This document shows, one piece after another, positions 1-64,000 of a stretch of DNA of 64,000 nucleotides. Origin of the DNA: Candidatus Methylomirabilota bacterium. Its GTDB lineage: Bacteria > Acidobacteriota > Thermoanaerobaculia > Thermoanaerobaculales > Sulfomarinibacteraceae. The number at the start of each line of letters is the position of its first letter. Positions within the stretch are counted from its first letter, which is position 1. Below the pieces are notes generated by a model. It had not been told where the DNA came from. It did not search any database and was given only the letters and a program-made list of their open reading frames with translations. The DNA lies in contig DATHSO010000198.1 in assembly GCA_035464095.1 (NCBI GenBank), positions 12,071 to 76,070 on the forward strand. Direction: 5' to 3'. Position numbers and translations under genes: made by a program.

Positions 1-1
1 G

Positions 2-463
2 GTGGCCCGGCGCTGTCCCCTGCCCATCAACCTGGAGACCACGATCGAGGCCCAGGAGTGGATCCTCCACACCCAGATCGCCCTCGAGATCGAGGCGGCG
101 GCGCGCCACGACGCCGTGCTCTGCGACCGCTCGGTGCTCGACAACTACTGCTACATGGTCCACGCCGCCGGAACCCGGAAGATCTGGGAGCGGGTCCTCG
201 ACCACTGGCTCAGGACCTACGACGTGCTCATCCACGTCCCCCTCTGGGTACGCCCGACCTACGACGGGGTGCGCGCCATCGACAGCGGCTTCCAGGAGCA
301 GATCGAGCTGCTCCTGGAAGGCATGATCACCGCCCGGGCGTTACGCCCGGTGCGACTCGACCCCGACCAGCGCGACCGGTGGGGCGAGCAGATCGAGGAG
401 CTGCTGCTGCCCAGCTTCGAGCCGACCCTTCCTCTGTTCGACGCCGGGGGCGCCGCGGTTTGA
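2..463 (+). CDS. ATPase-like protein, C-terminal fragment (start lies upstream of window)
   Basis: The frame is open from the window edge to TGA at 461-463 and is GC3-rich. The family assignment (AAA_28/NadR-kinase-like) is tentative because the P-loop region is not in the window. Confidence 0.45.
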   Translation: MARRCPLPINLETTIEAQEWILHTQIALEIEAAARHDAVLCDRSVLDNYCYMVHAAGTRKIWERVLDHWLRTYDVLIHVPLWVRPTYDGVRAIDSGFQEQIELLLEGMITARALRPVRLDPDQRDRWGEQIEELLLPSFEPTLPLFDAGGAAV

Positions 464-497
464 CAGCTCTGAAACCGGGTGGGAGCATCGACCGGAC

Positions 498-1838
498 ATG
501 GACCTCGAACCCGAGCTTCTGATTCGCGGCGGGACCGTGGTCCCCATGGAGCGGGACCGTCACTGGTTCACGGGCGACGTGCTCGTCCGGGGCCGCCGGA
601 TCGTCGACGTCGGCCCCGGGGGCAGCACCGGAGCGGTCGAGCCGGAGATCCTCGATGCCCGCGGCGCCGCGGTCCTTCCCGGGTTCGTCCAGTGTCACGT
701 GCACGTGGTCCAGTCCCTGCTGCGCCACCAGGCCGACGGGCTGACCCTCCTGGACTGGCTCGAGCGCCGGACCCTCCCCTACGAGGCGTGCCTCGACGCC
801 GACGCCGTCGAGGCGGCGGCCGAGCTCGGCATCGCCGAGCTCCTCGAGGGAGGAACCCCCACCATCCTCGACTTCGGCACCACCCACGACCACGACCGGG
901 TGTTCGCCGCGGCCGAGCGGATGGGCATCCGGATGATCTCCGGCCGCACCCACATGGACGCGGGAAGCGGCGTTCCGGCCGTGCTCCTCGAAGACGCCGA
1001 GAGCTCCCTGGCCGACGCGGAGTCCCTGGGGCGACGCTGGCACGGCGCCGCCGCCGGCCGCTTGGGCTACGCGGTGGCGCCGCGCTTCGCTCTCTCCTGC
1101 TCGCGCCGGCTCCTGGAGGGGTGTGCCGAGCTCGCCCGCCGCCACGGCTGGCTGCTCCACTCCCACGCCTCGGAGAACGTCGACGAGGTCGCCGCGGTCC
1201 GCGCCGCCACCGGCCTCGGCAACGTCGACTACCTGCACCGCGTCGGCCTCACCGGGACCGACGTGATCCTCGCCCACGGCATCCACCTCGAGCCCGCGGA
1301 GGTCACGCTGCTCGCCGAGACCGGAACCCGGATCTGCCACTGCCCCGGCGCCAACCTCAAGCTCGGCTCCGGAATCGCCGACGTCCCCGGCCTGCGGGCG
1401 GCGGGCGTTTCGGTCGGCCTGGGCGCCGACGGGCCGCCGTGCAACAACCGCCTGTCGGCATTCCACGAGATGAGCCTCGCGGCCACCATCCACTCCCTCC
1501 GCTCGGGCCCGACCGCCCTGGACGCCTGGGACGCCCTGGCCATGGCCACCCGCGACGGCGCGAGGGCGTTGCACCTCGACCACGAGGTCGGAACGCTGTC
1601 GCCGGGCAAGGCCGCCGACCTGGCGGTGGTGGCCCTCGACGCCTGGTCCTCGATGCCCGGCGACGACCCCGCGTCGCGGCTGGTCCACGGCGGCTCGGCC
1701 CGCGACGTCCGGCACGTGGTGGTGGACGGCCGGGTGGTGGTGCGCGACGGCGAGCTCCAGACCGTGGACCGGGAGGCCCTCGCATCGCGGGTTCTCGAGG
1801 CCTGGCAGCGAACCCGGACCCGGATGGCCCGGTCATGA
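498..1838 (+). CDS. Metal-dependent amidohydrolase (MtaD/SsnA/chlorohydrolase-type deaminase family)
   Basis: 446-aa ORF with HVHVVQS (HxH), HASEN and AHGIH motifs typical of the deaminase branch of amidohydrolases. Its stop overlaps the def start (ATGA). Confidence 0.8.
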   Translation: MDLEPELLIRGGTVVPMERDRHWFTGDVLVRGRRIVDVGPGGSTGAVEPEILDARGAAVLPGFVQCHVHVVQSLLRHQADGLTLLDWLERRTLPYEACLDADAVEAAAELGIAELLEGGTPTILDFGTTHDHDRVFAAAERMGIRMISGRTHMDAGSGVPAVLLEDAESSLADAESLGRRWHGAAAGRLGYAVAPRFALSCSRRLLEGCAELARRHGWLLHSHASENVDEVAAVRAATGLGNVDYLHRVGLTGTDVILAHGIHLEPAEVTLLAETGTRICHCPGANLKLGSGIADVPGLRAAGVSVGLGADGPPCNNRLSAFHEMSLAATIHSLRSGPTALDAWDALAMATRDGARALHLDHEVGTLSPGKAADLAVVALDAWSSMPGDDPASRLVHGGSARDVRHVVVDGRVVVRDGELQTVDREALASRVLEAWQRTRTRMARS

Positions 1839-2359
1839 GCGTGCGGCCGATCCTGGTCTACGGCGACCCCCGCCTCGAGGCGCCCAACCGCCCGGTGGAG
1901 GCCTTCGGCGACGCGCTCGCGGCGCTGGTCGAGGACCTCTTCGAGACCGGGTGGCGGGCGCCGGGCCTGGGGCTCGCGGCTCCCCAGGTGGGCGTCAACC
2001 TGCGCCTCGCCACCGTCGACCTGTCGATCGGCAAGGACCCGAGCCAGCGGCTCGTCCTGGCCAACCCCGAGATCGTCCGCTCGGAGGGGACGGTCTCCCT
2101 GGAGGAGGGGTGCCTGTCCTTCCCCGGCCTCTTCACCACCCTGAACCGGCCTCGCGAGCTGGTGGTCCGGGCCCAGGACGCCGACGGCGAGTGGCGGGAG
2201 ATCGAGGCGTCGGGCCTTCTCGCCCAGGCTGTCTGCCACGAGGTCGACCACCTCGACGGGAGGCTCCTCGTCCACCACCTCCGCGGTATCAAGAGGAAGA
2301 TGTTCCTGCGGCGGGTGGACAAGATGCGCACGACCGGGGTGTGGCCGCAGACCGCGTGA
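1835..2359 (+). CDS. def: Peptide deformylase
   Basis: 174 aa with the three deformylase motifs GLAAPQVG, EGCLSFPG and HEVDHLDG. ATG 1835 overlaps the upstream TGA. Confidence 0.93.
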   Translation: MSVRPILVYGDPRLEAPNRPVEAFGDALAALVEDLFETGWRAPGLGLAAPQVGVNLRLATVDLSIGKDPSQRLVLANPEIVRSEGTVSLEEGCLSFPGLFTTLNRPRELVVRAQDADGEWREIEASGLLAQAVCHEVDHLDGRLLVHHLRGIKRKMFLRRVDKMRTTGVWPQTA

Positions 2360-2365
2360 CGTCGC

Positions 2366-2494
2366 AATTCTCAATTCTCAATTCTCAATTCTCAATTATG
2401 AATTATGAATTATGAATTTCATCGCAGGGTTTCTACCATCGTTCACTGTTGCTTGCGATGGTCATTCATAATTCATAATTCATAATTCATCATT
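2366..2494. repeat. AT-rich heptamer inverted-repeat element, copy 1
   Basis: AATTCTC x4, AATTATG x3, AATTTCATCGCA, a 27-nt loop, TGCGATGGTCATT, CATAATT x3, CATCATT. The potential stem is about 33 bp. It fills the spacer between convergent def and dnaJ. Confidence 0.85.
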
Positions 2495-2496
2495 CC

Positions 2497-3525
2497 TCAG
2501 AGGTTGCGCGGCAGGCCGTCGCGGGGGTTGCCCTGGTAGAGCTCACCGACCCGCCGCGCCGCTTCCTCCCCGGCCGGGGACACGACCCTGGGCACCGCCA
2601 CCTCGACCGTGTAGAGGTGGTCGCCGTGGGACCGGGTCTTGGTGTTGCGCGCTCCCTTGCCGCGGAGCCGGAAGGTCCGGCCGGAGCTGGTCCCGGGCGG
2701 CACCTTCGCACGGACCGGCCCGTGGATGGTCCCGACCTCGATCTCGCCCCCGAGGTAGGCCTCGGTGAAGGTGACCGGCACGGTCGTGTGGATGTCGTCG
2801 CCCTCGCGCCGGAAGAAGCTGTGGGGGCGGACCCGGACCCGGACGAAGAGATCGCCCGCGGGCCCGCCGAGCTGCCCCTCGGCGCCCTTGCCCGCGACCC
2901 GCACCCGCTTGCCGTCGCCGATGCCTTCGGGGATCTTGACCCGCAGGCGCTCGGTGGCGATCACGACCCCCGCGCCGTGGCAGGTGGGGCAGGCGCCCCG
3001 CTGGGTCATGCCGGCGCCGCTACAGGCCGAGCACTGGAGCTGCCGCTGGACGGGCAGGGTGATCGTCGTGCCGTGGACCGCCTCGGCGAAGCCGATCTCC
3101 ACCGCCAGCTCCTGGTCCGCACCGCGTCGAGCGGCCGGCCGAGCGCGGCCTCCGGGGCGGGCGCCGCCGAAGAACTGGCCGAAGATGTCCCCGAGGTCCT
3201 GGAACCCGCCCGTACCACCGCCGAAATCCACGTGGAACCCGCCCGGCTCCTGCCAGGCCGCCTGCCGCCCGGCCCGGCGGAAGGGGTCGAAGCCCGCGCC
3301 GGGGTCGCCGTCCACGGTGCCGTAGGTGTCGTACTGCTTGCGCTTGTCCGCGTCCGACAGGACGGCGTAGGCCTCCTGGATCTCCTTGAACTTCTGCTCC
3401 GCTTCCTGGTTGCCCGGGTTGACGTCCGGATGGAACTTCCGAGCCAGCTTCCGATACGCCTTCTTGATCTCCGGCGTGTCGGCGGAGCGCGACACGCCGA
3501 GCACCCGATAGTAGTCAGTTGCCAA
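2497..3525 (-). CDS. dnaJ: DnaJ/CbpA-class J-domain co-chaperone
   Basis: J domain (YYRVLGV...KFHPDVNP), G/F-rich linker, reduced zinc finger ([16 protein letters not shown]) and C-terminal substrate-binding region. TTG at 3525 follows GGAGG and is preferred over the upstream ORF start at 3594. Confidence 0.88.
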
Positions 3526-3659
3526 CCTCGCCTCCAAGCTCACGGGTCGGAGGAGCGGATTCGCGTCGGGACGCGACCCGACCCGTCTGTACAAATATGA
3601 GCGAGTTCTTATAAAATTTCAAGCCCCCCGCACCGGGCGTGGAAGGGTAGAATGGTGCC

Positions 3660-6212
3660 ATGGCGTTGGACCCGCCGATACTGACAGCCGTCATCGCGCT
3701 GCTCGCGGTGACCCCATTCAGCCAACGCCGGCACCTGTTCACCCTCCTTCTCGGCCTGGCGATCGCAGCCGTCTTCAACCTCGGCCTGCTCGCCTCGGCG
3801 CCCCACGCCAACGACCCGGGCGCCGCCGAGATCCTCCGCTGGCTGCGGCTGCCGGCGGTCAGCATCCTCGCCAACGTCGCCGCCGGGGCGCTGATCCTGT
3901 GGGGCGCGGCCGGCATCCTGTTCGGCGGCAGCCGCGTCGATCGTCTGGTGCGGGCCCTCAAGAGCCGCGGCGATTACGAGGGGGCGGCCGAGATCTACCT
4001 GCAGCACGGCAAGCTCCAGCCCGCTCTCGCCAACTTCAAGAAGGGCAAGGCCTGGCTCAAGGGCGCCGAGGTGGCGAGCCGGCTCAAGCGGCATGCCGAG
4101 GCCGGCGAGCTCTACCGGCTCGCCGGCAGCCGGAACCTCGCCGACGCCGCCCGCTCCTTCCGCCAGGCCGACGACCCCGCGGCGGCCCAGCGCTGCGAGC
4201 GCGACCTCGCCGAGTGGCTCATCCAGGACGGCGCCATCAACGAGGCCATCGAGGCCTGGATCCGCGCCGGCGACGCCAAGCAGGCGGTCAAGACCGCCAA
4301 GCTCGCCCTCAACGAGGGCCAGCTCCAGCCATCGGACACCGGCTTCGTGATGGTGGTGCGGGTCGCCGAGCAGCTCGCCGAGCACGACACTCTGGCCCGG
4401 CTTCACGAGCTCCTCGGCAAGTGGCGCGAGGCCGGCCACGCCTGGCGGGCGGCCGGCCGGCACGACCGGGCCCTCAACGCCTTTCTCAAGGCCGACCTGC
4501 TGGTGGAAGCGTCCCGGTCCGCGGCCGACGCCGGACGGCCTCACGAGGCGGCGCGGCTCCGGGTCCGCCACGTCGAGCGCCTCAACGACGAGCTCCAGAA
4601 GACCACCCATCCCGGGCTGGTCGCCGACCCGAAGGCCGAGCGCCTGAGCGCCACCCTCCAGGCCGAGACCGACGCCCTGGTGCCGGTGCTCTCCGACCTG
4701 CGCATGGAGGACGAGCTGCTCCGCGTCCTGACCTCGTCGGGCCGGGTCGAGAACGCCGTCGACCTGCTGGTCGCCTCGGGCCGCGCCGCGGCCGCTGTCG
4801 ACCTCGCGCGCAGCGCCCAGAAGTGGACCGTGGCCGCACCCCTGCTGGAGCAGCTCAACCGATGGAGCGAGGCCAGCGACCTCTGGGAGTTCGCCGGCGA
4901 CCTGGAGGCCGCGGCCAGGTGCGCCGAGCGGGCCGGCGAGGACGTCCGCGCCCTCGAGCTCTACCGCGGCCTCGGGCGAGCCGACAAGACCGCCCTGTTC
5001 ATGGCCCGGCTCGGCCACCTCCAGGACTCCCTCATCGAGCTCCACCGTGCCGGCATGCTCGGGGAGGCCTGCGCCGTCCTGCGCCGCCACCCCGGCCCGG
5101 TACCCGACATCCCCGACGTGGTCCTCGACATGGCCGAGTGGGCTCGCGGCCACGGCTCCCTGGACGATGCCATCTTCTGCCTCCAGCGCGCCGTGGTGGG
5201 CGTGGCCCTGCAGCCCAACCGCCTCGAGCCGGCGGTGGCGCTGGCCCGGCTGTTCGCCGAGGCGGGGAGCGTCGACAAGGCCACCGCCATCGTCGACCGC
5301 ATCCTCGAGTTCGACTACTCGTGCGAGCCGGCCCGCGCCCTCCGCAAGGAGCTGGCCACCACCCAGGCGGTCGCCGGGCGGGGCCGGGCGGGGGGCGACA
5401 CGGCCGCGCAACCCGAGCCCTTCAGCCCCGCCACGGGTCCGCACCGCTACGAGATCCTCACCGAGCTCGGGCGCGGCGGCATGGGGGTGGTCTACAAGGC
5501 CCGGGACACCCGCCTCGACCGCCACGTGGCCATCAAGGTGCTCAAGGAGACCGCACCCGAGGTGGCCGCCAAGCTCGAGGAGGAGGCCAAGACCGCCGCC
5601 ACCCTCAACCACCCCGGGATCGTGACGGTCTTCGACTTCGAGGCCGGGTTCGGGGGCTACTTCATCGCCATGGAGTTCGTCCCGGGAGAGGCCCTCGACC
5701 AGGTGGTCCGGAGCGATCGCCACCGGGTCGCCGCCAAGCTCGTCGTCATCATGACCCGGCTCGCGGCGGCGATCGCGTACGCCCACCAGCACCGGGTCAT
5801 CCACCGCGACCTCAAGCCGGCGAACATCCTCCTCACCCCCGGCTACGAGGTCAAGGTCCTCGACTTCGGCATCGCCGCCCGGCTCGATCTCACCTCCGGC
5901 CGGGACCTGAGGATCTACGGCACGCCCTACTACATGGCGCCGGAACAGATCCGCGGCAAGCGGCCGACGCCGGCCACCGACGTCTACTCCTTCGGGGCGA
6001 CCGCCTTCCACCTCGCCACCGGTCGCCCACCGTTCAACCAGGGCAACATCGTCGAGGCCCACCTCAACCAGCCGCCTCCGGATCCGCTCGACCTGGAGCC
6101 CGATCTCGACCGGCGCGTCGCCGCCCTGATCCTGCGCTGCCTTGAGAAGCAACCCGAGGCGAGGTTCCGGGATGGCGGGGAGCTCCACGACGCCCTGACG
6201 GCCCTGCAGTGA
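3660..6212 (+). CDS. Membrane-anchored Ser/Thr protein kinase with long helical-repeat (TPR-like) middle region
   Basis: 850 aa. The N-terminus has about 3 hydrophobic helices, followed by a roughly 450-aa Ala/Leu-rich helical-repeat region. The C-terminal Hanks kinase domain shows GRGGMGVVYKA, AIK, HRDLKPANILL, DFGIA and GTPYYMAPE. Confidence 0.92.
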   Translation: MALDPPILTAVIALLAVTPFSQRRHLFTLLLGLAIAAVFNLGLLASAPHANDPGAAEILRWLRLPAVSILANVAAGALILWGAAGILFGGSRVDRLVRALKSRGDYEGAAEIYLQHGKLQPALANFKKGKAWLKGAEVASRLKRHAEAGELYRLAGSRNLADAARSFRQADDPAAAQRCERDLAEWLIQDGAINEAIEAWIRAGDAKQAVKTAKLALNEGQLQPSDTGFVMVVRVAEQLAEHDTLARLHELLGKWREAGHAWRAAGRHDRALNAFLKADLLVEASRSAADAGRPHEAARLRVRHVERLNDELQKTTHPGLVADPKAERLSATLQAETDALVPVLSDLRMEDELLRVLTSSGRVENAVDLLVASGRAAAAVDLARSAQKWTVAAPLLEQLNRWSEASDLWEFAGDLEAAARCAERAGEDVRALELYRGLGRADKTALFMARLGHLQDSLIELHRAGMLGEACAVLRRHPGPVPDIPDVVLDMAEWARGHGSLDDAIFCLQRAVVGVALQPNRLEPAVALARLFAEAGSVDKATAIVDRILEFDYSCEPARALRKELATTQAVAGRGRAGGDTAAQPEPFSPATGPHRYEILTELGRGGMGVVYKARDTRLDRHVAIKVLKETAPEVAAKLEEEAKTAATLNHPGIVTVFDFEAGFGGYFIAMEFVPGEALDQVVRSDRHRVAAKLVVIMTRLAAAIAYAHQHRVIHRDLKPANILLTPGYEVKVLDFGIAARLDLTSGRDLRIYGTPYYMAPEQIRGKRPTPATDVYSFGATAFHLATGRPPFNQGNIVEAHLNQPPPDPLDLEPDLDRRVAALILRCLEKQPEARFRDGGELHDALTALQ

Positions 6213-6277
6213 ATTGTTCTCGGGTATCATGAGCCCTACCCGGCGCGCCCGGCGCGCCCGGCGGGAGGTGCGGATTC

Positions 6278-6799
6278 ATGGACGTGCGTTCCCTCTGGCG
6301 ACGGCCGGAGACGAGGTTCCTCATCCTCTTTCTGACCATTCTGGGCGTCAGCTTCACCGTGGTCGCGCTCAAGCCGGTCAATGACGGCTTCGTGGTGCCC
6401 TACACCACCCTCATCGCCAAGTTGTCGGGGAACGTGCTCCGACTGCTCGGCGAGGACATCACCATCGACGGCTGCCTGCTCAGGTCCCCCAGGTTCGCGG
6501 TCACCATCTACAACGGCTGCAACGGCCTCATCACCAGCCTGATCTTCATCTCCGGCGTGCTCGCCTTCCCGGCCCGCTGGTCGGCCAAGGTGGTGGGGGT
6601 GATCGGCGGCCTGATGGCGATCCAGATCATCAACCAGGTCCGGATCGTGTCCCTGTTCTACATCGGCATCTACCTGCCGCAGTTTTTCAATCAGTCCCAC
6701 ATCTTCATCTGGCAGTCGTTGGTGATTCTCGCCGGGGTCACCCTGTGGATCGTCTGGGCCCACACCTTCGCCGTGCCCGAGCGGAGGCAGGCCGAGTAA
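6278..6799 (+). CDS. Minimal exosortase/archaeosortase-family transpeptidase (XrtH-like size class)
   Basis: 173 aa, polytopic. It carries the conserved Cys (YNGCNGL), Arg (NQVRIV) and His (QSHIF) in the order expected for exosortases. GGGAGG lies 9 nt upstream of the ATG. Confidence 0.7.
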   Translation: MDVRSLWRRPETRFLILFLTILGVSFTVVALKPVNDGFVVPYTTLIAKLSGNVLRLLGEDITIDGCLLRSPRFAVTIYNGCNGLITSLIFISGVLAFPARWSAKVVGVIGGLMAIQIINQVRIVSLFYIGIYLPQFFNQSHIFIWQSLVILAGVTLWIVWAHTFAVPERRQAE

Positions 6800-6844
6800 G
6801 GACCGGTCGCCGCACCGCGAGGGGCCGGTCGTCGAGGAGGCGCC

Positions 6845-7456
6845 ATGAGCGAGTCCGCCAAGCTCTACCGCAGCTTCCTGAAACGCCTGCCGCTGACCCT
6901 GCTGGTGGCCATGGGGTTGTGGCTGCTCATCCGCCCGGTCCTCGACACCGCCGTCACCGGATTCGCCCAGCTCCTGATCCGGTCCTTCGAGTACCCGCGG
7001 GTCACCCGCCTGGTCGCCGAGGACCACAAGGCCGAGGTCCGCCGCTCGGACTTCCGGACCGACTCCGGCATCCCGGCGATCCCACTGACCGAGAACCACT
7101 TCAACACCATCGTCCTGCTCGCGCTGTTCCTGGCGATGCCGCGTCCCTTCTCCCGGCGCCAGCTCGAGCGGCTGTTCATGGGCTGGTGCGTGCTCTACCT
7201 GACCCAGACCATGAACCTGTTCTTCCACGTCAAGTGCCTCTACGCCCTGTCCCTGGGCGAGTGGAGCGCCCTCAACTACTCGGACTTCGCACGCAACTTC
7301 TACGGCTTCTGGCGCTACTTCACCGACCTGCCGGGCCGCTTCTCGTTCCCGTTCCTGATCTGGCTCGGCTTCAACTGGGACCTGGTCGCTCGCCTGCTCG
7401 GCGCCGGCGCCGGTGACGACTCGCGGCCGACACGCGGGCGCGCGGCCGCTGGCTGA
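6845..7456 (+). CDS. Hypothetical polytopic membrane protein, probable exosortase-associated partner
   Basis: 203 aa with about 4 hydrophobic helices. GAGGAGG ribosome-binding site; starts 45 nt after the exosortase gene on the same strand. No recognisable catalytic motif. Confidence 0.6.
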   Translation: MSESAKLYRSFLKRLPLTLLVAMGLWLLIRPVLDTAVTGFAQLLIRSFEYPRVTRLVAEDHKAEVRRSDFRTDSGIPAIPLTENHFNTIVLLALFLAMPRPFSRRQLERLFMGWCVLYLTQTMNLFFHVKCLYALSLGEWSALNYSDFARNFYGFWRYFTDLPGRFSFPFLIWLGFNWDLVARLLGAGAGDDSRPTRGRAAAG

Positions 7457-7547
7457 CGGACGAGCCGCTCGCAAAAACCATGCGATCGCTCTTTGTCGGC
7501 TCAATCCCGAATGCTGATCTTGCGGGTTTTTGCAAGCGGCTCGGACG
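7457..7547. terminator. Long imperfect inverted repeat between convergent genes (bidirectional terminator or REP-like)
   Basis: CGGACGAGCCGCTCGCAAAAACC (7457-7479) pairs with GGTTTTTGCAAGCGGCTCGGACG (7525-7547) with 3 mismatches. The loop is about 45 nt. Confidence 0.45.
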
Positions 7548-9380
7548 TCAGTCGGACTTCTTCGAGCGGCGCAACGCTCGGTAGTCGGGGATCTCGTACT
7601 CCTTGATCTTCGAGATCAGGGCGCCCCGCGACAGGTTGAGCACCCGCGCCGCCTGGCTCTGGTTTCCCTTCTCCCGCCGCAGCACCCGGTCGATGACGAG
7701 GCGTTCGATGCCGGGGAGGACGACCTTGAGGTCGTCGTGGGCGAGGAGCTCGGCAACCGCGTCGTCCGCGGCGGCGGCGGTGCCAGAGGCCGCGGACGAG
7801 GGCCGCCTCGGCACCAGCCCGCGCACCATCTCGCCGTCGGCGGTGGCCGAAACCAGCCGGCGGAGCTCGCCGACCAGCTCGGTCATCTCACCGCCGAAGC
7901 CGTGCTCGAGGAGGGAGTTCAGGGTCTCGAGCTCGATGCCGCGGATCTCCTTGCCCTGCTCGGCGCCGACCCGCTCGAGGAGGCGCACGATGATCAACGG
8001 CAGGTCCTCCCGCCGCTCGTCGAGGGAGGGCACCCGGATCACGTGGCCGTCGAACAGACGGTACAACGCCACGTCGAGGCGGCCTTCGTTGAGCATGGCC
8101 ATGGCGTCCTCGCCGGTGGTGACGATCCAGCGAACCGACGGCCCGTAGCTCGACTCCACATCCCCGCTGACGGCCGCGGTGAGCTCGCGCTGCAGGCCGT
8201 GGGACAGCAGGTGCACGTCCCGAACCACCACCACCGAGCCTCGCGAGCGCTCGACCAGGCCGCCTCCCCCGCCCTCGCCGCCGGGACCGAAGAGCTCCGT
8301 GCGGAGGGCCGCATCGTCGCCGTCCCGAGCCTGGAACACCTGCATCGGCGCCGGACCTCCCAGGCGCAACGAGGCGATGAGAGCGGCGACGAAGGCCCGC
8401 CCCGAGCCGGGACGGCCGCAGAGCATGACCGGCGCCGCCGAGCGCGCCGCATCGGCGAGGTTTTCCCTGAGCAACCGCACCGCCTGGGAGCCTCCGGGAA
8501 GGGCGCCCTCAAGGGTCCGCTGCACCTCGGCCTGCCACTCGCCGTACAGGGACGGTGACCGCTCGATCCTCGACCAGTGGATCGACAGCATGCGCGCCAG
8601 CTCGCCGAGGAGCTCGCGGTCGTCGACCTCGGACTCGGGGGTGGTCTCGGCGACGAGGTAGGCGTCGGACTCCTGAGGGCCCCGCTCCACCGGGTACAGG
8701 AGAAACTGCTGCCCCGCCAGCTTGAGCACGGCGTATCGGCCGATCGAGGCGAGCTCGTCGAAGGTGCGGGCGGGCAATCGCGGCAGATCGCCCTGCCACT
8801 GGGAGACCACGGGCCGGAAACCGCCGCCTTCGTCGAGGACCGCGAGCAGGGTCTGGCGCTCGGCGAAGACCACCGAGAAGAAGGTCCGCAGGGACGGCAC
8901 CGGATCCGAGCGCATCCGGGCCCGGAAGATCTCCACGAGCTGCTGCCGGGCCTCGCTGAGCCGGTGCGACTCGCGAAACAGCACAACCTCGGACCGCGGT
9001 TTCCTGGTGTCGGCCGCGGCGGCCTTGCGGGGCCGCTCGACTCCGCCCGCACCGTCCTCCGGCCGGTCCAGCACCTCGACGTCGGTCTCCAGGTCTCCGC
9101 CGCCCTGGTAGATGATGGTGACGGTGCCGATGCGGACCCGATCGCCCACCTTGAGCACGCCCCGGGAGCGCCGCTCACCGTTGAGAACGACCACCTGGCG
9201 CTGCTGTCCGAGAAAGGTGGTGACATCCCGGTTGCGCTGGATCACCAGGTGACGGGGCGCCACCCCGGGCGCGCGCAGGACGACGTCGTTGCGGCTCGAC
9301 GCCCCGATCGAGACCGCCGGCTTGTCGAGCTGGTAGGTCAGGCGCGAGCCCGTGGCCCCCTCGATGATGAGGGTCATCAT
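7548..9380 (-). CDS. FHA-domain protein with degenerate sigma-54-activator AAA+ core and C-terminal Fis-type HTH
   Basis: N-terminal FHA (LDKPAVSIGASSRNDVVL...HLVIQ). The central AAA+-like region has an atypical Walker A (GRPGSGRAF), Walker B replaced by VVVVRDV, and no GAFTGA. The C-terminus reads GNQSQAARVLNLSRGALISKIKEY. ATG 9380 follows GAGGTG. Confidence 0.85.
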   Translation of the reverse strand: MMTLIIEGATGSRLTYQLDKPAVSIGASSRNDVVLRAPGVAPRHLVIQRNRDVTTFLGQQRQVVVLNGERRSRGVLKVGDRVRIGTVTIIYQGGGDLETDVEVLDRPEDGAGGVERPRKAAAADTRKPRSEVVLFRESHRLSEARQQLVEIFRARMRSDPVPSLRTFFSVVFAERQTLLAVLDEGGGFRPVVSQWQGDLPRLPARTFDELASIGRYAVLKLAGQQFLLYPVERGPQESDAYLVAETTPESEVDDRELLGELARMLSIHWSRIERSPSLYGEWQAEVQRTLEGALPGGSQAVRLLRENLADAARSAAPVMLCGRPGSGRAFVAALIASLRLGGPAPMQVFQARDGDDAALRTELFGPGGEGGGGGLVERSRGSVVVVRDVHLLSHGLQRELTAAVSGDVESSYGPSVRWIVTTGEDAMAMLNEGRLDVALYRLFDGHVIRVPSLDERREDLPLIIVRLLERVGAEQGKEIRGIELETLNSLLEHGFGGEMTELVGELRRLVSATADGEMVRGLVPRRPSSAASGTAAAADDAVAELLAHDDLKVVLPGIERLVIDRVLRREKGNQSQAARVLNLSRGALISKIKEYEIPDYRALRRSKKSD

Positions 9381-9590
9381 GTGGCACCTCGGGATGCACG
9401 ACGACTGCACAACTCCGCGCAGGACGCGACATGATCGGTCGTCACGGGGACTCGGTTTGCGCTGTCGAGAACACTCACCATCAAAAACTTATCCGAGAGT
9501 GGACAGGTTGTCAATTCATCGCACAGGCGCAGTGGTCGCCGAGCCCTTCGCGGGGCCGCGCCGACGGTCGAGACGAGCCCACCTCCCGGT

Positions 9591-10937
9591 TCAGGAGCTG
9601 AGAACCGCGCCGCCGAGCCGACCGGCGAGAAGCACCAGCTCCGACAGGTCGGGCAGTGGCGTCCCCTCCCGGTCCCCCACGAGCAGACCCTCGACGGTCG
9701 TTCCACCCCCCAGCGGGATGAGCGCCGTCGCCGCCGGCAGGCCGGGGACTCCGAGCATCGCGGCCAATCGCTGGGGGCCCTCGCTGGCGGGCTCGATCTC
9801 CAGGATCGGCTCGCCGGAGCGCACAACCCGCTCGATCAGGCTCAGGCCCCGGGGCAGCGCCCGCGTGCCCTGGGCCAGGGGGTAGCCGAATCCCGCCCGG
9901 CAACGGATGGCGGTCTCCTCCACGATCAGCAGCGCACCCCGGGACAGCTGGCCGGAGGCGAGCTGCAACAGCACCCCCACCGCCTGCTCCGGATCGGTCT
10001 CGTGGAGCAGTGCGTCGACCAGCTCGTTCACCGCTGCGGGCAGGCCCGGGCGGCTCGTGGCCCGCAGCGACCGCAGCTGCCGATCGACCACGGTGCCGAG
10101 GTCCTCGGCCCACCTGCCGTGGACCTCGCCGCCCTCGCCCGGCGGCACCGGCAGCAGGAAGGACACCCCGGCCGCCACCAGGTCGTGGACCCTCAGCGGA
10201 TCACCGAGCGGCGCCGTCCAGACCACCGGCAGCGGCGGCTCCATGCCGCGGGCCCTCCCGGCCAGCGCGATCCAGTCGCGGTCCCGACCGCCGCGGGAAA
10301 CGCCGGGCGCCAGGTGCACGACCAGGACGTCGAGGCCCTCGAGCGCCACCGGATCGTCGGCGGTCACGAAGCGGACCTCCCATCCCCGGCGACGCCACTC
10401 GTTCTCGAGGGCCCCGCGCCACGGGCGGGGATCCGGAGCGACCACTCCGACCTGGGCGAAGAGCAGCTCCTGGGGCGCATGGTCGGCGAGGTCGGCGAGC
10501 AGATCGCCCAGGGGGTTCACCGGCGGCTCGGCCGGCAGCAGGTGGATGTTGGGCAGGGTCGCCGACTGGGCGAGGTCCATGATCTCGCCTGCCACCAGCC
10601 GGTCGACCTCGATGTCGGTCAACCGGCCGCCCTGGAGGTCGCGAAGACCCGAGCGCACCGCGTCCGCGAAGGCGCCGAGGCTCAGGGACGGTCCCTCGAT
10701 GGGTGTGACCCGGCCGGGCTCGAAGCGGAAGGCCCCGTCGTTGCAGGCGAGGACCCGGCTCGCGGCCTCGAGCTCGTCGGCCGGCGGCACCGCCGTCCAG
10801 CCGTGGTCGATCTCCATCCGGATCGATCCCTCGTCGGTCACCAGCTCGAGAACACCGCTGGTGGCGGTGGCCGACAGCAGGCGCATGAGGGCCGGCGGCG
10901 CCAGATGCTTGAGACTGCCCGACAGGATCCGCTTCAC
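9591..10937 (-). CDS. DUF4388 (PATAN-like) plus GAF-domain protein
   Basis: The GTG start at 10937 follows GGAGGAGG and overlaps the upstream stop (GTGA). The N-terminus (LKHLAPPALMRLLSATATSGVLELV...) looks like DUF4388. The C-terminal roughly 150 aa look like GAF. Confidence 0.7.
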   Translation of the reverse strand: MKRILSGSLKHLAPPALMRLLSATATSGVLELVTDEGSIRMEIDHGWTAVPPADELEAASRVLACNDGAFRFEPGRVTPIEGPSLSLGAFADAVRSGLRDLQGGRLTDIEVDRLVAGEIMDLAQSATLPNIHLLPAEPPVNPLGDLLADLADHAPQELLFAQVGVVAPDPRPWRGALENEWRRRGWEVRFVTADDPVALEGLDVLVVHLAPGVSRGGRDRDWIALAGRARGMEPPLPVVWTAPLGDPLRVHDLVAAGVSFLLPVPPGEGGEVHGRWAEDLGTVVDRQLRSLRATSRPGLPAAVNELVDALLHETDPEQAVGVLLQLASGQLSRGALLIVEETAIRCRAGFGYPLAQGTRALPRGLSLIERVVRSGEPILEIEPASEGPQRLAAMLGVPGLPAATALIPLGGGTTVEGLLVGDREGTPLPDLSELVLLAGRLGGAVLSS

Positions 10938-11908
10938 GAGCCCACCTCCTCCCCTGACGCCGCCGCCGGGAGGCGCACGACATAGCTGTGGAGGGCGCCC
11001 GCACGGAGGTCGAGCTGCCGGCGCTCCACGACCCGTCCCTCGAGCTCGACCTCGAGCAGCCACCGTCCCGGCAGCAGGCTCCCGAAGGTGGCCTCCGGCG
11101 CCAGCACGGCGTGGCGACGGTCGCCGCCACGCTCGAGCCGCGCCACCACCTTCGGACCGCCGGCTACCCTGTCGAGACGGCAGACGAGCTCGGCGCCCAG
11201 GTCGGGGCGGACCAGCACAGTGCCCTCGCGCGGCAGGTCCCGCAGCTCGCCGCCCTCCGACCTGACGGTCGAGACCTCGGGCACGCGCTCCACGGCGTCC
11301 GCGAAGACCAGGTGTCTCGGGGTGATGGTCCACCAGCCCAGGGTCGGGTCGGTGGGGACCCACCCGGCTCCGGGCAGACGGCACTCGACCCATCGGTGCG
11401 GGATCGCCCGGCGGCCGTCGATGAGCAGACCGCTCACGGTGCGGGCCTCGAAGCCGGCCGCCAGCAGCAGGGCCGCGGTGGCGTTGGCAAGCCCGGAGCA
11501 CCGGCCGCCACGGGCGGCGATCACCGACGCCGCATCCTGGGGCCGCCGGTCGTCGGCGAGCAGGGCGAGGTTGTCCCAGACCCAGGCGAGGACCTCGGTG
11601 GCCGCCTGCCACGCGCTCATCTCCGGCCGCAGGCCCGTGCGCAGGTCGGCCGGCAGCTCGAAGCCCGGGGGCACCGCCGGTGCGCCGGCTCCGACGACAT
11701 CGCCGTACGAGCCCCGGGCGCCGATGGGGGTCATGGACGTCTCCACGTGAACGGTCACGGCGCCGTCCGAACGCTCCCGCACGTCGAGGACGTAGCCGTT
11801 GACGGCGTGGGCCGAGGGCAGCACCGGCCCGCGCACCAGGTAGACCGCCTGGTCGGCGCCGGCGATCGCCGCCGACAGGAGCGCGAGCCCGACCAGCCAG
11901 ATCCTCAC
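10934..11908 (-). CDS. Secreted transglutaminase-like cysteine protease-fold protein
   Basis: The GTG start overlaps the nusB stop (GTGA). It has a signal-peptide-like N-terminus and a Cys-His-Asp arrangement (GGRCSGLANA, HRWVE, PTDPT). Confidence 0.75.
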   Translation of the reverse strand: MRIWLVGLALLSAAIAGADQAVYLVRGPVLPSAHAVNGYVLDVRERSDGAVTVHVETSMTPIGARGSYGDVVGAGAPAVPPGFELPADLRTGLRPEMSAWQAATEVLAWVWDNLALLADDRRPQDAASVIAARGGRCSGLANATAALLLAAGFEARTVSGLLIDGRRAIPHRWVECRLPGAGWVPTDPTLGWWTITPRHLVFADAVERVPEVSTVRSEGGELRDLPREGTVLVRPDLGAELVCRLDRVAGGPKVVARLERGGDRRHAVLAPEATFGSLLPGRWLLEVELEGRVVERRQLDLRAGALHSYVVRLPAAASGEEVGS

Positions 11909-12318
11909 CGGCTCCCCGCCCTCCGCTTGACGAAGCCGTCGAGCACGCCGTTGACGAAGCGACCCGAGTCCTCGGCGCCGTACTTCTTGGCGATCTCGAT
12001 GGCCTCGTCGATGACAACCGCCGGCGGGGTATCGGTCTCGTAGAGAAGCTCGAACATGGCGAGCCGGAGGATGTTGCGGTCGACCGCCGCCAGCCGCTCG
12101 AGACGCCAGTGGGTGGTCTGCCGGGTCAGCTGCTCGTCGAGCTCGTCCAGGTGCTCGAGAGTCCCCCGCAACAGGTGGTCGGCGAAGGCCCGGACACCGT
12201 CTCCGGCTCCGGTCCACTCGTCGAAGTCGGTCTGCATGGTCTCGAGGTCGGCCCTGGTGTGTTCGTGCTGGTACAGCAGCTGGAGGGCGAGCTCGCGGGC
12301 GCGTCGGCGCATCCCCAT
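11905..12318 (-). CDS. nusB: Transcription antitermination factor NusB
   Basis: 137 aa with RELALQLLYQ and LERLAAVDRNILRLAMFELLY motifs. Sits directly downstream of ribH, as in many bacteria. Confidence 0.9.
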   Translation of the reverse strand: MGMRRRARELALQLLYQHEHTRADLETMQTDFDEWTGAGDGVRAFADHLLRGTLEHLDELDEQLTRQTTHWRLERLAAVDRNILRLAMFELLYETDTPPAVVIDEAIEIAKKYGAEDSGRFVNGVLDGFVKRRAGSR

Positions 12319-12330
12319 GGCGCCGCCCCG

Positions 12331-12792
12331 TCAGAGCTCCCGGACGAGGCGCGCCATCTCGACGGCCGCCAATGCGGCCTCCCACCCCTTGTTGCCCATC
12401 TTGGTGCCGGCACGCTCCACCGCCTGCTCGAGGGTGTCGGCGGTGATCACACCGAAGGTCATGGGGACGCCGGTGCTCATGGAGCCCTGGGCGATGCCCT
12501 TGGCCACCTCGGCGGCGATGAGGTCGAAGTGGGCCGTGCCGCCCCGGACCAGGGCGCCGAGGCAGACCACCGCATCGTGGTCGCCCGCGGCGGCCAGCCG
12601 ATGGGCCACGAACGGAATCTCCCAGGCCCCCGGAACGCGGTAGACGGTGATGTCGTCCTCTGCCGCGCCGTGGCGCTGCAGACAGTCGAGGGCCCCCGAC
12701 TCCAGGCGCGAGGTCAGGGCCTCGTTGAAGCGGCTGACGACCAGCGCGAAGCGCAGGCCCTTGGCGTCCAGCTTGCCTTCCTTGACCCGCAT
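12331..12792 (-). CDS. ribH: 6,7-dimethyl-8-ribityllumazine synthase
   Basis: 153 aa with [17 protein letters not shown] and [11 protein letters not shown] motifs. GGAGG ribosome-binding site. Confidence 0.93.
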
Positions 12793-12846
12793 GCGAACCT
12801 CCAGAGAGCCACATTGTAGCCGCTTCGGGCGCGAGTGGCCATGAGA

Positions 12847-12887
12847 GCAATTCGTCGGACGAATTGCGGCGGCGCGTCGGACGCGCC
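12847..12887. repeat. Two adjacent perfect palindromes sharing a CGTCGGACG core
   Basis: GCAATTCGTC-G-GACGAATTGC (12847-12867) and GGCGCGTC-G-GACGCGCC (12871-12887). They lie between the stop of the R2lox-like gene and the ribH start, so they could be a terminator or an operator. Confidence 0.5.
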
Positions 12888-12912
12888 GACCGGCCCGGGC
12901 GGGACGCTGATG

Positions 12913-12976
12913 CGCTCCCGCTCACCCTCCCGCTCCCGACCGGGTTCGGGTCCGGGTTCGGGTCCGGGTCCGACCC
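12913..12976. repeat. Hexanucleotide tandem array (CGCTCC / CGGGTY units)
   Basis: CGCTCC CGCTCA CCCTCC CGCTCC is followed by CGGGTT CGGGTC CGGGTT CGGGTC CGGGTC CGACCC. The array abuts the stop codon at 12977. Confidence 0.7.
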
Positions 12977-13810
12977 TCAGCCGGCCACGGCGCGCTCGAT
13001 GCGCTTGAACCGGCTCTCGAACTGGCTGGTGGCGAAGTCGGTGAACTCGGCGAGCTCGAGGCCGAAGGCCATCTCTTCGTAGGCCTCGAAGATCTCGGAG
13101 ATGACTCCGATGGCCAGGGGCAGGAGCTCGGCCATGCGACCCTGGATGTCGTCCCAGACCGGCTCGCCGTGCTCGCTGACCAGGCGGGTCAGGAGGTGGA
13201 CGCCGTAGGCGATGTGGCGCGACTCGTCGGTCTTGAGCCGGTCGACGACCTCGAGCATGCCGGGCATGATCCCGTTGCGCTCGAGCATCGCGTGGTAGGC
13301 CCGGTACCCGGTCTCGGCCAGCACCCCCTCCACGATCAGGTTGTAGGTCACCGAGGCGCGGGCCTGGGCGGTCGGCGACGGGTCGTGCCGGAGCCGGTCG
13401 AGGGCCCCGGGCAGCTCCTCCTCGAAGAGCCGGCGGTAGCTCGGCGATCGGAAGCGGCCGAGGTCGCCCGGATCGACCACCACCTCCTCGAGGAAGCGGT
13501 GGAAGGCATCCACGTGCTTGGCCTCCTCCCACAGGAACGACGTCAGGTAGATCTCCTCCTCGATCCGGCCTTCGGAGGCGATCACCGAGATCAGGGGCAG
13601 CAGGTCGACGGCCACCGCCTCCTCCCCGCCCACGAAGAGGGACGTCAAGTGGAGCAGGGTCTCGCGCTCCCGGACGGTCAGGGCGAGCCAGTGCTCGCGG
13701 TCGCCCTCCAGGTCGATGTCGGCGGGGTCCCAGACGCCGAGCTTCTTGGCCTTCGCCCACAGCACCATGGGCAGTGCGGATCGATCCAGGGTTCTCGTCA
13801 GAGCCGCCAT
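12977..13810 (-). CDS. R2-like ligand-binding oxidase (ribonucleotide-reductase small-subunit-like di-metal carboxylate protein)
   Basis: Two metal-site motifs (WEEAKH and DESRH) plus additional Glu ligands in a ferritin-like fold of about 277 aa. ATG 13810 follows GAAGGG; the alternative GTG at 13819 is the ORF-track start. Confidence 0.8.
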   Translation of the reverse strand: MAALTRTLDRSALPMVLWAKAKKLGVWDPADIDLEGDREHWLALTVRERETLLHLTSLFVGGEEAVAVDLLPLISVIASEGRIEEEIYLTSFLWEEAKHVDAFHRFLEEVVVDPGDLGRFRSPSYRRLFEEELPGALDRLRHDPSPTAQARASVTYNLIVEGVLAETGYRAYHAMLERNGIMPGMLEVVDRLKTDESRHIAYGVHLLTRLVSEHGEPVWDDIQGRMAELLPLAIGVISEIFEAYEEMAFGLELAEFTDFATSQFESRFKRIERAVAG

Positions 13811-13853
13811 TGCTTTCACCCTTCAGCGCGCCGAGCGAGCGGTCCGGCGGCAG

Positions 13854-13934
13854 CTGCCCCTGCCACTGCCCCTGCCACTATCGCTGTCGCTGTAGCTGCC
13901 ACTGCCACTGTCGCTGTCACTGTCACTGCCACTG
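13854..13934. repeat. Hexanucleotide tandem array, 13.5 units of CTG-YCR (CTGCCA/CTGCCC/CTGTCG/CTGTCA)
   Basis: Read directly from the sequence in the spacer between the R2lox-like start and the stop of the upstream permease gene. It is followed by a GAAACCG...CGGTTTC hairpin. Confidence 0.75.
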
Positions 13935-13981
13935 AAACCGCCGCCGACCTCGGTTTCCTTCCGGCGGCCCCCGGCCGACCC

Positions 13982-15097
13982 TCAGCGGGAGAAGCCGATG
14001 ACCGCCCGGTCCGCGAGGTGCCGGCCGGCGTCGGTGGGCAGGACGAGCTCCCCGTCCCGCGCCACGAGCCCGCGCTCGCGGGCGCGCCCGACGACCCTGC
14101 GGGTCCACGACTCCCGCCAGCCCAGATGGCGGTGCAGGCCCCGCTCGCGGCACTCCTCGGCCTCGACGGGGGTGCCCTCGTGGTGCAGCAGGTGGACCAG
14201 CAGCATGCTGACCGAGAGGTCGAGCCGCTGGCCCGACCGCCGTCTCGCCTGGGCTACCAGCCCCCTCCCGGGCGCCAGCAGGAACGCGACGGCGAACAGC
14301 AACCCGCAGGCGCCCGCGATCGCGCCGGCGATCGAAACGTCGAGGGCCAGCGCCACGGCCCAGCCGACCGCGGCCCCGACCGCCGCCGCAGCCACCGCGA
14401 TCCCGACCATGGCGCCGAGCCGCTCGGTCAGGAGGTAGGCGGTCGCCGGAGGGGCGATCATCAACGCCACCACCAGGATCGAGCCGACGGCGTCGAAGGC
14501 GCCCACCGCCGTCAGCGAGACCATGGTCATGAGCCCGTAGTGGACCAGCGCCGGCTGGAAGCCGAGGAGGGCCGCGAGTGACGCGTCCACCGTGGCGAGC
14601 TTGAGCTCCTTCCAGGCGAGGCCGATGAACAGCGCGTCGAGGGCGAGGATCGCCCCCATGCTCCACAGTGCGGCCGGGCCCAGGTCGACCCCTCCCGGGG
14701 CGTAGCGGTTGAAGGGCGCGAAGGCGAGCTCGCCGAGGAGCACCGCGTCGGTGTCGAGGTGGACGTCGGACGCCGCGCGGGAGACCAGGATCACGCCGAT
14801 GCTGAACAGGGCCGGGAACACGATGCCGATGGACGCGTCCTCGGGAACCAGGCGGCTGCGGACGACGGCCTCGATGAGGGCCACCGTGACCACCCCGGTG
14901 GCCGCTGCCGCCACCAACAGCCATGGCGAGCTGAGGTCGCGGGTGACGAGAAAGGCGAGCACGATGCCGGGCAGGATGGCGTGGGCGATGGCGTCGGACA
15001 CCATGGCCGTGCGCCGGAGCACCAGGTAGGTGCCGGGAAGGGCGGCAGCCACCGCGGTCACCACGGCAATCGCGAGGATCTCCAGCTCGGCGGTCAC
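13982..15097 (-). CDS. Metal (Mn/Zn/Fe) ABC transporter permease, ABC-3 family, with C-terminal winged-helix-like extension
   Basis: 371 aa. The ABC-3 core shows SDAIAHAILPG and polytopic topology. An extra cytoplasmic tail of about 90 aa ends ...ERGLVARDGELVLPTDAGRHL. The GTG start overlaps the upstream stop (GTGA). Confidence 0.85.
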   Translation of the reverse strand: MTAELEILAIAVVTAVAAALPGTYLVLRRTAMVSDAIAHAILPGIVLAFLVTRDLSSPWLLVAAAATGVVTVALIEAVVRSRLVPEDASIGIVFPALFSIGVILVSRAASDVHLDTDAVLLGELAFAPFNRYAPGGVDLGPAALWSMGAILALDALFIGLAWKELKLATVDASLAALLGFQPALVHYGLMTMVSLTAVGAFDAVGSILVVALMIAPPATAYLLTERLGAMVGIAVAAAAVGAAVGWAVALALDVSIAGAIAGACGLLFAVAFLLAPGRGLVAQARRRSGQRLDLSVSMLLVHLLHHEGTPVEAEECRERGLHRHLGWRESWTRRVVGRARERGLVARDGELVLPTDAGRHLADRAVIGFSR

Positions 15098-16218
15098 GGC
15101 CTGTCCCCGCTGTGACGCGCCAGCAGCCGCTCGGCCTCGCGCCGGCCGATGGCGGTGGGCGCCCACAGACCGTCGCCCACGACGTGGGCCAGGCCCCGGG
15201 CCTCGAGGTCGGCGAGGGCCCGCTCGAGGTTGCTGCCGGGCGGGCTCATGGTGCGCAGGACCGCCAGGGCGTGGCCGTGGTCCGGGTCGTCGCGGTGCTG
15301 GCGGGACAGGGCGTACAGGTGCATGAGCACCGGGTCGAGCGCGGCCGCGGGCTGCAGCCGGCGCAGCCGGACCCGGCGCCAGAGCAGGCCGCGGCGGGGC
15401 GCCAGAACCAGGCTCATCAGAACGACGGAGCTGAGCACCAGCACGATGGTCGGACCCGTCGGCAGGCGCGGCACCACCGAGCTCAGGACCGCACCGCTGA
15501 CCCCGGCGACGACACCGATCCCGGCGGCGACCAAGACCATGGAACCGAGGCGGGTGGTGAGCTGGCGCGCCGCCGCGGCGGGTGCGACGACCATGGCGGA
15601 CATCAGGACCACTCCGACGGTGCGCAGGCCGATGACGATGGCGATCACCAGCAGGAGGGTGAAGATCCCGTCGAGGAGGGTCATGGGCCGGCCCAGGCTC
15701 GACCCGAAGGCGCTGTCGAAGGCGAGGAGCTGGAGCTCCTTCCAGAGCAGGGCCAGCGCCAGCAGGCAGCCGCCGCCGAGGATGGCCATGACGATCACGT
15801 CGGCGCGCAGCAGCGAGGCCGCCTGGCCGAAGAGGAAGGACTCGAGCCCCGCCTGGGCGGCGTCGGGCCGGCGCTGGATGACGGTGAGCAGCACCAGGCC
15901 GACGCCGAAGAAGACCGCCAGCACCATGCCGAGGGCGCTGTCGGCGGGGACCCGGCTGCGGCGGACCACGAGCCCGATCGCCAGGGTGCCCAGCCACCCC
16001 GCCACGCCCGCGCCGACCATGATGGGCAGCGGCGCCTTGCTGCCGGTGACGAGGAAGGCCAGGGCGATGCCGGGCAGGGCGGCGTGGCTCAGGGCGTCGC
16101 CGAGCAGGCTCTGGCGACGGAGGTAGGCGAAGCAGCCGAGCGCGCCGGCGGTGGCGCCGAGGACGCCGGCCCCCAGAGCCACGACCCGAAGGGTGTAGTC
16201 GGTGAGGAGGGCCGTCAT
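15094..16218 (-). CDS. Metal ABC transporter permease, ABC-3 family, with C-terminal winged-helix-like extension
   Basis: 374 aa. The ABC-3 core shows [11 protein letters not shown]. The tail of about 90 aa ends ...[32 protein letters not shown]. The ATG overlaps the upstream stop (ATGA). Confidence 0.85.
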
Positions 16219-16979
16219 GCGTCGCTCTTTGCGGCCTTGAGCTGGGCGAGCATCCCCACCCGCCCGCCGAAGGTCAGGCGCAGGTTGTCCTCGGTGAAGA
16301 CCTCGGCCACCGGCCCGGCGTCGATGACCCGCACGTTGAGCAGGAGCACGGAGTCGAAGTACTCCGGCACGGTCTGCAGGTCGTGGTGCACAACGATCAC
16401 CGTCCGGCCCCGGTCGGACAGCCGATCCAGGACCTCGACGATGGCGCGCTCGGTCGGAGCGTCGACCCCCTGGAAGGGCTCGTCGAGCATCAGGATCGGC
16501 GCGTCCTGGACGAGCGCTCGGGCGAGCAGCACGCGCTGCTGCTGACCCCCGGAGAGCTGGGCGATGGGCCGACGCTCGAAGGCGCCCATCGCGACCTCGT
16601 CGAGAGCCGCGAGGGCCCGCTCGCGCTCGGTCCGGCCGGGGCGCTTGAACCAGCCCAGACCGCCGTAGGTGCCCATGGTCACCACGTCGAGCACGTCGGC
16701 CGGGAAGTCCCACTCCAGGCTCGCCCGCTGGGGAACGTAGGCGATCTCACCCCGGCCCCGCTCGAAGGGACGGCCGAAGACCCGAACCTCGCCGGCCACC
16801 GCCGGCACCAGCCCCTACGCGGCGTTGAGCAGGGTGCTCTTGCCGGCGCCGTTGGGGCCGACGATGGCCATCGAGTCCCCCGCCGGCACCGTCAGGTCGA
16901 CGTTTTAGAGCACCGGCTGGTCGGCGTAGGCGACGGTCAGGTCCTCGACCTCGAGCGCGGGCTGGCGGTCGGCGCTCAC
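16215..16979 (-). pseudogene. Metal ABC transporter ATP-binding subunit interrupted by two in-frame stop codons
   Basis: From GTG 16979 (overlapping the SBP stop) the frame reads [63 protein letters not shown]... The stops are TAA at 16905-16907 and TAG at 16815-16817, and they flank the Walker A motif. Downstream, LSGGQQQR and ILMLDEP are intact. Confidence 0.8.
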
Positions 16980-17917
16980 TCGGAGCTCCCCGAGAGCGCG
17001 CCGACGATGGTCTCGACGTTGGCGCGGACCGTGCCGACATAGGTCGCCGTCGGTCCGCCGGGCGAGCCGAGGGCATCCGAGTAGAGGCTGCCGCCGATGC
17101 TGACCTCGCCGCCGCGGGCCGCGACCGCCTCGACCAGAGCCTCGATGAATCGGGGCGACACCGACGACTCGACGAAGACCGCCGGCAAACCACGCTCGGC
17201 GATGAAGGCGGCGAGCTCCTGGACGTCGGCGGTGCCCGCCTCGGCGGCAGTGCTGATCCCGAGTAGACCCCGCACCTCGAGACCGTAGGCGCGGCCGAAG
17301 TAGGAGAAAGCGTCGTGGGCCGTGACCAGGACCCGCTGCCCCTCGGGGATGGCGGCGATCCGCTCACCGACCCACTCGTCGAGGGCCCCGAGCTCGGCGA
17401 TGTAGGCGTCGCCCCGGCTCCGGTAGCCCTCGGCGTGCCCGGGGTCGAGGCGGGCGAGCTCGTCGCGCAGGCAGGCCGCCGCCCGTTGCCAGAGCCCGAC
17501 GTCGAACCAGACGTGGGGGTCGTGGAGGGCCTCGTAACCCTCCACGGGAAGCAGCCGGTCGCCGGGCACGCACTCCGCCACCGCCACGGTCGCGACCCCG
17601 CGGCCCGCCATCTCCTCGAGGACCTCCGTCATCTTGCCCTCGAGGTGGAGCCCGTTGAAGACGACCACCTGGGCGGCCGCGATCGCCCGGACGTCGCCCG
17701 CCGACGGCTTGTAGAGGTGCGGGTCGACGCCGGCGCCCATCAGGGTCGTGAGCTCGACGTCGTCGCCGGCCACCGCCCGCACCAGGTCGCCGACGATCGT
17801 GGTCGTGGCCACGACCCGCAGCCGATGGTCATCGGACCCGCCCGGCGCCGGTGGAACCTCGCCGCAGGCGGTCAGGACGGCGAACGACAGCACCGCGGGC
17901 AACGAAAGAAATCTCAT
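16976..17917 (-). CDS. Metal ABC transporter substrate-binding lipoprotein (cluster A-I, PsaA/MntC/TroA-like)
   Basis: 313 aa. Lipobox-like LTAC. DPHLY, DPHVWFD and TAHDAFSYF motifs are typical of Mn/Zn-binding SBPs. Confidence 0.9.
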   Translation of the reverse strand: MRFLSLPAVLSFAVLTACGEVPPAPGGSDDHRLRVVATTTIVGDLVRAVAGDDVELTTLMGAGVDPHLYKPSAGDVRAIAAAQVVVFNGLHLEGKMTEVLEEMAGRGVATVAVAECVPGDRLLPVEGYEALHDPHVWFDVGLWQRAAACLRDELARLDPGHAEGYRSRGDAYIAELGALDEWVGERIAAIPEGQRVLVTAHDAFSYFGRAYGLEVRGLLGISTAAEAGTADVQELAAFIAERGLPAVFVESSVSPRFIEALVEAVAARGGEVSIGGSLYSDALGSPGGPTATYVGTVRANVETIVGALSGSSE

Positions 17918-18621
17918 GTCGGCGTGTCCTCCTGAATCCAGAGCCGGCTCGCCAGTTCGACGGGCAGTCTCCTCGACTCCCCGGCAACGGTGATCCGCAC
18001 CTCGTGGGCGGAGTTTCGCACGACCTCGACCGCAACCCCCGGCACCAGGCCTAGCTTCGCGAGGCGGGCCAGGCGGTCGCCGGCCTGGGTGGCGACCCGG
18101 GCCAGGGTCCCCCGCGATCCGACCCGCATCCGCGCCAGAGTGGTCTCCTCCGGGGTCGGCGGCAGCCGAAGCTCGGCGTCCGGGATCGGGTCGCCGTGGG
18201 GGTCGTGGGTGGGGTGGCCCAGGGTCTCGGCCATGCGGGCCTCGAAGCGCTCCGAGATGACGTGCTCGAGACGCTCGGCCTCGTCGTGCACCTCGTCCCA
18301 GTCGTAGCCCAGGACCCGCTCCAGAAAGGTCTCCAGCAGGCGGTGGTGGCGGAGCATCTCCAGCGCCACCCGTCTGCCGTCCTCGGTGAGCCTCACACCC
18401 CGGTAGGGCTCGTGGCTGACCAGGCCGAGCTCAGCGAGGCGCTGGACCATGCCCGTCACGGACGCCGGACGAACCTCAAGGCGGCGCGACAGGTCCCGGG
18501 TCGACACCGCCCGGACACCCTCCCCGAGGAGAAAGATCTGCTTGAGGTAGTCCTCCTGCGCCGACGACAGGGGGCGTCGGCCGCGCGCTCGCTCCGGCTC
18601 GGGGGCCTCACTCTGTGACAT
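17914..18621 (-). CDS. DtxR/IdeR/MntR-family metal-dependent repressor with C-terminal FeoA/SH3-like domain
   Basis: 235 aa. The N-terminal wHTH (QEDYLKQIF...LSRRLEVRPASVTGMVQRLAELGLV), the metal-site region (HHRLLETFL...DEVHDEAERLEH) and the SH3-like tail are all present. The stop overlaps the SBP start (ATGA). Confidence 0.9.
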   Translation of the reverse strand: MSQSEAPEPERARGRRPLSSAQEDYLKQIFLLGEGVRAVSTRDLSRRLEVRPASVTGMVQRLAELGLVSHEPYRGVRLTEDGRRVALEMLRHHRLLETFLERVLGYDWDEVHDEAERLEHVISERFEARMAETLGHPTHDPHGDPIPDAELRLPPTPEETTLARMRVGSRGTLARVATQAGDRLARLAKLGLVPGVAVEVVRNSAHEVRITVAGESRRLPVELASRLWIQEDTPT

Positions 18622-18623
18622 TG

Positions 18624-18644
18624 TTTTTAGGCTAGGCTAAAAAA
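18624..18644. promoter_or_regulatory. DtxR-box-like AT-rich near-palindrome (candidate operator of the metal-uptake operon)
   Basis: TTTTTAGGCTAGGCTAAAAAA has symmetric arms TTTTAG.CTAG.CTAAAA with 2 mismatches. It starts 3 nt upstream of the repressor ATG and is strikingly AT-rich for this DNA. Confidence 0.55.
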
Positions 18645-18729
18645 CTGCCGATGACAAGTCCCATGCGCGTGTCGATCGGTCGTTCCTGCCGTGATTCTGG
18701 GCTATCATGCCCCGAGACGAGGAGGCACC

Positions 18730-19065
18730 GTGTGTGACAACGAGATGCTGATGAAGACCTGTCGCCCGATCCCGGCGGGGACCCCGCCGATCACCGGCCA
18801 CGAGCTCGAGCACCTGATCGGCCACACCGCCGGCTGGGAGGTGGTGGACGGCCAGCTGACCAAGACCTTCCAGTTCGAGGACCACTACCAGACCATGGCC
18901 TTCGCCAACGCGGTCGCCTGGGTCTCCCACCGCGAGGACCACCACCCGGAGCTGGTGGTGGGCTACAACAGCTGCAAGGTGTCGTACTCGACCCACTCCG
19001 TCGGGGGGCTGTCCGAGAACGACTTCATCTGCGCCGCCAACGTCGACCACCTGGTCGGCGACTGA
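18730..19065 (+). CDS. phhB: Pterin-4a-carbinolamine dehydratase
   Basis: REDHHPEL and ...THSVGGLSENDF motifs. GTG 18730 follows GAGGAGG; the ORF-track start at 18691 is the upstream alternative. Confidence 0.82.
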   Translation: MCDNEMLMKTCRPIPAGTPPITGHELEHLIGHTAGWEVVDGQLTKTFQFEDHYQTMAFANAVAWVSHREDHHPELVVGYNSCKVSYSTHSVGGLSENDFICAANVDHLVGD

Positions 19066-19085
19066 GCCATCCGAGGAGGGGGAAC

Positions 19086-19463
19086 ATGAAGTCCATCGCC
19101 GTCGTCGTTGCCTGCATCGCCATCGTCCTCGCAGTCGGCTGCAGCCCGGGGGAGGACCGTTACACTCAACACCAGGTCGACCTGACCGGCGCCTCGCCCC
19201 AGGAGGCCTACGTCGCCCTCAAATGCGCCAGCTGCCACGGGGCGGAGCTCGAAGGCCAGCGGACGGCGCCGGCACTCACCGGCCTCGGCGAGCGCTGGAC
19301 CGAGGACGAGCTGATCGCCTACCTGCGCGACCCCGCCGCGGTCCGGGCAGCGACGCCCCGCCTGGCCTACATGGCCGAGCAGTACGTCATCGACATGCCA
19401 GCCTACCCGCACACCGACGAGCAGGTGCTGAGCGACCTCGTGGGCTGGCTCCTGAGCAGCTGA
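19086..19463 (+). CDS. Monoheme c-type cytochrome lipoprotein
   Basis: 125 aa with a signal peptide and lipobox (LAVGC), a single CASCH haem motif, a distal Met region and a GAGGAGGGGG ribosome-binding site. Confidence 0.8.
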   Translation: MKSIAVVVACIAIVLAVGCSPGEDRYTQHQVDLTGASPQEAYVALKCASCHGAELEGQRTAPALTGLGERWTEDELIAYLRDPAAVRAATPRLAYMAEQYVIDMPAYPHTDEQVLSDLVGWLLSS

Positions 19464-19479
19464 GGCGAGGCCGGCGGTC

Positions 19480-19534
19480 AGCGTCGGCGACCAGAGACAG
19501 CGTCGGCGGTCAGCGTCGGCGATCAGCGTCCGCT
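19480..19534. repeat. Three and a half copies of CAGCGTCGGCG
   Basis: Copies at 19480-19490, 19499-19509 and 19512-19522, with a degenerate copy at 19525-19534. Located in the spacer between convergent genes. Confidence 0.7.
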
Positions 19535-19543
19535 CCCGGGTTC

Positions 19544-19610
19544 TGACACTGACCACTGCCGCTGTCACTGTCACTGTCACTGTCACTGCAGCTGCCACTG
19601 TCGCTGACCC
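19544..19610. repeat. Hexanucleotide array of CTG-NNN units including 4 consecutive CTGTCA
   Basis: CTGACA CTGACC ... CTGTCA x4, CTGCAG, CTGCCA, CTGTCG, CTGACC. Same unit family as 13854-13934. Followed by the hairpin TGATGCGC-GCA-GCGCATCA (19619-19637). Confidence 0.75.
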
Positions 19611-19687
19611 GGCCCCGTGATGCGCGCAGCGCATCATGAGCAGCGGGCGCCGCCCGGTCGCCGCAGGCGGCCCGGCGGCGCTCGCTG

Positions 19688-19894
19688 CTACGCCTTGACC
19701 GCCGCCGGTCCCCGCAGCAGCCGCGCCGGCAGGGTCAGGAGCGCGTGCAGCAGCTTGAACACCGCGTCGACGGTGATGCCGATGAGCCTGAAAGGCAGGA
19801 GCAGCAGCCACACTAGGGGGTACAGCACCAGGGCGAGCAGGGCCAGGGGCCAGGACACCACCAGGAGAATCAGCCACAGGATGAAGGTCCACAT
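19688..19894 (-). CDS. Small hydrophobic protein (68 aa, about 2 TM helices)
   Basis: ATG 19894 follows GGAGG. The sequence MWTFILWLILLVVSWPLALLALVLYPLVWLLLLPF... is strongly hydrophobic. No family was recognised. Confidence 0.5.
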   Translation of the reverse strand: MWTFILWLILLVVSWPLALLALVLYPLVWLLLLPFRLIGITVDAVFKLLHALLTLPARLLRGPAAVKA

Positions 19895-20098
19895 CGTCTC
19901 TCGCCTCCATGGTGAAGTACGCAACTTCGTAGACCGCGGTTCGCTCAGGCGCGGCGAGGGGCAGCAGGGACGCGACCGCGGCAGCGGCAAGATCCCACGA
20001 AGCATCGCATCATCGACCCGGGCCACAGCATCCGGAACGGTCAGTTCGGAATGGAAAACAGAACACTCTGCGATGGGTTCAAAGACACCTTTGTGGGA

Positions 20099-20125
20099 CC
20101 TTCGTGGTCCTTCGTGCTCTTCGTG
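20099..20125. repeat. Three direct CTTCGTG repeats at 9-10-nt spacing
   Basis: CCTTCGTG-GTCCTTCGTG-CTCTTCGTG lies about 90 nt upstream of the cNMP-aspartase start, in a locally lower-GC spacer. Confidence 0.5.
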
Positions 20126-20210
20126 TTTCAAACTGCGATGTTTACGTCCTTGCGGTTCAGATGCCTTCCTCACGAGTCGTGCTAGCGTGGCGGCCGGAGG
20201 TGCGCGCGAG

Positions 20211-22079
20211 ATGAACGAGACCATCGAGCTCCTGCAGACCTGCGAGATTCTGGGCGGCCTCGACCGCCCGCTGCTGGAGATGCTGGCCGGCATCGCCGAG
20301 CGGCGCCGCTTCGCCCTCGGCGACGCCCTTTTCGCCAGTGGCGACCAGCGCGAGCTGTTTTGGCTCCTGGTGTCCGGCCATGTCGAGGTCCGGGTCGAAA
20401 GCGGGGACGCCGCCGGCACCGTGGTCATCCTCGGCCCGGGGGACTCGCTGGGCGAGGCCGGCCTGCTCGAGCCGGGCATCCACTCCGCCACCGCCCGGGC
20501 CGCCAGCGCGGTCGAGGCCCTCGAGCTGCCGGTGGCCGCGATCCGCCGCCGCCTCGGGGACGACGCGGCCGCCGCCATGCAGCTCTTCGCCGCGGTGGCG
20601 AGGGTGATGGTGCGGCGGCTCCAGTACTCGAGCTCGCGGCGCGCCGGCTGGGAGCTGGTCTACCGCCCGGGCGCCACCCGCACCGAGCACGACCTGCTGG
20701 GCGAGCGCGAGGTTCCCGCCGATGCCCTCTATGGCGTCCAGACCCTGCGGGCGGTGGAGAACTTCCCGATCACCGGCATCCGCCTCGGCCACTTCCCGCA
20801 CCTGATCCGCGCCCTCGCCATGGTCAAGCAGGCCGCCGCCCGCGCCAACCGCCGGCTCGGCCTGCTCGAGCCGGAGATCGCCGACGCCGTCGACCGGACG
20901 TGCTCGGAGATCGTCGACGGCCACTGGCACGGCCACTTCGTGGTCGACGTGGTCCAGGGCGGCGCTGGAACCTCCACCAACATGAACGCCAACGAGGTCA
21001 TCGCCAACCGAGCCCTCGAGCTCCTCGGCCACGAACGCGGCGACTACCGCCACTGCCACCCCAACAACCACGTCAACCTGTCCCAGTCCACCAACGACGC
21101 CTACCCGACTGCGGTTCGGGTGGCGGTGGTGCTCGAGCTGGCCGACCTGCTCGCCGCCCTGCGGGGCCTCGAGGCGGCGCTCCGCGCCAAGGCCGTCGAG
21201 TTCACCGTGGTCCTCAAGATGGGTCGCACCCAGCTCCAGGACGCGGTCCCCATGACCCTGGGCCAGGAGTTCGAGGCCTTCGCGGTCACCACCGCCGAGG
21301 ACATCGCCCGGCTCGAGGAGACGGCCCGGCTCTTTTTGGAGGTCAACCTCGGCGGCACCGCCATCGGCACCGGCATCAACGCCGACCCCAGGTACCCCGA
21401 GCTCGCGGTGGCCGAGCTCGCCGCCATCACCGGCCTCGACCTGGTGCTGGCGCCCAACCTCGTGGAGGCAACCCCGGACACCGGCGCCTTCGTGATGTTC
21501 TCGGGGGTGCTCAAGCGCGTCGCGGTCAAGCTCTCCAAGCTGTGCAACGACCTCCGGCTGCTGTCGTCGGGCCCGCGCTGCGGCCTCAACGAGATCAACC
21601 TGCCGGCGGTTCAGCCGGGCTCGTCCATCATGCCCGGCAAGGTCAACCCGGTGATCCCGGAGGTGGTCAACCAGGTCGCCTTCCAGGTCATCGGCAACGA
21701 CCTCACCATCACCCTCGCCGCCGAGGCCGGTCAGCTCCAGCTCAACGTCATGGAGCCGATCATCAGCTTCGCCACCTTCGAGTCCCTGGACATGCTGACG
21801 GCGGGGGTCAAGACCCTCACCGAGCGCTGCATCCGCGGCATCACGGCCAACGCCGAGCGCTGCCGCGACATGGTCGAGGGCTCCATCGGGCTGGTGACGG
21901 CGGTGGTCCCGGCCGTGGGCTACGAGCTCGCCTCGGAGGTCGCCAAGGAGGCCCTGGCCAGCGGCCGGCCGGTGCGGGAGCTCCTCATGGAGCGGGGCGT
22001 CCTGTCGGCCGAGGAGCTCGACCGGCTGCTGTCGCCGGAGGCCATGACCGCGCCCCGATCCCTGATCACCGACCCCTGA
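20211..22079 (+). CDS. aspA: Cyclic-nucleotide-binding domain fused to aspartate ammonia-lyase
   Basis: 622 aa. The N-terminal roughly 140 aa form a cNMP-binding fold (LFASGD...FWLLVSGHVEV...GPGDSLGEAGLL...HSATARA). The rest is class II lyase with GGAGTSTNMNANEV, SQSTNDAYPTA and GSSIMPGKVNPVIPE, closest in pattern to AspA. Confidence 0.88.
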   Translation: MNETIELLQTCEILGGLDRPLLEMLAGIAERRRFALGDALFASGDQRELFWLLVSGHVEVRVESGDAAGTVVILGPGDSLGEAGLLEPGIHSATARAASAVEALELPVAAIRRRLGDDAAAAMQLFAAVARVMVRRLQYSSSRRAGWELVYRPGATRTEHDLLGEREVPADALYGVQTLRAVENFPITGIRLGHFPHLIRALAMVKQAAARANRRLGLLEPEIADAVDRTCSEIVDGHWHGHFVVDVVQGGAGTSTNMNANEVIANRALELLGHERGDYRHCHPNNHVNLSQSTNDAYPTAVRVAVVLELADLLAALRGLEAALRAKAVEFTVVLKMGRTQLQDAVPMTLGQEFEAFAVTTAEDIARLEETARLFLEVNLGGTAIGTGINADPRYPELAVAELAAITGLDLVLAPNLVEATPDTGAFVMFSGVLKRVAVKLSKLCNDLRLLSSGPRCGLNEINLPAVQPGSSIMPGKVNPVIPEVVNQVAFQVIGNDLTITLAAEAGQLQLNVMEPIISFATFESLDMLTAGVKTLTERCIRGITANAERCRDMVEGSIGLVTAVVPAVGYELASEVAKEALASGRPVRELLMERGVLSAEELDRLLSPEAMTAPRSLITDP

Positions 22080-22080
22080 T

Positions 22081-22129
22081 CACCACGCACCACTCACGAC
22101 TCACCACTCACTACTCACTACTCACTGAT
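22081..22129. repeat. Heptanucleotide array, 7 units of CAC-NNNN (CACCACT/CACTACT)
   Basis: CACCACG CACCACT CACGACT CACCACT CACTACT CACTACT CACTGAT starts 2 nt after the aspA stop and ends at a CACTGA...TCAGTG hairpin overlapping the convergent stop. Confidence 0.75.
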
Positions 22130-22135
22130 TCCCGG

Positions 22136-23107
22136 TCAGTGGACCCCTTCGCCGTCGCCGTCGAGCAGAGCCAGGAACTCGCCGACCACGGCCGTGTCCC
22201 AGAATCCCCGCGCGGTCTCGTCCCGGACCACCTCGACGGCCTCCGACATCGGCATCGCCGAGCGGTAGCAGCGGTCGACGGTCAGGGCGTCGAACACGTC
22301 CACCACCTGGAAGACCCGGGCAATGAGGGGGATGTCCTCGCCCACCAGCCCGTCGGGGTAGCCGGAGCCGTCGAAGCGCTCGTGGTGGTGGCGGATCAGG
22401 GGCAGCACCGGCTGCAGGCTGCGCAGGGGCGAGCAGATCTCGACCCCGATCTCCACGTGTCGCTTCATGACCTCCCACTCCGGCGCGGTCAGCTTGCCGG
22501 GTTTGAGGAGGACCGAGTCGGGGATGCCGATCTTGCCGAGGTCGTGGAGGTAGGCGCCCCGGCGCAGAGCGGTCAGCCACTCGGGGCCGAGGCCCAGCCG
22601 CTCCCCGAGCCGGACGCCGAGCTCGGCGAGCCGCTCGCAGTGGTCGCCCGTGTCCTGGTCGCGAGCCTCGACCACCCGGGCGATGGAAAAAACCATCTGC
22701 TCGGCCGAGTCGAGCTCGGTGGTCAGGCGGCGGAAGTTGACCAGGTTGCGCACCCGGACCTCGAGCTCCACCAGGTCGCAGGGCTTGTTGAGGAAATCGG
22801 TGGCGCCGGCCTCCAGCCCCTCCAGCCGCGCCCGTCGCGAGCCGTGGCCGGTGAGGAAGACCACGGGTACCAGCATCATCGTGGGATCGGCCTTGAGCTG
22901 GCGGCAGACCTCGAAGCCGTCCATGCCCGGCATCTGAACGTCGAGGAGGACCACGTCCGGCTGACGGTCGCGGGCCAGGTCGAGGGCCGTCGCCCCGCTC
23001 GCCGCCTGGACGACCTCGAAGCCCAGGGTCCCCAGGGCGTCGGCCAGGGCCGAGAGCGCTCCCGGATCGTCATCGACCGCGAGCACGGTACCGCGGGTTT
23101 CGCTCAT
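22136..23107 (-). CDS. Response regulator with HD-GYP output domain (RpfG-like c-di-GMP phosphodiesterase)
   Basis: Receiver (VLAVDDD...LLDVQMPGMDG...). HD-GYP signature: YLHDLGKIGIP, HHERFDGSGYPDGL. Confidence 0.92.
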   Translation of the reverse strand: MSETRGTVLAVDDDPGALSALADALGTLGFEVVQAASGATALDLARDRQPDVVLLDVQMPGMDGFEVCRQLKADPTMMLVPVVFLTGHGSRRARLEGLEAGATDFLNKPCDLVELEVRVRNLVNFRRLTTELDSAEQMVFSIARVVEARDQDTGDHCERLAELGVRLGERLGLGPEWLTALRRGAYLHDLGKIGIPDSVLLKPGKLTAPEWEVMKRHVEIGVEICSPLRSLQPVLPLIRHHHERFDGSGYPDGLVGEDIPLIARVFQVVDVFDALTVDRCYRSAMPMSEAVEVVRDETARGFWDTAVVGEFLALLDGDGEGVH

Positions 23108-23252
23108 CCTCTGCCCCCGTCACCAATCCTAGCAGCTTCCACCCCCGGCTCGGCGTGATTGACCGCACCACCGGCGGCCGCGGGGCCGGCGCCTGGTGTG
23201 TTAGACTCCGTGGCCGTCCCAGGCTCTCGCGGACGCCAGGAGAGGTGACAGC

Positions 23253-24128
23253 ATGAAGGGACTCGTCCTCGCCGGCGGCGCCGGCACCCGGCTCCACCCC
23301 GTCACCCGGGTGGTGAGCAAGCAGCTGCTCCCGGTCTACGACAAGCCCATGGTCTACTATCCCCTGAGCCTGCTCATGCTGGCCGGCATCCGCGAGGTGC
23401 TGATCATCTCCACGCCCCAGGACCTGCCGAGCTACCGCGAGCTGCTCGGCGACGGCAGCCGGATCGGCATGGAGCTCGCCTACTGCGAGCAGCCGCGGCC
23501 CGAAGGCCTTGCCCAGGCCTTCATCCTGGGACGCGACTTCCTCGCCGGCGGGCCGGCGTGCCTGGTGCTCGGCGACAACATCCTCTACGGGCACGGGCTG
23601 TCGGGCCTGCTGCGGCGATCTGCCCAGCTGACCAGCGGCGCCCGGATCTTCGGCTACTGGGTGCGCGACCCGCGAAGCTACGGGGTCGTGGAGTTCGACG
23701 GCGACGGCCGGGCGATCTCGCTCGAGGAGAAGCCCGCCCAGCCGCGCAGCCACTACGCGGTACCGGGGCTCTACTTCTACGGCCCCGACGTCTGCGAGCT
23801 CGCGGCCGGTCTGGGACCGAGTGCCCGCGGCGAGCTCGAGATCACCGACCTCAACCGGATCTACCTCGATCGAGGCGAGCTCGAGGTCGAGCTCCTGGGC
23901 CGGGGCTTCGCCTGGCTCGACGCCGGCACCCACAAGAGCCTGCTCGAGGCCTCGAGCTTCATCCAGGCCATCGAGGAGCGCCAGGGCCTCAAGGTCGGCT
24001 GCCTGCAGGAGATCGCCTGGCGCAACGGCTGGATCGACACCGAGGCCTTCCGGCGCGAGGTCGAGGCCGCCGGCAGCTCGAGCTACGGCGACTACCTGCG
24101 CGAGGCGCTGAACCGGGTGGAAGGCTGA
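23253..24128 (+). CDS. rfbA: Glucose-1-phosphate thymidylyltransferase
   Basis: [27 protein letters not shown] and LGDNI motifs; 291 aa. Confidence 0.95.
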
Positions 24129-24692
24129 ATGCGACGGATCGAGACCGACATCCCCGGGGTCGTCCTCGTCGAGCCGGTGATCCACGGCGACCACCGCGGC
24201 TTCTTCATGGAGAGCTACCACGAGCAGCGCCTCGCCGAGCTCGGCATCGAGCACCGCTTCGTCCAGGACAACCACTCGCGCTCGCGACTCGGGGTGCTGC
24301 GCGGCCTCCACTACCAGCTCGGCCGGCCGCAGGCGAAGCTGGTGCGGGCGACGCGGGGTCGGGTCTGGGACGTGGTGGTCGACCTGCGCCGCGGCAGCCC
24401 CACCTTCGGCCGCTGGCTCGGCGTCGAGCTGTCCGAGGCCAACCAGCTCATGCTGTTCGCCCCCGAGGGCTTCGGCCACGGCTTTCTGGTCCTGTCCGAG
24501 CTCGCCGAGTTCCAGTACAAGTGCTCCGACTACTACGCTCCGGACGAGGAGCGGGGGATCCGCTGGGACGATCCAACCCTCGCCATCGGCTGGCCCGTCG
24601 GCGGCGTCGAGCCGATCCTGTCCGAGCGCGACCGCGGCTGGCCGGCCCTGGCCGAGGCCGCCGACGACGACCTACCGAGGTATCAGGAGTGA
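24129..24692 (+). CDS. rfbC: dTDP-4-dehydrorhamnose 3,5-epimerase
   Basis: 187 aa with [15 protein letters not shown] and PEGFGHGF motifs. The ATG directly follows the rfbA stop. Confidence 0.95.
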
Positions 24693-25774
24693 CGACCTCC
24701 CACCACCCCCTCTCCATGCTCGTGACCGGCGGCGCCGGCTTCATCGGCAGCAACTTCCTCCGCACCGCCCTGGCCGCCGACCGGAAGCTCCGGCTGGTCA
24801 ACCTGGACGCGCTGACCTACGCCGGCCACGAGGCGAGCCAGCGCGACGTGGCCGCCGCCCACCCCGACCGCTACCTCTTCGTCCGGGGCGACGTCCGCGA
24901 CGCCGAGTTGGTGCGCCGGCTCGTGGTCGAGCACGACGTGGACACGGTGGTGCACTTCGCCGCCGAGAGCCACGTCGACCGCTCCATCGACGGCCCTCTC
25001 GACTTCATCGACACCAACGTCCGCGGCACCGCCAACCTCCTCGAGGCGGCCCGCGCCCACTGGCGGGACCGGCGCGACGTCCGCTTCCACCACGTCTCCA
25101 CCGACGAGGTCTTCGGCTCCCTCGGGCCCGCCGGGCTGTTCACCGAGGACACGCCCTACGACCCGTCGAGCCCGTACTCGGCCTCCAAGGCGGCGTCCGA
25201 TCACCTGGTGCGGTCATGGCACCGGACCTACGGTCTGCCGGTCACCATCTCCAACTGCTCCAACAACTACGGCCCCTACCAGTTCCCCGAGAAGCTGATC
25301 CCGCTGATGATCGCCAATGCCCTCGCCGACCGGCCGCTTCCGGTCTACGGCGACGGCTCCAACATCCGCGACTGGCTGTATGTCGCGGACCACTGCCGGG
25401 CCGTCGACCTGGTGGTCCGCCGGGGCGAGCCGGGACGCACCTACAACGTGGGCGGCCATGCGGAGCGCAGCAACCTCGAGGTGGTCCACACCGTGTGCGA
25501 CCTCCTCGACGAGCTCGTGCCGAGGCCCGGTGGCGGCAGCCGCCGCGACCTGGTCACCTTCGTCGCCGACCGGCCGGGCCACGACCTCCGCTACGCCATC
25601 GACGCGTCGCGCATCGGCGCCGAGCTCGGCTGGTCGCCGGACCACGACTTCGCCGACGGATTGCGGGCAACCGTCGAGTGGTACCTCGCCAATCGGGCCT
25701 GGTGCGACGAGGTCACCCGCGACCGCTACTCGGGCGAGAGGCTGGGGCTCTCATCCCAGAATTCTCAATTATGA
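24689..25774 (+). CDS. rfbB: dTDP-glucose 4,6-dehydratase
   Basis: [22 protein letters not shown] (YxxxK) and [19 protein letters not shown] motifs. GTG 24689 overlaps the rfbC stop; an alternative ATG lies about 27 nt downstream. The stop codon lies inside the heptamer repeat element. Confidence 0.93.
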
Positions 25775-25877
25775 ATTATGAATTATGAATTATGAATTTC
25801 ATCGCATTCATCCCTCAAGGTGAAAGCGAAATCTCGTGCGATGACCATTCAAAATTTAGAATTCAGAATTGAGAATT
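25760..25877. repeat. AT-rich heptamer inverted-repeat element, copy 2
   Basis: AATTCTC, AATTATG x4, AATTTCATCGCA, a 30-nt loop, TGCGATGACCATT, then CAAAATT TAGAATT CAGAATT GAGAATT. It contains the stop codons of both convergent genes (TGA 25772-25774, TAA 25876-25878). Confidence 0.85.
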
Positions 25878-27240
25878 AAAATGCGAGCTGGACCATGGCG
25901 CGGATGCGGTAGTCGACCTGGTCGGGAGCCTCGGCGATGGGGGTCGGCTCGCCGTCGATGACGGCGTCGGGGTCGGCGGCGAACTCGCGCACCAGGCGCG
26001 ACACGTCGACGATGACCCTGTTGTTCCAACCGGGCAGGTAGACGCTGACCGCAGCGCTGAGCTCGGAGATTCTCGCCTCCAGAGCCGGAATCCACTCGTC
26101 GCCGGACTGGACCTCGGCAATGCCGAGACCGGAGTCGACCGCCCGCCGGTAGCTGGGGTCCTGCAGCCGCTCGATCTCGGCGTAGCGCGCCCGCAACTCC
26201 CAGGTGCCCGGAACGAAGAACCAGCCCAGGCTGGCCCGCCAGCCCTGCCGATCGAAGGTGCCCGCAAACTCCTTGTAGTCGAAGGACTCGGTACCCCACT
26301 CCAGGTCCGCCGACCAGCCCTGCCAGCGGGCGAGCACGGCGAGGTTGGCGCCCTCCTGGGCGAAGTCCGAGCTCTCGTCGGCCCGGTCCCGGTACAGCGA
26401 GCCGATCACCCCGAGCTTCAAGCGGTCGCTGCCCTGCACGTCGCCCACCACCCGCCAGTCGATCCAGCCCCAGGGGTGGTAGCCGATCCGAACGGAGGTC
26501 AGGTGCTGGTTGCCGAAGTTGGACAGCCCGGTGGTGCCCCGGCCCTGCCAGACGCCGAGCTGGTACTCGAAGGTGGCGGAGTCGGCCGAGCCCCGCCGGC
26601 CCTGCAGCTGGAGGCCCGTGGACCGGTAGAGGTTGAGGCCGCCGATGGCGAAGCCGGTGGACGCGAACGTGCTCAGGCCGAAGCGCTCGGTGCCGCCGCC
26701 CGGGTAGCGGGGGCCGGGCTCGGAGGCCCGGCCGAGGTCGATGTCGGTCTCGCCGTACATGACCGAGCGCTCGACCATGCCCAGCGACGCACCGGAGTTG
26801 AGCATCTCGAGGCCGTAGGCGATCTTGTTGCGGCCGACGCCGAGGCGGAGCAGGTCCGAAAACTCCCACTCGACCCAGAGGTCGTGGGCGTTGGTCTGCT
26901 GGCTCGGCTCGAGCTGGATGTGAACGTAGTAGGTGAGCCGCGGGCTCCCGGCGTGACCCGTGAAGTAGAGCCGGGCCCGGCGAATGTAGAAGTTCGAGTA
27001 GTCGTCCTCGTTGTACCTGATGGCGGGGTCGTAGTCGACATAGGTCCACCGGGTCTGCAACAGACCGTTGATGCGCAGGGAAAACGCGTCGTCGGCGCTG
27101 GCGAATCGGAAGCCCTTGTCGTAGCTCGCGAGGATCGGGTTGACCGGCTCGTCCGCTCCCCCGTCGTCAGCCGCCCCCACAGGAACGGCGATCAGAAGAA
27201 CAGTCAGGAAGGCCACCGCACGGCCCGCAGAAACCCGCAT
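25876..27240 (-). CDS. Outer-membrane phosphate-selective porin O/P family protein
   Basis: 454 aa with a signal peptide, alternating beta-strand pattern, an N-terminal block (LRINGLLQTRWTY, FYIRRARLYFTG) typical of OprO/OprP-like porins, and a C-terminal aromatic residue (...QLAF). Confidence 0.8.
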   Translation of the reverse strand: MRVSAGRAVAFLTVLLIAVPVGAADDGGADEPVNPILASYDKGFRFASADDAFSLRINGLLQTRWTYVDYDPAIRYNEDDYSNFYIRRARLYFTGHAGSPRLTYYVHIQLEPSQQTNAHDLWVEWEFSDLLRLGVGRNKIAYGLEMLNSGASLGMVERSVMYGETDIDLGRASEPGPRYPGGGTERFGLSTFASTGFAIGGLNLYRSTGLQLQGRRGSADSATFEYQLGVWQGRGTTGLSNFGNQHLTSVRIGYHPWGWIDWRVVGDVQGSDRLKLGVIGSLYRDRADESSDFAQEGANLAVLARWQGWSADLEWGTESFDYKEFAGTFDRQGWRASLGWFFVPGTWELRARYAEIERLQDPSYRRAVDSGLGIAEVQSGDEWIPALEARISELSAAVSVYLPGWNNRVIVDVSRLVREFAADPDAVIDGEPTPIAEAPDQVDYRIRAMVQLAF

Positions 27241-27335
27241 AGCTCCCCCTCGGCACCGAGTATATGGCGCTTGTCCGGGAATTCACAAGCCTCGAAGAGA
27301 GCGGCTTGGTGCGCGCCGTCCCGACCCCGTGGATG

Positions 27336-27410
27336 CCGTTCCCGTGACCGAGCTCGATCCCGTTCGCGACGAGACCGGTGACTCGGTGGCGGGATCGAGC
27401 TCGGGAACGG
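27336..27410 (-). terminator. Long hairpin downstream of the NtrC-like gene
   Basis: CCGAGCTCGATCCCG (27348-27362) pairs perfectly with CGGGATCGAGCTCGG (27390-27404). Flanking CCGTTCCCG/CGGGAACGG extends the stem. There is no clear U-tract. Confidence 0.4.
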
Positions 27411-27438
27411 GACTCGCGCCGAATCGGATCGGAGAAAC

Positions 27439-28818
27439 CTAGAAGTCGACCGAGATGTCCAGGTTCTTGATCTTCTCCCAGAGGGTCTTGCGGGAGATAC
27501 CGAGGAGCTCGGCCGCGTCGGCCCGGCGGCCGCTGGTCGAGATCAGGGCGGCCTTGATGGCCTCGGTCTCGGCCCGCTCCACGGCGTGCTGGAGAGGTTC
27601 GACCCTGGCCTGGCTGGGCTGCGGGCCCTTGCCCTCCTCACCCCGGATCGCGACCGGCAGCTCGTCGACGGTGACCTGGCGGCCGCGGCAGAACAGGACC
27701 GCCCGCTCCACCACGTTGCGCAGCTCGCGGACGTTGCCGGGCCAGGGGTGGGCCTCGAAGAGCTCGATGACCTCGTCCGAGAAGCCCTCGATATCGCGCT
27801 GGCGCTCGCGGGAGAACTCGGCGAGGAAGGCGTGGGCGAGCAGGGGGATGTCCTCGGCGCGCTCGCGCAGCGGCGGCAGGTGGATGGCCACGGTGTTGAC
27901 CCTGAAGTAGAGGTCCTCGCGGAAGCGACCGGCCTCGATCTCCTCCTCGAGAGGGCGCAGCGATGCCGACACGAAGCGGACGTCGACGTCGACGGGGCGG
28001 TTCGAACCGAGGCGCTCGATCTGCCGCTCCTGGAGCACCCGCAGCAGCTTGACCTGGAAGCTCATGGGCAGCTCACCGATCTCGTCCAGGAACAGGGTGC
28101 CGCTGCTGGCCGCCTCGAAGCGGCCGATCCGACGCTCGCTGGCGCCGGTGAAGGCGCCCTTCTCGTAGCCGAAGAGCTCGGACTCGATGAGGGACTCGGG
28201 CAGGGACGCGCAGCTTACCCGGATGTAGGGCTTGGCCCGCCGGGGCGAGTTGAAGTGGATCGCCGAGGCCACCATCTCCTTGCCGGTGCCGCTCTCGCCG
28301 TGGATCAGGACCGAGGCGTCGGAGTCGGCCACCAGCCGGATCAGGTCGAAGACCTCCTGCATGGGCTTGGAGCGGCCGATGATCGACGAGAAGGAGTGGC
28401 GCTGCTCGAGCTGCTCCTGGAGCCGGACGTTCTGCTCGCGCAGGATCCGCACCGAGCAGACGTTCGCGATGCGCACCACCAGCTGCGCCATGGAGAAGGG
28501 CTTGGTGATGAAGTCCGACGCGCCCTCGCGCATGGCCTCGACCGCCCGGTCCACGGTGCCGTGGGCGGTGATGATGAGCACCGTGGTCTCGGGCTGCAGG
28601 GCCTTGATGCGCTTGAGCAGCTCCATCCCGCCGAGGCGGGGCATGACGAGGTCGGTGAGCACCGTGTCGTGGAGGTGCTGCTCGAAGAGGGCGGCGCCCT
28701 TGACCCCGTCCTCGGCCACGTCGACCGTCCACCCCTCCTTGCGCAGAGCGTCCGCCATGGTGATCCGCAGCAGGGGTTCGTCCTCGACGATGAGCAGGCG
28801 ATGACCGCCGATCTTCAC
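27439..28818 (-). CDS. Sigma-54-dependent two-component response regulator (NtrC/AtoC class)
   Basis: Receiver (LLIVEDE...TDLVMP), AAA+ with GESGTGKE, canonical GAFTGA and LFLDEIGE, and a C-terminal Fis HTH. The GTG start overlaps the kinase stop. Confidence 0.93.
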
Positions 28819-30296
28819 GACACCTCCCCGCGCGGGGCGTCCTCGCCGGGCCTCGGCAGCTCGACCCTGAAGACGGTGCCGACGCCGAGGGTGGAGGTGA
28901 CCCCGATGGTGCCGCCGTGGGCGGCGACGATACTGTCGCTCACCGCGAGGCCGAGGCCGGTTCCCTCGCCCACCTCGCGGGTGGTGAAGAAGGGATCGAA
29001 GATCCGGTCCAGGACCTCCTCGGGGATTCCGGAGCCAGTGTCCCGCACCTCGGCCACCACCGCGTCGTCCCCGACCCGGGTCCGCAGCACGAGCTCGCCG
29101 CCGCGCGGCATCGCCTGCACGGCATTGAGGACGAGGTTGAGGAAAAGCTGCTCCATCTGGAAGTGGTCCGCCATCACGACCGCCCCGGTCTCGTCGAGGT
29201 CGAACCGGACCTCGACCCCGGATTGGCGCAACTGATAGCCTACCAGTTCCACCACGTGGCGGAGATTGTGGTTCAGGGAGGTTTCCTCGAGGCGCATCTC
29301 GCGTTGGCGCGAGAAGTTGAGGAGGGTGTTGACGGTGCGCTCGATGCGGTTGAGGCCGTCGACGATCAGGTCGAGGTAGCGCTCCCGGGCGGCGGCGTCG
29401 TCGGGGTCCGAGAGCATGTTCTCGACGCAGGCCAGCACCCCGGCGAGGGGGTTGTTGACCTCGTGCGCCACCCCCGCCGCGAGGGTCCCGACCGCCGCCA
29501 TCTTCTCGGTATGGGCGAGCTGGGCCCGCTGGACCTTCTCCCGATCGCGGGCCATCTCGAGCTCGTCCATCATGCGGTTGAAGGCGTCGGCGAGCTCGCC
29601 GACCTCGTCCCGGGTTCTCGCCGACGCCCGGACCGCGAGGTCGCCGAGGCCGGCCTGCTTCATGGTGCGGTTCAGGTTGAGGATGGGCCGGATCAGGGTC
29701 TCCACGTACACCGCCGTCAGCACCGAGTTGACCAGCATGAGGATGACGGCGGCGATCATGGCCTGTCGGGCCAGGTCCGCCACCCGCCGCTCGACCGGCG
29801 CGAGGGAGAAGCCGATCGCCAGGGAGCCCTTGAAGTCCGCCACCGTTCCGAGAGTGGTCCGGACCTCGAGCAACCGTTCGCCGTCGTCCCCCTCCCGCAG
29901 GGCGGTCAGCGGCGACCGGACCACCGCCGTGGGCCCGAGGGCGCGCGGGAAGAACCCGCCCGCGAGCCCGGGCTCGGTGGCGTGGAGCACCCGCCCGAGG
30001 GGGTCGCAGAGCACCACGTAGCGCATGAGGTCCTGGTTGCGGGCAATGATCTGGGCAATGCTCCGGTCGACGGCCTCGGCGACCCCCTCCCGGTCCGGAG
30101 CCCCGTTCTCGCCCATCATGGCGTTGGTGAGGAGGACCCCCATGGCGTCGGCGATGCTGCGCCCGCGCTGGTCGATGGCCTGGTTCTGCGAGCCCCGCTC
30201 GTGGACCATGGCGAACAGGGTCACGACGGTCATGGTCGCCGCGATCAGCGTGTTCGAGTAGAGGAAGAACCTCGCCCGAAGGCCGAGCCGGATCAC
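28815..30296 (-). CDS. Sensor histidine kinase (TM-sensor-HAMP-HisKA-HATPase)
   Basis: 493 aa with two TM segments flanking a periplasmic region of about 150 aa, HAMP (DEVGELADAFNRM), H-box (AGVAHEVNNPL), and N and G boxes (GTGLGLAV). Confidence 0.9.
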   Translation of the reverse strand: MIRLGLRARFFLYSNTLIAATMTVVTLFAMVHERGSQNQAIDQRGRSIADAMGVLLTNAMMGENGAPDREGVAEAVDRSIAQIIARNQDLMRYVVLCDPLGRVLHATEPGLAGGFFPRALGPTAVVRSPLTALREGDDGERLLEVRTTLGTVADFKGSLAIGFSLAPVERRVADLARQAMIAAVILMLVNSVLTAVYVETLIRPILNLNRTMKQAGLGDLAVRASARTRDEVGELADAFNRMMDELEMARDREKVQRAQLAHTEKMAAVGTLAAGVAHEVNNPLAGVLACVENMLSDPDDAAARERYLDLIVDGLNRIERTVNTLLNFSRQREMRLEETSLNHNLRHVVELVGYQLRQSGVEVRFDLDETGAVVMADHFQMEQLFLNLVLNAVQAMPRGGELVLRTRVGDDAVVAEVRDTGSGIPEEVLDRIFDPFFTTREVGEGTGLGLAVSDSIVAAHGGTIGVTSTLGVGTVFRVELPRPGEDAPRGEVS

Positions 30297-30365
30297 GGCC
30301 GGCCCCCGGCCGCGGCGGAGCTCCGCGGGGCCGTCGCGCCTCCCCGCCTCGATCCAGTCGACCGG

Positions 30366-32153
30366 TCAGCCACGTGACGAGGCGATCCCAGCCACCAGCT
30401 CACCGCACTCCATGCCCCGGTCGAAGGCCCGGACCCGGCGCCAGCCGCGTTCGCGGGCGCGGGAGGCGGTCGCCTCGCCGACGCAGAAGCTCCAGGTCGC
30501 CTCGGACCATCCGCCGCCGCTGCGCTCGTCGTCCAGCCAGTCGACCTCCGCCGGGCTGGTCACCACGCATCCGGTGACCGGCAGGGCCGCCATCACTACC
30601 CGGCACGCGGGGGTCACCGGGAACGGCACCGGCACCACGTCCGCCCCCGCCGCCTCGAGCCGACGGACCACGACCACGGCGGCGTCGGGCACCACCAGCC
30701 GATGCCCGGCCAGGGGCAGGCGGTCGAACCAGTTCAGAGCCGCGGCGTGGCGGACGGTCGGACCGATGGCGAACAGGGCGGGAGGCTCGAGCCCCGCCTC
30801 GGCGACCGCGGCGGGCAGCTCGGCGACGGTCGACACAACGTGCCGCTGGGCCGCGGTGGTGCCCTGCTGCACCATGGCGGCGGGGGTCTGGGGGCTCATC
30901 CCGGCCTCCAGCAGGCGTCGCACGACCTCGGGCAGGGCGGTCACCCCCATGTAGCCGACGATGGTGGCGTGCTCATCGCGGGCGAGCAGATCCCAGCGCA
31001 CCTGCGGTCCGTCCGACTTGATCGCCTCGTGGGCGGTGAGCAGGGTCAGGCGGACCGCCTCGCGACGGTGGGTCACTGGGATCCCGGCCCAGGCCAGAGC
31101 GGCGACTCCGGAGGTCACGCCCGGCACGACCTCGAAGGGCACCCCCGCCGCCTCGAGAACCTCAGCCTCCTCGCCCCCGCGGCCGAAGACATACGGGTCT
31201 CCGCCCTTGAGACGGACGACGCGGAGGTTCCGCCGGGCGAGGCGCACCAGCAGGGCGTTGATCTCCTCCTGAGGCATGGGGTGAACTCCGGCGTACTTGC
31301 CCACCGAATGGAGCTCGACCTCGGCGGCGAGATTGCAGGGCAGAGCCGCTTCCGCGAGCCGGTCGTAGACCACCGCATCGGCCTCCTCGAGCCGCTGACG
31401 ACCGCGCACCGTGAGCAGGCCGGGGCAGCCGGGCCCGGCCCCCACCAGCGACACGAAGCCGCGGTGCCGGGCACGATCACGACAGGCCGCGGTACCGGGA
31501 ACTCCAGCCGCCTCGTCCTCGAGATGGTCGACCGGCACCCCGAGCCAGTCCGCCTCCTCGGCGGCGGTCGGGACCCTGGCCCGCCAGCGGACCGAGTCCA
31601 CGGTCGCGGCGAAGAACCGGTCGAACAGGGACTCCTGAGCGTCGACGGGCAGGCCGAGGGCCCGAACCCGGTCGCGGAAGCGGCTCGCGGCCTCGACCCA
31701 CATGGCCCACTCGGGCCCGAAGCTGCGCTCCAGCAGCTGGCGCAGCCGCCGCACCGCGAACGGGGCCTCGCCGGCCGAACCGATGGCGAGCTGCAGGGGG
31801 CCGCGACGGACCCGGCCCGGCAAGTGGAAGGAGCACAGCTCGGGGTCGTCGGCCACGTTGGCCCAGACCCCGGCGCCGTCGGCGTCGGCGAAGACCCGAG
31901 CGTTGACCTCGCGGTCGTCGGTGGCGGCCACCACCAGGGCGTAGCCCGCCGCCTCGCCGGCGACGTACGGCCGGCGCTCCAGGGTCACTCGCCCGTCGTC
32001 GGCCATCCGCTCGAGCGGCTCCACCGCCTGGGGAGCCACGACCGTGACGCGGGCGCCCTCCTCGACCAGGCCCTGCGCCTTGCGCAGAGCGATCCCTCCA
32101 CCGCCCACCACCAGGCAGCGCCGGTCCCTGACGTCCAGCATCACGGGGTACAT
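30366..32153 (-). CDS. cysG: Siroheme synthase (precorrin-2 dehydrogenase/ferrochelatase plus uroporphyrinogen-III C-methyltransferase) with C-terminal HemD-like half domain
   Basis: 595 aa. N-terminal VVGGGGIALRK Rossmann fold, central GAGPGCPGLLTVRG...GGDPYVFGRGGEE methylase, and about 115 extra C-terminal residues resembling part of uroporphyrinogen-III synthase. Confidence 0.85.
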   Translation of the reverse strand: MYPVMLDVRDRRCLVVGGGGIALRKAQGLVEEGARVTVVAPQAVEPLERMADDGRVTLERRPYVAGEAAGYALVVAATDDREVNARVFADADGAGVWANVADDPELCSFHLPGRVRRGPLQLAIGSAGEAPFAVRRLRQLLERSFGPEWAMWVEAASRFRDRVRALGLPVDAQESLFDRFFAATVDSVRWRARVPTAAEEADWLGVPVDHLEDEAAGVPGTAACRDRARHRGFVSLVGAGPGCPGLLTVRGRQRLEEADAVVYDRLAEAALPCNLAAEVELHSVGKYAGVHPMPQEEINALLVRLARRNLRVVRLKGGDPYVFGRGGEEAEVLEAAGVPFEVVPGVTSGVAALAWAGIPVTHRREAVRLTLLTAHEAIKSDGPQVRWDLLARDEHATIVGYMGVTALPEVVRRLLEAGMSPQTPAAMVQQGTTAAQRHVVSTVAELPAAVAEAGLEPPALFAIGPTVRHAAALNWFDRLPLAGHRLVVPDAAVVVVRRLEAAGADVVPVPFPVTPACRVVMAALPVTGCVVTSPAEVDWLDDERSGGGWSEATWSFCVGEATASRARERGWRRVRAFDRGMECGELVAGIASSRG

Positions 32154-32271
32154 TCCGAGCGGTCCTCCCCGCGTCCGGTCGGCCGCCGGACGCACGCCGC
32201 GCAGTGTAGCACCCCGCCGCAGCACGCCCCTCGTTGCGTCAGGCATCGGCCCCGGGCAGAATGGGGGCCGC

Positions 32272-33153
32272 ATGAGCCCAGTCGCCGACGCCGCCGTCCC
32301 CGTGGTGATCTTCCTGATGATGACGGCGGTGGGCCACGGCCTGACCCCGAGCGAGCTCCGCCGGTCCGTGGTCGACCTCCGGGCGGTGGCGTCGGCGACG
32401 ATCGGCCAGGTGGTGCTGCTGCCGTTGGCCGCCACCGTGGTCGCCCTGCTCGTGGAACCGCCGCCTTCGGTCACCGCCGGGCTGGTCCTGGTCGCCGCCT
32501 GCCCGGGGGGGACCATCTCCAACTTCTACGCCCACCTGGCGCGGGCCAACACGGCCCTGTCGGTGACCCTCACCGCCGCGTCATGCCTGCTGGCCTTCGT
32601 CACGATTCCGGCCCTGGTGTCCGGCGGATTCTACTTCTGGCTCGACGACGTGCCTCGGATCGAGGTCCCCCCGGCCGCCCTGAGCCTGCAGCTCCTGGTG
32701 CTGGGAGCGCTGCCGATCATTCTCGGCATGGTGCTGCGGGCCTGGCGCCCCGCCGGCGTGGTGGTGCGGGACCGCCTGCTTCGCCAATGCAGCCTGGCCG
32801 GGCTGGTGGCGCTGGTCGCGTACGTGGTGACCGTTCAGTGGGGCGCCCTGGTGGCCGATCTGCCGGTGCTCGTGGCGGTCGCGGTGCTGTTCACCGCCCT
32901 CGCCATGGCCGCCGGGCTGGGTCTCGCCTGGGTCACCGGCCGACCGGCGGCCGACCGGCTGACCTACCTCATCGAGTTCCCGTGCCGCAACCTGTCTCTG
33001 GCAGTCGCGGTCGCCCTGACGGTCCTCCACCGGTCGGAGCTGCTGGCCTTCGCGGTCATTCTGCTGCTGGTCCAGGCGCTGGTCATGCTCACCCTGGTGG
33101 CGCTGCTCAGGCGCGACGCCGAGCACCGGTCGACCGGCGAGCGCGAAAGCTGA
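32272..33153 (+). CDS. Bile acid:sodium symporter (BASS/SBF-like) family permease
   Basis: 293 aa, polytopic. GLVLVAACPGGTISNF is the characteristic SBF motif. Confidence 0.8.
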   Translation: MSPVADAAVPVVIFLMMTAVGHGLTPSELRRSVVDLRAVASATIGQVVLLPLAATVVALLVEPPPSVTAGLVLVAACPGGTISNFYAHLARANTALSVTLTAASCLLAFVTIPALVSGGFYFWLDDVPRIEVPPAALSLQLLVLGALPIILGMVLRAWRPAGVVVRDRLLRQCSLAGLVALVAYVVTVQWGALVADLPVLVAVAVLFTALAMAAGLGLAWVTGRPAADRLTYLIEFPCRNLSLAVAVALTVLHRSELLAFAVILLLVQALVMLTLVALLRRDAEHRSTGERES

Positions 33154-33180
33154 AGCCGATCGCCCGCGTGGCCCGCGGAC

Positions 33181-34839
33181 TCAGGTCGCCCGGACCCGCC
33201 AGCTGACACCGCCGCCCAGGTAGCGCGCCTGGACGCCGCGGCCGGCGAGCCAGCGCACGATCTCCGCGGAGCGGGTCCCGTGGGCGCAGGTGACCAACAG
33301 GGGTCCGTCGGGTAGCTCGTCCGCCCGGCCGCGCAGCTCGCTCATCTCGACGGCGACCACCCGGCCCGCGTCGAGGGGCCGCTCGGAGCGCTCCTCCTCG
33401 GTCCTCACGTCGAGGACCGTTGCTCCCGAGAGGTCGGTGAGCGGCGCCACCGACTCGATCCCGTCGAGCTGGTTCTGGGCGGCACAGGCGAGCACGGTCA
33501 GGGGGTCGAGGGCCGGTGCGTAGGGCGGCGCGTAGGCGTGCTCCACGTTGACGAAGTCGTCGACCGTGGCGCGGCGCAGGATCAGCTGGGCGGCGACGTC
33601 GACGCGCTTCGCCACCTCGCCCCCCTCGCCGACGCCCTGGACGCCGAGGACCCTGCGGTCGGCGGGGTCGTAGACCATCCCGAGCAGGATGAGCCTCGCC
33701 TCCGGCCAGTAGTGGGCGCGATCCTCGGCGCTGACCCACACCGAGCGAACGCCCGAGCCGTCGGCTCCCAAACGCGCCGCCGTGCAGCCCACCGCCGCCA
33801 CGTTGAGGTCGAAGACCTTGACCGCGGCGGCCCCCGCCACGGGCCCGAAGGCGTCCTGGCCGCCGGCGAGCACGGTGCCGAGGGCCCGACCCTGGCGGTT
33901 GGCGAGGGAGCCGAGCGGCATGAAGGCCGGCCCGCCGGTGACCACGTGCCGGACCTCGACGCAGTCGCCGGCGGCCCAGATGTGGGGAACCGAGGTCGCG
34001 AGCCGCTCGTCGACCCGGATCGCGCGGGACGGTCCGAGGGCGACCCCGGCGGCCCGCGCCAACTCCACGCGGGGGCGGACCCCGACCGCCACCACCGCCA
34101 CGTCGGCCCGGACCTCGTGGCCGCCGGCGTGGAGGGTGACGCCCTCGTCGTCGGGCTCGAAGCGCTCCACCGGCGACCGCGTCAGGAGCCGGACGCCCTT
34201 GGCCTCCAGGTGCCGCGCCACCACCGCGCCGAGCTCGGGGTCGAGGATCTCGGGCAGCGGGGAGGCCGCCGCCTCGATGAGGGTCACGTCAGCGCCCCAC
34301 AGGGAGGCGAAGGCCTCGGCCACCTCGCAGCCCACCAGCCCGGCACCGACAACGGCGACCTCGCCGATCTCCCCGCGCATGAGCCCGACCTTGAGGGGCT
34401 TGACGTCGTCCCAGACGTGGAAGGTCCGGACCCGCTCGTGCTCCGGTTGACCCGGCAGGCGGCGCGGCTCGGCGCCGGTGGCGAGCACCAGCTCGTCCCA
34501 CTCGAGGGTCCGTTCCCCCTCGCGGCCCGCCATGGTCAAGGTCCGGGCCTCGGGATCGACGGCCACCGCGCGCCACGGCGCCAGGACCTCGACGCCCTTG
34601 GCGCCCCGGAAGAAGTCGGCGTCTCGCTCGATGCCGTAAGGGGTCCGGCGCAGGGCGGCGAGCTCCTCGATGTCGCCCGACAGCACGTACGGCATACCGC
34701 AGGCGCCGTAGGAGAAGACGTCGCCGGCCTCGACCACCGTGACCGGCCAGTCGGGCCTGAGGCGCCGGACCCGGCAGGCGCACCGAAGGCCGGCGGCGGA
34801 GCCGCCGACCACGACGATCTTCCGGCTGTTGACGGTCAT
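33181..34839 (-). CDS. CoA-disulfide/persulfide reductase-type FAD oxidoreductase fused to a rhodanese domain
   Basis: 552 aa. VVVGGSAAG FAD fold, active-site SYGACGMPY (CoADR/Nox-type single Cys), VAVVGAGLVGCE NAD(P)H fold, and a C-terminal rhodanese with CAHGTRS loop. Confidence 0.88.
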   Translation of the reverse strand: MTVNSRKIVVVGGSAAGLRCACRVRRLRPDWPVTVVEAGDVFSYGACGMPYVLSGDIEELAALRRTPYGIERDADFFRGAKGVEVLAPWRAVAVDPEARTLTMAGREGERTLEWDELVLATGAEPRRLPGQPEHERVRTFHVWDDVKPLKVGLMRGEIGEVAVVGAGLVGCEVAEAFASLWGADVTLIEAAASPLPEILDPELGAVVARHLEAKGVRLLTRSPVERFEPDDEGVTLHAGGHEVRADVAVVAVGVRPRVELARAAGVALGPSRAIRVDERLATSVPHIWAAGDCVEVRHVVTGGPAFMPLGSLANRQGRALGTVLAGGQDAFGPVAGAAAVKVFDLNVAAVGCTAARLGADGSGVRSVWVSAEDRAHYWPEARLILLGMVYDPADRRVLGVQGVGEGGEVAKRVDVAAQLILRRATVDDFVNVEHAYAPPYAPALDPLTVLACAAQNQLDGIESVAPLTDLSGATVLDVRTEEERSERPLDAGRVVAVEMSELRGRADELPDGPLLVTCAHGTRSAEIVRWLAGRGVQARYLGGGVSWRVRAT

Positions 34840-34860
34840 GAAACCTCCCCGAAGAACGAC

Positions 34861-34885
34861 GCTCCCGGCCGCGGGCGCCGGGAGC
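34861..34885 (-). terminator. Hairpin after dsrP
   Basis: GCTCCCGGC-7 nt-GCCGGGAGC (9-bp stem), followed on the minus strand by GTCGTTCTTC. Confidence 0.45.
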
Positions 34886-34917
34886 GGGATTGCTGATCGG
34901 TCACCAGGACCGGCCCC

Positions 34918-36075
34918 TCAGGCCTTGATCTGGCCTCGAACCTCGAGCGCGATCTTGTACAGGCCGGTCACGATGAGCAGGCCCATGGCGTAGATCGCGA
35001 GGCTGATCGTGAGCTCGGGGATGGTCGGCGTGTAGCTGACCACCTTGCCCAGCGGCGACGGCACGAAGCCGGCGATCACCATGCCCAGGCCCTTGTCGAT
35101 CCACAGCGAGCCGAAGACCGCGATGCAACCGATGATCAGGGTCGACTCGGCGCGTCGGGTGGTCGGGTTGATCAGGATGACCAGGGCGACGATGGCGAGG
35201 ATCACCGAAAGCCACATCCAGGGCGCCATGGTGGTGTTGCCCTCGATGCCGGTGAACAGGAACTCGAAGTGGTGGATGTGCTCGGGAATGTTGCTGTACA
35301 GGGCCGTGAAGACCTCCATGAGCACGAAGAAGACGTTGATGATCATGGCGTAGGTGACGATCTCGGCGAGCTTGTTGATCGCCTCCTTGCCGGGGTCGAA
35401 CTTGGTCAGTCGGCGCACCACGAAGGCGAGCAGAATGAGCAGCGCCGGGCCGGCGGCGAAGGCGGACGCCAGGAAGCGGGGGGCCAGGATCGCGGTCATC
35501 CAGAACGGACGGGCCGCGAGACCCGAGTAGAGGAACGCCGTCACGGTGTGGATCGAGACCGCCCAGGGGATCGACAGCAGGATGACGGGCTTGATCCAGC
35601 TTGGCGGCGGCTCGCCCCGGCGCTCGGAGCTCAGGGTGACCCGGCTGATGAGGATGTTGAGCACCAGGTAGCCGCCGAGGGCCACGGTGTCCCAGAACAT
35701 CATCGAGTGGGGGGTCGGGTAGAGGAAGACGTTGAAGATCCGGTCGGGACGGCCCATGTCGACGAAGATGAAGCTCATGCACATGATGACCGCCGCGATG
35801 GCGAGGAACTCGCCGAGGATGGTCATCTTGCCGAAGGCCTTGTAGTTGTGCAGGTAGTACGGCAGCACCACCATGACCGCCGACGCGGCGACGCCGACCA
35901 GGAAGGTGAACTGGGCGATGTAGAAGCCCCAGACCACGTCCCGGCTCAAGCCCGTGATGGTCAGGCCGACGTTGAGCTGCCAGAACCAGGCCGCCGCACC
36001 GGCGCCCATGATGGCCAGGAGGAAGAAGATCCAGATCCAGTACGTGCGAGTGCCCGTGAGCGCTTTCTCAAGCAT
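34918..36075 (-). CDS. dsrP: DsrP, NrfD/PsrC-family integral membrane quinone-interacting subunit
   Basis: 385 aa, about 10 TM helices, NrfD-like pattern. Last gene of the dsrMKJOP block; 8-nt overlap with dsrO. Confidence 0.9.
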   Translation of the reverse strand: MLEKALTGTRTYWIWIFFLLAIMGAGAAAWFWQLNVGLTITGLSRDVVWGFYIAQFTFLVGVAASAVMVVLPYYLHNYKAFGKMTILGEFLAIAAVIMCMSFIFVDMGRPDRIFNVFLYPTPHSMMFWDTVALGGYLVLNILISRVTLSSERRGEPPPSWIKPVILLSIPWAVSIHTVTAFLYSGLAARPFWMTAILAPRFLASAFAAGPALLILLAFVVRRLTKFDPGKEAINKLAEIVTYAMIINVFFVLMEVFTALYSNIPEHIHHFEFLFTGIEGNTTMAPWMWLSVILAIVALVILINPTTRRAESTLIIGCIAVFGSLWIDKGLGMVIAGFVPSPLGKVVSYTPTIPELTISLAIYAMGLLIVTGLYKIALEVRGQIKA

Positions 36076-36919
36076 GGCCGCCCTCCTCCGTCACCTCGAC
36101 CACGGCCGCCGGGGCGACTTCCTGGAGCGTTCTCGGGTCGTCGATGATGTAGTAGACCTCCGGCCGCGTGCCGAGTCCCGGCTTGCGCCTGATGGCCATC
36201 CGCTCGGTCAGGATCTCCCGGACCTTGGAGTGCGGGTCGTTGATGTCGCCGAAGACGATCTCGTCGTTGGTGCAGACCTCGACGCAGGCCGGCTGGAGGC
36301 CGCGGGCCAGCCGCTCCTCGCAGAAGGTGCACTTCTCGACCACGCCCCGCATCCGGGTCGGGTAGTCGATGGTGGGGTCGTCGAGGATCCTGCGGGGATC
36401 CATGTAGTTGAAGGACCGCGAGCCGTAGGGACAGGCCACCACGCAGTAGCGGCAGCCGATGCAGCGGTGCCAGTCCATCATGACGATGCCGTCGGACTCC
36501 CGCCTCCAGGTCGCCTGGGTCGGGCAGACCCGGGTGCACGGCGGGTTGTCGCAGTGGTTGCACAGCAGCAGGGTGGGCTTGCCCTTGAGGTCCTCGCGGA
36601 TGAAGTGGAACTCCTGGGAGTGGAAGGCGGTCTCGAAGTCGTCCGCCCAGATCCACTTGATCGCGTTCTTCTCGTCGTCGCCGAAGTCGGGGACGTTGTG
36701 GGTCCGGTGGCAGGCTTCGATGCAGCGCTCGACGAGCGCGTCGTTCTTGGCGAACTTGCGCAGGTCGATGACCATGGCCAGACGGACGCCGTCCGTCGAA
36801 GGGGCGTCATGGTCGGCGGCGGCGCCGCTGCTCGCGGTCGCCTTGATCGACGACGCACCGGCGGCGCCCAGGGCGGTCAGCCCGGCCAGCTTCAGGAACT
36901 TTCGTCTGCTCCCGTCCAT
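36068..36919 (-). CDS. dsrO: DsrO, periplasmic Tat-exported poly-ferredoxin
   Basis: Tat signal SRRKFLKLAG. Cluster motifs CNHCDNPPCTRVCP, CIGCRYCVVACP and CTFCEERL...CVEVC. Confidence 0.9.
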   Translation of the reverse strand: MDGSRRKFLKLAGLTALGAAGASSIKATASSGAAADHDAPSTDGVRLAMVIDLRKFAKNDALVERCIEACHRTHNVPDFGDDEKNAIKWIWADDFETAFHSQEFHFIREDLKGKPTLLLCNHCDNPPCTRVCPTQATWRRESDGIVMMDWHRCIGCRYCVVACPYGSRSFNYMDPRRILDDPTIDYPTRMRGVVEKCTFCEERLARGLQPACVEVCTNDEIVFGDINDPHSKVREILTERMAIRRKPGLGTRPEVYYIIDDPRTLQEVAPAAVVEVTEEGGHA

Positions 36920-37308
36920 CAGTTGGCCTCCTTCGGTTCCACGTGGCAGTCCCAGCAGTAGGGGTCGACCACCATGAAGTTGTGGCAGGCGTCGCAGAAC
37001 TCGGTCTTGTTGGAGTGGCAGTCCATGCAGGTGCGCGACAGGCTCATGTCGTAGACCTTGCCCGTGGTCGCGCTGACGTAGTCGCGCCGGCCGAGACGCA
37101 CCACGTCGTCCCGCCACCGATCCAGCAGGTCGATGTGGTTCTTTCGCATGGTGTCCCTGGCCTCGACGCACTCGGTGGCGCCGTTGGGCGGCGATTTGAG
37201 CTCGGGGACGTCGGGCCCCTCGGCGGTCATCGCGTTGAACCACAGCGGCGAGGTGGCGAGGACGAGGAAGACCACGATTCCGACGATGATTTTGCCCGCG
37301 TCATACAT
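36919..37308 (-). CDS. dsrJ: DsrJ, membrane-anchored triheme cytochrome c
   Basis: 129 aa with an N-terminal anchor helix and three CxxCH motifs (CMDCH, CDACH, CWDCH). Confidence 0.9.
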   Translation of the reverse strand: MYDAGKIIVGIVVFLVLATSPLWFNAMTAEGPDVPELKSPPNGATECVEARDTMRKNHIDLLDRWRDDVVRLGRRDYVSATTGKVYDMSLSRTCMDCHSNKTEFCDACHNFMVVDPYCWDCHVEPKEAN

Positions 37309-38920
37309 CGGTGGTGTCCTCCGTTTCTTTCAGCGGTTCGCCCCGCAAGTTGAGGGTGCGCTCCGGCTCGCCGTCCATCACCAGGGCGTTGGCCACCAGC
37401 TCGTGGACGCCGCTGATCTCAACCCCGGGGGCCCAGTACTGGGCGAGGGGCGGCAGCGTCGCGCGGTCGATGGCGCAGATGCAGCTCATCAGGTTGACGC
37501 CGTGGGTGTCGCGGACGTACTTGAGCGCGTTGCCCCGCGGCAGGCCGCCGCGAAGCCGCATCTCCATGTTCTCGTCGTTGCCGAGGCCGGCCCCGCCGGC
37601 GCAGCAGAAGGTGTGCTCGCGGATGGTGTTCTCCGGCATCTCGAAGAAGTTGTTGCAGACGTTCTTGAGGATGTAGCGAGGCTCCTCGAACAGGCCGAGG
37701 GCGCGCGACGGGTTGCAGGAGTCGTGGAATGTGACCCGATACTTGTCGTTACGGCTCGGGTCGAGCTTGATCTTGTTGTGGCGGATCAGGTCGGAGGTGA
37801 ACTCGCAGATGTGGACCATTTTGGTGGACGCCGCGTTGTGGAAGACGGTGCCCGTCAGGGGCGACACCGGCTGCTCCAAGAAGTCGGCAGGGCCGTTCAT
37901 GGTGTCCATGTACTGGTGCATGACCCGCCACATGTGGCCGCACTCGCCGCCGAGGATCCACTTGACGCCGAGCCGCTTGGCCTCGTGGTAGATCTTGTAG
38001 TTGAGCTTCTTGATGGTCTCGTGGGAGGTGAAGAGGCCGAAGTTGCCCCCCTCCGAGGCGTAGGCCGACATCGTGTAGTCGAGCCCGATCTGCTTGAACA
38101 GCATCAGGTAGCCGATGAAGGTGTAGGTGCCGGGGTCGGCGAAGTAGTCGGCCGAGGGGATGATGAACAGGACCTCGGCGCCCTTCTTGTTGATCACCGG
38201 GTCGACCTTGATGCCCAGGTCGTCCTCGAGCTCCTCGCACAGGAACTCGATGTTGTCCTTGAAGGTGTGGGGCTGGATGCCGAGGTGGTTGCCGGTGCGC
38301 TGGCAGTTGGCCACGGGCTCGACCACCCAGTTGATGTTGAGGCCGAGCAGCATCATGAGCTCGCGGGCCATCATGGTGATCTCGGCGGTGTCGATGCCGT
38401 AGGGGCAGTAGACGCTGCAGCGGCGGCACTCGGTGCACTGGAAGAAGTAGTAGTACCACTCCTTGAGCACGTCCTGGGTCAGCTTACGGCCGCCGGCGAG
38501 GGTCCCGAGAATCTTGCCGGCGGTGGTGAAGTCGGCCCGGTAGATGGAGCGCAGCAGCTCCGAGCGCAGGACCGGCATGTTCTTGGGGTCACCGGAGCCG
38601 ATGAAGAAGTGGCACTTGTCGGCGCAGGCGCCGCAGCGCACGCAGGTCTCCATGAACAGCCGCAGCGACCGGTACTTTGCGAGCCGCTCCTTGAAGCCGT
38701 CGTGGATGATCTGCTGCCAGTTCTCCGGCAGCTTCCAGTCCTCGTCGGTGGGCGACCAGTCACGGGGATTGGGAAAGCCCATGTACACGAGGTTCTTGGC
38801 GACCCCCGGGTAGGACCAGGTCCCGCGCCGGGACTCGAAGTCCACGGACGGGTCCATCCAGCCGCTGCGCGGCGGGTCGAGGTCGATCTGGATGAGTTCC
38901 TGAGGTGACTTCTCCGACAT
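37301..38920 (-). CDS. dsrK: DsrK, HdrD-like cytoplasmic Fe-S (CCG-domain) subunit
   Basis: 539 aa with CVRCGACADKC and CTECRRCSVYCP ferredoxin motifs and CCG-type Cys clusters (FHDSCNP..., FCCAGGAG). Confidence 0.92.
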   Translation of the reverse strand: MSEKSPQELIQIDLDPPRSGWMDPSVDFESRRGTWSYPGVAKNLVYMGFPNPRDWSPTDEDWKLPENWQQIIHDGFKERLAKYRSLRLFMETCVRCGACADKCHFFIGSGDPKNMPVLRSELLRSIYRADFTTAGKILGTLAGGRKLTQDVLKEWYYYFFQCTECRRCSVYCPYGIDTAEITMMARELMMLLGLNINWVVEPVANCQRTGNHLGIQPHTFKDNIEFLCEELEDDLGIKVDPVINKKGAEVLFIIPSADYFADPGTYTFIGYLMLFKQIGLDYTMSAYASEGGNFGLFTSHETIKKLNYKIYHEAKRLGVKWILGGECGHMWRVMHQYMDTMNGPADFLEQPVSPLTGTVFHNAASTKMVHICEFTSDLIRHNKIKLDPSRNDKYRVTFHDSCNPSRALGLFEEPRYILKNVCNNFFEMPENTIREHTFCCAGGAGLGNDENMEMRLRGGLPRGNALKYVRDTHGVNLMSCICAIDRATLPPLAQYWAPGVEISGVHELVANALVMDGEPERTLNLRGEPLKETEDTTDV

Positions 38921-38923
38921 CGC

Positions 38924-39919
38924 TCACTCCTTGTCCAAAACGTAGCCGGAGGCCACCAGCTTGTCGTGGAACTCCTCCTCCCACTCGGCGTAGGTGTGGC
39001 CGATGATGGGCGGGTTCCACGGGTTGACGTGGCGCTTGGTACGGTTGGTGTTGGCCAGGTTGCGGGTCGGGGACAGGAACACCCCGGGAGCGTGCAGGAG
39101 CTTGGAGAAGGGGAAGTAGACGAACAGCACGCTGACCAGGAAGACGTGGATGAAGTACAGCGGCCCGACCCCCGACGGGGCCACCAGCTCGAACGAGGCC
39201 CAGCCGGCGATCGCCGCCTTGACGTTGACGATGTCGACCTTTTCGACGTGGCGCATCAGAAAGCCCGAGATCCCGATGCCGAGCAGCAGGTACAGGACGA
39301 AGTAGTCGCTCGGCAGGGAGATGTACTTGAGCTTGGGGTCGAAGAACCGGCGGGCGAGCAGGTAGGCGAGCGACACCATGAAGAGGATCGAGGTGATGTA
39401 GAAGACCGGCAGACCGACCCGGAAGAAGCCGTCGGCCCACTGCAGCCAGCCCACCCACAGCGGGACCGGCTCGACGAAGAACCGGAAGTGCCGCAGCACG
39501 ACGATCAGCATCGACCAGTGGAAGGCCATGGCGGCCGCCCAGAGGTACTTGGTGCTGATGTAGTTGACCTTCTGCTTGTGGGGCAGGAGCTCGACCTTGG
39601 TGTTGCGGAACAGGGACCTGAAGAAGAAGATCTCCAGGAACATCCGCCCGATCACCCCGAGCGTCCCGCTGGGGTTGTCGAGCTCTGATCTCTTGATCCA
39701 GGGCAGCGACCTCTGCTGACCGGCGGTGGTGGGAATCCGGAACGGGACCGGTGCTCGCGCCCACCGGATCACCCTGGCGATGAGGCCCACCAGGAAGACC
39801 GCGAACGCGACGCCCGGGATCACCGCCCCGAACAGCAACCGCAGATCGTCAGAGGCGACCGCCGTGACGGCGACCAGTGCCAATGCGGCGACCGCGACGA
39901 GGGAAACCAAGGCACCCAT
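38924..39919 (-). CDS. dsrM: DsrM, NarI/HdrE-like dihaem b membrane subunit
   Basis: 331 aa with 5-6 TM helices and conserved His residues (HWSM, RHF, MRH, IHV). First gene of dsrMKJOP. Confidence 0.88.
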   Translation of the reverse strand: MGALVSLVAVAALALVAVTAVASDDLRLLFGAVIPGVAFAVFLVGLIARVIRWARAPVPFRIPTTAGQQRSLPWIKRSELDNPSGTLGVIGRMFLEIFFFRSLFRNTKVELLPHKQKVNYISTKYLWAAAMAFHWSMLIVVLRHFRFFVEPVPLWVGWLQWADGFFRVGLPVFYITSILFMVSLAYLLARRFFDPKLKYISLPSDYFVLYLLLGIGISGFLMRHVEKVDIVNVKAAIAGWASFELVAPSGVGPLYFIHVFLVSVLFVYFPFSKLLHAPGVFLSPTRNLANTNRTKRHVNPWNPPIIGHTYAEWEEEFHDKLVASGYVLDKE

Positions 39920-40048
39920 CGACTCGAGACCTCCTTCCTACAACAATCGGATCCGGCCGCGGGCGACCCGGAGTCGGCCGGAAGCGTGATTCTCGCGCGT
40001 GGCCGGTGGCAGCCGCCGGGCTCCCGGAGAGAAGCACGGGGTCGCCAC

Positions 40049-40567
40049 CTATCTCGAGCCCGAGGATGGCTCGCCGGCACGCTGCTCGCGCCACTCGTTG
40101 AGGCGTTCCATCTGTTTCAGCGAACGGTTGCGGATCTCTCGCACCCGGATCTCGGAGACCTGCTCGCGGCAGCCGCTGTAGACGTCGAACGCGGCCAGCA
40201 GCAGGTGGTCGACCCGGTCGTCGAAGTCGCGTCGCACGGCGTCCGAGGCTTCGGACACGACGTCGTCGAAGATCTCCTTGAGGTCGAGGACGAAGCCGAC
40301 CGCCTGCGACGGTGACATGTCCTGCAGGGCCCGGATCCGGACGATCCGGTCGAGACCCGGGGCCAGCTGGACCGGGTCCCGGTCGTCGAGCACGCCGTCG
40401 AGGATCGGCGCGAGCTCCTCGCGGAGCGCCGCGCCCACGGGGTTGGCGAACGGGTCTTGCTGGTCGCGCAGAAAGCGCGCGGTCTCGACCGGGTAGCGGT
40501 CGACGATCCGGTCGAACCACCGTTCGACCACCGTGTCCCGATCGGTCTGACTGAGGTGCAGCGACAT
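40049..40567 (-). CDS. dsrT: DsrT-like protein (RsbRD N-terminal-domain family)
   Basis: 172 aa from ATG 40567 (GGGAGGG ribosome-binding site). The position immediately upstream of dsrM matches dsrT in other dsr loci. A sigma-54 promoter lies inside the longer ORF-track version, which argues for the shorter start. Confidence 0.6.
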   Translation of the reverse strand: MSLHLSQTDRDTVVERWFDRIVDRYPVETARFLRDQQDPFANPVGAALREELAPILDGVLDDRDPVQLAPGLDRIVRIRALQDMSPSQAVGFVLDLKEIFDDVVSEASDAVRRDFDDRVDHLLLAAFDVYSGCREQVSEIRVREIRNRSLKQMERLNEWREQRAGEPSSGSR

Positions 40568-40595
40568 CGACGCCCTCCCGAATCGTTCTCCCCCG

Positions 40596-40611
40596 TGCAA
40601 CCGTTGTGCCA
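40596..40611 (-). promoter_or_regulatory. Sigma-54 (-24/-12) promoter for dsrT-dsrMKJOP
   Basis: The minus strand reads TGGCACAACGGTTGCA, matching TGGCAC-N5-TTGCA with correct GG/GC spacing. It ends about 29 nt upstream of ATG 40567. Confidence 0.75.
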
Positions 40612-40750
40612 GTGGTCGGGACGCCCCCCCGTTCCGCAAAACACTCATCCTGCGCGACCTGGCCCGCCTCCAGGAGCCTTTCGCGCCCGCGATCCGTCAC
40701 CTGGCGTTTCGGCCACGTAACGAGCCTCCCGGGAACGCGGGCATCCGGAG

Positions 40751-40786
40751 AAAAAACGCCCCGCCGCCTCGCCTCCCGAGGGAGGC
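40751..40786 (-). terminator. Terminator-like hairpin plus U-run downstream of dsrC
   Basis: On the minus strand, GCCTCC-CTCG-GGAGGC is followed 14 nt later by TTTTTT. Confidence 0.45.
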
Positions 40787-40823
40787 AAGACGGAAGGGCA
40801 CCGCGGTTACGAGACGTGGTCGG

Positions 40824-41141
40824 TCAGACGCAGCCGGTCGGCTTGGGAAGGCCTGCGACCTTGCAGGCGCCCTTGGCCGGACCCGACGGGAACAGCTCGT
40901 AGATCTCCTTGAGCTGGAAGCCGGTCTGCTTGCAGAGCTTGCGGATCATGGGCGCGACACCGAACTGCAGGTAGTAGTCGCGCAGGTAGTTCACGACCTT
41001 CCAGTGGTTCTCGGTCAGCTCGTCCACGCCCTCGGTGGTCGCCAGCGCTGCCGCGACGTCCTCGTTCCACTTGTCGGGCTCCTGCATGAAGCCGTCCTCG
41101 TCGACCGAAATGGAGACGTTGCCGTGCTCGAAAGTTGCCAT
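40824..41141 (-). CDS. dsrC: DsrC (TusE/DsrC family) with both redox-active C-terminal cysteines
   Basis: 105 aa. The C-terminus is ...GACKVAGLPKPTGCV: the penultimate Cys plus a Cys 10 residues upstream. GGGAGG ribosome-binding site. Confidence 0.93.
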   Translation of the reverse strand: MATFEHGNVSISVDEDGFMQEPDKWNEDVAAALATTEGVDELTENHWKVVNYLRDYYLQFGVAPMIRKLCKQTGFQLKEIYELFPSGPAKGACKVAGLPKPTGCV

Positions 41142-41144
41142 TAC

Positions 41145-41738
41145 TCAATCCTCCCTTGGTTTGTCCGGGCCTTCAGCGCCGGTGATTTCCACGAGTGTGA
41201 CGCTGCCCTTGCGGGCCTTCTTCATTTGAGCCTTCTCCATGGCCTTGACGAAGTCCTGGGACGGCGCGTGGCCGAGCTCCATGGCGCGCCCGAGGTGCCT
41301 CTCGGCGGCCCCGAGGTTGTCGAGCGCGAGCTGGGCCACCGCCGCGTGGTAGTGGGCCGCGGCGTGCTCCCGGTCGAGCTCGATGACCCGCTCGTTGCAC
41401 TTCAACAGATTTCCGGGGTCGTTGAGGTAGAGGTAGGCCTGCCCCAGGTTGTAGTGAGCCACCACCGAGTTCTCATCCAGCTTGATGGCCTCCAGGTTGG
41501 CGTCCCGGCACCCGGCGAACTCCCACCGCATGAGCAGTACACCGCCCAGGTTGACCCACGCCTCGACCATCGTCGGGTCGAGCTCGAGGGCCTTGCGGTA
41601 CGCCTCCTCCGCGGCCTTCACCCGTCCGGAAACGGTGTAGGCGAGCCCCAGATTGTAATGAGCGGCGGCCGAGTCGGGGGTGTCCTCGACCGCTTGCAGG
41701 CAGCGCTCGATGCGCTGCCGTTGGCTTTCACGACTCAT
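41145..41738 (-). CDS. TPR-repeat protein
   Basis: 197 aa with about 4 TPR units (AHYNLGLAY, AWVNLGGVL, AHYNLGQAY, AHYHAAVAQ). GGAGG ribosome-binding site. The stop is 3 nt before the dsrC start. Confidence 0.8.
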   Translation of the reverse strand: MSRESQRQRIERCLQAVEDTPDSAAAHYNLGLAYTVSGRVKAAEEAYRKALELDPTMVEAWVNLGGVLLMRWEFAGCRDANLEAIKLDENSVVAHYNLGQAYLYLNDPGNLLKCNERVIELDREHAAAHYHAAVAQLALDNLGAAERHLGRAMELGHAPSQDFVKAMEKAQMKKARKGSVTLVEITGAEGPDKPRED

Positions 41739-42219
41739 CGAGTCCTCCAGACACCTCGAGCAGCCTGTCCAGGGCGTCGCGCTCGGCCTGGCTTTCGAGG
41801 TCGACGTGCTCGGCGACCTCGCCGCACAGAGGGCCGACCAGCTCGGGGGCTGCCTCGGCAATCCGGGCGAGGGCGCGCAGGATTTCCGGCCGGAGGCCAT
41901 CGTCCCAGGCCAGGGAAGCGAGGGGCGCCACGAAGGGTCGGATCAGCTCGGGATCGCGGTATCCGATCTCGGCCAGGGCCGGAATACCGTACAGGCCGTT
42001 GGTCGCCGACTCGTCGTTCAGGGCCCACATCAGCCGCCGCAGGAGATCACGGCCGACCTCGCGGTGGCTGGCCGCGGCCACGCCCAGGGCGCGGGCGGCA
42101 CGTTGCCGCATGGCCTCGTCCGGGTCCCACAGCCGCCCCAGCAGGAAACGGATCGCCCTCGGCTGGCTGCTTGCCAGCGCGCCGAGTGCCCGTTCGTCTC
42201 CGGCCCGGAGCAGCTCCAT
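41728..42219 (-). CDS. HEAT/armadillo-like helical-repeat protein
   Basis: About 163 aa, Leu/Ala/Arg-rich helical repeats (DPDEAMRQRAARALG..., RPEILRALARI). The start is either ATG 42219 (preferred) or ATG 42240. It overlaps both neighbours. Confidence 0.6.
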   Translation of the reverse strand: MELLRAGDERALGALASSQPRAIRFLLGRLWDPDEAMRQRAARALGVAAASHREVGRDLLRRLMWALNDESATNGLYGIPALAEIGYRDPELIRPFVAPLASLAWDDGLRPEILRALARIAEAAPELVGPLCGEVAEHVDLESQAERDALDRLLEVSGGLDES

Positions 42220-42230
42220 CACTCGTCCCT

Positions 42231-43631
42231 TCAGCCCCATGCCGCCGCCGGTTGGGTGACCTCGGCCGAGTGGGTCGTGGCCGATGCCAGGAAACCGTCG
42301 GCCCAACCGGGGGTCGCCGACGCGTGCAGGTGCAGGTACGAGGCCCACACCCGTCCCTTCACGATCCCGTCCCGACCGTCGCCGATCCCGGTCCCGCGGT
42401 CGACGGCGGCGACTGCAGCGTTCCGGTCCTCGCCCCCGACGATTCGGGAGTAGTGGAACTCGTGGCCCCTCAGCTCGGTGCCGACTTCGAAGAACGGGTT
42501 GGCGCGATCGACGGTGACGATCTCGTAGCCGTGGCCCTGCGGTCTGGCGGTCTGCTCGACCACCAGGTCCAGGACGCCCGCCATGGGGTAGCTCGAGCCG
42601 CCGACCCGAAGCTCCCGCGCCAAATACATGAGGCCGCCGCACTCGGCGTAGACCGGCAGGCCGCCGGCGGCCCGCTCACGCACCGACTCGGCGAAGCAGC
42701 GGTTATCAGCGAGACGCGCGGCGTGGACCTCCGGGAAACCGCCGCCGATGTAGAGGCCGTCGACCTCGGGCAGGCGGCGGTCGTCGCTCGGCGACACCGC
42801 CACCAGCCGGGCGCCGGCGGCCTCGAGCGCCTCCAGGTTCTCGGGGTAGTAGAAGCTGAAGGCCCGGTCCGAGAAGTAGCCGATGGCGACCCGGGTCCGG
42901 CCCGGCCGGAGGTCGGCCACGTCGAGCTCGACCGCGGGCGCGCCGGCGGCCAGCGCCTGAAGGCGAGCCAGGTCGACGTGCGCGGCCACCGCGTCGGCGG
43001 CGCGCTCGATGGCCTCGTCGCGGCGGGGGTGCTCCACCGCCGTGACCAGACCCAGGTGACGGTCCGGCAGTGGGTCGTCACCGCGAAGCTTCGGGACCGC
43101 GCCGACCACCGGAATGCCGGTCGCACTCTCGATGGCCTCGCGCACCACCGCCTCCTGCCGGGAGGTGGCGACCCGATTGAGGATCACCCCGGCCAGGTCG
43201 AGCTCCGGGTCGAGGTGGATCGAGCCGAGCACCGCCGCCGCGGCGGTGCGCGTGACCTTGGTGACATTGACCACGAGCACCACCGGCGAGGCCAGGAGCT
43301 TCGCCAGGGTGGCCGTGGAGTGGCTGCCGGCGGCGTCGACGCCGTCGAACAGGCCACGGTTGCCCTCCACGAGAAGGAGGTCGGCGTCCGACCCGGCCGC
43401 GACGGCCCGACCGATGAACGACACCGTCATGAGGTAGGGATCGAGGTTGCGACACGGGCGACCGGTCGCGGCGGCCAACCAGGCGGCGTCGATGTAGTCC
43501 GGGCCCTTCTTGAAGGCCTGGACCACCCGACCGGTCCGGGTGAGCGCCCGGCACAGACCGAGGCTGACCAGGGTCTTGCCGCCGTCGCCGGCAAGCCCGG
43601 CGACCACCAGCCGGGGAGTTCGCAGTCGCAT
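42231..43631 (-). CDS. dsrN: DsrN, cobyrinate a,c-diamide synthase-family amidotransferase (siroheme amidase)
   Basis: 466 aa with an N-terminal P-loop (AGLAGDGGKT), KGPDYID, and a C-terminal GATase with AECGGLMYL. Confidence 0.88.
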   Translation of the reverse strand: MRLRTPRLVVAGLAGDGGKTLVSLGLCRALTRTGRVVQAFKKGPDYIDAAWLAAATGRPCRNLDPYLMTVSFIGRAVAAGSDADLLLVEGNRGLFDGVDAAGSHSTATLAKLLASPVVLVVNVTKVTRTAAAAVLGSIHLDPELDLAGVILNRVATSRQEAVVREAIESATGIPVVGAVPKLRGDDPLPDRHLGLVTAVEHPRRDEAIERAADAVAAHVDLARLQALAAGAPAVELDVADLRPGRTRVAIGYFSDRAFSFYYPENLEALEAAGARLVAVSPSDDRRLPEVDGLYIGGGFPEVHAARLADNRCFAESVRERAAGGLPVYAECGGLMYLARELRVGGSSYPMAGVLDLVVEQTARPQGHGYEIVTVDRANPFFEVGTELRGHEFHYSRIVGGEDRNAAVAAVDRGTGIGDGRDGIVKGRVWASYLHLHASATPGWADGFLASATTHSAEVTQPAAAWG

Positions 43632-43657
43632 GATCCGGTCGTCCGTGCGCTCCCCCG

Positions 43658-45400
43658 CTACTCGCCGATGATGAAGCCGCAGGGACATTCCTCCCAACAC
43701 TTCTTGCAGCCGTCACAGTTCTCCATCCTCTTGATCTCGAAGAAGTGACCGTGGACCGGCTCAGTAGCCTTGGCGAAGACGTTGGCCTGGCAGTACATCC
43801 AGCAGTTCTCGCAGCCGAAGCACTGGCCACAGCTGAAGCAGCGGTCGCACTCGACGAGGGCGTCCGCGTCGGTGAGACCCAGGTCGACCTCGTCGAAGGG
43901 GTGGGCGAGGCGGTCGTCGGCCGTCTTCACCCGACGCTGGGTGCGCTCGATGGGCTTGTACCAGTCGAGCTTGAGCTTCTCGCTGCGGATCATGTCGCGC
44001 TTCTTGGGCTTTTCCAGCTCCTTGCCCTGGAGCTTGGCGTGGATCGCGTCCGCCGCTATCCGCGCCTGGCCGATGGAGGTGGTGGCGATGCCGAGATTGA
44101 TGTTGTCGCCGCCGGTCCAGATGCCGTCGACGCCGGTGAAGCCCCACTCGTCGCCGTTGAGCCAGCCGTTGCCGAGCTCGGCCGAGTGCAGGGACGCCAG
44201 GTCGGGCTTCTGGCTGACGGCGGTGATCATGGTCTCCACCGGCAGCTCGTAGGTGTCGCCCTCGATCGGCACGGGACGCCGGCGGCCGGAGCTGTCGGGC
44301 TCGCCGAGCTCCATGCGCTGGACGACCATCGCCTTGAGGGCGCCCTCGTCGTCCCGGATGAGCTCGATGGGGGCGGCCAGGTACTCGATGTTGATGCCCT
44401 CTTCCAGGGCCTCCTCGATCTCGCGCTCGATGGCCGGCATCTCGGCCCGGGTGCGGCGGTAGAGAATCGTCACCTCGGCGCCGAGCTTGGAAGCCATCGC
44501 CGCCGAGTCGGTGATCACCCGCTTGGACACCCGCGCCGCGTCGATGGCGGTGTCGCCGCCACCGATGACCACGACGTTGGAGCCGATCTCGACCTTCTTG
44601 CCGGAGTTCACGTGGTTGAGGAACTCAGTCCCCGTCCACAGGCCGGGGCCATCCTCCCCGGGGATGCCCATGTTCTTGCCCTGGTGGGCGCCGATGGCGA
44701 CGTAGATCGCTGCGTACTCCTTGCGGATGTCGTCGAAGGAGACGTCCTTGCCGATCTTGGTGTCGCACTTGAGCTCCACGCCCATGTCGACGATGCGCTG
44801 GATCTCGGCGTCGAGGATCTCGCGAGGCAGCCGGTAGACGGGAATGCCGTAGCGCAGCATCCCGCCCGGCTTGGGGAGGCTCTCGAACACGGTCACCTTG
44901 TAGCCGTAACGGGCGAGCTGGTAGGCGCAGGCCAGGCCGGAAGGACCGGCCCCGACGACGGCGATCTTCTGGTCCTTGGGACCCTCGCCCTCGATCATCG
45001 CGGGCTTGAGGCCGTGCTCCAGGGCGTAGTCGCCGATGAAGCGCTCGACCGAGTTGATGCCCACCGGCCCGTCCTTCTTGCCGCGGTTGCAGCCGGTCTC
45101 GCAGGGGTGCGGGCACACCCGACCCATGACGGATGGGAACGGGTTGGTCTCCATCTCGATCATGAAGGCCTGCTCGCAGGCCTCGTCGAGGCTGAGACCG
45201 AGCTTCTCGCGCAGCTGGATCACCGACAGCCAGCCGCGGATGTCATTGCCGCTCGGGCAATTGCCGGTGCACGGCGGCAGGCTCTCGACGTAGCGGGGCC
45301 GCAGCTCGGAAATCTGGGAGCCGCTGCCGGCGCCGCCACCGGCCAGGCGTGACGCCATCTTGCTCGACGAACTCTTGTCTTTCTTCTTCAACAGACCCAT
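43658..45400 (-). CDS. dsrL: DsrL, GltD-like NAD(P)H:acceptor oxidoreductase with N- and C-terminal Fe-S domains
   Basis: 580 aa. CTGNCPSGNDIRGW and CPHPCETGC; IAVVGAGPSGLACAY and VVVIGGGDTAIDAA dinucleotide folds; C-terminal ferredoxin CDRCFSCGQCFGCENC / CDGCKKCWEECPC. Confidence 0.88.
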   Translation of the reverse strand: MGLLKKKDKSSSSKMASRLAGGGAGSGSQISELRPRYVESLPPCTGNCPSGNDIRGWLSVIQLREKLGLSLDEACEQAFMIEMETNPFPSVMGRVCPHPCETGCNRGKKDGPVGINSVERFIGDYALEHGLKPAMIEGEGPKDQKIAVVGAGPSGLACAYQLARYGYKVTVFESLPKPGGMLRYGIPVYRLPREILDAEIQRIVDMGVELKCDTKIGKDVSFDDIRKEYAAIYVAIGAHQGKNMGIPGEDGPGLWTGTEFLNHVNSGKKVEIGSNVVVIGGGDTAIDAARVSKRVITDSAAMASKLGAEVTILYRRTRAEMPAIEREIEEALEEGINIEYLAAPIELIRDDEGALKAMVVQRMELGEPDSSGRRRPVPIEGDTYELPVETMITAVSQKPDLASLHSAELGNGWLNGDEWGFTGVDGIWTGGDNINLGIATTSIGQARIAADAIHAKLQGKELEKPKKRDMIRSEKLKLDWYKPIERTQRRVKTADDRLAHPFDEVDLGLTDADALVECDRCFSCGQCFGCENCWMYCQANVFAKATEPVHGHFFEIKRMENCDGCKKCWEECPCGFIIGE

Positions 45401-45441
45401 TGAAACGTCTCCTCACTGCGGCGAGTTCAGGCAGCGGACCC

Positions 45442-45885
45442 TCAGCCCATCTTCGACATGTGGAGCTTGAACTTCTCCAGCTCGCCCAGGATCGTGTCGT
45501 GCTTCTGCTCGTCGCGGAGCAGGTAGTCGAGCAGGATGTTGGCGATGGGATCGGTCGATTCTTCCTTGAGTCGCGTTGCGAGCTCGATGGTCTGCCGCTC
45601 GAGCTCATCGTGGGCCTCGATCTGGCCCCAGACCTCGGCCAGGTCCTCGGGGGAAACCTTGAGCGGGGCCTTGGTCATGCTGTCGATCAGGAACTGCTGC
45701 ACCCGGTGGTGCTGCACCGAGTCGTTGCGGATGATCTCCATGATCTGCCGGATCAGGAGGTTGTCGGTCTTCTCCATGATCTGGGCGGTGGTCTCGATGG
45801 CATCGCGCTCGATGCCCTGCCACTGCCGGAGGACGTCCACCATCTCGGCGATCCGCTCCGGGCCGGTCTTCTTGTCGCGCGCCAT
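45442..45885 (-). CDS. Ferritin-like four-helix-bundle protein of unknown function
   Basis: 147 aa, all-helical. Paired E/H-containing segments (RNDSVQHHRV and RDEQKHDTILGELE). GGAGG ribosome-binding site. Embedded between dsrD and dsrL. Confidence 0.7.
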   Translation of the reverse strand: MARDKKTGPERIAEMVDVLRQWQGIERDAIETTAQIMEKTDNLLIRQIMEIIRNDSVQHHRVQQFLIDSMTKAPLKVSPEDLAEVWGQIEAHDELERQTIELATRLKEESTDPIANILLDYLLRDEQKHDTILGELEKFKLHMSKMG

Positions 45886-45970
45886 AGCTTCCTCCAGTGG
45901 TGAGGGGCGGTCGAAGGAGGGGGGAGGTCGACCTCCACCCCTCCCGGACCGCTCGGGTTTGCAGAGTCGC

Positions 45971-46201
45971 CTAGCCTTCGGGCAGCGTGACGTAGCTGCC
46001 GCCGGCGTACTTGTAGGTCAGGCGGCCGGAGTCGATGAGCTGGCGCAAGGCCTGCTTGCACATCCGCTTGTCGACCTCATCACCGAACTGCTCGATCATT
46101 TGCTTGGTGACGTCCATGGGCTTGAGATCCCTCTTGCCCTTCGTGGACGCGACCAGCTCGTACATCGCGTCGGCCACCTGATCTACCGTCACATCGGCCA
46201 T
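45971..46201 (-). CDS. dsrD: DsrD, small winged-helix protein
   Basis: 76 aa, 10 nt downstream of dsrB. The Lys-rich winged-helix pattern ends ...GRLTYKYAGGSYVTLPEG, like DsrD of sulfate reducers. Confidence 0.85.
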   Translation of the reverse strand: MADVTVDQVADAMYELVASTKGKRDLKPMDVTKQMIEQFGDEVDKRMCKQALRQLIDSGRLTYKYAGGSYVTLPEG

Positions 46202-46211
46202 GGTGTCCTCC

Positions 46212-47291
46212 TCAGTGGCGCAGCTGCACCGTCCTGTTGTAGGTCTCCCCGGCGTGCTTGAAGTCGTCGATATGGTACTTGGTGAACTCCTGGCCGATGA
46301 GCTCGAAGAACTTCGGCCAGCCGATGCGGTCGATCCACTCGCCCATCCGTTCGTGCTTGCGCGCGTTGGCGGCGTAGGTCTCGAGGATCTTCTTGACCGC
46401 CTCGACGACCTCGGGCCAGCGCGGCGGGTGGTTGGGCAGGAAGGGGACGGCGAGCTTGGAGAACTTGGGCGTGACGCGCGAGTTGGAGACCTTGCCGCCG
46501 ACCCAGATCGAGATGCCGTCGGTGTGGGCGTTGTTGATCTTCACCGCCGGGCAGACCGTGTAGCAGTTGCCGCAATACATGCACTGCTCTTCGATGATCT
46601 CGATGGACTGGGCCCCGTTGACCGTGGCCGGCCGGATCGCGCCGGTCGGGCAGGAGGCGATCAGGTTCGGGATCTCGCACATCTTGGGCAGGTTCTCGTG
46701 CTCGATCACCGGCGCCCGGGTGTGGACGCCGAGGATCGCGATGTCGGAGCAGTGGACGGCGCCGCACATGTTGAGGCAGCAGGCGTAGGCGATCCGGGTC
46801 TTCGCCGGCAGGTCCTTTTCGCCGGTGAAGTACGGGAAGAGCTCGTCCATCACGGACTTGACCACGCCCGAGGCGTCCGAGGCCGCCGAGTGGCAGTGGA
46901 CCCAGCCCTGGGTGTGGACGATGTTGGAGAGCTTGGCGCCGAGGCCGCCGATCGGGAAGCCGTAGTCCTCGAGCTCCTTGATCAGGGGCTCGATCTTCGA
47001 CTCGTCGGTGAGCAGGAACTCGACGTTGTTGCGGCTGGTCCAGCGCAGATGGCCGTCACAGTACTTGTCCGCGATGTCGCAGAACTTGCGGATCGAGGTG
47101 ATCGCGAGCAGGCGCGGCGTCGCCGCGCGAACCGTGAACAGCTTGTCGCCGGACTCGGCGACGTGCACCATCACGCCCGGCTTGAGGATCTCGTGGTAGT
47201 CCCACTTGCCGTAGTTCTTCTTGATGACCTCGGGCAGGAACTGCTCGTAATGTGGGGGTCCAATGTCGGTTCGACGTTCGAATGCAGGCAT
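46212..47291 (-). CDS. dsrB: Dissimilatory sulfite reductase beta subunit
   Basis: 359 aa with the siroheme/Fe-S Cys motifs ([23 protein letters not shown]) and the ferredoxin insert ([18 protein letters not shown]). Confidence 0.95.
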
Positions 47292-47305
47292 GAGTTCCTC
47301 CCTCC

Positions 47306-48514
47306 CTACTCTTCGAAGATCTCGTCGTCGAAGAAGATGTACGGGTTTGTCCGGGGGTGCATGACCATCTCGGGGGCCGGGTCGAGGCCGATCTCCCCGA
47401 GGAAGTTGGACAGGCCGACCCGCTGGATGAACTCGCCCACCCGCTCGCGGTTCTTGCCGTGCTCACCCCACAGGTCCCAGATCGCCTCGGTGAGCTCCTT
47501 GAGATCCTCGTAGTCCGACTCCGGATCCATCTCCAGGAAGGGCACGAAGACCGAGCACAGGAGAGCGCCGCCGATGATCGGCGCCTTGCCGCCGATGAGA
47601 ATGGTGGCCCCGCGCTCCTTGCCGGGCTTGAGGGCCTTGGGCATCAGGTTGATGCAGTGCATGCACTTGACGCAGTTCGCGTCGTCGATGTCGAGGGTCG
47701 AGCCGTCCCACTCGATGCAGCGGGTCGGGCACAGGTCGCAGACCTCGGCCTGGACGTCGACGCCGTTCTTCGAGTACTCGACGACCTTGGCGTTGTCGAC
47801 CTGGATGTCGTCCTTCCAGACGCCGATGACGGAGCAGTCCGAGCGGGCGATGGACGCCACGCAGTCGTTCGGGCAGCCGGAGAACTTGAACTTGTACTTG
47901 TAGGGGAAGAACGGCCGGTGCAGCTCGTCCTGGAAGTTCTGGGTGATGTTGTAGCAGGCGTCCAGGGTGTCGTAGCAGGCCCACTCACAGCGCGCCGGGC
48001 CGACGCAGCAGGACGGCGTGCGCATGTTGGAGCCGGAGCCGCCGAGGTCGAAGCTCGGCATGTCGTCCTTCTCCGAGCTGAGCTCCGCGAAGAGCGGCTC
48101 GAGGGCCTCGGTCTTGCAGCCGAGGAAGACGATGTCGCCGGTGGACCCGTGCATGTTGGTCAGACCCGAGCCGTGCTTCTCCCACACGTCACAGATGTGG
48201 CGCAGCGCCTTCGTGTTGTAGAACCACGCCGACGGCTGGTTGATGCGGCAGGTGTGGAACATCTCGACGTTGGGGAAGTCTTGCGGAAGGTCGCTGTAGC
48301 GGCCGATCACGCCACCGCCGTAGCCCATCACGCCGACGATGCCGCCGTGCTTCCAGTGGCTGATGTGCTCCTCGTAGGAGCGTTCGAGGATGCCGAGCGC
48401 GTCGTTGGACATCGCGTTGTGCCCGGCCTCCTTCTTCATCTCCTTGACGAAGCTCGGCCACGGTCCCTTCTCGAGCTCGTCAAGCAGCGGCGTTTCGTGC
48501 TTCTTCACTGTCAT
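47306..48514 (-). CDS. dsrA: Dissimilatory sulfite reductase alpha subunit
   Basis: 402 aa from ATG 48514 (AAGGAG ribosome-binding site). Motifs: [21 protein letters not shown] and the ferredoxin insert CDLCPTRC / CVKCMHC. Confidence 0.95.
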
Positions 48515-48677
48515 GGCCACTCCTTTCCAATCATCATCGGACTCTGAAACTCTTCGTGACGCGAAGCCACCGCGAGGGACGGCGACGGGCTTCGGCATCT
48601 GCATCCGGTCAAGCTCGACTCCTCCTTCACATCATCGACGAGCGCCGGCGGACGACGCTCGCACCGGAGGGCAGTCT

Positions 48678-48693
48678 TGCAACCCGTGTGCCA
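48678..48693 (-). promoter_or_regulatory. Sigma-54 (-24/-12) promoter for the dsrAB... operon
   Basis: The minus strand reads TGGCACACGGGTTGCA, matching TGGCAC-N5-TTGCA. It lies about 165 nt upstream of the dsrA ATG. Confidence 0.75.
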
Positions 48694-48756
48694 GAGGGCC
48701 GCGCGGACGAGATCGGTTCAAGTGACTCTCGAATCGAGGTTTGAGCGGCTTCCTGC

Positions 48757-48771
48757 GCGCTTCGGAAGCGC
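48757..48771. promoter_or_regulatory. Perfect 7-1-7 palindrome, candidate enhancer (UAS) site
   Basis: GCGCTTC-G-GAAGCGC lies about 65 nt upstream of the -24 element, between the EBP gene and the dsrA promoter. Confidence 0.4.
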
Positions 48772-48793
48772 CCGTTTCCCGGTCGCGGGTTAC

Positions 48794-50251
48794 CTAATCG
48801 TAACGGGTCGGGAGAGCGGCTCGGCCGCCGTTTCGGGATCCCCCGTCCGGGTGACTGCGACCGTCCTGCTCGGGGACCTCGATTCCGAGGCCCCGGATCT
48901 TGCGGAACAGGGTGCTCGGGTGGATGCCGAGGAGCTCGGCGGCGGCCTTCCGGTTGCCCTCGGTCCGGCGCAGGGCGTTGGCGATGTGGAGCCGCTCCAT
49001 CGCCTGCAGCGTGGTGGGCGCGCCCCCTTCGCGGCGTTCAGCTGCGCTGTCCCGGGTCAGCTCGGGCGGCAGGTGGTTGAGCTCGATGACGCTGCCGCGG
49101 CACAGCACGAAGGCGTGCTCGACGATGTTCTCGAGCTCGCGGGCGTTGCCCGGGTAGTCGTGGTTCATGAGAACCTCGAGGACCTCGTCCGAGACCCCCA
49201 CCACATCCTTCTCCTGCAGCCGGTTGAAGCGCCCGATGAAGTGGTCGATGAGCAATGGGATGTCCTCGCGCCGCTCGCGAAGCGTGGGCAGATCCAGGCG
49301 CATGACGTTGATGCGGTAGAACAGGTCCTCGCGGAAGGTTCCCTCCTTGACCAGCTCCGCCAGGTCGCGGTGGGTGGCGGCGATGACCCGGACATTCGCC
49401 GACACCGGCTCCACCGAGCCGAGCGGCTCGTAGACCTGCTCCTGGAGGACCCGCAGCAGGCGCACCTGCATGGCGGGCGAGATGTCGCCGATCTCGTCGA
49501 GGAGAATCGTGCCGCCCTCGGCGTGCGCGAAGCGCCCCGGACGGTCGTGGCGAGCGTCCGTGTAGGCACCGGCTTTGACGCCGAACAGCTCGGACTCGAG
49601 GAGGGTGTCGGGCATGGCGCCGCAGTTGATGGCCACGAAACGCTTGTCCCGGCGCGGCGAGAGGTTGTGGATGGCCCGCGCGAAGAGCTCCTTGCCGGTG
49701 CCGCTGGCGCCGTGGATGACCACCGTGCTGTCGCTGGCGGCCACCGCCGGCAGGACCCCGAACAGGTCTCGCATGGCCGCGCTGCGGCCGATGATGTCGC
49801 CCAGGGAGTAGCGCGCCTCGAGCGCCTTGCGCAGCTCCTCCACCTGGCTCAGGTCGCGGATGGTCTCCACTCCGCCCACGAGCTGACCGTGTTCGTTGCG
49901 CAGGACGGTGGTCGAGATCCTGATCGGCAGCTTGCGGCCGCGGGCGTCGATGACGAAGGCGGCCCGGTCGACCACCGGTTCGCCGGTCTCCATGGTGTGG
50001 CGGAGCGGGCAGACGCTGTTGCAGATGCTCGCCTGGAACACCTCGCAGCACCGACGCCCGATGGCCTTCTGCCTGGGAATGCCGGTGATCCGTTCGGCGG
50101 CACGGTTGAAGTAGGCGATCCGCCAGTCCCGGTCGACGGTGAACACCCCCTCGGCCACGCTGTCGAGGATGATGCGCCCGATTCCCGGCTCGTTGGCCTG
50201 CAGGGCGAGGCTCCACTGCCCCCGCTCCCGCTTCGGTTCCTGCGATGTCAT
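48794..50251 (-). CDS. PAS-domain sigma-54 enhancer-binding protein (PAS-AAA+-Fis HTH)
   Basis: 485 aa. The PAS domain carries CC-x7-C-x3-C (RRCCEVFQASICNSVCPLRH). AAA+ has GASGTGKE, LLDEIGD and a GAYTDA variant of GAFTGA. The C-terminus reads GNRKAAAELLGIHPSTLFRKIR. Confidence 0.92.
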   Translation of the reverse strand: MTSQEPKRERGQWSLALQANEPGIGRIILDSVAEGVFTVDRDWRIAYFNRAAERITGIPRQKAIGRRCCEVFQASICNSVCPLRHTMETGEPVVDRAAFVIDARGRKLPIRISTTVLRNEHGQLVGGVETIRDLSQVEELRKALEARYSLGDIIGRSAAMRDLFGVLPAVAASDSTVVIHGASGTGKELFARAIHNLSPRRDKRFVAINCGAMPDTLLESELFGVKAGAYTDARHDRPGRFAHAEGGTILLDEIGDISPAMQVRLLRVLQEQVYEPLGSVEPVSANVRVIAATHRDLAELVKEGTFREDLFYRINVMRLDLPTLRERREDIPLLIDHFIGRFNRLQEKDVVGVSDEVLEVLMNHDYPGNARELENIVEHAFVLCRGSVIELNHLPPELTRDSAAERREGGAPTTLQAMERLHIANALRRTEGNRKAAAELLGIHPSTLFRKIRGLGIEVPEQDGRSHPDGGSRNGGRAALPTRYD

Positions 50252-51666
50252 CGCGGCGCTCCCCGAGCTTCGTTGTGCGATACTTGGGCGCGGACACGAC
50301 GATGACGAGGCCCCTCCCCGACCCCCGACCGGAACCGACACCCACCCCCGGCAAGGCTCCCGAAGCCGGGCCGCTGCGCGTGCGGATCCTGAGCGCCCTG
50401 GCCGTGGCCGCTGTCGCCGCCCTCGCGGCGCCACATCTGCCTCCCCTGGGGCTCGGTGCGCTGGTGCTGGCGGCGACGCTCGCCGCGGTCTGGGTCAGCG
50501 CCCCGCCCGGTCGCGACGGCAACGGCCACCACCGGCACGTGCAGGTCCTGCGCGACGAGCTCGACGCCTCGCGCCGGCGCTACCAGCGGCTGTTCTCCTC
50601 GGTGCCCTGCTTCATCTGCGTGCTCGATCGCGACCACAACATCGTCGAGGCCAACGAGCTCTACCGGCGGGAGTTCGGCGTCACCGACCGCTCGCTGTGC
50701 TTCGAGGTCTGCAAGCAGCGCACCTCCAAGTGCCCGAACTGCATCGTCGACGCCACCTTCGCCGACGGCGTCAGCCGGGCCGCCGAGGAGATCCTGGTGG
50801 CGCGCGACGGACGGCGCATCAACGCGGTGGTCCACACCCGTCCCATCAGGGACGAGGGCGGCGAGATCACCGCGGTGATGGAGGTCTTCACCGACGTCAC
50901 CGAGGTCAAGCAGCTGCAACGCCAGCTCGCCCTCACGGGCCGCGCGGTGGCGGGGGCCGCGCACCGCGTCAAGAACATCCTGATGGGGCTCGAGGGTGGC
51001 ATCTTCATCGTCAACGACGGCCTCGAGCGCGACGACCGCGGCACCATCGACGAGGGCTGGGAGATGGTGGAGCGCAACGTCCACCGGATCACCGCCATCG
51101 TCAAGGACCTCTTGTTCACCGCCAAGGAGCGCCGGCCCTCCTTCGAGGACGAGGTCTGCCCCGAGGAGATCGTGCTCGAGGTCCGCAACCTCTATGCCCG
51201 GCGAATGGAGGGCGAGAACATCGAGGTCCTGGCCGAGGTGCCGGCCGAGCTCCACCGCGGCACCTTCGACCCCGACGCGATCCACAACCTGCTCTGCAAC
51301 CTGGTCGGCAACGCCATCGACGCCTGCCGCTTCGACCCCTCGGAGGGCAAGGACGGCCACCGGGTGGTCCTCCGCTGCTGGCAGAACGGCAACGGCGCCA
51401 CCGTCTTCGAGGTCGAGGACAACGGCGAGGGCATCCCCGAGGAGCTGACCCGGAAGGTCTTCCACGAGTTCTTCTCGTCCAAGGGCACCGAGGGCACGGG
51501 CATCGGCCTGCTGGTGGTCCAGAAGGTGGCGGAGGAGCACGGCGGCGCTGTGACCTTCCGCTCGACGCCGGGAGAGGGCACCGTGTTCACGGTCACGATC
51601 CCGGCCCATACGCCGACCGCCAAACCGGCCGATCACGGCGTTGGCAAGCTCGGCGTCCACAACTGA
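50245..51666 (+). CDS. Membrane PAS sensor histidine kinase with Cys-rich PAS domain
   Basis: 473 aa (alternative ATG at 50302). Two TM helices; PAS with C-x3-C-x7-C-x2-C (CFEVCKQRTSKCPNC); H-box AAHRVKNIL; HATPase N and G boxes (GNAIDA, GTGIGL). Confidence 0.9.
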   Translation: MSSRRSPSFVVRYLGADTTMTRPLPDPRPEPTPTPGKAPEAGPLRVRILSALAVAAVAALAAPHLPPLGLGALVLAATLAAVWVSAPPGRDGNGHHRHVQVLRDELDASRRRYQRLFSSVPCFICVLDRDHNIVEANELYRREFGVTDRSLCFEVCKQRTSKCPNCIVDATFADGVSRAAEEILVARDGRRINAVVHTRPIRDEGGEITAVMEVFTDVTEVKQLQRQLALTGRAVAGAAHRVKNILMGLEGGIFIVNDGLERDDRGTIDEGWEMVERNVHRITAIVKDLLFTAKERRPSFEDEVCPEEIVLEVRNLYARRMEGENIEVLAEVPAELHRGTFDPDAIHNLLCNLVGNAIDACRFDPSEGKDGHRVVLRCWQNGNGATVFEVEDNGEGIPEELTRKVFHEFFSSKGTEGTGIGLLVVQKVAEEHGGAVTFRSTPGEGTVFTVTIPAHTPTAKPADHGVGKLGVHN

Positions 51667-51749
51667 CCTCCAGTCCCGACACGGGCACAGCTCCATCGGC
51701 ACGGCGACCCGACGACGCTCGCGACCCGCGCCCCGGTGCTTCGGAAGGC

Positions 51750-52127
51750 TCAGGCGGCTCCGATCAGCTCCCGAACCTTGTCCAGGAACGCCCCCCGCTC
51801 GATGGGCTTCTCGACCACCGCCTCGGGCGGCCGCAGCTCACCGAGGTACCCGAAGAAGTCGTCCGACCTCGCGAGCCCCGTGAGCACGATGATCGGGATG
51901 GCCGAGGTCTTGTCCGAGGTCCGCAGACCGCGATACGCCTTGACCCCGGACTTCTTCGGCATCAGCACGTCGAGGGTGATCAGGTCGGGCTTATGGGCCT
52001 CGGCGAGCCACACCCCCTCGTCGCCGTCCGCGGCCGAGTCGGTCTCGTAGCCCGCCTTGCGGAACAGGGCTTCGAGGTACACGCGCATGTCCTTCTCGTC
52101 GTCGATAATGAGGATCTTCTTCGGCAT
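51750..52127 (-). CDS. Stand-alone CheY-like receiver protein
   Basis: 125 aa with ILIIDDE, LDVLMP and ...IVLTG...KP motifs. No output domain. Confidence 0.9.
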   Translation of the reverse strand: MPKKILIIDDEKDMRVYLEALFRKAGYETDSAADGDEGVWLAEAHKPDLITLDVLMPKKSGVKAYRGLRTSDKTSAIPIIVLTGLARSDDFFGYLGELRPPEAVVEKPIERGAFLDKVRELIGAA

Positions 52128-52151
52128 CTCTCTGACCTCCCGGTTCGCCGC

Positions 52152-52991
52152 CTAATTCTCGTACGGATGAGTGCCGAGGGCGGCCTTGGCCTCCGGAGTG
52201 CCGATGCGGCCGAGCACTTCTCGGATCGGATGGCGCAGGTTCTCGTTGTCGAGGGAACGGACGATGCAGTCCACCAGGTCGGGATCGCGCAGAGCCGCGA
52301 GCTCGTCGCCGGCACATTTGACCAGCTCTGGGTTCTTGCTTCCCAGGGCCGAGCACAGATACTCCACCGCCAGGCCTCCGGTCTCTCCGCCCTTGCGGGC
52401 GATGGTCCCGAGGGCCTTGAGCGCCTTCTCGCTGCGCTTGAAGCGACCGATGGCGCGCACTCCCCGCAGACCGCCACCGTAGGCGTCCACGAAAGCCGCG
52501 ACGGCCTCCTCGCTCTTGCGCTCCGGCTCGGCCTCGGCCTCCTTGGCCGCGTCCTCGAGGAAGGACTCGTCGGCGTAGTACTCCACCGCCATCCGGCGGA
52601 CCGCCGGGTTGTACGCCGGGTCCTCGGCGATGGACTCGATGATGCGCCGATCGGTGATCCGCGAGAAGCACATGCCGATGAGCTCGATGTTCTCCGGGGA
52701 CCTGAGCAGATCCGCCAGCACCCGCTGCGAGAACACCCGCTCCACGGCCACCAGCCGGGCGTCGAGAGACTCCGCCTCCCGCGCCACGCGCTCCAGGTTC
52801 GGGTCGTCGTTGATCTTGAGGACGGCGGTCAATCGAACCCGAGGAGAGTCGTCGGTGCACGCGATCTGCACCAACGTCTCGGGGTCGTCGAGCTTCTCGA
52901 CCGCCGCCATCCGGACCTTGGGGTTGGAGTGCTCGTGGTCCTTCTTCTCGAGGAACCTCTTCGAGCTCTTTCGCTTCTCCATGATGGTCAT
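52152..52991 (-). CDS. HEAT/PBS-lyase-like repeat protein
   Basis: 279 aa with repeated ...NPxVRxxAV.../DPxLV motifs (NPKVRMAAVEKL, SPRVRLTAVLKI, NPAVRRMAVEY). GGAGG ribosome-binding site. Confidence 0.8.
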   Translation of the reverse strand: MTIMEKRKSSKRFLEKKDHEHSNPKVRMAAVEKLDDPETLVQIACTDDSPRVRLTAVLKINDDPNLERVAREAESLDARLVAVERVFSQRVLADLLRSPENIELIGMCFSRITDRRIIESIAEDPAYNPAVRRMAVEYYADESFLEDAAKEAEAEPERKSEEAVAAFVDAYGGGLRGVRAIGRFKRSEKALKALGTIARKGGETGGLAVEYLCSALGSKNPELVKCAGDELAALRDPDLVDCIVRSLDNENLRHPIREVLGRIGTPEAKAALGTHPYEN

Positions 52992-53089
52992 TGCAGCCCT
53001 CCTTTCAGTAAGGGCGTTGCCACGGACGGGGTCGTCCGAAGCCGCAGAAGTGCAGCCGGGCGACCGGGTGTTGCCGGTTGGACAGTGGG

Positions 53090-53458
53090 TCAGTCACCGG
53101 GTTCTCCCAACGCACGTTCCACCGTCGCCACGAACTCGTCGGGATCGATGGGCTTGTCGAAGACCGCGAACGGTTTGCTGACCGCCAGGTGCCGGCCCGC
53201 GAGACCGCTGACCACGATGACCGGGATCCCCCGCAGGGCATCCTGCTTGAGCAGGCGGCGGTAGAAGTCGGTTCCTGTCTGCTCGGGCATCTGCAGGTCG
53301 AGCACGATGAGGTCGGGCGGCTCCTTTTCGGCCGCGTCGAAGGCCTGGCGGCCGTCTCGTGCGGTCGCCACCCTGTAGCCGTTCTTCTCGAGCACCCTGC
53401 TGAGGAAGGCACGGACATCCGGCTCGTCGTCGACAACCAGGACCAAGTGACTCATCAC
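53090..53458 (-). CDS. Stand-alone CheY-like receiver protein
   Basis: 122 aa with VLVVDDE, LDLQMP and ...VVSG...KP motifs. The start overlaps the stop of the small upstream ORF. Confidence 0.9.
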   Translation of the reverse strand: MMSHLVLVVDDEPDVRAFLSRVLEKNGYRVATARDGRQAFDAAEKEPPDLIVLDLQMPEQTGTDFYRRLLKQDALRGIPVIVVSGLAGRHLAVSKPFAVFDKPIDPDEFVATVERALGEPGD

Positions 53459-53619
53459 GGCCTCCGATCTTGCGGCGTGCGGTCGTTGCCGAAGGCGCTC
53501 CGGCGTTCACGCTCGGTCAGGAACCGCCAGAACGGGATGTAGCTCACCAGCAGCAGCCCGGCGACGATGTAGCCGACGGCCTTGGTGTGGGTCAGGAAAT
53601 CGAAAAGAGTGTACATCAT
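53455..53619 (-). CDS. hmcD: Small single-TM protein, HmcD-like by position
   Basis: 54 aa (MMYTLFDFLTHTKAVGYIVAGLLLVSYIPFWRF...). It is too short for the ORF track and starts 6 nt after the hmcC-like stop. The assignment rests on position and size only. Confidence 0.5.
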   Translation of the reverse strand: MMYTLFDFLTHTKAVGYIVAGLLLVSYIPFWRFLTERERRSAFGNDRTPQDRRP

Positions 53620-53625
53620 CCCCCC

Positions 53626-54816
53626 TCAGTGGACGCCTTTCCAGTCGGGATGCTCGTACATGATGGGCATCCGGTTCGCGATCCAGCGGAAGACCACGAC
53701 GGCGAAGGTGATGAACGCCACCGTCACCCAGATCTCCATCCAGCTCGGGACATAGCTCTGGCCGGCCGGCAGGTTCCAGTTGAACGCGACGAAGGTGATG
53801 TTGAAGCGGTTGAGCATGATGCCGATGACGGTGATGACCGCCGCCACCCGAGCCAGGGTCAGCCGGCGCTCCCGGTAGGCGACCGTGAACAGCAGGCAGG
53901 GCAGCAGCACGAAGCCGAGAAGCTCGACCAGGAACCAGGCGCCCCAGCCGGTGGCCAGCAGCTGCCACTCGTCCTCGGTGGCCAGGCCCACCATCTTGAT
54001 GGCGAAGTAGACGCCGAGGGTGACCGCAGCTCCCTTGGCGAGACCGAAGTTGATGGACGCGAAGCGGTCCTGGCTGATCTGGACCTGGTGGTGGAAGGCA
54101 CGGTGGGAGATCATCCCCTCGACGATCACCATGGCCAGCCCGGCCGCCACCGCCGACACGAAGAAGTGCACCGGAATGTGCGAGGAGTACCACAACGGGT
54201 GGAGCCTCGTGGGCGCAACCATGTACATCGCGCCGAGGGTGGACTGGTGCATGGTCGACAGGATCAGGCCCAGGATGGTGAGGGCGATGGTCATGCTGCC
54301 GACGAGCTTGCGCCACCACTTGAGGCCCAACCACTCGAAGACCGCCGGGGTCGATTCGATGAACAGCACGGTCAGGTACAAGGCGACGCACAGCGCGACC
54401 TCGAACAGAGGCGACGTCGGACCGGCCGACTTGATGAACGGGTACGGAAGCCGCCATGGCCGACCGAGGTCGGCGAGCAGTCCGAGCACGACCAGGAAGT
54501 AGCCCAGGAACCCGGTCAGCAGCGCTGCCCGGACGATGGGCTTGTACTCCTTCATGCCGAACAGGTAGACCGCGCTCGAGGTGACGAAGCCGCCGGCGGC
54601 CAGGGCGACGCCGCTCATGACATCGAAGCCGATCCACAGCCCCCAGGGATAGGTGTGACTGAGGTTGGTGGTCGCCGCCAGGCCCTGGGTGAAGCGAATC
54701 CCGAGGATCGCCGCTCCCCCGGCGAGGATGATGCCGGCGATCACGTTGAACGGGGTGAGGAGACCACTCCTGCCCCAGATGGTCGGCGAGGCGGCATCCA
54801 TGGTGACGTCGGTCAT
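53626..54816 (-). CDS. hmcC: HmcC-like NrfD/HybB-family membrane subunit
   Basis: 396 aa, about 10 TM helices. AAAGGAGG ribosome-binding site. The start overlaps the hmcB-like stop. Confidence 0.85.
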   Translation of the reverse strand: MTDVTMDAASPTIWGRSGLLTPFNVIAGIILAGGAAILGIRFTQGLAATTNLSHTYPWGLWIGFDVMSGVALAAGGFVTSSAVYLFGMKEYKPIVRAALLTGFLGYFLVVLGLLADLGRPWRLPYPFIKSAGPTSPLFEVALCVALYLTVLFIESTPAVFEWLGLKWWRKLVGSMTIALTILGLILSTMHQSTLGAMYMVAPTRLHPLWYSSHIPVHFFVSAVAAGLAMVIVEGMISHRAFHHQVQISQDRFASINFGLAKGAAVTLGVYFAIKMVGLATEDEWQLLATGWGAWFLVELLGFVLLPCLLFTVAYRERRLTLARVAAVITVIGIMLNRFNITFVAFNWNLPAGQSYVPSWMEIWVTVAFITFAVVVFRWIANRMPIMYEHPDWKGVH

Positions 54817-55850
54817 CACTCGCCTCCTTTCTGCGCCTCGGCAAGGGCCTTCTTCACCGCCATGTCGATGGCCTTCTGCTTGTCCTTGGCGGCGCGGTCG
54901 GCGGCCGAGGCGAGCTTTTGCTGCGTCACCTCCTCGGCTGCCGCCAGCGCCCGGGCCACCGACTCCTCGCGCTCGGCGGCCGACACCGCCTCGCGGCGCT
55001 TGCTGAAGGCGTACATCCCGAGCAGCAGTCCGGGGTAGATGGTGATCACGAGCGGCACGACCCCGAGGTACGAGGTGGCGATCGCCGGCAGCGGCTCCGT
55101 GGTGAGGCCCTCCTCGAGGTCGAGCTGCCCGAAGGGAACCCCCGACAGCACCAGCCAGCTGGTGCCGCCGAACTCGTGCTCGCCGAAGATGTGGTCGACG
55201 TAACGGTCGGGGAACTTGCGGATCCGCTCTCTGGCGACGCGGATCAGGTCCTCCCGCCGGCCGAAGGTGATGGCGCCCATGGGGCAGGCCTCGGCGCAGC
55301 CGGGCTGCTTGCCCTCCAGGATCCGGTCGTAGCACATGGTGCAGCGCATGACCTTCGGGGTCAGCGGGTCCTCGTACTCGTATGCCAGAGCGTAGTACGG
55401 GCACGCCATGACGCAGTAGCGGCACCCCATGCACAGCTCGGGGTGGTAGAGGACCGGACCCTCCGGGGTCTTCTCGAAGGCGTGGCAGGGGCACACGGTG
55501 GCGCAGCAGGGCTCGTTGCAGTGCATGCACTGGAGCTTGCGGTACACCGGGGCCCGGTCACCATCGGCCTCGAGGTACCGGTTGACCACGGTCAGCGAGG
55601 TGTCCGTCGTCCGGCGGACCGAGTCGAAGACTGCAGGATCGTCCAAGGGCTCGGCCACCGGAGGCAGCCCGTTGACCTCCTTGCAGGCGGCCTCGCACGA
55701 GCGGCAGCCGACGCACAGGGTGGTGTCGTGGAGCAGACCGTACCGTCCGGGGTGACCCTCGAAGTGCCTGACGGTGCCGGCTTCCGCTGTTGCAGCAGCG
55801 GCCGCGGACCCGAGGGCGCCGCCGATGAAGCCTCGACGCGTCAAGGTCAT
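54816..55850 (-). CDS. hmcB: HmcB-like Tat-exported poly-ferredoxin with C-terminal membrane anchor
   Basis: Tat motif TRRGFIGG. Cluster motifs CVGCRSCEAAC, CMHCNEPCCATVCP, CMGCRYCVMACP and CTMCYDRI...CAEACP, followed by one TM helix and a Lys/Ala-rich tail. Confidence 0.88.
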   Translation of the reverse strand: MTLTRRGFIGGALGSAAAAATAEAGTVRHFEGHPGRYGLLHDTTLCVGCRSCEAACKEVNGLPPVAEPLDDPAVFDSVRRTTDTSLTVVNRYLEADGDRAPVYRKLQCMHCNEPCCATVCPCHAFEKTPEGPVLYHPELCMGCRYCVMACPYYALAYEYEDPLTPKVMRCTMCYDRILEGKQPGCAEACPMGAITFGRREDLIRVARERIRKFPDRYVDHIFGEHEFGGTSWLVLSGVPFGQLDLEEGLTTEPLPAIATSYLGVVPLVITIYPGLLLGMYAFSKRREAVSAAEREESVARALAAAEEVTQQKLASAADRAAKDKQKAIDMAVKKALAEAQKGGE

Positions 55851-57358
55851 GAGATTTCCTCCTTCGCAGCATGGCAGTCGGTGCAGCCGGCTTTCAGACC
55901 CAGCCGTTGGTGGCAGCTGACGCACTGCCGGTGGTACGCGACCATCAGGGACGGTGCATCGCTGGTCGCCGCGGCCGTCGCGCCGTGGCACGACGCGCAG
56001 CGCGGCGGGCGCTCGCCCACCGGACTGTGGTGGTGGCAGCCCGCGCACATGGCCTCCGGCGAGCTGTGGAACCGTTTTGCCAACGGGTTGGTGCGGATGC
56101 CCTCGTCGAAGCGGCGGATGATCTTGAGGTGGGGAAAGCTCGATCCCTGGTAGGTGTCCGCGAGGACATCGATGGTGAGCACCTCGGGCAGATCGTCCGA
56201 TGCGCCGGGCAACGGCTCGAAGGTCACAGGCGGCAGCGCACCGTCGGTAGCGGGCGGCAGATCCTCGAGGCGGGGATCCGGCCCGTTGTGACAGATCGCA
56301 CAACCCCTGGCCTGCAGGCTCGCGACGGTGGTGTCGAGGTGGCACCCGGCGCAGTCGCCACGCTCCGCGGCAAGGCGGTGACACCCGGCGCAGCTCAGGG
56401 AGGACCTGCGATCGTGGTGGGCGTCCATGAGACTGACGCCTCCCCCGTCGGCGCCGGGCTGCGGGTTGTGGCAGTCGGCACAAGCCTTCAGGCGCTGGTG
56501 GTGGCAGCTCGAGCACGAGGAGGCCTGGCCCTCGTGGAGTGCGTGGTTGAAGGGCACCACCGGCAAGCGCGCGCCCGGCGACTTGACCCACGCGATGTCG
56601 GGTTGGCCGCGTTTGAGCCTGGGCACCTCGGCGAGCCTCTCGATGGCGGCGACCTGATCCGGGTCGTGACAGCCGTCGCAGCCTACCGGACCGGCCTTGA
56701 CGGAGCGCCCGGCGCGCTCGAGGTGGCAGGCCACGCAGTCCCGGTGGACGGCGTCCCGCAGCGATGGCGTGTCGCCGACGGCGATCTCGCCGTGGCAGTT
56801 CCGGCAGGCCTCCTCGGTGTCCTCGCGGTACACCAGCTTCTGGCTCGCCTCGTCCCACACGTGGTGGCAGGTCTCGCACTTGTCCGGGTAGGCGTTCATG
56901 TGGCGGGCGTGGAGCGACAGGTCGAAGGCCAAAGGGTGCCGGACCGAGACCCCGGGCGGCCGGCGCACGTGGCACTCGCCACAGGTGACGGGTCCGGAAG
57001 CCTGCTGCCCCGCGTCGAGGCGACGCTGGTGGCAGCCGATGCACGCGTCGTGGTAGGCGTCCGTCAACGCGTCGCGCCCGTCGGCGGCGGCGACCGCCGC
57101 GAGGCCGGGATGGAAGCCCTCGTCATCCACCCGGTGGCAGACTTCACAGCCCTCGACCACGAGCGCTTCCGTGTGGCGCGCGTGGTCGAACTCCACCACC
57201 GGCCGCTGCAGCTCCCCGCCGAACGGGAGCCGGCCGATCTCCACAACCGACGGCCCGGTCACTCTCAGCGCCGACCTGTCGGCAGCGCCGGACGGCACGG
57301 CCGCGACGACGATGACCGCCAGGACCAGACTCGAAACCAGGATCGTGTGTCGCGTCAT
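55847..57358 (-). CDS. hmcA: HmcA-like 16-heme high-molecular-weight cytochrome c
   Basis: 503 aa with a signal peptide. Sixteen CxxCH motifs counted by hand in the translation. Confidence 0.9.
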   Translation of the reverse strand: MTRHTILVSSLVLAVIVVAAVPSGAADRSALRVTGPSVVEIGRLPFGGELQRPVVEFDHARHTEALVVEGCEVCHRVDDEGFHPGLAAVAAADGRDALTDAYHDACIGCHQRRLDAGQQASGPVTCGECHVRRPPGVSVRHPLAFDLSLHARHMNAYPDKCETCHHVWDEASQKLVYREDTEEACRNCHGEIAVGDTPSLRDAVHRDCVACHLERAGRSVKAGPVGCDGCHDPDQVAAIERLAEVPRLKRGQPDIAWVKSPGARLPVVPFNHALHEGQASSCSSCHHQRLKACADCHNPQPGADGGGVSLMDAHHDRRSSLSCAGCHRLAAERGDCAGCHLDTTVASLQARGCAICHNGPDPRLEDLPPATDGALPPVTFEPLPGASDDLPEVLTIDVLADTYQGSSFPHLKIIRRFDEGIRTNPLAKRFHSSPEAMCAGCHHHSPVGERPPRCASCHGATAAATSDAPSLMVAYHRQCVSCHQRLGLKAGCTDCHAAKEEIS

Positions 57359-57372
57359 GGTTGTCCAACCCC

Positions 57373-58692
57373 TCATGCTTCGGGCATCTCGATGGTCTTG
57401 ACCAGCAGCTCGCTGATGAACGACACGTGGCAGCCAAGCTTGTAGAAGCCGATGATGTCCTCGATCCCGGAGTGGCAGTTGTGGCACGGGGTGATCACCA
57501 GGTGGGCGCCGGTGTCGTGGATCTGCTCGGCCTTGATGCGGTTGCTCTTCATGCGCGAGCGCTTCCACGGCGGCCCGCAGTTGATCAGCCCGCCGCCCGC
57601 CTGGCAGCAGTAGTTGTGCTCGTCGTGGGGCTCCATGTCGCGGAAGTCGGAGCAGATCGCGTTGACCACGTAGCGGAGCTTGTCGTGGAGGCCGCGGCCG
57701 CGGACGATGTTGCACGGGTCCTGCACCGTGACCGGCTCCTCGATCTTGCGGGCGATCTTGAGCCGGCCGCTCTTGATGATCTCGTAGTAGTACTCCACTG
57801 CGTGGACCATCGGGATCGGCGGTTTCGTCCAGCCGAGCCAGCGCGGCCCGTCGTAGACCGCGCCCCGGTAGGCGTGGCCGCACTCGCCCATGACCACCCG
57901 CTTGACTCGCAGCTCGGCCGCCCGCTCCCAGTGCAGGCGCTCGACCCGGCCCATGGTCTCGAAGTCGCCCGAGTACATGGCCATGTTGGAGTTGTCCCAG
58001 CCGTCGGTGGACGGCATGGTCCAGTCGGCGCCCACGACCTTGAAGATGATCGCCATGTTGGCGATCAGCTGGGCGAGGATCTTGGGCTCCGGCCCGATCA
58101 CCGAGTACATGATGTCGGCCCCCTCCCTGTCGAGGGGAATCCGGGTCCCGGCGAGCTCGGCCCGGGCGTCCTCCTCCTGCCACATGAGGGTGTCGATCCA
58201 GTCGTCCTGCTGGACCCACATCTGGTTCATGGTGGCGGCGTGGCTGTTGGTGGTGTCCTGGAGGTACTGGGGCACCACCCCGAGCAGGTTGAGAATCCTG
58301 CGCACCGTCATGATCATGTACGAGATGTCGATGCCGAAGGGGCAGTACATGCTGCACCGGCGGCACGCCCCGCACTCGAGGAAGGCGATCCGGGCCGCGT
58401 TGTGGAGGAACTCGCCGTCCACCTTGCCCTCTCGCCTCACCATCTCCCACAGGGTGTCCTTGACCTTGGCCACCGGCGCGAAATCGGGGTCCTTGTCGCG
58501 CGAGATGTAGCTCTGACAGGACTCGGCGCACAGGCCGCAGTGGACGCAGGTGTCGAGGTACACCTGGAGCCGGGCCGCCGCCTCCTCGGTCAGCACGCGG
58601 TTGATGGTCCGCTCGATCCGCTCCGGCGTCAGCTTGGCGATGTTGTCGTCGACCCCGGGGTCGATGACCTTCATGTCCTCGAGATCAGCCAT
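57373..58692 (-). CDS. hmcF: HmcF-like HdrD-type cytoplasmic Fe-S (CCG-domain) protein
   Basis: 439 aa from ATG 58692 with CVHCGLCAESC and CGACRRCSMYCP plus CCG motifs (VQDPCN, YCCQAGGG, ITPCHNCH). Confidence 0.88.
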   Translation of the reverse strand: MADLEDMKVIDPGVDDNIAKLTPERIERTINRVLTEEAAARLQVYLDTCVHCGLCAESCQSYISRDKDPDFAPVAKVKDTLWEMVRREGKVDGEFLHNAARIAFLECGACRRCSMYCPFGIDISYMIMTVRRILNLLGVVPQYLQDTTNSHAATMNQMWVQQDDWIDTLMWQEEDARAELAGTRIPLDREGADIMYSVIGPEPKILAQLIANMAIIFKVVGADWTMPSTDGWDNSNMAMYSGDFETMGRVERLHWERAAELRVKRVVMGECGHAYRGAVYDGPRWLGWTKPPIPMVHAVEYYYEIIKSGRLKIARKIEEPVTVQDPCNIVRGRGLHDKLRYVVNAICSDFRDMEPHDEHNYCCQAGGGLINCGPPWKRSRMKSNRIKAEQIHDTGAHLVITPCHNCHSGIEDIIGFYKLGCHVSFISELLVKTIEMPEA

Positions 58693-58734
58693 GGTGTGTG
58701 TCCCCCGTCGCGTGCAGCTCACTGAGTCGTTGCA

Positions 58735-59382
58735 TCACCAGTCCCTGGAGTGGCGGACTGCGCCGAACTCGCTGCCCATGTAGGCCCGCGTGAAGGGAAA
58801 CCAGAGCATGTGGACGAGACGGGTCCACGGGATGGCGAGCAGCCAGAGGGCGCCGGTGAAGGCGTGGATGATGATCATGGTGCGGTAGGGCAGCCACTGC
58901 TGGGCGGCGATGAAGCCGGTCGCGAAGGGAGCGGCCACGAGCAGCGCGATCACGAAGTCGGACGGGTAGCTGACGTTCCGGACCTCGGGTTTGACGAGCC
59001 GCCGCACCATGAAGAACACGGCCCCGAAGATGACGATCAGGGTCATGACGTCGGCGACCCCGTCGGGCAGGCTCCACCACCGGACGCCCCAGGCCTGCTG
59101 GAACAGGACCGTGTGACCCATCACGAACAGCGGGGTGACGATCAGGCAGACGTGGAAGGCGAAGGACACCAGGGTGAAGAGCGGACGCTTCCGGGTGCTC
59201 GCCCCGCCGAAGGGGAGCACCCAGTGCGCCAGCGACCGTAGGCCGTACTTGGCGCTCAGGGTCGGGATCACAACCCGCTCCCGCTTGGCGAGCTTCGCCA
59301 TGGTCACGAATCGGTAGAGCAGACCGCCGAAGAAGCCGACGAAGGCGATCCAGACCAGCGGGCCGCTGACGAACTCCACCAT
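58735..59382 (-). CDS. hmcE: HmcE-like NarI/HdrE-type b-cytochrome membrane subunit
   Basis: 215 aa with 5 TM helices and conserved His residues (AHWVLP, FHVCL, IIHAF, VHML). GGAGG ribosome-binding site. Confidence 0.82.
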   Translation of the reverse strand: MVEFVSGPLVWIAFVGFFGGLLYRFVTMAKLAKRERVVIPTLSAKYGLRSLAHWVLPFGGASTRKRPLFTLVSFAFHVCLIVTPLFVMGHTVLFQQAWGVRWWSLPDGVADVMTLIVIFGAVFFMVRRLVKPEVRNVSYPSDFVIALLVAAPFATGFIAAQQWLPYRTMIIIHAFTGALWLLAIPWTRLVHMLWFPFTRAYMGSEFGAVRHSRDW

Positions 59383-59396
59383 GTTTCCTCCCCCGG

Positions 59397-60665
59397 TCAC
59401 TTCGAGAACCCGCGGGCCGTGTCGACCACCTGGCGGATGAAGGTGTCGTCCTCGACGGCGCGGACCAACATCCGCGAGCCGTCGGGGCTGAAGATGGGAT
59501 CCCACAGCCTGTCGAACCAAGGGCTCCACGGGCGGCCGTCGACGGCGATGGCGAAGCGCCCGTCCCGCTCGACCTTGGCCGCCAGCCGCCCGCCGTCGGG
59601 CGAGAAGACCGGATCCCAGACCATGTCGTAGTCCTCCGGCCACGGCCGGTCGTCGACGGCGATGCCCCACCGGTCATGGTCCCGCACCGCGACCGCCACC
59701 CGGTCACCGCCGGGGCCGAAGACCGGCTCCCGCACCATATCGTCGAACGAGGACCGCCACGGCCGGTCGTCGACGACCACCGTCCAGCGCCCGAAGTCAC
59801 GGGCCGCCACGGCGGCGATCCGCGAGCCGTCGTCGCTCAGACGCTGATTCCACAGCTGCATGAAACGGCTCGTCCAGATCGGGTCGCCGTTTTCGGCGAT
59901 GGTCCACGACCCGGCCAGCCGAACCGGCGCCAGCAGGCGGCTGCTGCCGTTACGGTAGGCGGGCTCCCACACGCAGCCGAAGCGCTGCTCCCAGGGCACC
60001 CCGTTCTCGGCCAGGGTGTACTCGCAGATGTCGAGACGGACCTCGGCGGCGACCCGGCCACCGTCCTCGCTGATGGTCGGGGCATAGGCGTTGACGAAGG
60101 TCCGGTCCCAGGGTTCGCCGTTGACGGCCACGCTCCAGGTCCCGTTCATGAAGCCGGAGATGTCGGCCTCGGCCAGGGGCACCACCTGCACCACCGCGGC
60201 CACGTCGCGGCCGTCGGGGCTCACCGCCAATCCGCGCGACGAGTGGAAGCGCCGCTCCCAGGCCTCGCCGTCGACGGCGACGGTGTACTCCATGTTGTCC
60301 TTGATCTGGACCGCGATGACCCTGCCGTCGCGGCTGAACCGAGGGTTCCAGGCGAACTCCCACCGGTTCTCCCAGGGCTCGCCCTCCACCGCCACCGTCC
60401 ACTCGTCGTCGATCCGCACCAGGGCCGTCAGTCGGCCGTCCGGGGTGAAGGCCAGGTGCCACGCCTTTTCGAACTCGCCCTCCCAGCGCTCGCCGTTGAC
60501 CGCCACCGAGAAGGTGTCCGGCTCGGTGAGCACCGGTGCGGCGAGGCGCTCGCCGTCGGGGCTCACCGACCACTCGTGGACCTCCTCGAAACGGTCGCGA
60601 AACGATCGGAGATCGCAGACCGATCGTCTGCCGGTGCTCCAATCCCACGTCTCGATGTCGACCAT
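59397..60665 (-). CDS. Tryptophan-rich repeat protein (TmcD-like), about 10 tandem units of about 38 aa
   Basis: 422 aa from ATG 60665 (AAGGGAG ribosome-binding site). The repeat consensus is F-x3-W-x-P-x-FSPDG-x-R-x-A-x-V-x3-D-x-W-T-V-A-V-D-G-x-P-W. About 25 Trp counted by hand. Confidence 0.8.
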   Translation of the reverse strand: MVDIETWDWSTGRRSVCDLRSFRDRFEEVHEWSVSPDGERLAAPVLTEPDTFSVAVNGERWEGEFEKAWHLAFTPDGRLTALVRIDDEWTVAVEGEPWENRWEFAWNPRFSRDGRVIAVQIKDNMEYTVAVDGEAWERRFHSSRGLAVSPDGRDVAAVVQVVPLAEADISGFMNGTWSVAVNGEPWDRTFVNAYAPTISEDGGRVAAEVRLDICEYTLAENGVPWEQRFGCVWEPAYRNGSSRLLAPVRLAGSWTIAENGDPIWTSRFMQLWNQRLSDDGSRIAAVAARDFGRWTVVVDDRPWRSSFDDMVREPVFGPGGDRVAVAVRDHDRWGIAVDDRPWPEDYDMVWDPVFSPDGGRLAAKVERDGRFAIAVDGRPWSPWFDRLWDPIFSPDGSRMLVRAVEDDTFIRQVVDTARGFSK

Positions 60666-60990
60666 GGAACGGCTCCCTTCGTTGCCCGCCGCGAGCCCCG
60701 TTGCGGGACGTCGTGCGCTGGCAGCCTTCAGAGCAACGGTCATGCCACGGTCGGCGCGAGCCGCCAGGTTCTTGCTAAGGCGTGTGTTTCATGTATGATA
60801 GGCCGCCGAGGCCGAAGCGGGGGGCGCTCCAGACCACAGCAAAATGCAACTCTAGGCCCGTGCGGGTGCTCGCATTCTGCTATGGTCGATCGACACTCTC
60901 CGGACGAGTGCGTGCACGACTGCGCGGCGAGCGCGACGCTCCGATCGGCGGACGCAGATCGCAGCGGCCTCGAACACGGCGAGAATCGCG

Positions 60991-61024
60991 GAAATCAAAG
61001 GGCGGCCCCCGATCGGGGGCCGCC
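60991..61024 (-). terminator. Rho-independent terminator after the third HdrD-like gene
   Basis: Perfect 24-nt palindrome GGCGGCCCCCGATCGGGGGCCGCC (61001-61024), followed on the minus strand by CTTTGATTTCC. Confidence 0.65.
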
Positions 61025-61087
61025 GATGCGTACACTCGCGATCTGCAATACTGGGGTTTTGCGGCCGGGCGCTGGCGCCCGCAGCTC

Positions 61088-62692
61088 CTAGTGCCACTCC
61101 CAGTCGATGAAGCCGGGCTGGGCGTCGACCATGGCGTTGACGATGAGCTCGACGAGACCGCCGTAGTAGATGCCGGCCTTCTCCCAGGCATCGTAGTAGT
61201 TGATGATGTCCCGGATCTGCCCTTTGCAGTTGGAGCATGGGGCACAGACGTACTTGGGGTGCTCCTTGTCCATGGGTTCGTCCTGGAAGGCCTCGAGGAT
61301 CTGCCGGAACTTCCGGCGGCCGGTCATGCGGTGGCGCCAGTCCTGGAAGTTGTGGCCCGACATGATGGCGAAGCCGGAGCCGCCGCCGCAGCAGTAGTTC
61401 TCGACGCCGTGGGGCGCCATCTCGCGGAAGCGGCCGGGGGGCAGGACGGCCTCGAGGATCTCGCGCTGGGGGGTCACGACGCCCATCAGCCGCACCAGGT
61501 TGCAGGGGTCGTGGAGGGTCACCGGAAAGTCGTTGCGACTCGGGTCGAGCTTGAGCTTGCCCGAGCGGACGATGTCGCGCAGGGTGACCATGGAGCTCTC
61601 GCGCGGGATGTTGAGGTCGCCGGTGAGGACCTTGTCGGCGATGACGGTGAGGGCCTTGTGGGCGTGGCCGCACTCGCCGAGGACGATCTTCTTGACCCCG
61701 AGCTTCTTGGCGATCATGGCGTGACGGACCGCGACCCGCGCGAACTGGACGTCGTCGTACCAGACCCCGTAGTTGATCCCGTCGTAGCCGATGGCGTCGG
61801 ACGACAGCGTCCAGCTGAGCCCCGCCGCCTCGAAGACCGTCGCGAAGGCGCCGGGGTTCTCGGGCCAGGCCATGATCTCGCCGGCGTTGTGGATGAGCAG
61901 GATGTCCGCCCCCTCGACGTCGAACGGGGTCTCGATGGGGATGCCGGTGCGCTCGGCGGTGTCCTCGTCGATGAACTCGATGTTGTCCTTGACGATCATC
62001 GGCGTCATGCCGGTGGACGAGCCGACCGCGAGCTGGAGGACCGAGCCGTCCTTGTGGATCTCGCGCGGCACGATGCCCATCTCCATACTGGCGATCTTCC
62101 GGATCTCCCGCGACAGCAGCGCGTTGTCGGCGCCGATCGGACAGGTCTGGGCGCAGCGGCGGCACAGGTTGCAGCGGTAGCTGAGCTCGATGAGCCGGGC
62201 CACCGTCTCCCAGTTGAGGTCGATGTCACCGTGGACCGCCGGCGACGCCTTCTTGACGTACTTGAAGTAGATGCGGCGCAGGATCTCGGAGCGGTAGATC
62301 GGGCGGTAGAGCTCGTTCTCGCCGCTCTCTTGGAAGATCGGGCAGGCGTCGGAGCAGGTCTGGCAGCGGGCGCAGTGCTCCATGGACATCTCGAAGGGCT
62401 GGAGGAAGGTCCAGTTGTCGTCGACGCTGAACAGCTTCTCGAGGCCGCTCAGGAAGCCGTTGACGAGGCGCTCCTCGTCCTCCCTGGTCTTGGGCTTCTC
62501 GATATTGACCGCGATGGTGTCGTCGAGCACCACGTACTTCTCGCGCGCTTCCGCGGAGAGCTGGCCGAACTCGGGCTCCTCGTCGAGCTTGTCGAAGGGC
62601 GGCGGCAGCGGGATCTGCTCGAACTGGTTGATCTGGGCGAGGGGCTCGCCCCGGTGCTTCCCGAGGTCTTTGACGCTGTCAGGCTGTTTCAT
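61088..62692 (-). CDS. HdrD/DsrK/TmcB-like cytoplasmic Fe-S (CCG-domain) oxidoreductase
   Basis: 534 aa with CARCQTCSDACP and CNLCRRCAQTCP plus CCG motifs (LHDPCN, YCCGGGSG, CAPCSNCKGQ). The ATG overlaps the upstream stop (ATGA). Confidence 0.88.
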   Translation of the reverse strand: MKQPDSVKDLGKHRGEPLAQINQFEQIPLPPPFDKLDEEPEFGQLSAEAREKYVVLDDTIAVNIEKPKTREDEERLVNGFLSGLEKLFSVDDNWTFLQPFEMSMEHCARCQTCSDACPIFQESGENELYRPIYRSEILRRIYFKYVKKASPAVHGDIDLNWETVARLIELSYRCNLCRRCAQTCPIGADNALLSREIRKIASMEMGIVPREIHKDGSVLQLAVGSSTGMTPMIVKDNIEFIDEDTAERTGIPIETPFDVEGADILLIHNAGEIMAWPENPGAFATVFEAAGLSWTLSSDAIGYDGINYGVWYDDVQFARVAVRHAMIAKKLGVKKIVLGECGHAHKALTVIADKVLTGDLNIPRESSMVTLRDIVRSGKLKLDPSRNDFPVTLHDPCNLVRLMGVVTPQREILEAVLPPGRFREMAPHGVENYCCGGGSGFAIMSGHNFQDWRHRMTGRRKFRQILEAFQDEPMDKEHPKYVCAPCSNCKGQIRDIINYYDAWEKAGIYYGGLVELIVNAMVDAQPGFIDWEWH

Positions 62693-63624
62693 TTCTTCTG
62701 GTCCTCCAAGGTCACGTCGAGCCAGCTCTTCTTGCCGTCGGCATTGATGTGCGGCGCCGACCACGAGACCGGCCTCGAAAGAAGCTCCTGGATGGTCGCC
62801 TCCTGCTTGCCGCCGGGCAGGTTCGGTTCGTCCGACCAGCGGATGGCATGGTAGGCGAAGTACTTGCCGATGAAGTGCGACATGTGGGTGGTGGGGATGT
62901 AGGCGACCAGCAGCGCCAGCAGCACCACCGACAGGCTCAGCAGGAGACCGGCGGTGCCGGCGCCGACCGGCGCCAGGTTGAAGGTCACCAGGTTGGTGAC
63001 GAAGGCGGCGACCAGGGAGAAGTCCCGGTCGTAGCCCAGGAACATCACAGTGGCCACGCCGAAGGCGACGATGAAGAAGAGCAGGTTGAAGAGGTCGGCG
63101 GGCGCGGTGTAGTCCCTCAGCGAGCGGCTCCGGCGGCGCAGGAACAGGCCGATGGCGCCGACGATGCCGAGCACCAGGCCGGCGCCCGCGATGAACGGGA
63201 TCACGGCGCCGATGACCTTGCCCCCCGGCTCGGCGACAGAAGCCGGCAGGTAGCCGACGACGAGGCCGCCGAGCAGCAGCAGCGCGGTCGCCCCGCCCAC
63301 CAGGTAGAGCCCGAAGTGAAACGGGAAGGAGCGCGTCCACAGCTTCCGGTTGTGCTCACGCAGAGCGACCAGGAACAGGATCTCGGGCACCATGACCTTG
63401 AGCTCGCCGACCAGCGAGACCTCGCGCTTCTTGGTCCACCAGTCGCTCTCCTCGAGGTACGATCCCCCGTATGCGGCCTTGCCGCCGCCCTCATGCGCCA
63501 CGGGATAGAGCTCCCATCTCACGTGCATGGGCATCTTCGACCACATGAAAAAGCGGGCCACGCACGCCACCAGGAAGAAGACGATGCCGACGTAGGCGAC
63601 GATATAAGCGAGAGTAGTCATCAT
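62689..63624 (-). CDS. NarI/DsrM/TmcC-like b-cytochrome membrane subunit
   Basis: 311 aa from ATG 63624 (GAGGTG ribosome-binding site) with 5-6 TM helices and a cytoplasmic tail (...HINADGKKSWLD). Confidence 0.82.
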   Translation of the reverse strand: MMTTLAYIVAYVGIVFFLVACVARFFMWSKMPMHVRWELYPVAHEGGGKAAYGGSYLEESDWWTKKREVSLVGELKVMVPEILFLVALREHNRKLWTRSFPFHFGLYLVGGATALLLLGGLVVGYLPASVAEPGGKVIGAVIPFIAGAGLVLGIVGAIGLFLRRRSRSLRDYTAPADLFNLLFFIVAFGVATVMFLGYDRDFSLVAAFVTNLVTFNLAPVGAGTAGLLLSLSVVLLALLVAYIPTTHMSHFIGKYFAYHAIRWSDEPNLPGGKQEATIQELLSRPVSWSAPHINADGKKSWLDVTLEDQKK

Positions 63625-63820
63625 TATCACCTCATAACCATAGCACGGAGTTCTCATACGTCATGCGACGGCAACCACGACGAAACGACCATCGATGAGG
63701 GCCACCTCGCGGACCGACACGACGGTCGATCATACAACCACCCGACCCTCCGCGCCGATCGACCGCCGTCTCGGCCCGCGGGTAGCTCGTCGAAGGTCGG
63801 CATCCATCCTTCGGCGGATT

Positions 63821-63836
63821 AGCAATTGCCATGCCC
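63821..63836 (-). promoter_or_regulatory. Sigma-54-type promoter upstream of the third NarI/HdrD pair
   Basis: The minus strand reads GGGCATGGCAATTGCT, i.e. GGCAT-G-N4-TTGCT with correct GG/GC spacing. It lies about 197 nt upstream of ATG 63624. Confidence 0.6.
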
Positions 63837-64000
63837 GACCGAATCGCTCGGCGTTGTCGGATGCGTCCTCGACCCCATGGGCCACGGGGCCCGATCAAGT
63901 CCCCGGAGGTCAACAAGCTCGGCGTGCTCCTCGCGCCCACCGAGCTCTCGGTGCGCTTCGCCCGGCGGGCCCGAGGCACGCCGGTTGGAGAACGTGCGTT

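Follow-up and report, generated by a model that had tools for sequence, protein, structure and literature searches.

The window, a 64,000-nt stretch of DNA with a GC content of about 69%, carries two consecutive dsr operons in which every dsr gene lies on the minus strand (Table 1). Gene calls combine Pfam and NCBIfam matches with the GC3 signal of the coding frame. A strong intrinsic terminator 3' of dsrC divides operon 1 from operon 2; it was missed under the strict rule of a simple terminator scan and revealed by folding (-43.6 kcal/mol, z = -4.04 against shuffles). The dsrD-like gene, the 147-aa gene and dsrT have no NCBIfam equivalog match. The closest DsrA relatives, at 93% and 92% identity, are encoded by metagenome-assembled genomes (MAGs) labelled Thermoanaerobaculia or Thermoanaerobaculales (loci L001 and L002), and a Candidatus Sulfomarinibacter MAG protein is 87% identical; such MAG labels may contain binning errors. 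On this evidence the DNA comes from an acidobacterium belonging to the dsr-bearing group of marine or sediment habitats described by Flieder et al. 2021 (PMC8528874). Upstream of dsrA and dsrB lies a gene with PAS, Sigma54_activat, AAA_lid and HTH_8 domains, so that the neighbours are as the first-pass annotation of this DNA had described them.

Table 1. Features of the dsr locus, with their coordinates in the window and the basis on which each is named.
Feature	Coordinates	Strand	Basis or remark
Activator (bEBP) gene	48794..50251	(-)	PAS, sigma-54 AAA+, Fis-type HTH
UAS-1, inverted repeat GTTACgattagGTAAC, proposed activator-binding site	48804..48789	(-)	Conservation and spacing
Palindrome of the first-pass annotation, GCGCTTCcGAAGCGC	48771..48757	(-)	Real, non-conserved, probably non-functional
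IHF-core-like element GAGTCACTTG, weak	48728..48719	(-)	[CG]A[AG]-N4-TT[AG]; putative identity
Predicted sigma-54 promoter P(dsrA), TGGCACACGGGTTGCA	48693..48678	(-)	Consensus and conservation
yeiH-like 3'-end remnant CTCGTCGATGATGTGA	48642..48627	(-)	Alignment A1 with L001, L010, L017
Operon 1	40824..48514	(-)	Pfam, NCBIfam, translations, GC3 signal
dsrA	47306-48514	(-)	TIGR02064, 559.6 bits, above cut-off
dsrB	46212-47291	(-)	TIGR02066, 525.4 bits, above cut-off
dsrD-like gene, 76 aa	45971-46201	(-)	Position and Flieder 2021
147-aa gene, function unassigned	45442-45885	(-)
dsrL-like flavoprotein gene	43658-45400	(-)	Position and Flieder 2021
dsrN	42231-43700	(-)
TPR gene	41145-41900	(-)
dsrC	40824-41141	(-)
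Intrinsic terminator 3' of dsrC	40751..40799	(-)	18-bp stem, then six T
UAS-2, inverted repeat GTTACgtggccGAAAC, one mismatch	40721..40706	(-)	Spacing and relatives
IHF-core-like element GAGTGTTTTG	40646..40637	(-)	35 nt 5' of P(dsrT) TGGCAC
Predicted sigma-54 promoter P(dsrT), TGGCACAACGGTTGCA	40611..40596	(-)	Consensus and conservation
Operon 2	34918..40567	(-)	Pfam
dsrT	40049-40567	(-)	RsbRD_N domain
dsrM	38924-39919	(-)	Pfam
dsrK	37301-38920	(-)	Pfam
dsrJ	36919-37308	(-)	No Pfam match, named by position
dsrO	about 36068-36916	(-)	Pfam
dsrP	34918-36075	(-)	Pfam

Predicted promoters and inverted repeats of the two operons

A predicted sigma-54 promoter precedes each operon. In P(dsrA) the -24 GG lies at 48692/48691 and the -12 GC at 48680/48679, which is the exact GG-N10-GC spacing that had been noted when this site was first called a sigma-54 promoter, a call that is upheld here by its conservation (below). 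The GC is 165 nt 5' of the dsrA ATG (48514), and the transcription start previously placed near 48667 is retained as a prediction from the conserved promoter, giving a leader of about 153 nt. P(dsrT) is placed after the dsrC terminator and ahead of dsrT-dsrMKJOP, 30 nt 5' of the dsrT ATG (40567), with a predicted start near 40585. The first-pass annotation mentioned neither this second, identically built promoter (40611..40596) nor the earlier yeiH-like target of the first one.

The two sites, cTGGCACAcgggTTGCA (48693..48678) and cTGGCACAacggTTGCA (40611..40596), share the form YTGGCACG-N4-TTGCW, with the GG and GC elements 10 nt apart. TGGCAC-N5-TTGCW is matched exactly at two sites in 64 kb, where shuffled sequence predicts 0.01, and both are intergenic, on the same strand as the dsr genes and 5' of them. 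Once two mismatches are allowed, the count is about what chance would give (22 versus 18.3 expected), so that only near-perfect sites are informative. One site with a single mismatch (60747..60732) lies ahead of a TmcD-family gene, and all three of these good matches are intergenic and correctly oriented. Simple scans of both promoter regions for sigma-70 promoters and terminators found nothing, including no terminator between P(dsrA) and dsrA; the sigma-70 scan is insensitive for an acidobacterium of 69% GC and leaves room for an additional housekeeping promoter or for read-through from the activator gene. A search for the RpoN-box peptide gave no match in the window or in the related loci searched. 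A second sigma-54 activator is encoded at 27439-28818, and the presence of two such activators within 64 kb makes it likely that the genome contains rpoN. Control through a nearby site of the CRP/FNR or Rex type was also considered; a sister clade has such a site, TGTGG-N6-TCACG at -27, but the window does not.

Both promoters are accompanied by an inverted repeat of the form GTTAC-N6-GTAAC. UAS-1 begins 111 nt 5' of the TGGCAC of P(dsrA) and spans the TAG stop codon of the activator gene, while UAS-2 begins 110 nt 5' of the second TGGCAC. At one mismatch or fewer this repeat is found exactly twice in the window, where 0.21 occurrences are expected, and these are the very two that stand 111 and 110 nt 5' of the promoters. 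No other repeat-promoter pair was found in the window or in any locus scanned. The putative IHF element GAGTCACTTG lies 35 nt 5' of the P(dsrA) TGGCAC, the same distance as its counterpart at dsrT; besides both promoters of the window, 15 of 42 related sites have [CG]A[AG]-N4-TT[AG] at this position.

Conservation of the module and loss of a yeiH-like gene

The comparative set consisted of 80 loci around relatives of DsrA. The P(dsrA)-type promoter is conserved in 42 of these, nearly all labelled Acidobacteriota, where it stands 5' of dsrA, either directly or with a yeiH-like gene in between. Conservation of the motif in related genomes had been put forward as a check on the original promoter call, and that same fraction, 42/80, is the outcome. 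Most Acidobacteriota-labelled loci have a near-consensus sigma-54 element 5' of dsrA, and the conserved promoter is also found in the additional loci L081, L082, L164 and L165. A strand-blind scan recovered the repeat-promoter pair in 42/80 loci, always on the dsrA strand and nowhere else in the loci. Measured from start to start, the two elements lie 109, 110 or 111 nt apart in 39 cases, 108 nt in two and 114 nt in one, which places GTTAC-N6-GTAAC 108-111 nt 5' of the promoter in 41 of the 42. Neither a near-consensus sigma-54 element 5' of dsrA nor the pair occurs in any of the 21 loci L060-L080, whose labels include Myxococcota, Ignavibacteria, Nitrospirae, Planctomycetota and Deltaproteobacteria, with L069 as the only one labelled Acidobacteria.

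Some figures for repeat conservation come from sites preselected at one mismatch or fewer, and the unbiased evidence is given by upstream regions set side by side and by an alignment of 44 sites. Four things are conserved in that alignment: the repeat, an AA about 50 nt 5' of TGGCAC, a TTTG about 30 nt 5' of it and the -24/-12 element itself. The DNA between them varies freely. Conserved elements amid variable DNA are the footprint expected from selection on binding sites for proteins. Among DsrK loci, the closest ones also have the dsrT module, which is conserved in 14 in all: the GAAAC variant seen in UAS-2 lies at 110 nt in L084, L086, L087, L089, L090 and L102, L152 has it at 109 nt, and seven others have related forms. 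These loci were obtained with DsrK as the query, a metagenome scan with DsrT having returned no relatives. Sulfomarinibacter-like loci have a dsrC-dsrT gap of only about 100 nt that lacks the repeat-promoter pair, and these genomes therefore probably transcribe the genes as one long operon.

In about 20 loci a gene for a membrane protein of about 555 aa lies between the promoter and dsrA. The protein belongs to the YeiH family (PF03601), with a match to TIGR00698 ('putative sulfate export transporter') that is below the cut-off. The gene is full-length in L006 and others, and only decayed remnants are left in L001, L004, L005, L010, L011, L013, L014 and L017. The window and L002 have lost about 190 nt more and retain just the last 16 nt of the gene. 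Judged from these alignments, the promoter originally served the yeiH-like gene, which has been deleted in the window, and it is this deletion that accounts for the long dsrA leader. That the promoter consensus is still perfect after the loss argues for its retention on behalf of dsrAB. The 153-nt leader folds no better than its shuffles (z = 0.36) and gives no evidence of a riboswitch or attenuator, and an Rfam search of 40300-49000 returned no match up to E = 1.

The adjacent activator and related regulators

The activator gene has a probable start at ATG 50251, in a reading frame that is open back to GTG 50434, and its stop codon is at 48796-48794. Pfam assigns the product a PAS domain, Sigma54_activat (PF00158, 4.2e-66), AAA_lid_14 and HTH_8, and its matches in the PDB are ZraR (6.5e-87), NifA and NtrC1. 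By domain content it is a genuine sigma-54 activator. None of the NCBIfam equivalogs (PrdR, NifA, AtoC, ZraR and others) scores above its cut-off, the best match being PrdR with 364.7 bits against a cut-off of 795. Orthologs of 451-461 aa and 74-97% identity are numerous. The sigma-54 contact loop, canonically GAFTGA, reads GAYTDA in the activator of the window; of 108 short orthologs, 105 have GAFTDA. Desulfovibrio vulgaris activators with GAFTDA (DVU2106) and GAYTDA (DVU2275) are considered active (Kazakov et al. 2015, PMC4641369). The PAS domain carries C68-C69-E70-x6-C77-x3-C81, a C-x-E-x6-C-x3-C motif in which C68, C69, C77 and C81 are each conserved in at least 98% of 109 sequences.

An ortholog of the activator adjoins the module in 12 dsrA loci, with or without yeiH. 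Four single-PAS orthologs that were looked up independently (P0072, P0111, P0039 and P0116) all adjoin it too, in the order divergent PAS kinase, activator, repeat and promoter, dsrAB with or without yeiH. The proposal that the neighbouring PAS-AAA+-HTH protein gates dsrAB thus gains from its orthologs, since those single-PAS proteins examined are all encoded directly 5' of the module. Two multi-PAS relatives, P0026 and P0118, sit in other gene contexts; P0026 is 52% identical, repeats this cysteine motif in all four of its PAS domains and adjoins orp-type genes (CbiA/Fer4, Nitro_FeMo-Co). About 30 loci have the module with no activator gene within roughly 2-4 kb upstream; in these, the repeat would be read either by an activator whose gene lies elsewhere in the genome or by some other protein.

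The closest parallel is with OrpR (DVU2106) of Desulfovibrio vulgaris Hildenborough, which senses redox state through a [4Fe-4S] cluster bound by C52, D/E54, C61 and C65 and needs a low redox potential to activate its sigma-54 promoters (Fievet et al. 2021, PMC8359166). An OrpR mutant lacking all three cysteines is constitutive. The two are alike in being single-component sigma-54 activators without a receiver domain, with a Fis-type HTH and a GAFTDA-type loop, and in the PAS motif C-x-[DE]-x6-C-x3-C, compared here through the published residue numbers. The OrpR gene adjoins its target promoters and its product controls two operons, as would be the case here. Each system also has a palindromic enhancer, a proposed one here, and an IHF-type element between enhancer and promoter; an IHF requirement is reported for the orp operons (PMC3897727). 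They differ in that the targets here are dsr rather than orp genes, in a host of the phylum Acidobacteriota, and in that the OrpR site is GGGCGYRTTTTGCGCCC, whereas the conserved, proposed site here is GTTAC-N6-GTAAC. In the activator of the window, moreover, the conserved cysteines number four, the additional one standing beside the first. It is best described, on gene context and motif comparison, as a relative or paralog of OrpR with what would be its own DNA specificity.

NtrC at glnAp2 and NifA at nifH with IHF are the classical enhancer-dependent sigma-54 promoters. The dsr modules resemble them in the -24 GG/-12 GC element, the inverted repeat at about -130 and the bend site in between, and by analogy would likewise require an activator. 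They differ in having one 16-bp repeat instead of tandem sites, an unusually strict spacing of 108-111 nt across a phylum-level clade and a cysteine-rich PAS signal domain in place of a receiver or GAF domain. For Desulfovibrio, dsr genes are known only as predicted targets of the Rex repressor (PMC4045070), and they go unmentioned in the papers examined on the sigma-54 regulons of that genus (including PMC4641369). Rex, with predicted CRP/FNR-type regulation, would be comparable in tying expression of dsrAB and dsrMKJOP to the redox state; the difference is that activation through sigma-54 is proposed here.

A putative redox-gated dsr regulon

We propose that the two operons form a redox-gated, sigma-54-dependent dsr regulon, a reading to which we assign a probability of about 0.72. 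Each operon would be controlled by a module in which TGGCAC-N5-TTGCA is preceded by a weak IHF-like site and, further out, by the repeat, about 60 and about 130 nt, respectively, from the predicted start. RNA polymerase with sigma-54 would sit at the -24/-12 element, unable to open the DNA alone, while the adjacent activator docks on GTTAC-N6-GTAAC through its Fis-type HTH. A DNA loop, possibly bent at [CG]A[AG]-N4-TT[AG], would then bring activator and polymerase together, and the AAA+ ATPase with its GAYTDA loop would remodel the closed complex, with ATP hydrolysis opening the promoter. Because its cysteine spacing is of the OrpR type, the activator is most likely redox-switched, so that a [4Fe-4S] cluster in the PAS domain would, by analogy with OrpR, turn it on at low redox potential and off upon oxidation. 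The sequence elements with their statistics, conservation and fixed spacing, the domain make-up and the gene order are observed directly; that sigma-54 is used, that the activator binds the repeat, that its PAS domain has an Fe-S cluster and which way the redox response runs are the parts of this scheme that we infer. The outcome would be an anoxia-gated, coordinated expression of the sulfite reductase operon and the membrane electron-transfer complex, in an organism whose relatives are reportedly facultative. Some features count against the model: each promoter has only one 16-bp repeat, although two or more sites are used by many activators; the window's IHF-like core is weak; and GAYTDA, known only as a tolerated variant, is not the canonical GAFTGA.

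A different enhancer was originally suggested for P(dsrA), namely the palindrome GCGCTTC-N-GAAGCGC at 48771..48757. The palindrome exists, centred on a minus-strand C (plus-strand G), and its perfect 7-1-7 form, its uniqueness in the window and its position about 70 nt 5' of the -24 element, a possible enhancer distance, would suit activation from this site. The enhancer role attributed to it is not supported, since the palindrome is missing at the matching position in the closest relatives L001 (93% DsrA identity) and L002 (92%) and in all other aligned sites, and has no counterpart 5' of the dsrT promoter. Perfect palindromes whose arms measure 7 bp or more and whose spacers measure 0-3 nt number 82 in the window; at that density about 0.36 are expected in a 280-nt gap, which puts this one within chance, and folding of the region shows nothing unusual (z = 0.00). 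It was tried as an enhancer, as a terminator and as a repeated motif, and failed on all three counts. Activation from the palindrome is thus very improbable, and it is probably incidental to judge by these comparisons; the conserved candidate for the enhancer is the GTTAC repeat, 18-33 nt further upstream. That the promoter motif might itself be a functionless chance match could be argued from the two-mismatch sites, which occur at chance frequency; two exact sites where 0.01 are expected, and 42 loci with a partner at fixed distance, make this a negligible prospect that conservation effectively refutes.

Two further explanations accept the promoters and shift the control. The promoters and the repeat may be functional with an activator encoded at a distance, the adjacent gene regulating something else, for example the neighbouring hmc-like genes. 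The roughly 30 module loci without an adjacent activator, whose upstream neighbours are DsrK-like, MIP-family and other genes, fit this explanation, as does the second sigma-54 activator of the window; we consider it unlikely, given that the activator gene ends just 5' of the repeat in 12 dsrA loci and in 4/4 orthologs, and that neither window nor loci contain a further repeat-promoter pair. dsrAB may also be expressed mainly from an unrecognised housekeeping promoter or by read-through of the activator gene, leaving the sigma-54 site as an accessory or a relic of yeiH. This has in its favour that the promoter first preceded a YeiH-family gene, that no terminator follows the activator gene and that acidobacterial housekeeping promoters are poorly defined. 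It appears rather improbable, because the consensus has stayed perfect despite decay or loss of yeiH (in the window, L001, L002, L010, L017, L035, L049 and L059), because the short yeiH-dsrA gap in loci with an intact yeiH implies that dsrAB already depended on the promoter, and because the sigma-70 scan was empty.

With control by the adjacent activator as the preferred reading, we tentatively suggest a broader one: an OrpR-like Fe-S PAS activator, GTTAC-N6-GTAAC and sigma-54 may constitute an ancestral master switch for the entire Dsr pathway that originally co-expressed a YeiH-family anion exporter with dsrAB. We hold this at somewhat less than even odds, and for the dsr-bearing Acidobacteriota sampled here, which by their labels are Thermoanaerobaculia, Holophagae and MAGs from peat or permafrost. 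A full-text literature search found no paper that links sigma-54 to the control of dsrAB or dsrMKJOP. The three main papers on acidobacterial or global dsr genomics (PMC6018796, PMC8528874 and PMC10591310) mention no sigma factors, promoters or dsr regulators, and a 2025 survey of sigma-54 regulons lists only a subunit of an assimilatory-type sulfite reductase (in Aquificia) and leaves Acidobacteria unmentioned. What is new is the dsr regulon and the phylum; the kind of regulation, sigma-54 activation through an Fe-S PAS domain, is already known.

Acidobacteriota carrying dsr are abundant in peat and marine sediments, and genome content alone cannot separate sulfite or sulfate respiration from sulfur oxidation (Flieder 2021, PMC8528874). 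A conserved, dedicated and probably redox-sensing activator would make the question of how Dsr is used testable with a few reporter and binding assays, and the repeat-promoter module offers a cis-element signature by which genes under common control could be recognised in MAGs. With this regulon the OrpR class of Fe-S PAS sigma-54 activators, described only recently, would reach a new phylum and a core energy pathway. If the ancestral switch is real, its redox set-point would show the conditions, and hence the direction, in which Dsr operates, and the module could serve as a genomic marker for Dsr physiology.

The activator gene and its surroundings

Gene order upstream of the dsr activator, the PAS, sigma-54 AAA+ and HTH gene that lies upstream of dsrA, is conserved between the window (50245-58531) and four of the related dsr loci from other genomes (L081, L082, L164 and L165). 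It runs through a divergent PAS histidine kinase, a response regulator, a HEAT-repeat protein and a further response regulator to an hmc-like set of multihaem cytochrome, Fe-S protein and NrfD-type membrane protein, to which relatives add a DVU_0533-like small protein. The C-terminal ~25 residues of the activator (48794-48880, minus strand) are not conserved. In the window's lineage its reading frame extends into the GTTAC-N6-GTAAC inverted repeat proposed as the activator site, and enhancer and coding sequence therefore overlap there; in L004, as an example, the frame stops more than 100 nt before the repeat.

The Sulfomarinibacter-like clade carries another inverted repeat, TGTGG-N6-TCACG, which is CRP/FNR-type in appearance and sits just upstream of the -24 element. 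Its start is fixed 27 nt upstream of TGGCAC in L004, L005, L006, L011-L014, L081 and L082, while the counterpart in L010 is similar with a different right half. This repeat, which is missing from the window, could be the site for a second regulator.

The dsrA leader and the interior of the dsr cluster

In ~20 loci the sigma-54 operon opens with a gene for a YeiH-family membrane protein, and relatives display a graded decay of this gene that ends in its total loss in the window and L002. The dsrA leader of the window holds a short ORF whose TGA stop overlaps the dsrA ATG (ATGA). Its ribosome-binding site, TTG codon and a similar basic N terminus are common to L001, L002, L010 and L017, and it may represent a leader peptide or merely conserved DNA.

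Within the cluster, the terminator behind dsrC divides the dsr genes into two sigma-54 operons in the window's lineage; sister clades have neither the terminator gap nor the second promoter. The gene at the dsrD position had no match in Pfam, which includes the DsrD family, or in NCBIfam, and we call it 'dsrD-like' solely from its position and the literature on these MAGs. Searches of Pfam and NCBIfam with the neighbouring 147-aa protein were likewise without a match, and a gene of equal size, also lacking a Pfam match, occupies the same position in L081, L082, L164 and L165. The recurrent E/Q-x-x-H spacing of the 147-aa protein suggests a small, helical and possibly metal-binding product.

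Features in the window and in locus L006
Feature	Position	Strand	Details
Second sigma-54 activator	27439-28818	-	receiver, AAA+ and HTH domains
HAMP-HisKA kinase gene	28815-30296	-	adjoins second activator
Intrinsic terminator	40751-40799	-	strong (z = -4.04); directly 3' of dsrC
147-aa protein gene	45442-45885	-	between dsrD-like and dsrL genes
76-aa gene	45971-46201	-	dsrD position
33-codon ORF	48511-48612	-	dsrA leader; AAGGAGG ribosome-binding site, TTG start
YeiH-family gene remnant	48627-48642
YeiH-family gene (PF03601)	L006 2253-3932		equivalents in ~20 loci
TmcD-family gene	59397-60665	-	NF045725, 532.9 bits
Sigma-54 site TGGCATGACCGTTGCT	60732-60747	-	one mismatch; ~65 nt upstream of TmcD-family gene
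Membrane gene	62689-63657		Nitrate_red_gam domain
Sigma-54-like site GGGCATGGCAATTGCT	63821-63836	-	two mismatches; upstream of membrane gene

Sigma-54 elements beyond the dsr promoters

The site preceding the TmcD-family gene has no GTTAC repeat upstream, and another activator would therefore be required there. The sigma-54-like site precedes a membrane gene that is possibly HmcE-like, and at its two-mismatch grade chance matches are frequent. The second sigma-54 activator, which adjoins the kinase gene, carries a canonical GAFTGA loop and indicates a wider use of sigma-54 by this genome.

Follow-up and report, generated by a model that had tools for sequence, protein, structure and literature searches.

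A putative Fe-S redox-sensing sigma-54 activator of the OrpR family and a divergent three-cysteine PAS histidine kinase beside dsrA in Acidobacteriota

To our knowledge, the on/off control of dissimilatory sulfite reductase (dsr) genes outside Desulfovibrio is essentially unknown, and OrpR is the only sigma-54 enhancer-binding protein (EBP) with an Fe-S cluster that has been characterised. OrpR (DVU2106) of Desulfovibrio vulgaris Hildenborough is a receiver-less PAS-AAA+-HTH activator, and spectroscopy has shown that its PAS domain holds a redox-sensitive [4Fe-4S]2+ cluster (Fievet et al. 2021, PMC8359166). Its cysteines C52, C61 and C65 are fully conserved and residue 54 is D or E; the protein responds to redox potential and becomes constitutive after deletion of the PAS domain or mutation of the cysteines (PMC8359166). 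EBP genes usually adjoin their own targets (PMC8359166), and the OrpR gene likewise adjoins its sigma-54 targets, the orp operons, which are controlled via the palindrome GGGCGYRTTTTGCGCCC about 100 nt upstream of the promoter.

NreB is a soluble histidine kinase with a HisKA_3-type DHp domain and the DNA-binding regulator NreC as its partner; its cytoplasmic PAS domain has three or four cysteines and binds an Fe-S cluster, [4Fe-4S] in S. carnosus. In B. licheniformis NreB, a three-Cys PAS domain holds a [2Fe-2S] cluster with a labile, exchangeable fourth ligand and senses sulfide (PMC13478379, PDB 9WEX). ArcB and AccS are anchored in the membrane by two helices with hardly any loop on the outer side, and cysteines in their cytoplasmic PAS domain are important for function; they are hybrid kinases with phosphorelay domains, in which disulfide chemistry takes place on dispersed cysteines and not in a clustered triad. 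In the NifL-NifA system, the gene of a PAS-containing, kinase-like redox sensor adjoins that of a sigma-54 activator without a receiver: NifL relies on FAD and can do without phosphotransfer, the nifL and nifA genes are co-transcribed, and NifA senses via a GAF domain.

In this work, we analysed an EBP gene and a divergently transcribed histidine kinase gene adjoining dsrA in a 64,000-nt stretch of DNA (the window); both genes were found where the initial annotation had placed them. The acidobacterial lineage carrying the locus is described as capable of flexible respiration, including that of oxygen and sulfite/sulfate (PMC8528874). We consider it probable that an Fe-S EBP of the OrpR family was recruited to dsr in this lineage, next to a three-Cys PAS kinase that signals to the adjacent response regulators. 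Such an activator beside dsrAB, with a defined candidate site and two promoters, would present a concrete and testable switch for respiratory choice.

The open reading frame of the EBP spans positions 48794-50434 on the minus strand, and translation likely begins with the ATG at 50251, which yields an OrpR-family protein of 485 aa (48794-50251; Pfam, AF2 fold matches and homologue tree). Pfam assigns to it a PAS sensor domain (residues 29-139; 49835-50167, minus strand; PAS_9, PAS_4 and PAS matches), an AAA+ sigma-54 interaction domain (49295-49795, minus strand; Sigma54_activat, E 3.4e-66), an AAA_lid_14 domain and a predicted Fis-type HTH_8 DNA-binding domain (48893-49006, minus strand). A Pfam scan of the full protein detected no Response_reg domain, in agreement with the initial annotation. 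The AF2 model was matched by Foldseek to ZraR, NtrC1 and FleQ; in this search, ZraR (1ojl) and the AAA+ domain were 50-54% identical.

The L1 loop of the AAA+ domain has the aromatic residue and the Thr of GAFTGA-type loops of sigma-54 activators, and reads GAYTDA at 49553-49570 (minus strand), as first noted. The suggested departure from GAFTGA has to be divided between its two residues. The D is the family norm (GAFTDA), being present in all 121 rows of the homologue alignment (the window's EBP and 120 close homologues), whereas the Y is unusual. Position 230 holds F in 117 and Y in 3 of the 121 rows, followed by an invariant T; among the 83 fetched relative loci, none has the Y. HrpS is an active EBP with a natural GAYTGA loop (PMC3105312) and thus has the same Phe-to-Tyr change in the sigma-54-contacting loop; it differs in working only as a hetero-hexamer with HrpR, while the Y of the window's EBP is a rare variant at a position where the family normally has F.

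The PAS domain of the EBP contains the CC-x7-C-x3-C arrangement originally described (RRCCEVFQASICNSVCPLRH; C68, C69, C77 and C81; 50009-50050, minus strand), and the motif with its acidic residue (CCEVFQASICNSVC; C68, (C69), E70, C77, C81) follows the OrpR-type pattern C-x-[DE]-x6-C-x3-C. Among the EBP and its 120 close homologues, C68 and C81 are present in 121/121 sequences, C77 in 120/121 and C69 in 116/121. In the wider family (83 fetched relatives and the window's EBP), the Cys triad is found in 84/84 members, and the residue two positions past the first Cys is D or E in 83 of them and N in one; C69 is found in only 49/84. The proposed four-Cys unit is therefore better described as three cysteines, accompanied in the EBP by D/E, to which C69, like C137 of the kinase (see below), was added as a lineage-specific extra. 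The AF2 model has moderate confidence in the Cys loop (pLDDT 64 at residues 71-80).

By its motif and by the linkage of its relatives to orp-type genes, with OrpR itself compared through its published motif positions, the EBP falls into the OrpR family, known for Fe-S redox sensing. Both proteins are receiver-less PAS-AAA+-HTH activators whose three PAS cysteines are spaced identically (C-x8-C-x3-C), with an acidic residue two positions past the first, and the genes of both adjoin sigma-54 targets (predicted in the window) preceded at about 100 nt by a palindromic site. This membership, with the same triad and acid spacing, supports for the EBP PAS domain the earlier suggestion of Fe-S-based redox sensing; C68, C77 and C81 would be the cluster ligands, with either E70 or the lineage-specific C69 as the fourth. 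The differences from OrpR are the extra C69 beside the first ligand, the GAYTDA loop, the pairing with a divergent Cys-PAS kinase, the phylum Acidobacteriota, the predicted targets, which are dsr and not orp operons, and the upstream site, which is GTTAC-N6-GTAAC in place of GGGCGYRTTTTGCGCCC.

Full-length homologues of the EBP were found in 71 species of other phyla at 53-69% identity (48% at one locus), and the loci of these homologues contain neither dsr genes nor the kinase; Planctomycetota and Verrucomicrobiota are among the hosts of relatives without dsr genes nearby. Nitro_FeMo-Co or DUF5320 (orp-type) genes flank 52 of the 68 scored relatives. In the phylogenetic tree, the dsr-linked EBPs constitute one clade (SH-aLRT 99) nested among the orp-type relatives. 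The co-occurrence of the EBP with dsr, for which the initial annotation had proposed a survey, is seen in this one clade of dsr-linked loci and not at the loci of the homologues in the 71 species. We infer that, in the Thermoanaerobaculia / 'Sulfomarinibacteraceae' lineage, the dsr locus acquired the EBP from orp-type operons, and the move of an OrpR-family sensor to a new regulon would imply a wider role for Fe-S EBPs.

The presumed target operon begins with dsrA (47306-48514, minus strand; NIR_SIR Pfam matches, ribosome-binding site with ATG, and synteny), which shares the strand of the EBP gene and starts 280 nt past its stop; dsrB, dsrD, a 147-aa gene, dsrL, dsrN and, further on, dsrC come next. 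Upstream of dsrA lies a predicted sigma-54 promoter, TGGCACACGGGTTGCA (48678-48693, minus strand), an exact match to the consensus that is kept in 10/10 dsr-linked loci. A second predicted promoter, TGGCACAACGGTTGCA (40596-40611, minus strand), precedes the RsbRD_N (dsrT-like) gene and dsrMK(J)OP. The exact TGGCAC-N5-TTGCA pattern occurs twice in the window versus 0.10 occurrences expected, and the sigma-54 promoters are conserved in all dsr-linked loci. A perfect GTTAC-N6-GTAAC palindrome, GTTACGATTAGGTAAC (48789-48804, minus strand), is the candidate site for upstream activation; it overlaps the stop codon of the EBP gene 111 nt upstream of the -24 element, and a second candidate of the same type, GTTACGTGGCCGAAAC (40706-40721, minus strand), is located 110 nt upstream of the second promoter, with the same site and spacing in locus L001. 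The half-sites are invariant in 10/10 dsr-linked loci, and GTTAC-N6-G[TA]AAC is present in all dsr-linked loci versus 1/71 orp-type loci. This combination of cognate -24/-12 promoters with nearby upstream sites is that of a sigma-54 activator and its targets. The conserved promoters and the common upstream site support the regulatory link to dsr, and the EBP, judged from these elements, very probably switches on the dsr genes through sigma-54.

It is extremely unlikely that the adjacency to dsr is incidental, with the EBP regulating other genes and its cysteines being a conserved structural feature: promoter and upstream site stand at fixed spacing before two dsr operons in 10 loci, GTTAC-N6-G[TA]AAC is confined to two places in the 64-kb window, one per promoter (0.01 expected), and the usual adjacency of EBP genes to their targets (PMC8359166) points the same way. 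In the proposed mechanism of dsr control, the EBP would bind this site about 110 nt upstream of both promoters and, with the cluster intact at low redox potential, would use ATP to open them, turning on dsrAB-D-L-N-C and dsrT-MKJOP; upon oxidation of the cluster, the PAS domain would block the AAA+ domain, by analogy with OrpR. The EBP, GTTAC-N6-GTAAC and the sigma-54 promoter together provide a sequence signature for predicting dsr regulation in metagenomes.

The open reading frame of the kinase spans 50245-51666 on the plus strand, with a likely start at 50302 (an identical database protein is called from the same start), and encodes a membrane-anchored sensor histidine kinase of 454 aa (50302-51666; Pfam, AF2 model and fold matches). 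The AF2 secondary structure and the sequence indicate two membrane helices, residues 23-42 and 48-66 (50368-50499, plus strand), with a loop of 5 residues between them, and no periplasmic sensor domain. Pfam identifies a PAS domain (50578-50898, plus strand; AF2 pLDDT 94-97) and HATPase_c (E 4e-25), and the DHp domain carries the predicted phospho-accepting His221 (AAHRVKNIL; 50962-50964, plus strand), which is located in a long DHp helix (residues 200-243 in AF2) and is invariant in 61 aligned kinase homologues. The fold matches include YF1, HK853 (TM-score ~0.76) and ThkA; with its DHp His and GHKL ATP-binding domain, the protein is an HK853-like kinase. Its PAS domain is homologous to that of OrpR-type proteins, being 34% identical over 120 aa to the PAS domain of an orp-type EBP and aligning to the OrpR-type PAS with an hhalign probability of 93% (E 3e-7) and the Cys triads in register.

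The Cys motif of the kinase (CFEVCKQRTSKCPNC; 50698-50742, plus strand) reads C133-x3-C137-x6-C144-x2-C147; its middle spacing is x6, one residue less than was initially reported. Among the kinase and its 120 close homologues, C133, C144 and C147 are each present in 121/121 and C137, the lineage-specific extra, in 117/121, and E135 aligns with the acidic residue of OrpR. Further PAS cysteines, C103 and C106, are encoded at 50608-50619. Conservation in orthologues had been set as one test of the cysteine proposal; since the triads of both proteins are near-invariant in 120 close homologues of each, they are not a product of chance.

The conserved kinase cysteines occupy positions 0, +11 and +14 across the E-alpha helix and the start of F-alpha, and place the domain in an uncharacterised class of three-Cys C-x10-C-x2-C PAS domains, defined in the present analysis. 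The motif was found in 138 of the best 149 representative clusters (244 instances), and the class is very large, comprising thousands of protein clusters, often with tandem arrays. The position of a potential fourth ligand varies across the class: residue +4 is Y, F or C, 47% have a Cys at -30 and 61% a His at +26. A mononuclear metal or an open-coordination cluster fits this pattern as well as [4Fe-4S]. The kinase PAS domain would most likely bind a metal or Fe-S centre too, through C133, C144 and C147 and possibly C137 or C103 as the fourth ligand. Once identified, the cofactor of this class would allow thousands of anaerobe sensor proteins to be annotated.

Zinc and rubredoxin sites, too, typically have CPxC knuckles, and two membrane helices with a short loop and no periplasmic domain represent an ArcB-like topology; the redox cysteines of ArcB itself, however, are not arranged as a clustered triad. 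The kinase has this topology as well as a C-P-x-C knuckle where helix 148-155 begins. These features, together with the variable fourth ligand, speak for an alternative in which the Cys triads bind Zn2+ in a structural or regulatory role or serve as a thiol/disulfide switch, driven in the kinase by the quinone pool as in ArcB/AccS; AccS is described as a quinone-sensing PAS kinase with conserved cysteines (PMC6456745). We regard this alternative as unlikely, given that the identical EBP motif binds [4Fe-4S] in OrpR, as shown spectroscopically, and that the kinase triad is in register with the OrpR-type motif.

The two PAS domains had also been likened to NreB-type sensors, an identity that we reject for both. 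The NreB motif C-x2-C-x11-C(-x2-C) occurs neither in the kinase (C-x3-C-x6-C-x2-C, with the triad C-x10-C-x2-C in opposite order) nor in the EBP (CC-x7-C-x3-C). The kinase PAS domain gave no match to the NreB PAS structure 9WEX at E <= 1, and the similarity of the EBP PAS profile to 9WEX (E 0.015) is generic and limited to the N-terminal 43 residues. Unlike NreB, the kinase is membrane-anchored, has an HK853-like fold and adjoins single-domain regulators. NreB nevertheless shows that a PAS cluster on three cysteines can have an exchangeable sulfur ligand (PMC13478379). In both PAS domains three cysteines alone are strictly conserved, and both genes sit in a dsr locus, so that the Fe-S centres might sense sulfide, sulfite or persulfide at an open site, and not redox, and place Dsr under substrate or product control. 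This reading appears quite unlikely, because most EBP relatives control orp-type operons in organisms without dsr nearby, which argues against Dsr chemistry as the ancestral signal; OrpR, moreover, responds to redox potential, and a specific sequence relation to NreB is lacking.

The initial annotation considered the cognate regulator of the kinase unclear. This view is revised by the gene neighbourhood: the single-domain response regulator RR1 (51750-52127, minus strand; Response_reg) is convergent with the kinase gene at a distance of 83 nt, and a HEAT-repeat protein (52152-52991, minus strand; HEAT_2, conserved position) is encoded between it and a second single-domain regulator, RR2 (53090-53458, minus strand; Response_reg), which follows a Tmc/Hmc-like redox operon. 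Both receiver domains are intact, and RR1, the HEAT gene and RR2 stay beside the kinase gene in all 9 dsr-linked loci whose flanks are long enough. On gene neighbourhood, RR1 is most likely the phosphoryl acceptor.

Every dsr-linked locus has the genes of the receiver-less EBP and the kinase side by side in divergent orientation, and none of the 71 orp-type loci contains the kinase, which thus arrived together with the dsr link. Taken with NifL-NifA, a known pair of kinase-like protein and EBP (PMC10372690; 9qq6 is among the fold matches), these facts would accord with a kinase that contacts the EBP directly as an anti-activator or co-sensor, leaving the response regulators to the Tmc/Hmc-like operon only. 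Such contact is improbable: the kinase keeps the invariant H-box His and the full ATP-binding motifs, the receivers of RR1 and RR2 are intact, and the kinase gene is co-directional with HEAT and regulator genes in a distant lineage. The pair further differs from NifL-NifA in that both partners carry Cys-PAS domains and the kinase looks catalytically competent. We favour phosphotransfer by a canonical histidine kinase to the adjacent regulators, RR1 foremost, which would act jointly with the HEAT protein and the adjoining Tmc/Hmc-like complex, with no signalling from the kinase to the EBP.

A broader scheme, offered tentatively as a possibility, has two paralogous metal-cluster PAS sensors governing dsr: the OrpR-derived activator would read cytoplasmic redox or sulfur chemistry at an open three-Cys site, the membrane kinase would read the electron chain of Tmc/Hmc and DsrMKJOP, and the C-x10-C-x2-C class would represent unrecognised Fe-S or metal sensors of anaerobes.

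In two loci of the distant lineage (L084 and L085), HEAT, regulator and kinase genes form a co-directional unit, the usual sign of a cognate pair. There, the gene of an RR1 homologue (51% identical) immediately precedes that of the kinase homologue in the same orientation, a HEAT homologue (36% identical) lies inside the unit of L085, and an RR2 homologue (55% identical) follows a Tmc-like operon in both loci.

The divergent genes next to dsrA encode an OrpR-family sensor that was probably redirected to dsr, together with a kinase whose Cys-PAS class is related but uncharacterised. The sigma-54 enhancer-binding protein (EBP) is encoded on the minus strand by an ORF at 48794-50434, with a likely ATG start at 50251 giving 485 aa, and dsrA starts 280 nt downstream of its stop codon on the same strand. 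A Pfam scan identified PAS, Sigma54_activat, AAA_lid_14 and HTH_8 domains and no receiver domain in the EBP, which bears out the missing receiver reported in the initial annotation. The histidine kinase (plus strand; ORF start 50245, likely start 50302) contains the Pfam domains PAS and HATPase_c, and its 454-aa sequence is identical to a database protein called from 50302. The cysteine string claimed for the EBP, RRCCEVFQASICNSVCPLRH (C68, C69, C77 and C81), was found as described; that of the kinase, CFEVCKQRTSKCPNC, is present as well, but its spacing C133-x3-C137-x6-C144-x2-C147 is one residue shorter in the middle than the x7 proposed. Conservation in orthologues, on which the initial annotation had made its reading depend, was tested in 120 close homologues per protein. 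Since the cysteines are nearly invariant in both sets, and strings and domains were verified, the observation is confirmed and does not represent a chance cluster.

OrpR of D. vulgaris Hildenborough is a receiver-less PAS-AAA+-HTH activator with a redox-sensitive [4Fe-4S] cluster in its PAS domain, fully conserved C52, C61 and C65 and an Asp or Glu at residue 54, and it becomes constitutive once the PAS domain or the three cysteines are removed (PMC8359166). The spacing of the triad and acid in the EBP, C68-x-E70-x6-C77-x3-C81, is exactly that of OrpR. Among 84 sequences, comprising the EBP and its fetched relatives, the triad occurs in all 84 and the residue at +2 from the first cysteine is Asp or Glu in 83 (Asn in one), whereas C69 is present in only 49, being replaced elsewhere by W, S, R, K, Q, F or Y. 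The conserved unit is therefore three cysteines plus an acid, and of the four cysteines originally emphasized in the EBP, C69 proved to be an optional extra. In sequence alignments C68 coincides with the photoactive cysteine of LOV domains, a position that points into the cofactor pocket. The models of both proteins place the triads on the short helix E-alpha and where helix F-alpha begins. On the basis of this placement, the LOV alignment and the model in the OrpR paper itself, it can be argued that the PAS cysteines would converge; sequence searches against solved structures returned generic PAS and LOV matches only. We consider the Fe-S hypothesis for the EBP PAS domain well founded.

For the family survey, one genome per species was scanned with the EBP PAS alignment, yielding 80 loci. 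Nine loci, from Thermoanaerobaculia, 'Sulfomarinibacteraceae' and Holophagae MAGs, are dsr-linked and share the arrangement of the window. The other 71, from Planctomycetota, Desulfobacterota, Verrucomicrobiota, Bacillota and other phyla, encode full-length EBP homologues (53-69% identity; 48% at one locus) with neither dsr genes nor a Cys-PAS kinase of this type nearby. Genes for Nitro_FeMo-Co (PF02579) and/or DUF5320 proteins, which we take to be orp-type (orange-protein operon) genes, flank the EBP in 52 of the 68 of these loci that were scored. In the phylogenetic tree, the dsr-linked EBPs group in a single clade (SH-aLRT 99) that branches from within the orp-linked EBPs.

Exact matches to the sigma-54 promoter core TGGCAC-N5-TTGCA occur twice in the window, compared with 0.10 expected, both on the minus strand: at 48678-48693 before dsrA, and at 40596-40611 before an RsbRD_N (dsrT-like) gene followed by dsrM, dsrK, dsrO and dsrP. 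Both promoters are retained in relatives, the former in 10/10 dsr-linked loci. Transcription would be expected to begin some 12 nt past the TTGCA element. Alignment of the sequences that precede the dsrA promoter revealed an invariant palindrome, GTTAC-N6-GTAAC. The pattern GTTAC-N6-G[TA]AAC is found at only two places in the 64 kb (0.01 expected), 48789-48804 and 40706-40721, which precede the -24 elements of the dsrA and dsrT promoters by 111 and 110 nt, respectively; it is present in all dsr-linked loci vs one of the 71 orp-type loci. Taken together, the promoters, the palindrome and its distribution provide strong comparative evidence, from which we infer that the EBP would activate the two dsr operons. 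The sequencing runs matching this stretch are exclusively DNA metagenomes.

The DNA site of OrpR itself is GGGCGYRTTTTGCGCCC, and in some orp-type loci palindromes resembling TTGCA-N5-TGCAA replace the GTTAC type at a comparable distance. The HTH domain (48893-49006, minus strand) offers no explanation for the apparent change in DNA specificity: dsr-linked EBPs have nearly the same recognition region, LGIHPSTLFRKIR, as orp-linked EBPs, despite the difference between their candidate sites. A third sigma-54-like site, TGGCATGACCGTTGCT (TGGCAT-N5-TTGCT; 60732-60747, minus strand), directly precedes the opening gene of the Tmc/Hmc-like operon; it carries a single mismatch to the core, lacks a nearby GTTAC-N6-GTAAC and was left out of the regulon. 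Separately, [AC]TTGCA-N3-TGCAA[TG] palindromes were observed 90-110 nt upstream of sigma-54-like promoters adjoining OrpR-type EBPs in several phyla (loci L014, L016, L055, L018 and others), and are possibly the activator sites of these EBPs.

The GAYTDA loop of the EBP, previously contrasted with GAFTGA, is indeed present, but its Asp is the norm, GAFTDA being typical of the whole family; only the Tyr (Y230) is unusual, as it occurs in 3/121 close homologues and is absent from the 83 loci that were fetched. Two unrelated studies yielded contigs that cover the loop codon and show 0 and 2 differences across the stretch, which rules out an assembly error. A loop defect was dismissed, as Asp is normal in the family and HrpS is active with a natural GAYTGA.

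The AlphaFold2 model of the kinase (mean pLDDT 83.6; 94-97 in the PAS domain) comprises two N-terminal membrane helices, a five-residue joint, the PAS domain, a long DHp hairpin bearing the invariant H221, and a GHKL domain; the best fold matches are YF1, HK853 and ThkA. The kinase PAS is 34% identical to that of an orp-type EBP over 120 residues, and profile-profile comparison with OrpR-type PAS domains (probability 93%, E 3e-7) places C133, E135, C144 and C147 on Cys1, the acid, Cys2 and Cys3. An Fe-S cluster in the kinase PAS is plausible.

With the kinase PAS as query, 1.84 billion representative proteins were searched; 21,140 clusters matched at a threshold of E <= 0.001, and 2,405 did so at E <= 1e-10. 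The motif C-x10-C-x2-C occurs in 138 of the best 149 clusters (244 instances, often in tandem PAS arrays); in these 149, the residue at +4 from the first cysteine (C137 here) is Tyr in 153 copies, Phe in 30 and Cys in just 22. Of the copies, 47% have a Cys at -30 (the position of C103 in the kinase) and 61% a His at +26 (R159 in the kinase). The kinase thus belongs to a very large three-cysteine PAS class with a variable fourth position. Proteins of this class (P0241-P0389) typically contain 2-5 copies; some are giant multi-PAS proteins, as long as 4,799 aa and matching the query in as many as 27 stretches. Our literature search found no experimental paper on the C-x10-C-x2-C class and nothing relevant on the kinase motif or Cys-PAS kinases of anaerobes; such studies may nevertheless exist.

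The proposed likeness to NreB did not hold at the level of family. NreB of S. carnosus binds a [4Fe-4S] cluster through C-x2-C-x11-C-x2-C, whereas B. licheniformis NreB (C-x2-C-x11-C) binds a [2Fe-2S] cluster in which an exchangeable sulfur serves as the fourth ligand and mediates sulfide sensing (PMC13478379). The motifs of the EBP and kinase differ from these in order and spacing, and their similarity to the NreB PAS structure is merely generic, which rules out family membership; the two domains may work like NreB. The three-cysteine precedent of B. licheniformis leaves room for sensing of sulfur species, which we rate below redox sensing because most EBP relatives serve orp-type operons in organisms without dsr nearby.

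Two intact single-domain response regulators, RR1 (51750-52127) and RR2 (53090-53458), bracket a HEAT-repeat gene and adjoin the kinase where the Tmc/Hmc-like operon ends; the set recurs in 9/9 dsr-linked loci with enough flank. A related module was observed in a metagenomic lineage (L084, 787-15772; L085, 1056-15644). There, two distant homologues of the kinase, which share 46-48% identity with it, measure 716-734 aa and have three C-x10-C-x2-C PAS copies, are co-directional and close-packed with a HEAT gene and a gene for a response regulator 51% identical to RR1. Two Cys-PAS EBP genes and dsrMK-like genes adjoin this unit, and the TmcD/C/B/A-like operon that converges on it ends in an RR2 homologue (55% identical). 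The recurring HEAT-RR-kinase module suggests that RR1, and perhaps RR2, is likely the phosphoryl acceptor of the kinase; direct, NifL-like action of the kinase on the EBP is a minority alternative. Of the two tandem EBPs in the L084 and L085 module, one carries the OrpR motif and the other C-x8-C-x4-C.

The divergent starts of the EBP and kinase are about 50 nt apart (50251-50302), which forces the two promoters to overlap, either with each other or with the coding regions; the distance is about 90-110 nt in the relative loci L001 and L002. Between dsrD and dsrL, a gene for a 147-aa protein without Pfam match (45442-45885, minus strand) is kept at the same place in L001 and L002. In L002, from a 'Sulfomarinibacteraceae' MAG (contig shared with L010), a gene for a 550-aa membrane protein (Pfam Cons_hypoth698; 11607-13259) sits between the sigma-54 promoter and dsrA and would therefore be co-transcribed with dsrAB.

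Follow-up and report, generated by a model that had tools for sequence, protein, structure and literature searches.

A minus-strand locus at 53455-60665 of the 64-kb stretch of acidobacterial DNA analysed here (the window) raises the question of whether it encodes a rearranged Hmc complex or a different kind of transmembrane redox system. A preliminary description had read it as an Hmc/Tmc hybrid that retains all six Hmc components in the permuted order E-F-A-B-C-D behind a gene for a Trp-rich protein. The Hmc complex of Desulfovibrio, HmcABCDEF, was reportedly described by Rossi and colleagues in 1993. Judged from its sequence, the locus is a tmc operon in which the slot of the tetrahaem cytochrome TmcA is filled by hmcABCD, and in which hmcEF is absent; the profile scores of all seven products bear out the hybrid, and the permuted order does not hold.

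Organization and transcription of the locus

The seven genes have the positions and tight junctions first described for them (Table 1), and a receiver gene, translationally coupled to hmcD, comes next; the reading frames of all operon genes are intact. They are transcribed in the order tmcD-tmcC-tmcB-hmcA-hmcB-hmcC-hmcD-receiver, with intergenic distances ranging from -4 to 42 nt. Gaps of 14 nt (tmcD/tmcC), 42 nt (tmcC/tmcB) and 6 nt (hmcC/hmcD) alternate with overlaps of 4 nt (hmcA/hmcB), 1 nt (hmcB/hmcC) and 4 nt (hmcD/receiver), while tmcB and hmcA are separated by 14 nt, or overlap by 4 nt if the alternative hmcA start is used. A Shine-Dalgarno-like GAGGGG sequence precedes the hmcA start at 57358.

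Table 1. Features of the operon and its surroundings, in window coordinates.
Feature	Coordinates	Strand	Description
Intrinsic terminator	61001..61024	-	Closes upstream DsrMK-like pair; upstream operon boundary
Promoter candidate	60732..60747	-	Sigma-54-type (-24/-12), 66 nt upstream of tmcD ATG
tmcD	59397..60665	-	Trp-rich protein, 422 aa; first gene of operon
tmcC	58735..59382	-	NarI/DsrM-like membrane b-cytochrome, 215 aa
tmcB	57373..58692	-	Cytoplasmic HdrD/DsrK-like CCG iron-sulfur protein, 439 aa
hmcA	55847..57358 (alternative start 57376)	-	Periplasmic 16-haem cytochrome c
hmcB	54816..55850	-	Tat-exported four-cluster ferredoxin, C-terminal membrane anchor
hmcC	53626..54816	-	NrfD-family integral membrane subunit
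hmcD	53455..53619	-	54-aa single-TM subunit
Receiver	53090..53458	-	Stand-alone receiver domain, DVU0259/DivK-like; coupled to hmcD
HEAT-repeat protein	52152-52991	-	Conserved regulatory neighbour
Second receiver	51750-52127	-	Conserved regulatory neighbour
PAS histidine kinase	50245-51666	+	Conserved regulatory neighbour
PAS/sigma-54 enhancer-binding protein	48794-50434	-	Conserved regulatory neighbour

The boundaries of the operon can be read directly. The upstream terminator, a 10-bp all-GC stem followed by CTTTGATTTC, lies directly past the stop codon of the gene at 61088. Between it and tmcD, the promoter candidate TGGCATGACCGTTGCT is a consensus match only, with one mismatch to TGGCAC-N5-TTGCW. 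Matches with zero or one mismatch are found 30-75 nt upstream of tmcD in 35 loci, all in the window's clade, against a background of ∼1.7% per 250 nt, and are absent upstream of tmcD in the more distant hybrid loci. No minus-strand terminator is predicted inside the operon. Because the gaps are short, a terminator precedes the genes, a conserved promoter candidate stands before tmcD and no internal terminator interrupts them, the genes are read with reasonable confidence as a single transcription unit, which is probably controlled by sigma-54. The proposal that the Trp-rich gene belongs to this unit is upheld, as tmcD is co-conserved in all loci and sits behind the operon's promoter, and is not separately transcribed.

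The order of the regulatory neighbours (48794..52991) is constant among the long Acidobacteriota loci; in L033 and L052 these genes occur in another arrangement. A complete dsrAB-dsrN-dsrC-dsrMKJOP cluster, which includes the genes for sulfite reductase, adjoins the operon, with dsrMKJOP at 34918-39937.

Identity of the subunits

The product of the first gene, taken earlier for the fourth Tmc subunit, scores 533 bits against NF045725 (cut-off 440), covers profile positions 2-411 of 412, and on this evidence is a bona fide TmcD. It contains 25 Trp residues (5.9%) and no signal peptide; its AF2 model (pLDDT 95) is an all-beta propeller, in keeping with a predicted cytoplasmic beta-propeller subunit.

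The next two products had been named HmcE and HmcF. The b-cytochrome scores 283 bits with the TmcC model NF045723 (cut-off 240) vs. 185 with the HmcE model (cut-off 275), and the CCG protein 700 bits with the TmcB model NF045724 (cut-off 735) vs. 402 with the HmcF model (cut-off 750), while genuine HmcE and HmcF show the reverse, with 362 and 927 bits against their own Hmc models. TmcB of the hybrid loci scores 700-724 bits, compared with 813 for a canonical TmcB, and the window protein shares 53-62% identity with canonical TmcB vs. 39% with HmcF. In the TmcB tree, hybrid and canonical TmcB form a clade without HmcF (100/100 bootstraps), within which the hybrid-associated proteins are a sister clade to canonical TmcB (84/100 bootstraps), deep rather than a recent branch of it. 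The TmcC/HmcE tree does not separate the two families. Because the curated profiles and the TmcB tree favour Tmc over Hmc, the two proteins are assigned by sequence to the TmcC and TmcB families. Their ligand residues are directly seen to be intact: TmcC has several hydrophobic segments and four invariant histidines (H77, H90, H173, and H191), and TmcB retains without variation its two CxxCxxCxxxC motifs, the cysteines of its CCG domain and the GECGH cysteine, whose role in DsrK, TmcB, and HmcF has been discussed previously (PMC10861901).

The remaining four subunits are Hmc-type, as first described. HmcA carries a signal peptide and exactly 16 CxxCH motifs, scores 455 bits with NF045713 (cut-off 400), and matches along its whole length, residues 43-504, the solved Desulfovibrio Hmc cytochrome structures 2e84, 1gws, and 1h29 (E 1e-88 to 1e-90). 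HmcB (NF045715, 398 bits, cut-off 420; runner-up HybA, 208) has a TRRGFIGG Tat motif, four Cys clusters and a transmembrane segment at 253-283, and HmcC (NF045714, 539 bits, cut-off 550) falls into the Pfam NrfD family with ∼10 hydrophobic segments. HmcD reaches 51 bits with NF045712 (cut-off 34), and its orthologues in related loci match Pfam PF28260 (DVU_0533). For HmcB, HmcC, and HmcD the Hmc models are the best matches by a wide margin, and HmcB and HmcC of the hybrid locus L035 pass their cut-offs with 505 and 650 bits. Since HmcB, HmcC, and TmcB of the window lie just below the NCBIfam equivalog cut-offs (398/420, 539/550, and 700/735), they have diverged from the characterized proteins. 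The receiver scores 129 bits with NF045717 (cut-off 160); such a receiver follows tmcA in canonical tmc loci, and hmcD or hmcC in the hybrids.

Relation to known complexes and distribution

The Tmc complex, TmcABCD, is known from Desulfovibrio vulgaris Hildenborough (Pereira et al., 2006, as cited in PMC5109826 and PMC10861901). The window shares with it orthologues of TmcD and TmcC and a probable one of TmcB, the catalytic CCG/GECGH residues, a proposed role in delivering electrons from the periplasm to DsrC, and the order D-C-B-cytochrome-receiver. The frame of a permuted Hmc operon is wrong: transcription of canonical tmc operons runs D-C-B-A-receiver, and the window keeps this native tmc order with hmcABCD replacing tmcA. 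Canonical tmc loci have a 129-177-aa four-haem ORF at the tmcA position, whereas the window has the 16-haem cytochrome with HmcB, HmcC, and HmcD in this slot, and no gene for a tetrahaem type II cytochrome c3 either in the operon or elsewhere in the 64 kb. The TmcA model matches only a domain of HmcA (113 bits, cut-off 114), and dsrJ is the only other multihaem gene of the window.

With canonical Hmc, as exemplified by locus L116, the window shares HmcA (16 haems), HmcB, HmcC, and HmcD in the same order, at 36-56% identity to the canonical subunits, and a downstream DVU0259-type receiver, which directly follows hmcD in the window and comes after hmcF and an intervening Usp gene in L116. The canonical operon runs A-B-C-D-E-F, whereas the window lacks HmcE and HmcF, and its Tmc-type b-cytochrome and CCG module are encoded upstream of hmcA together with TmcD; no HmcE/F-like gene follows hmcD in any hybrid locus. 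HmcE and TmcC are homologous families, as are HmcF and TmcB.

Assignment to Nhc or Qrc, which would have spoken against the preliminary description, was rejected on profile scores, as was assignment to DsrMKJOP. As an NhcA, HmcA scores only 128 bits with the nine-haem model NF045784 (cut-off 640), and only over residues 268-505 in its C-terminal half; Qrc models give 69 bits for QrcC (cut-off 400) and 109 for QrcD (cut-off 570), and the DsrK, DsrO, and DsrM models give 205 (cut-off 400), 92 (cut-off 200), and 17 bits (cut-off 300). The module order is nevertheless shared with DsrMKJOP, tmcC-tmcB-hmcA-hmcB-hmcC corresponding to dsrM-K-J-O-P (b-cytochrome, CCG protein, c-cytochrome, iron-sulfur protein, NrfD), and DsrC is the presumed substrate of both, although the window cytochrome has 16 haems rather than three and TmcD and HmcD are additional. 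NhcABCD of D. desulfuricans and D. piger, whose operon has been described as a simplified Hmc (PMC4215793), likewise consists of a cytochrome, an iron-sulfur protein, an NrfD protein and a small subunit, but has nine haems instead of 16, and the window operon also encodes a cytoplasmic CCG module.

The combination of tmcDCB with hmcABCD recurs in several bacterial phyla. Among 32 Acidobacteriota species-representative loci, all the long ones have an identical gene order, and ∼30 metagenome loci with GC contents of 40-70% carry the hybrid arrangement, which also occurs in MAGs labelled Zixibacteria, Desulfomonilaceae, and 'Deltaproteobacteria'. In the synteny survey suggested earlier, all related loci of sufficient length share this gene order, and the seven-gene arrangement goes far beyond chance. 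No description of tmcDCB joined to hmcABCD was found in the literature. Operons for TmcBCD without TmcA, as in the window, have been reported in Seep-SRB1a and Seep-SRB1g and taken to reflect adaptation to another electron donor in the periplasm (Murali et al., 2023, PMC10553843); the main text of that paper makes no mention of HmcA, a 16-haem cytochrome or NrfD.

Proposed function and alternative readings

The favoured reading, which is held as fairly likely, is that one operon, probably sigma-54-dependent, encodes a redox system that spans the membrane and combines two known halves. Its periplasm-facing half would be Hmc-type (HmcA, HmcB, HmcC, and HmcD) and its cytoplasm-facing half Tmc-type, with dihaem TmcC, TmcB bearing a CCG/noncubane cluster and beta-propeller TmcD taking the place of HmcE and HmcF of Desulfovibrio. 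The likely function is electron transfer across the membrane between periplasmic cytochromes and cytoplasmic DsrC. HmcA would exchange electrons with a periplasmic pool of cytochromes, hydrogenase or formate dehydrogenase, and the HmcB clusters and the haems b of TmcC would carry electrons across the membrane, with HmcC interacting with quinone or translocating ions. TmcB, through its GECGH cysteine and CCG cluster, may then reduce or oxidize a DsrC trisulfide or disulfide, and this turnover of DsrC would serve the DsrAB encoded ∼5 kb away. Assembly into one complex, the direction of electron flow and DsrC as substrate are what we infer from the gene content.

It is conceivable, if rather doubtful, that the operon instead encodes two separate complexes coupled through the menaquinone pool, which co-transcription only keeps in step. 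The layout of HmcA-D is that of four-subunit Nhc, which works without cytoplasmic subunits, and HmcC belongs to the NrfD family, which includes quinone-interacting subunits. HmcABCD could accordingly be, with similarly limited likelihood, an Nhc/Qrc-like cytochrome c:menaquinone oxidoreductase, and TmcBCD a DsrMK-like menaquinol:DsrC oxidoreductase. That the modules are separable is suggested by L109 and L056, in which hmcABCD lies upstream of tmcD, and tmc operons without tmcA exist in L108 as well as in Seep-SRB1a/g. Against two complexes, the tmc and hmc blocks are adjacent in every readable locus of the hybrid TmcB clade, and at most 14 nt apart in the window; the distinctness of this clade would also follow from co-evolution of TmcB and TmcC with another periplasmic partner. 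The b-cytochrome of canonical Tmc and Hmc, moreover, takes electrons from a periplasmic cytochrome module, which likewise counts against separate complexes.

A true Hmc complex, with its genes permuted and a TmcD gene picked up, is very improbable. The window's TmcC and TmcB do resemble HmcE and HmcF, as the scores of 185 and 402 bits indicate, and the TmcC/HmcE tree does not separate the families, but both proteins score higher with the Tmc than with the Hmc models, the opposite holds for true HmcE and HmcF, the TmcB clade excludes HmcF, the identity of the window's TmcB to canonical TmcB exceeds that to HmcF, and the gene order is that of tmc. Least credible of all is that the genes adjoin by chance, or are what is left of a decaying tandem tmcDCBA-hmcABCDEF region, and have no joint function: deletion of tmcA and hmcEF from a tandem such as that reported for Desulfococcus multivorans, which has all ten genes (PMC5109826), would give the window layout, but frames and ligand residues are intact, TmcB is 87-95% identical between Acidobacteriota species, the arrangement is stable over phyla and a wide GC range, and the hybrid TmcB clade is deep.

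A further, distinctly speculative possibility is that TmcDCB-HmcABCD is an ancient seven-subunit respiratory complex in its own right, collinear with DsrMKJOP, perhaps near the ancestor of both Tmc and Hmc, and the main route to DsrC outside the classical sulfate reducers. If so, Tmc would have arisen by loss of HmcBCD and shortening of the cytochrome, and Hmc by relocation of the b-cytochrome and CCG genes and loss of TmcD, and the complex would be the main link by which electrons from the periplasm or from outside the cell reach DsrC in sulfur-cycling bacteria such as Acidobacteriota and Zixibacteria.

Subunit composition of the tmc-hmc operon

The operon joins Tmc-type TmcD, TmcC and TmcB with Hmc-type HmcA, HmcB, HmcC and HmcD, so that the hybrid Hmc/Tmc module proposed in the preliminary description is borne out. 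Its account of a tightly packed gene cluster (53455-60665) is also correct: seven consecutive ORFs lie on the minus strand, the junctions from tmcD to the receiver gene measuring 14, 42, 14 (-4 with the alternative hmcA start), -4, -1, 6 and -4 nt. Subunits were identified by NCBIfam equivalog models, calibrated on the canonical hmc locus L116 (GCA_030145055.1; gene order hmcA-B-C-D-E-F-Usp-RR-RR-HK-Rrf2). The first product, thought to be TmcD-like, scores above the TmcD cut-off, and the cytochrome, FeS, NrfD and 54-aa products find their best models in HmcA, HmcB, HmcC and HmcD, as had been suggested; the nine-haem, QrcC and QrcD models all fall far under their cut-offs, which speaks against an assignment to Nhc or Qrc. 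HmcA additionally aligns along its whole length with Desulfovibrio 16-haem cytochromes of solved structure (E 1e-88 to 1e-90). The two intervening genes, initially labelled hmcE and hmcF, are reassigned to tmcC and tmcB, whose models score well above those of HmcE and HmcF; the true HmcE (362 bits on the HmcE model, 182 on TmcC) and HmcF (927 on HmcF, 346 on TmcB) of L116 give the reciprocal pattern.

Features of the operon and its surroundings (window positions; dsr coordinates are stop-to-stop frames; scores in bits with cut-offs in brackets)
Feature	Position	Strand	Properties	Model score	Rival model
tmcD	59397-60665	-	422 aa, 25 tryptophans, signal peptide absent	TmcD 533 (440)	
tmcC (labelled hmcE)	58735-59382	-	215-aa polytopic membrane protein	TmcC 283 (240)	HmcE 185 (275)
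tmcB (labelled hmcF)	57373-58692	-	439 aa, two CxxCxxCxxxC motifs, CCG domain	TmcB 700 (735)	HmcF 402 (750)
hmcA	55847-57358 (alternative start 57376)	-	signal peptide, exactly 16 CxxCH motifs	HmcA 455 (400)	nine-haem 128 (640)
hmcB	54816-55850	-	344 aa, TRRGFIGG Tat motif, four cysteine clusters, C-terminal TM helix	HmcB 398 (420)	HybA 208 (263)
hmcC	53626-54816	-	396-aa NrfD-family membrane protein	HmcC 539 (550)	
hmcD	53455-53619	-	54-aa single-TM protein	HmcD 51 (34)	
receiver-domain gene	53090-53458	-	122 aa, 4-nt overlap with hmcD		
HEAT-repeat protein and second DVU0259-like receiver	51750-52991	-	HEAT protein without family match		
b-cytochrome and CCG-protein pair	61088-63624	-	directly upstream of operon	DsrK 327 (400), CCG protein	HmcF 172
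intrinsic terminator	61024-61001	-	10 G-C pairs and T-rich tail, after DsrMK-like pair		
sigma-54-type element TGGCATGACCGTTGCT	60747-60732	-	66 nt upstream of tmcD ATG		
PAS/sigma-54 enhancer-binding protein	48794-50434		conserved neighbour of operon		
perfect sigma-54 consensus site	48693-48678	-	TGGCAC-N5-TTGCA, between enhancer-binding protein gene and dsrA		
perfect sigma-54 consensus site	40611-40596	-	TGGCAC-N5-TTGCA, ~700 nt upstream of dsrM		
dsrA	47306-48631	-			
dsrB	46212-47462	-			
GltD/DsrL-like protein	43658-45412	-	NAD(P)-binding FeS protein		
dsrN	42231-43712	-			
TPR protein	41145-41942	-			
dsrC	40824-41144	-			
dsrM	38924-39937	-			
dsrK	37301-38923	-			
dsrJ	36919-37329	-			
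dsrO	36068-37300	-			
dsrP	34918-36090	-			
CoA-disulfide-reductase-like protein	33181-34917	-	pyridine nucleotide-disulfide oxidoreductase, directly downstream of dsrP	314 (579)	

A neighbor-joining tree of TmcB (433 columns, Kimura distances, 100 bootstraps, rooted on DsrK) gathers every TmcB in one clade without HmcF (100/100), with the TmcB of canonical operons (100/100) and of hybrid operons (84/100) each monophyletic; the window protein shares 53-62% identity with canonical TmcB and 39% with HmcF. The corresponding TmcC/HmcE tree has bootstraps of 7-41 only, and the assignment of TmcC therefore rests on profile scores. In TmcB, all FeS ligands and the cysteines of GECGH and of the CCG domain are invariant across the hybrid and canonical sequences compared, as are four histidines in TmcC; the GECGH cysteine is a probable catalytic residue common to DsrK, TmcB and HmcF (PMC10861901). 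A PDB sequence search returned one weak match for TmcB and none for TmcD, which is modelled as a multi-bladed beta-propeller (pLDDT 95). The fold search with this model retrieved only generic multi-bladed beta-propellers (best TM-scores ~0.5; eIF3b, sortilin), neither a specific relative nor a functional clue. On hybrid HmcA, the TmcA model scores best at the first cytochrome domain (residues 54-137 in the window; 113 bits there and 102 in the hybrid-type locus L035, cut-off 114), and on a canonical HmcA at the second domain (91 bits), which hints weakly that hybrid HmcA may use its N-terminal domain as a TmcA-like docking domain.

Gene order and distribution

The initial view of the operon as a permuted Hmc complex is the wrong frame. 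Canonical tmc operons are transcribed tmcD-tmcC-tmcB-tmcA in 12/12 metagenomic loci, tmcA being a 4-haem ORF of 129-177 aa that is followed in most by a receiver gene. The window has the same flanks, with D-C-B ahead and a DVU0259-like receiver behind, and hmcABCD occupies the tmcA slot. The receiver itself was rejected as a Tmc-specific mark, as such receivers also come after canonical hmcF. No tmcA-like gene was found within the 64-kb window, where dsrJ is the sole other multihaem ORF, and no HmcE/F-like gene lies downstream of hmcD in any hybrid locus. From b-cytochrome through CCG protein, c-cytochrome and FeS protein to NrfD protein, the hybrid is arranged like dsrM-K-J-O-P; this collinearity is seen directly in the gene orders analyzed here. 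In evolutionary terms, the hybrid operon would be a concrete candidate for the emergence of Hmc and Tmc from a Dsr-like layout.

A genome scan with TmcD recovered 32 species-representative loci, nearly all from MAGs labelled Thermoanaerobaculia, Thermoanaerobaculales, Ca. Sulfomarinibacteraceae or Holophagae. The order tmcD-C-B-hmcA-B-C-D-RR-HEAT-RR, with an opposite-strand histidine kinase and a sigma-54 activator, recurs in every long-enough locus, confirming that TmcD is co-conserved with the Hmc genes, and a DsrMK-like pair precedes the operon in most. Identity to the window across these loci is 87-95% for TmcB, 76-92% for the upstream DsrK-like protein and 46-60% for HmcA, a sharp difference in evolutionary rate between genes of a single operon. 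In two Sulfomarinibacteraceae MAGs (L031 and L032, 10001-11269), TmcD has 42-46% identity to the window beside TmcC and TmcB of 71-93%, which could mean that TmcD was replaced or evolves quickly there, or that the assembly or reading frame is at fault (L031 has a split TmcC). The HEAT-repeat protein and second receiver accompany the operon even in the rearranged loci L033 and L052; L033 groups them in a divergent operon together with a kinase, an Rrf2 regulator and the DsrMK-like pair.

Among the readable loci of a metagenome scan with the TmcD profile, ~30 are hybrid (readable cytochromes with 16 haem motifs, 15 in one), 12 are canonical tmc and 1 has no cytochrome after tmcB. Two permuted loci place hmcABCD directly upstream of tmcD-C-B (L109, 4907-13005) or hmcD directly upstream of tmcD (L056, 20-1440). 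The GC content of hybrid loci ranges from 40-70%. One MAG each of Zixibacteria, Desulfomonilaceae and 'Deltaproteobacteria' and a 3.98-Mb contig were confirmed to carry the arrangement; in the Desulfomonilaceae MAG (L119) and the contig (L117), hmcD is placed between hmcA and hmcB. A database search at E <= 1e-50 finds 2,684 relatives of hybrid-clade TmcB, whose names, among the matches listed, are no more specific than '(Fe-S)-binding protein' or 'Fe-S oxidoreductase'; this fits the clade's scores of 700-724 bits, just below the TmcB cut-off of 735. Automated annotation thus misses the subunit, and metabolic reconstructions of MAGs will miss the complex.

A candidate electron route to DsrC

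Textbook accounts have periplasmic electrons reach cytoplasmic sulfite reduction through Hmc and Tmc, which, as defined in Desulfovibrio, have so far been handled as separate complexes. As judged from sequence, the best-supported reading of the operon is one transmembrane redox system, in which an Hmc-type periplasmic and membrane module (HmcA-D) and a Tmc-type module of membrane and cytoplasmic subunits (TmcC, TmcB and the enigmatic TmcD) would be electrically coupled and would connect the periplasmic cytochrome pool with DsrC. The Tmc-type module would stand in for HmcE and HmcF, given the absence of both and the homology of the subunits, and DsrC is the probable substrate, as the catalytic residues are conserved and dsr genes lie adjacent. 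The main rival, which is considered less likely, envisages two complexes coupled via menaquinone, HmcABCD resembling Nhc and TmcBCD resembling DsrMK; the gene-level data fit either reading. Nhc is a known simplified Hmc (PMC4215793). With Hmc and Tmc modules combined in one conserved operon, the two families appear to be interchangeable parts of one system.

All parts of the operon come from known families, and modular shuffling is expected for such complexes. Complete tmc and hmc operons have been reported side by side in Desulfococcus multivorans (PMC5109826), and tmc operons without tmcA in Seep-SRB1a and Seep-SRB1g (PMC10553843). In the literature searched, no tmcDCB-hmcABCD unit without tmcA and without hmcEF was described; an earlier mention is possible, a 2011 comparative review having been outside the search. 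The encoded system is the likely site of DsrC-linked electron entry for Acidobacteriota of marine and sediment habitats (Thermoanaerobaculia/Ca. Sulfomarinibacteraceae, by the assignment of related MAGs), whose energy metabolism has, to our knowledge, otherwise been inferred from dsr genes only.

Transcription signals and the dsr neighbourhood

Separate transcription of the Trp-rich gene, raised as a possible objection to the hybrid, is not supported: a terminator lies upstream, a predicted sigma-54-type promoter precedes tmcD and no minus-strand terminator is predicted inside the operon, which together argue that tmcD is its first gene. A match to TGGCAC-N5-TTGCW with 0-1 mismatch occurs 30-75 nt before tmcD in 35 loci, which all belong to the clade of the window, compared with a background rate of ~1.7% per 250 nt. 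The consensus matches before dsrA, dsrM and tmcD suggest that dsr and tmc-hmc belong to a common sigma-54 regulon.

The dsr cluster of the window (34918-48631) is complete and in keeping with the marine Acidobacteriota in which Flieder et al. (2021) described dsr genes; a CoA-disulfide-reductase-like gene adjoins it. Directly upstream of the operon, the b-cytochrome and CCG-protein pair ends in the strong terminator and is linked to tmc-hmc in most related loci. The pair was rejected as the missing HmcEF, as its CCG protein scores best on DsrK and the terminator separates it from tmcD; from its sequence, it may constitute a third DsrMK/HmeCD-like module.
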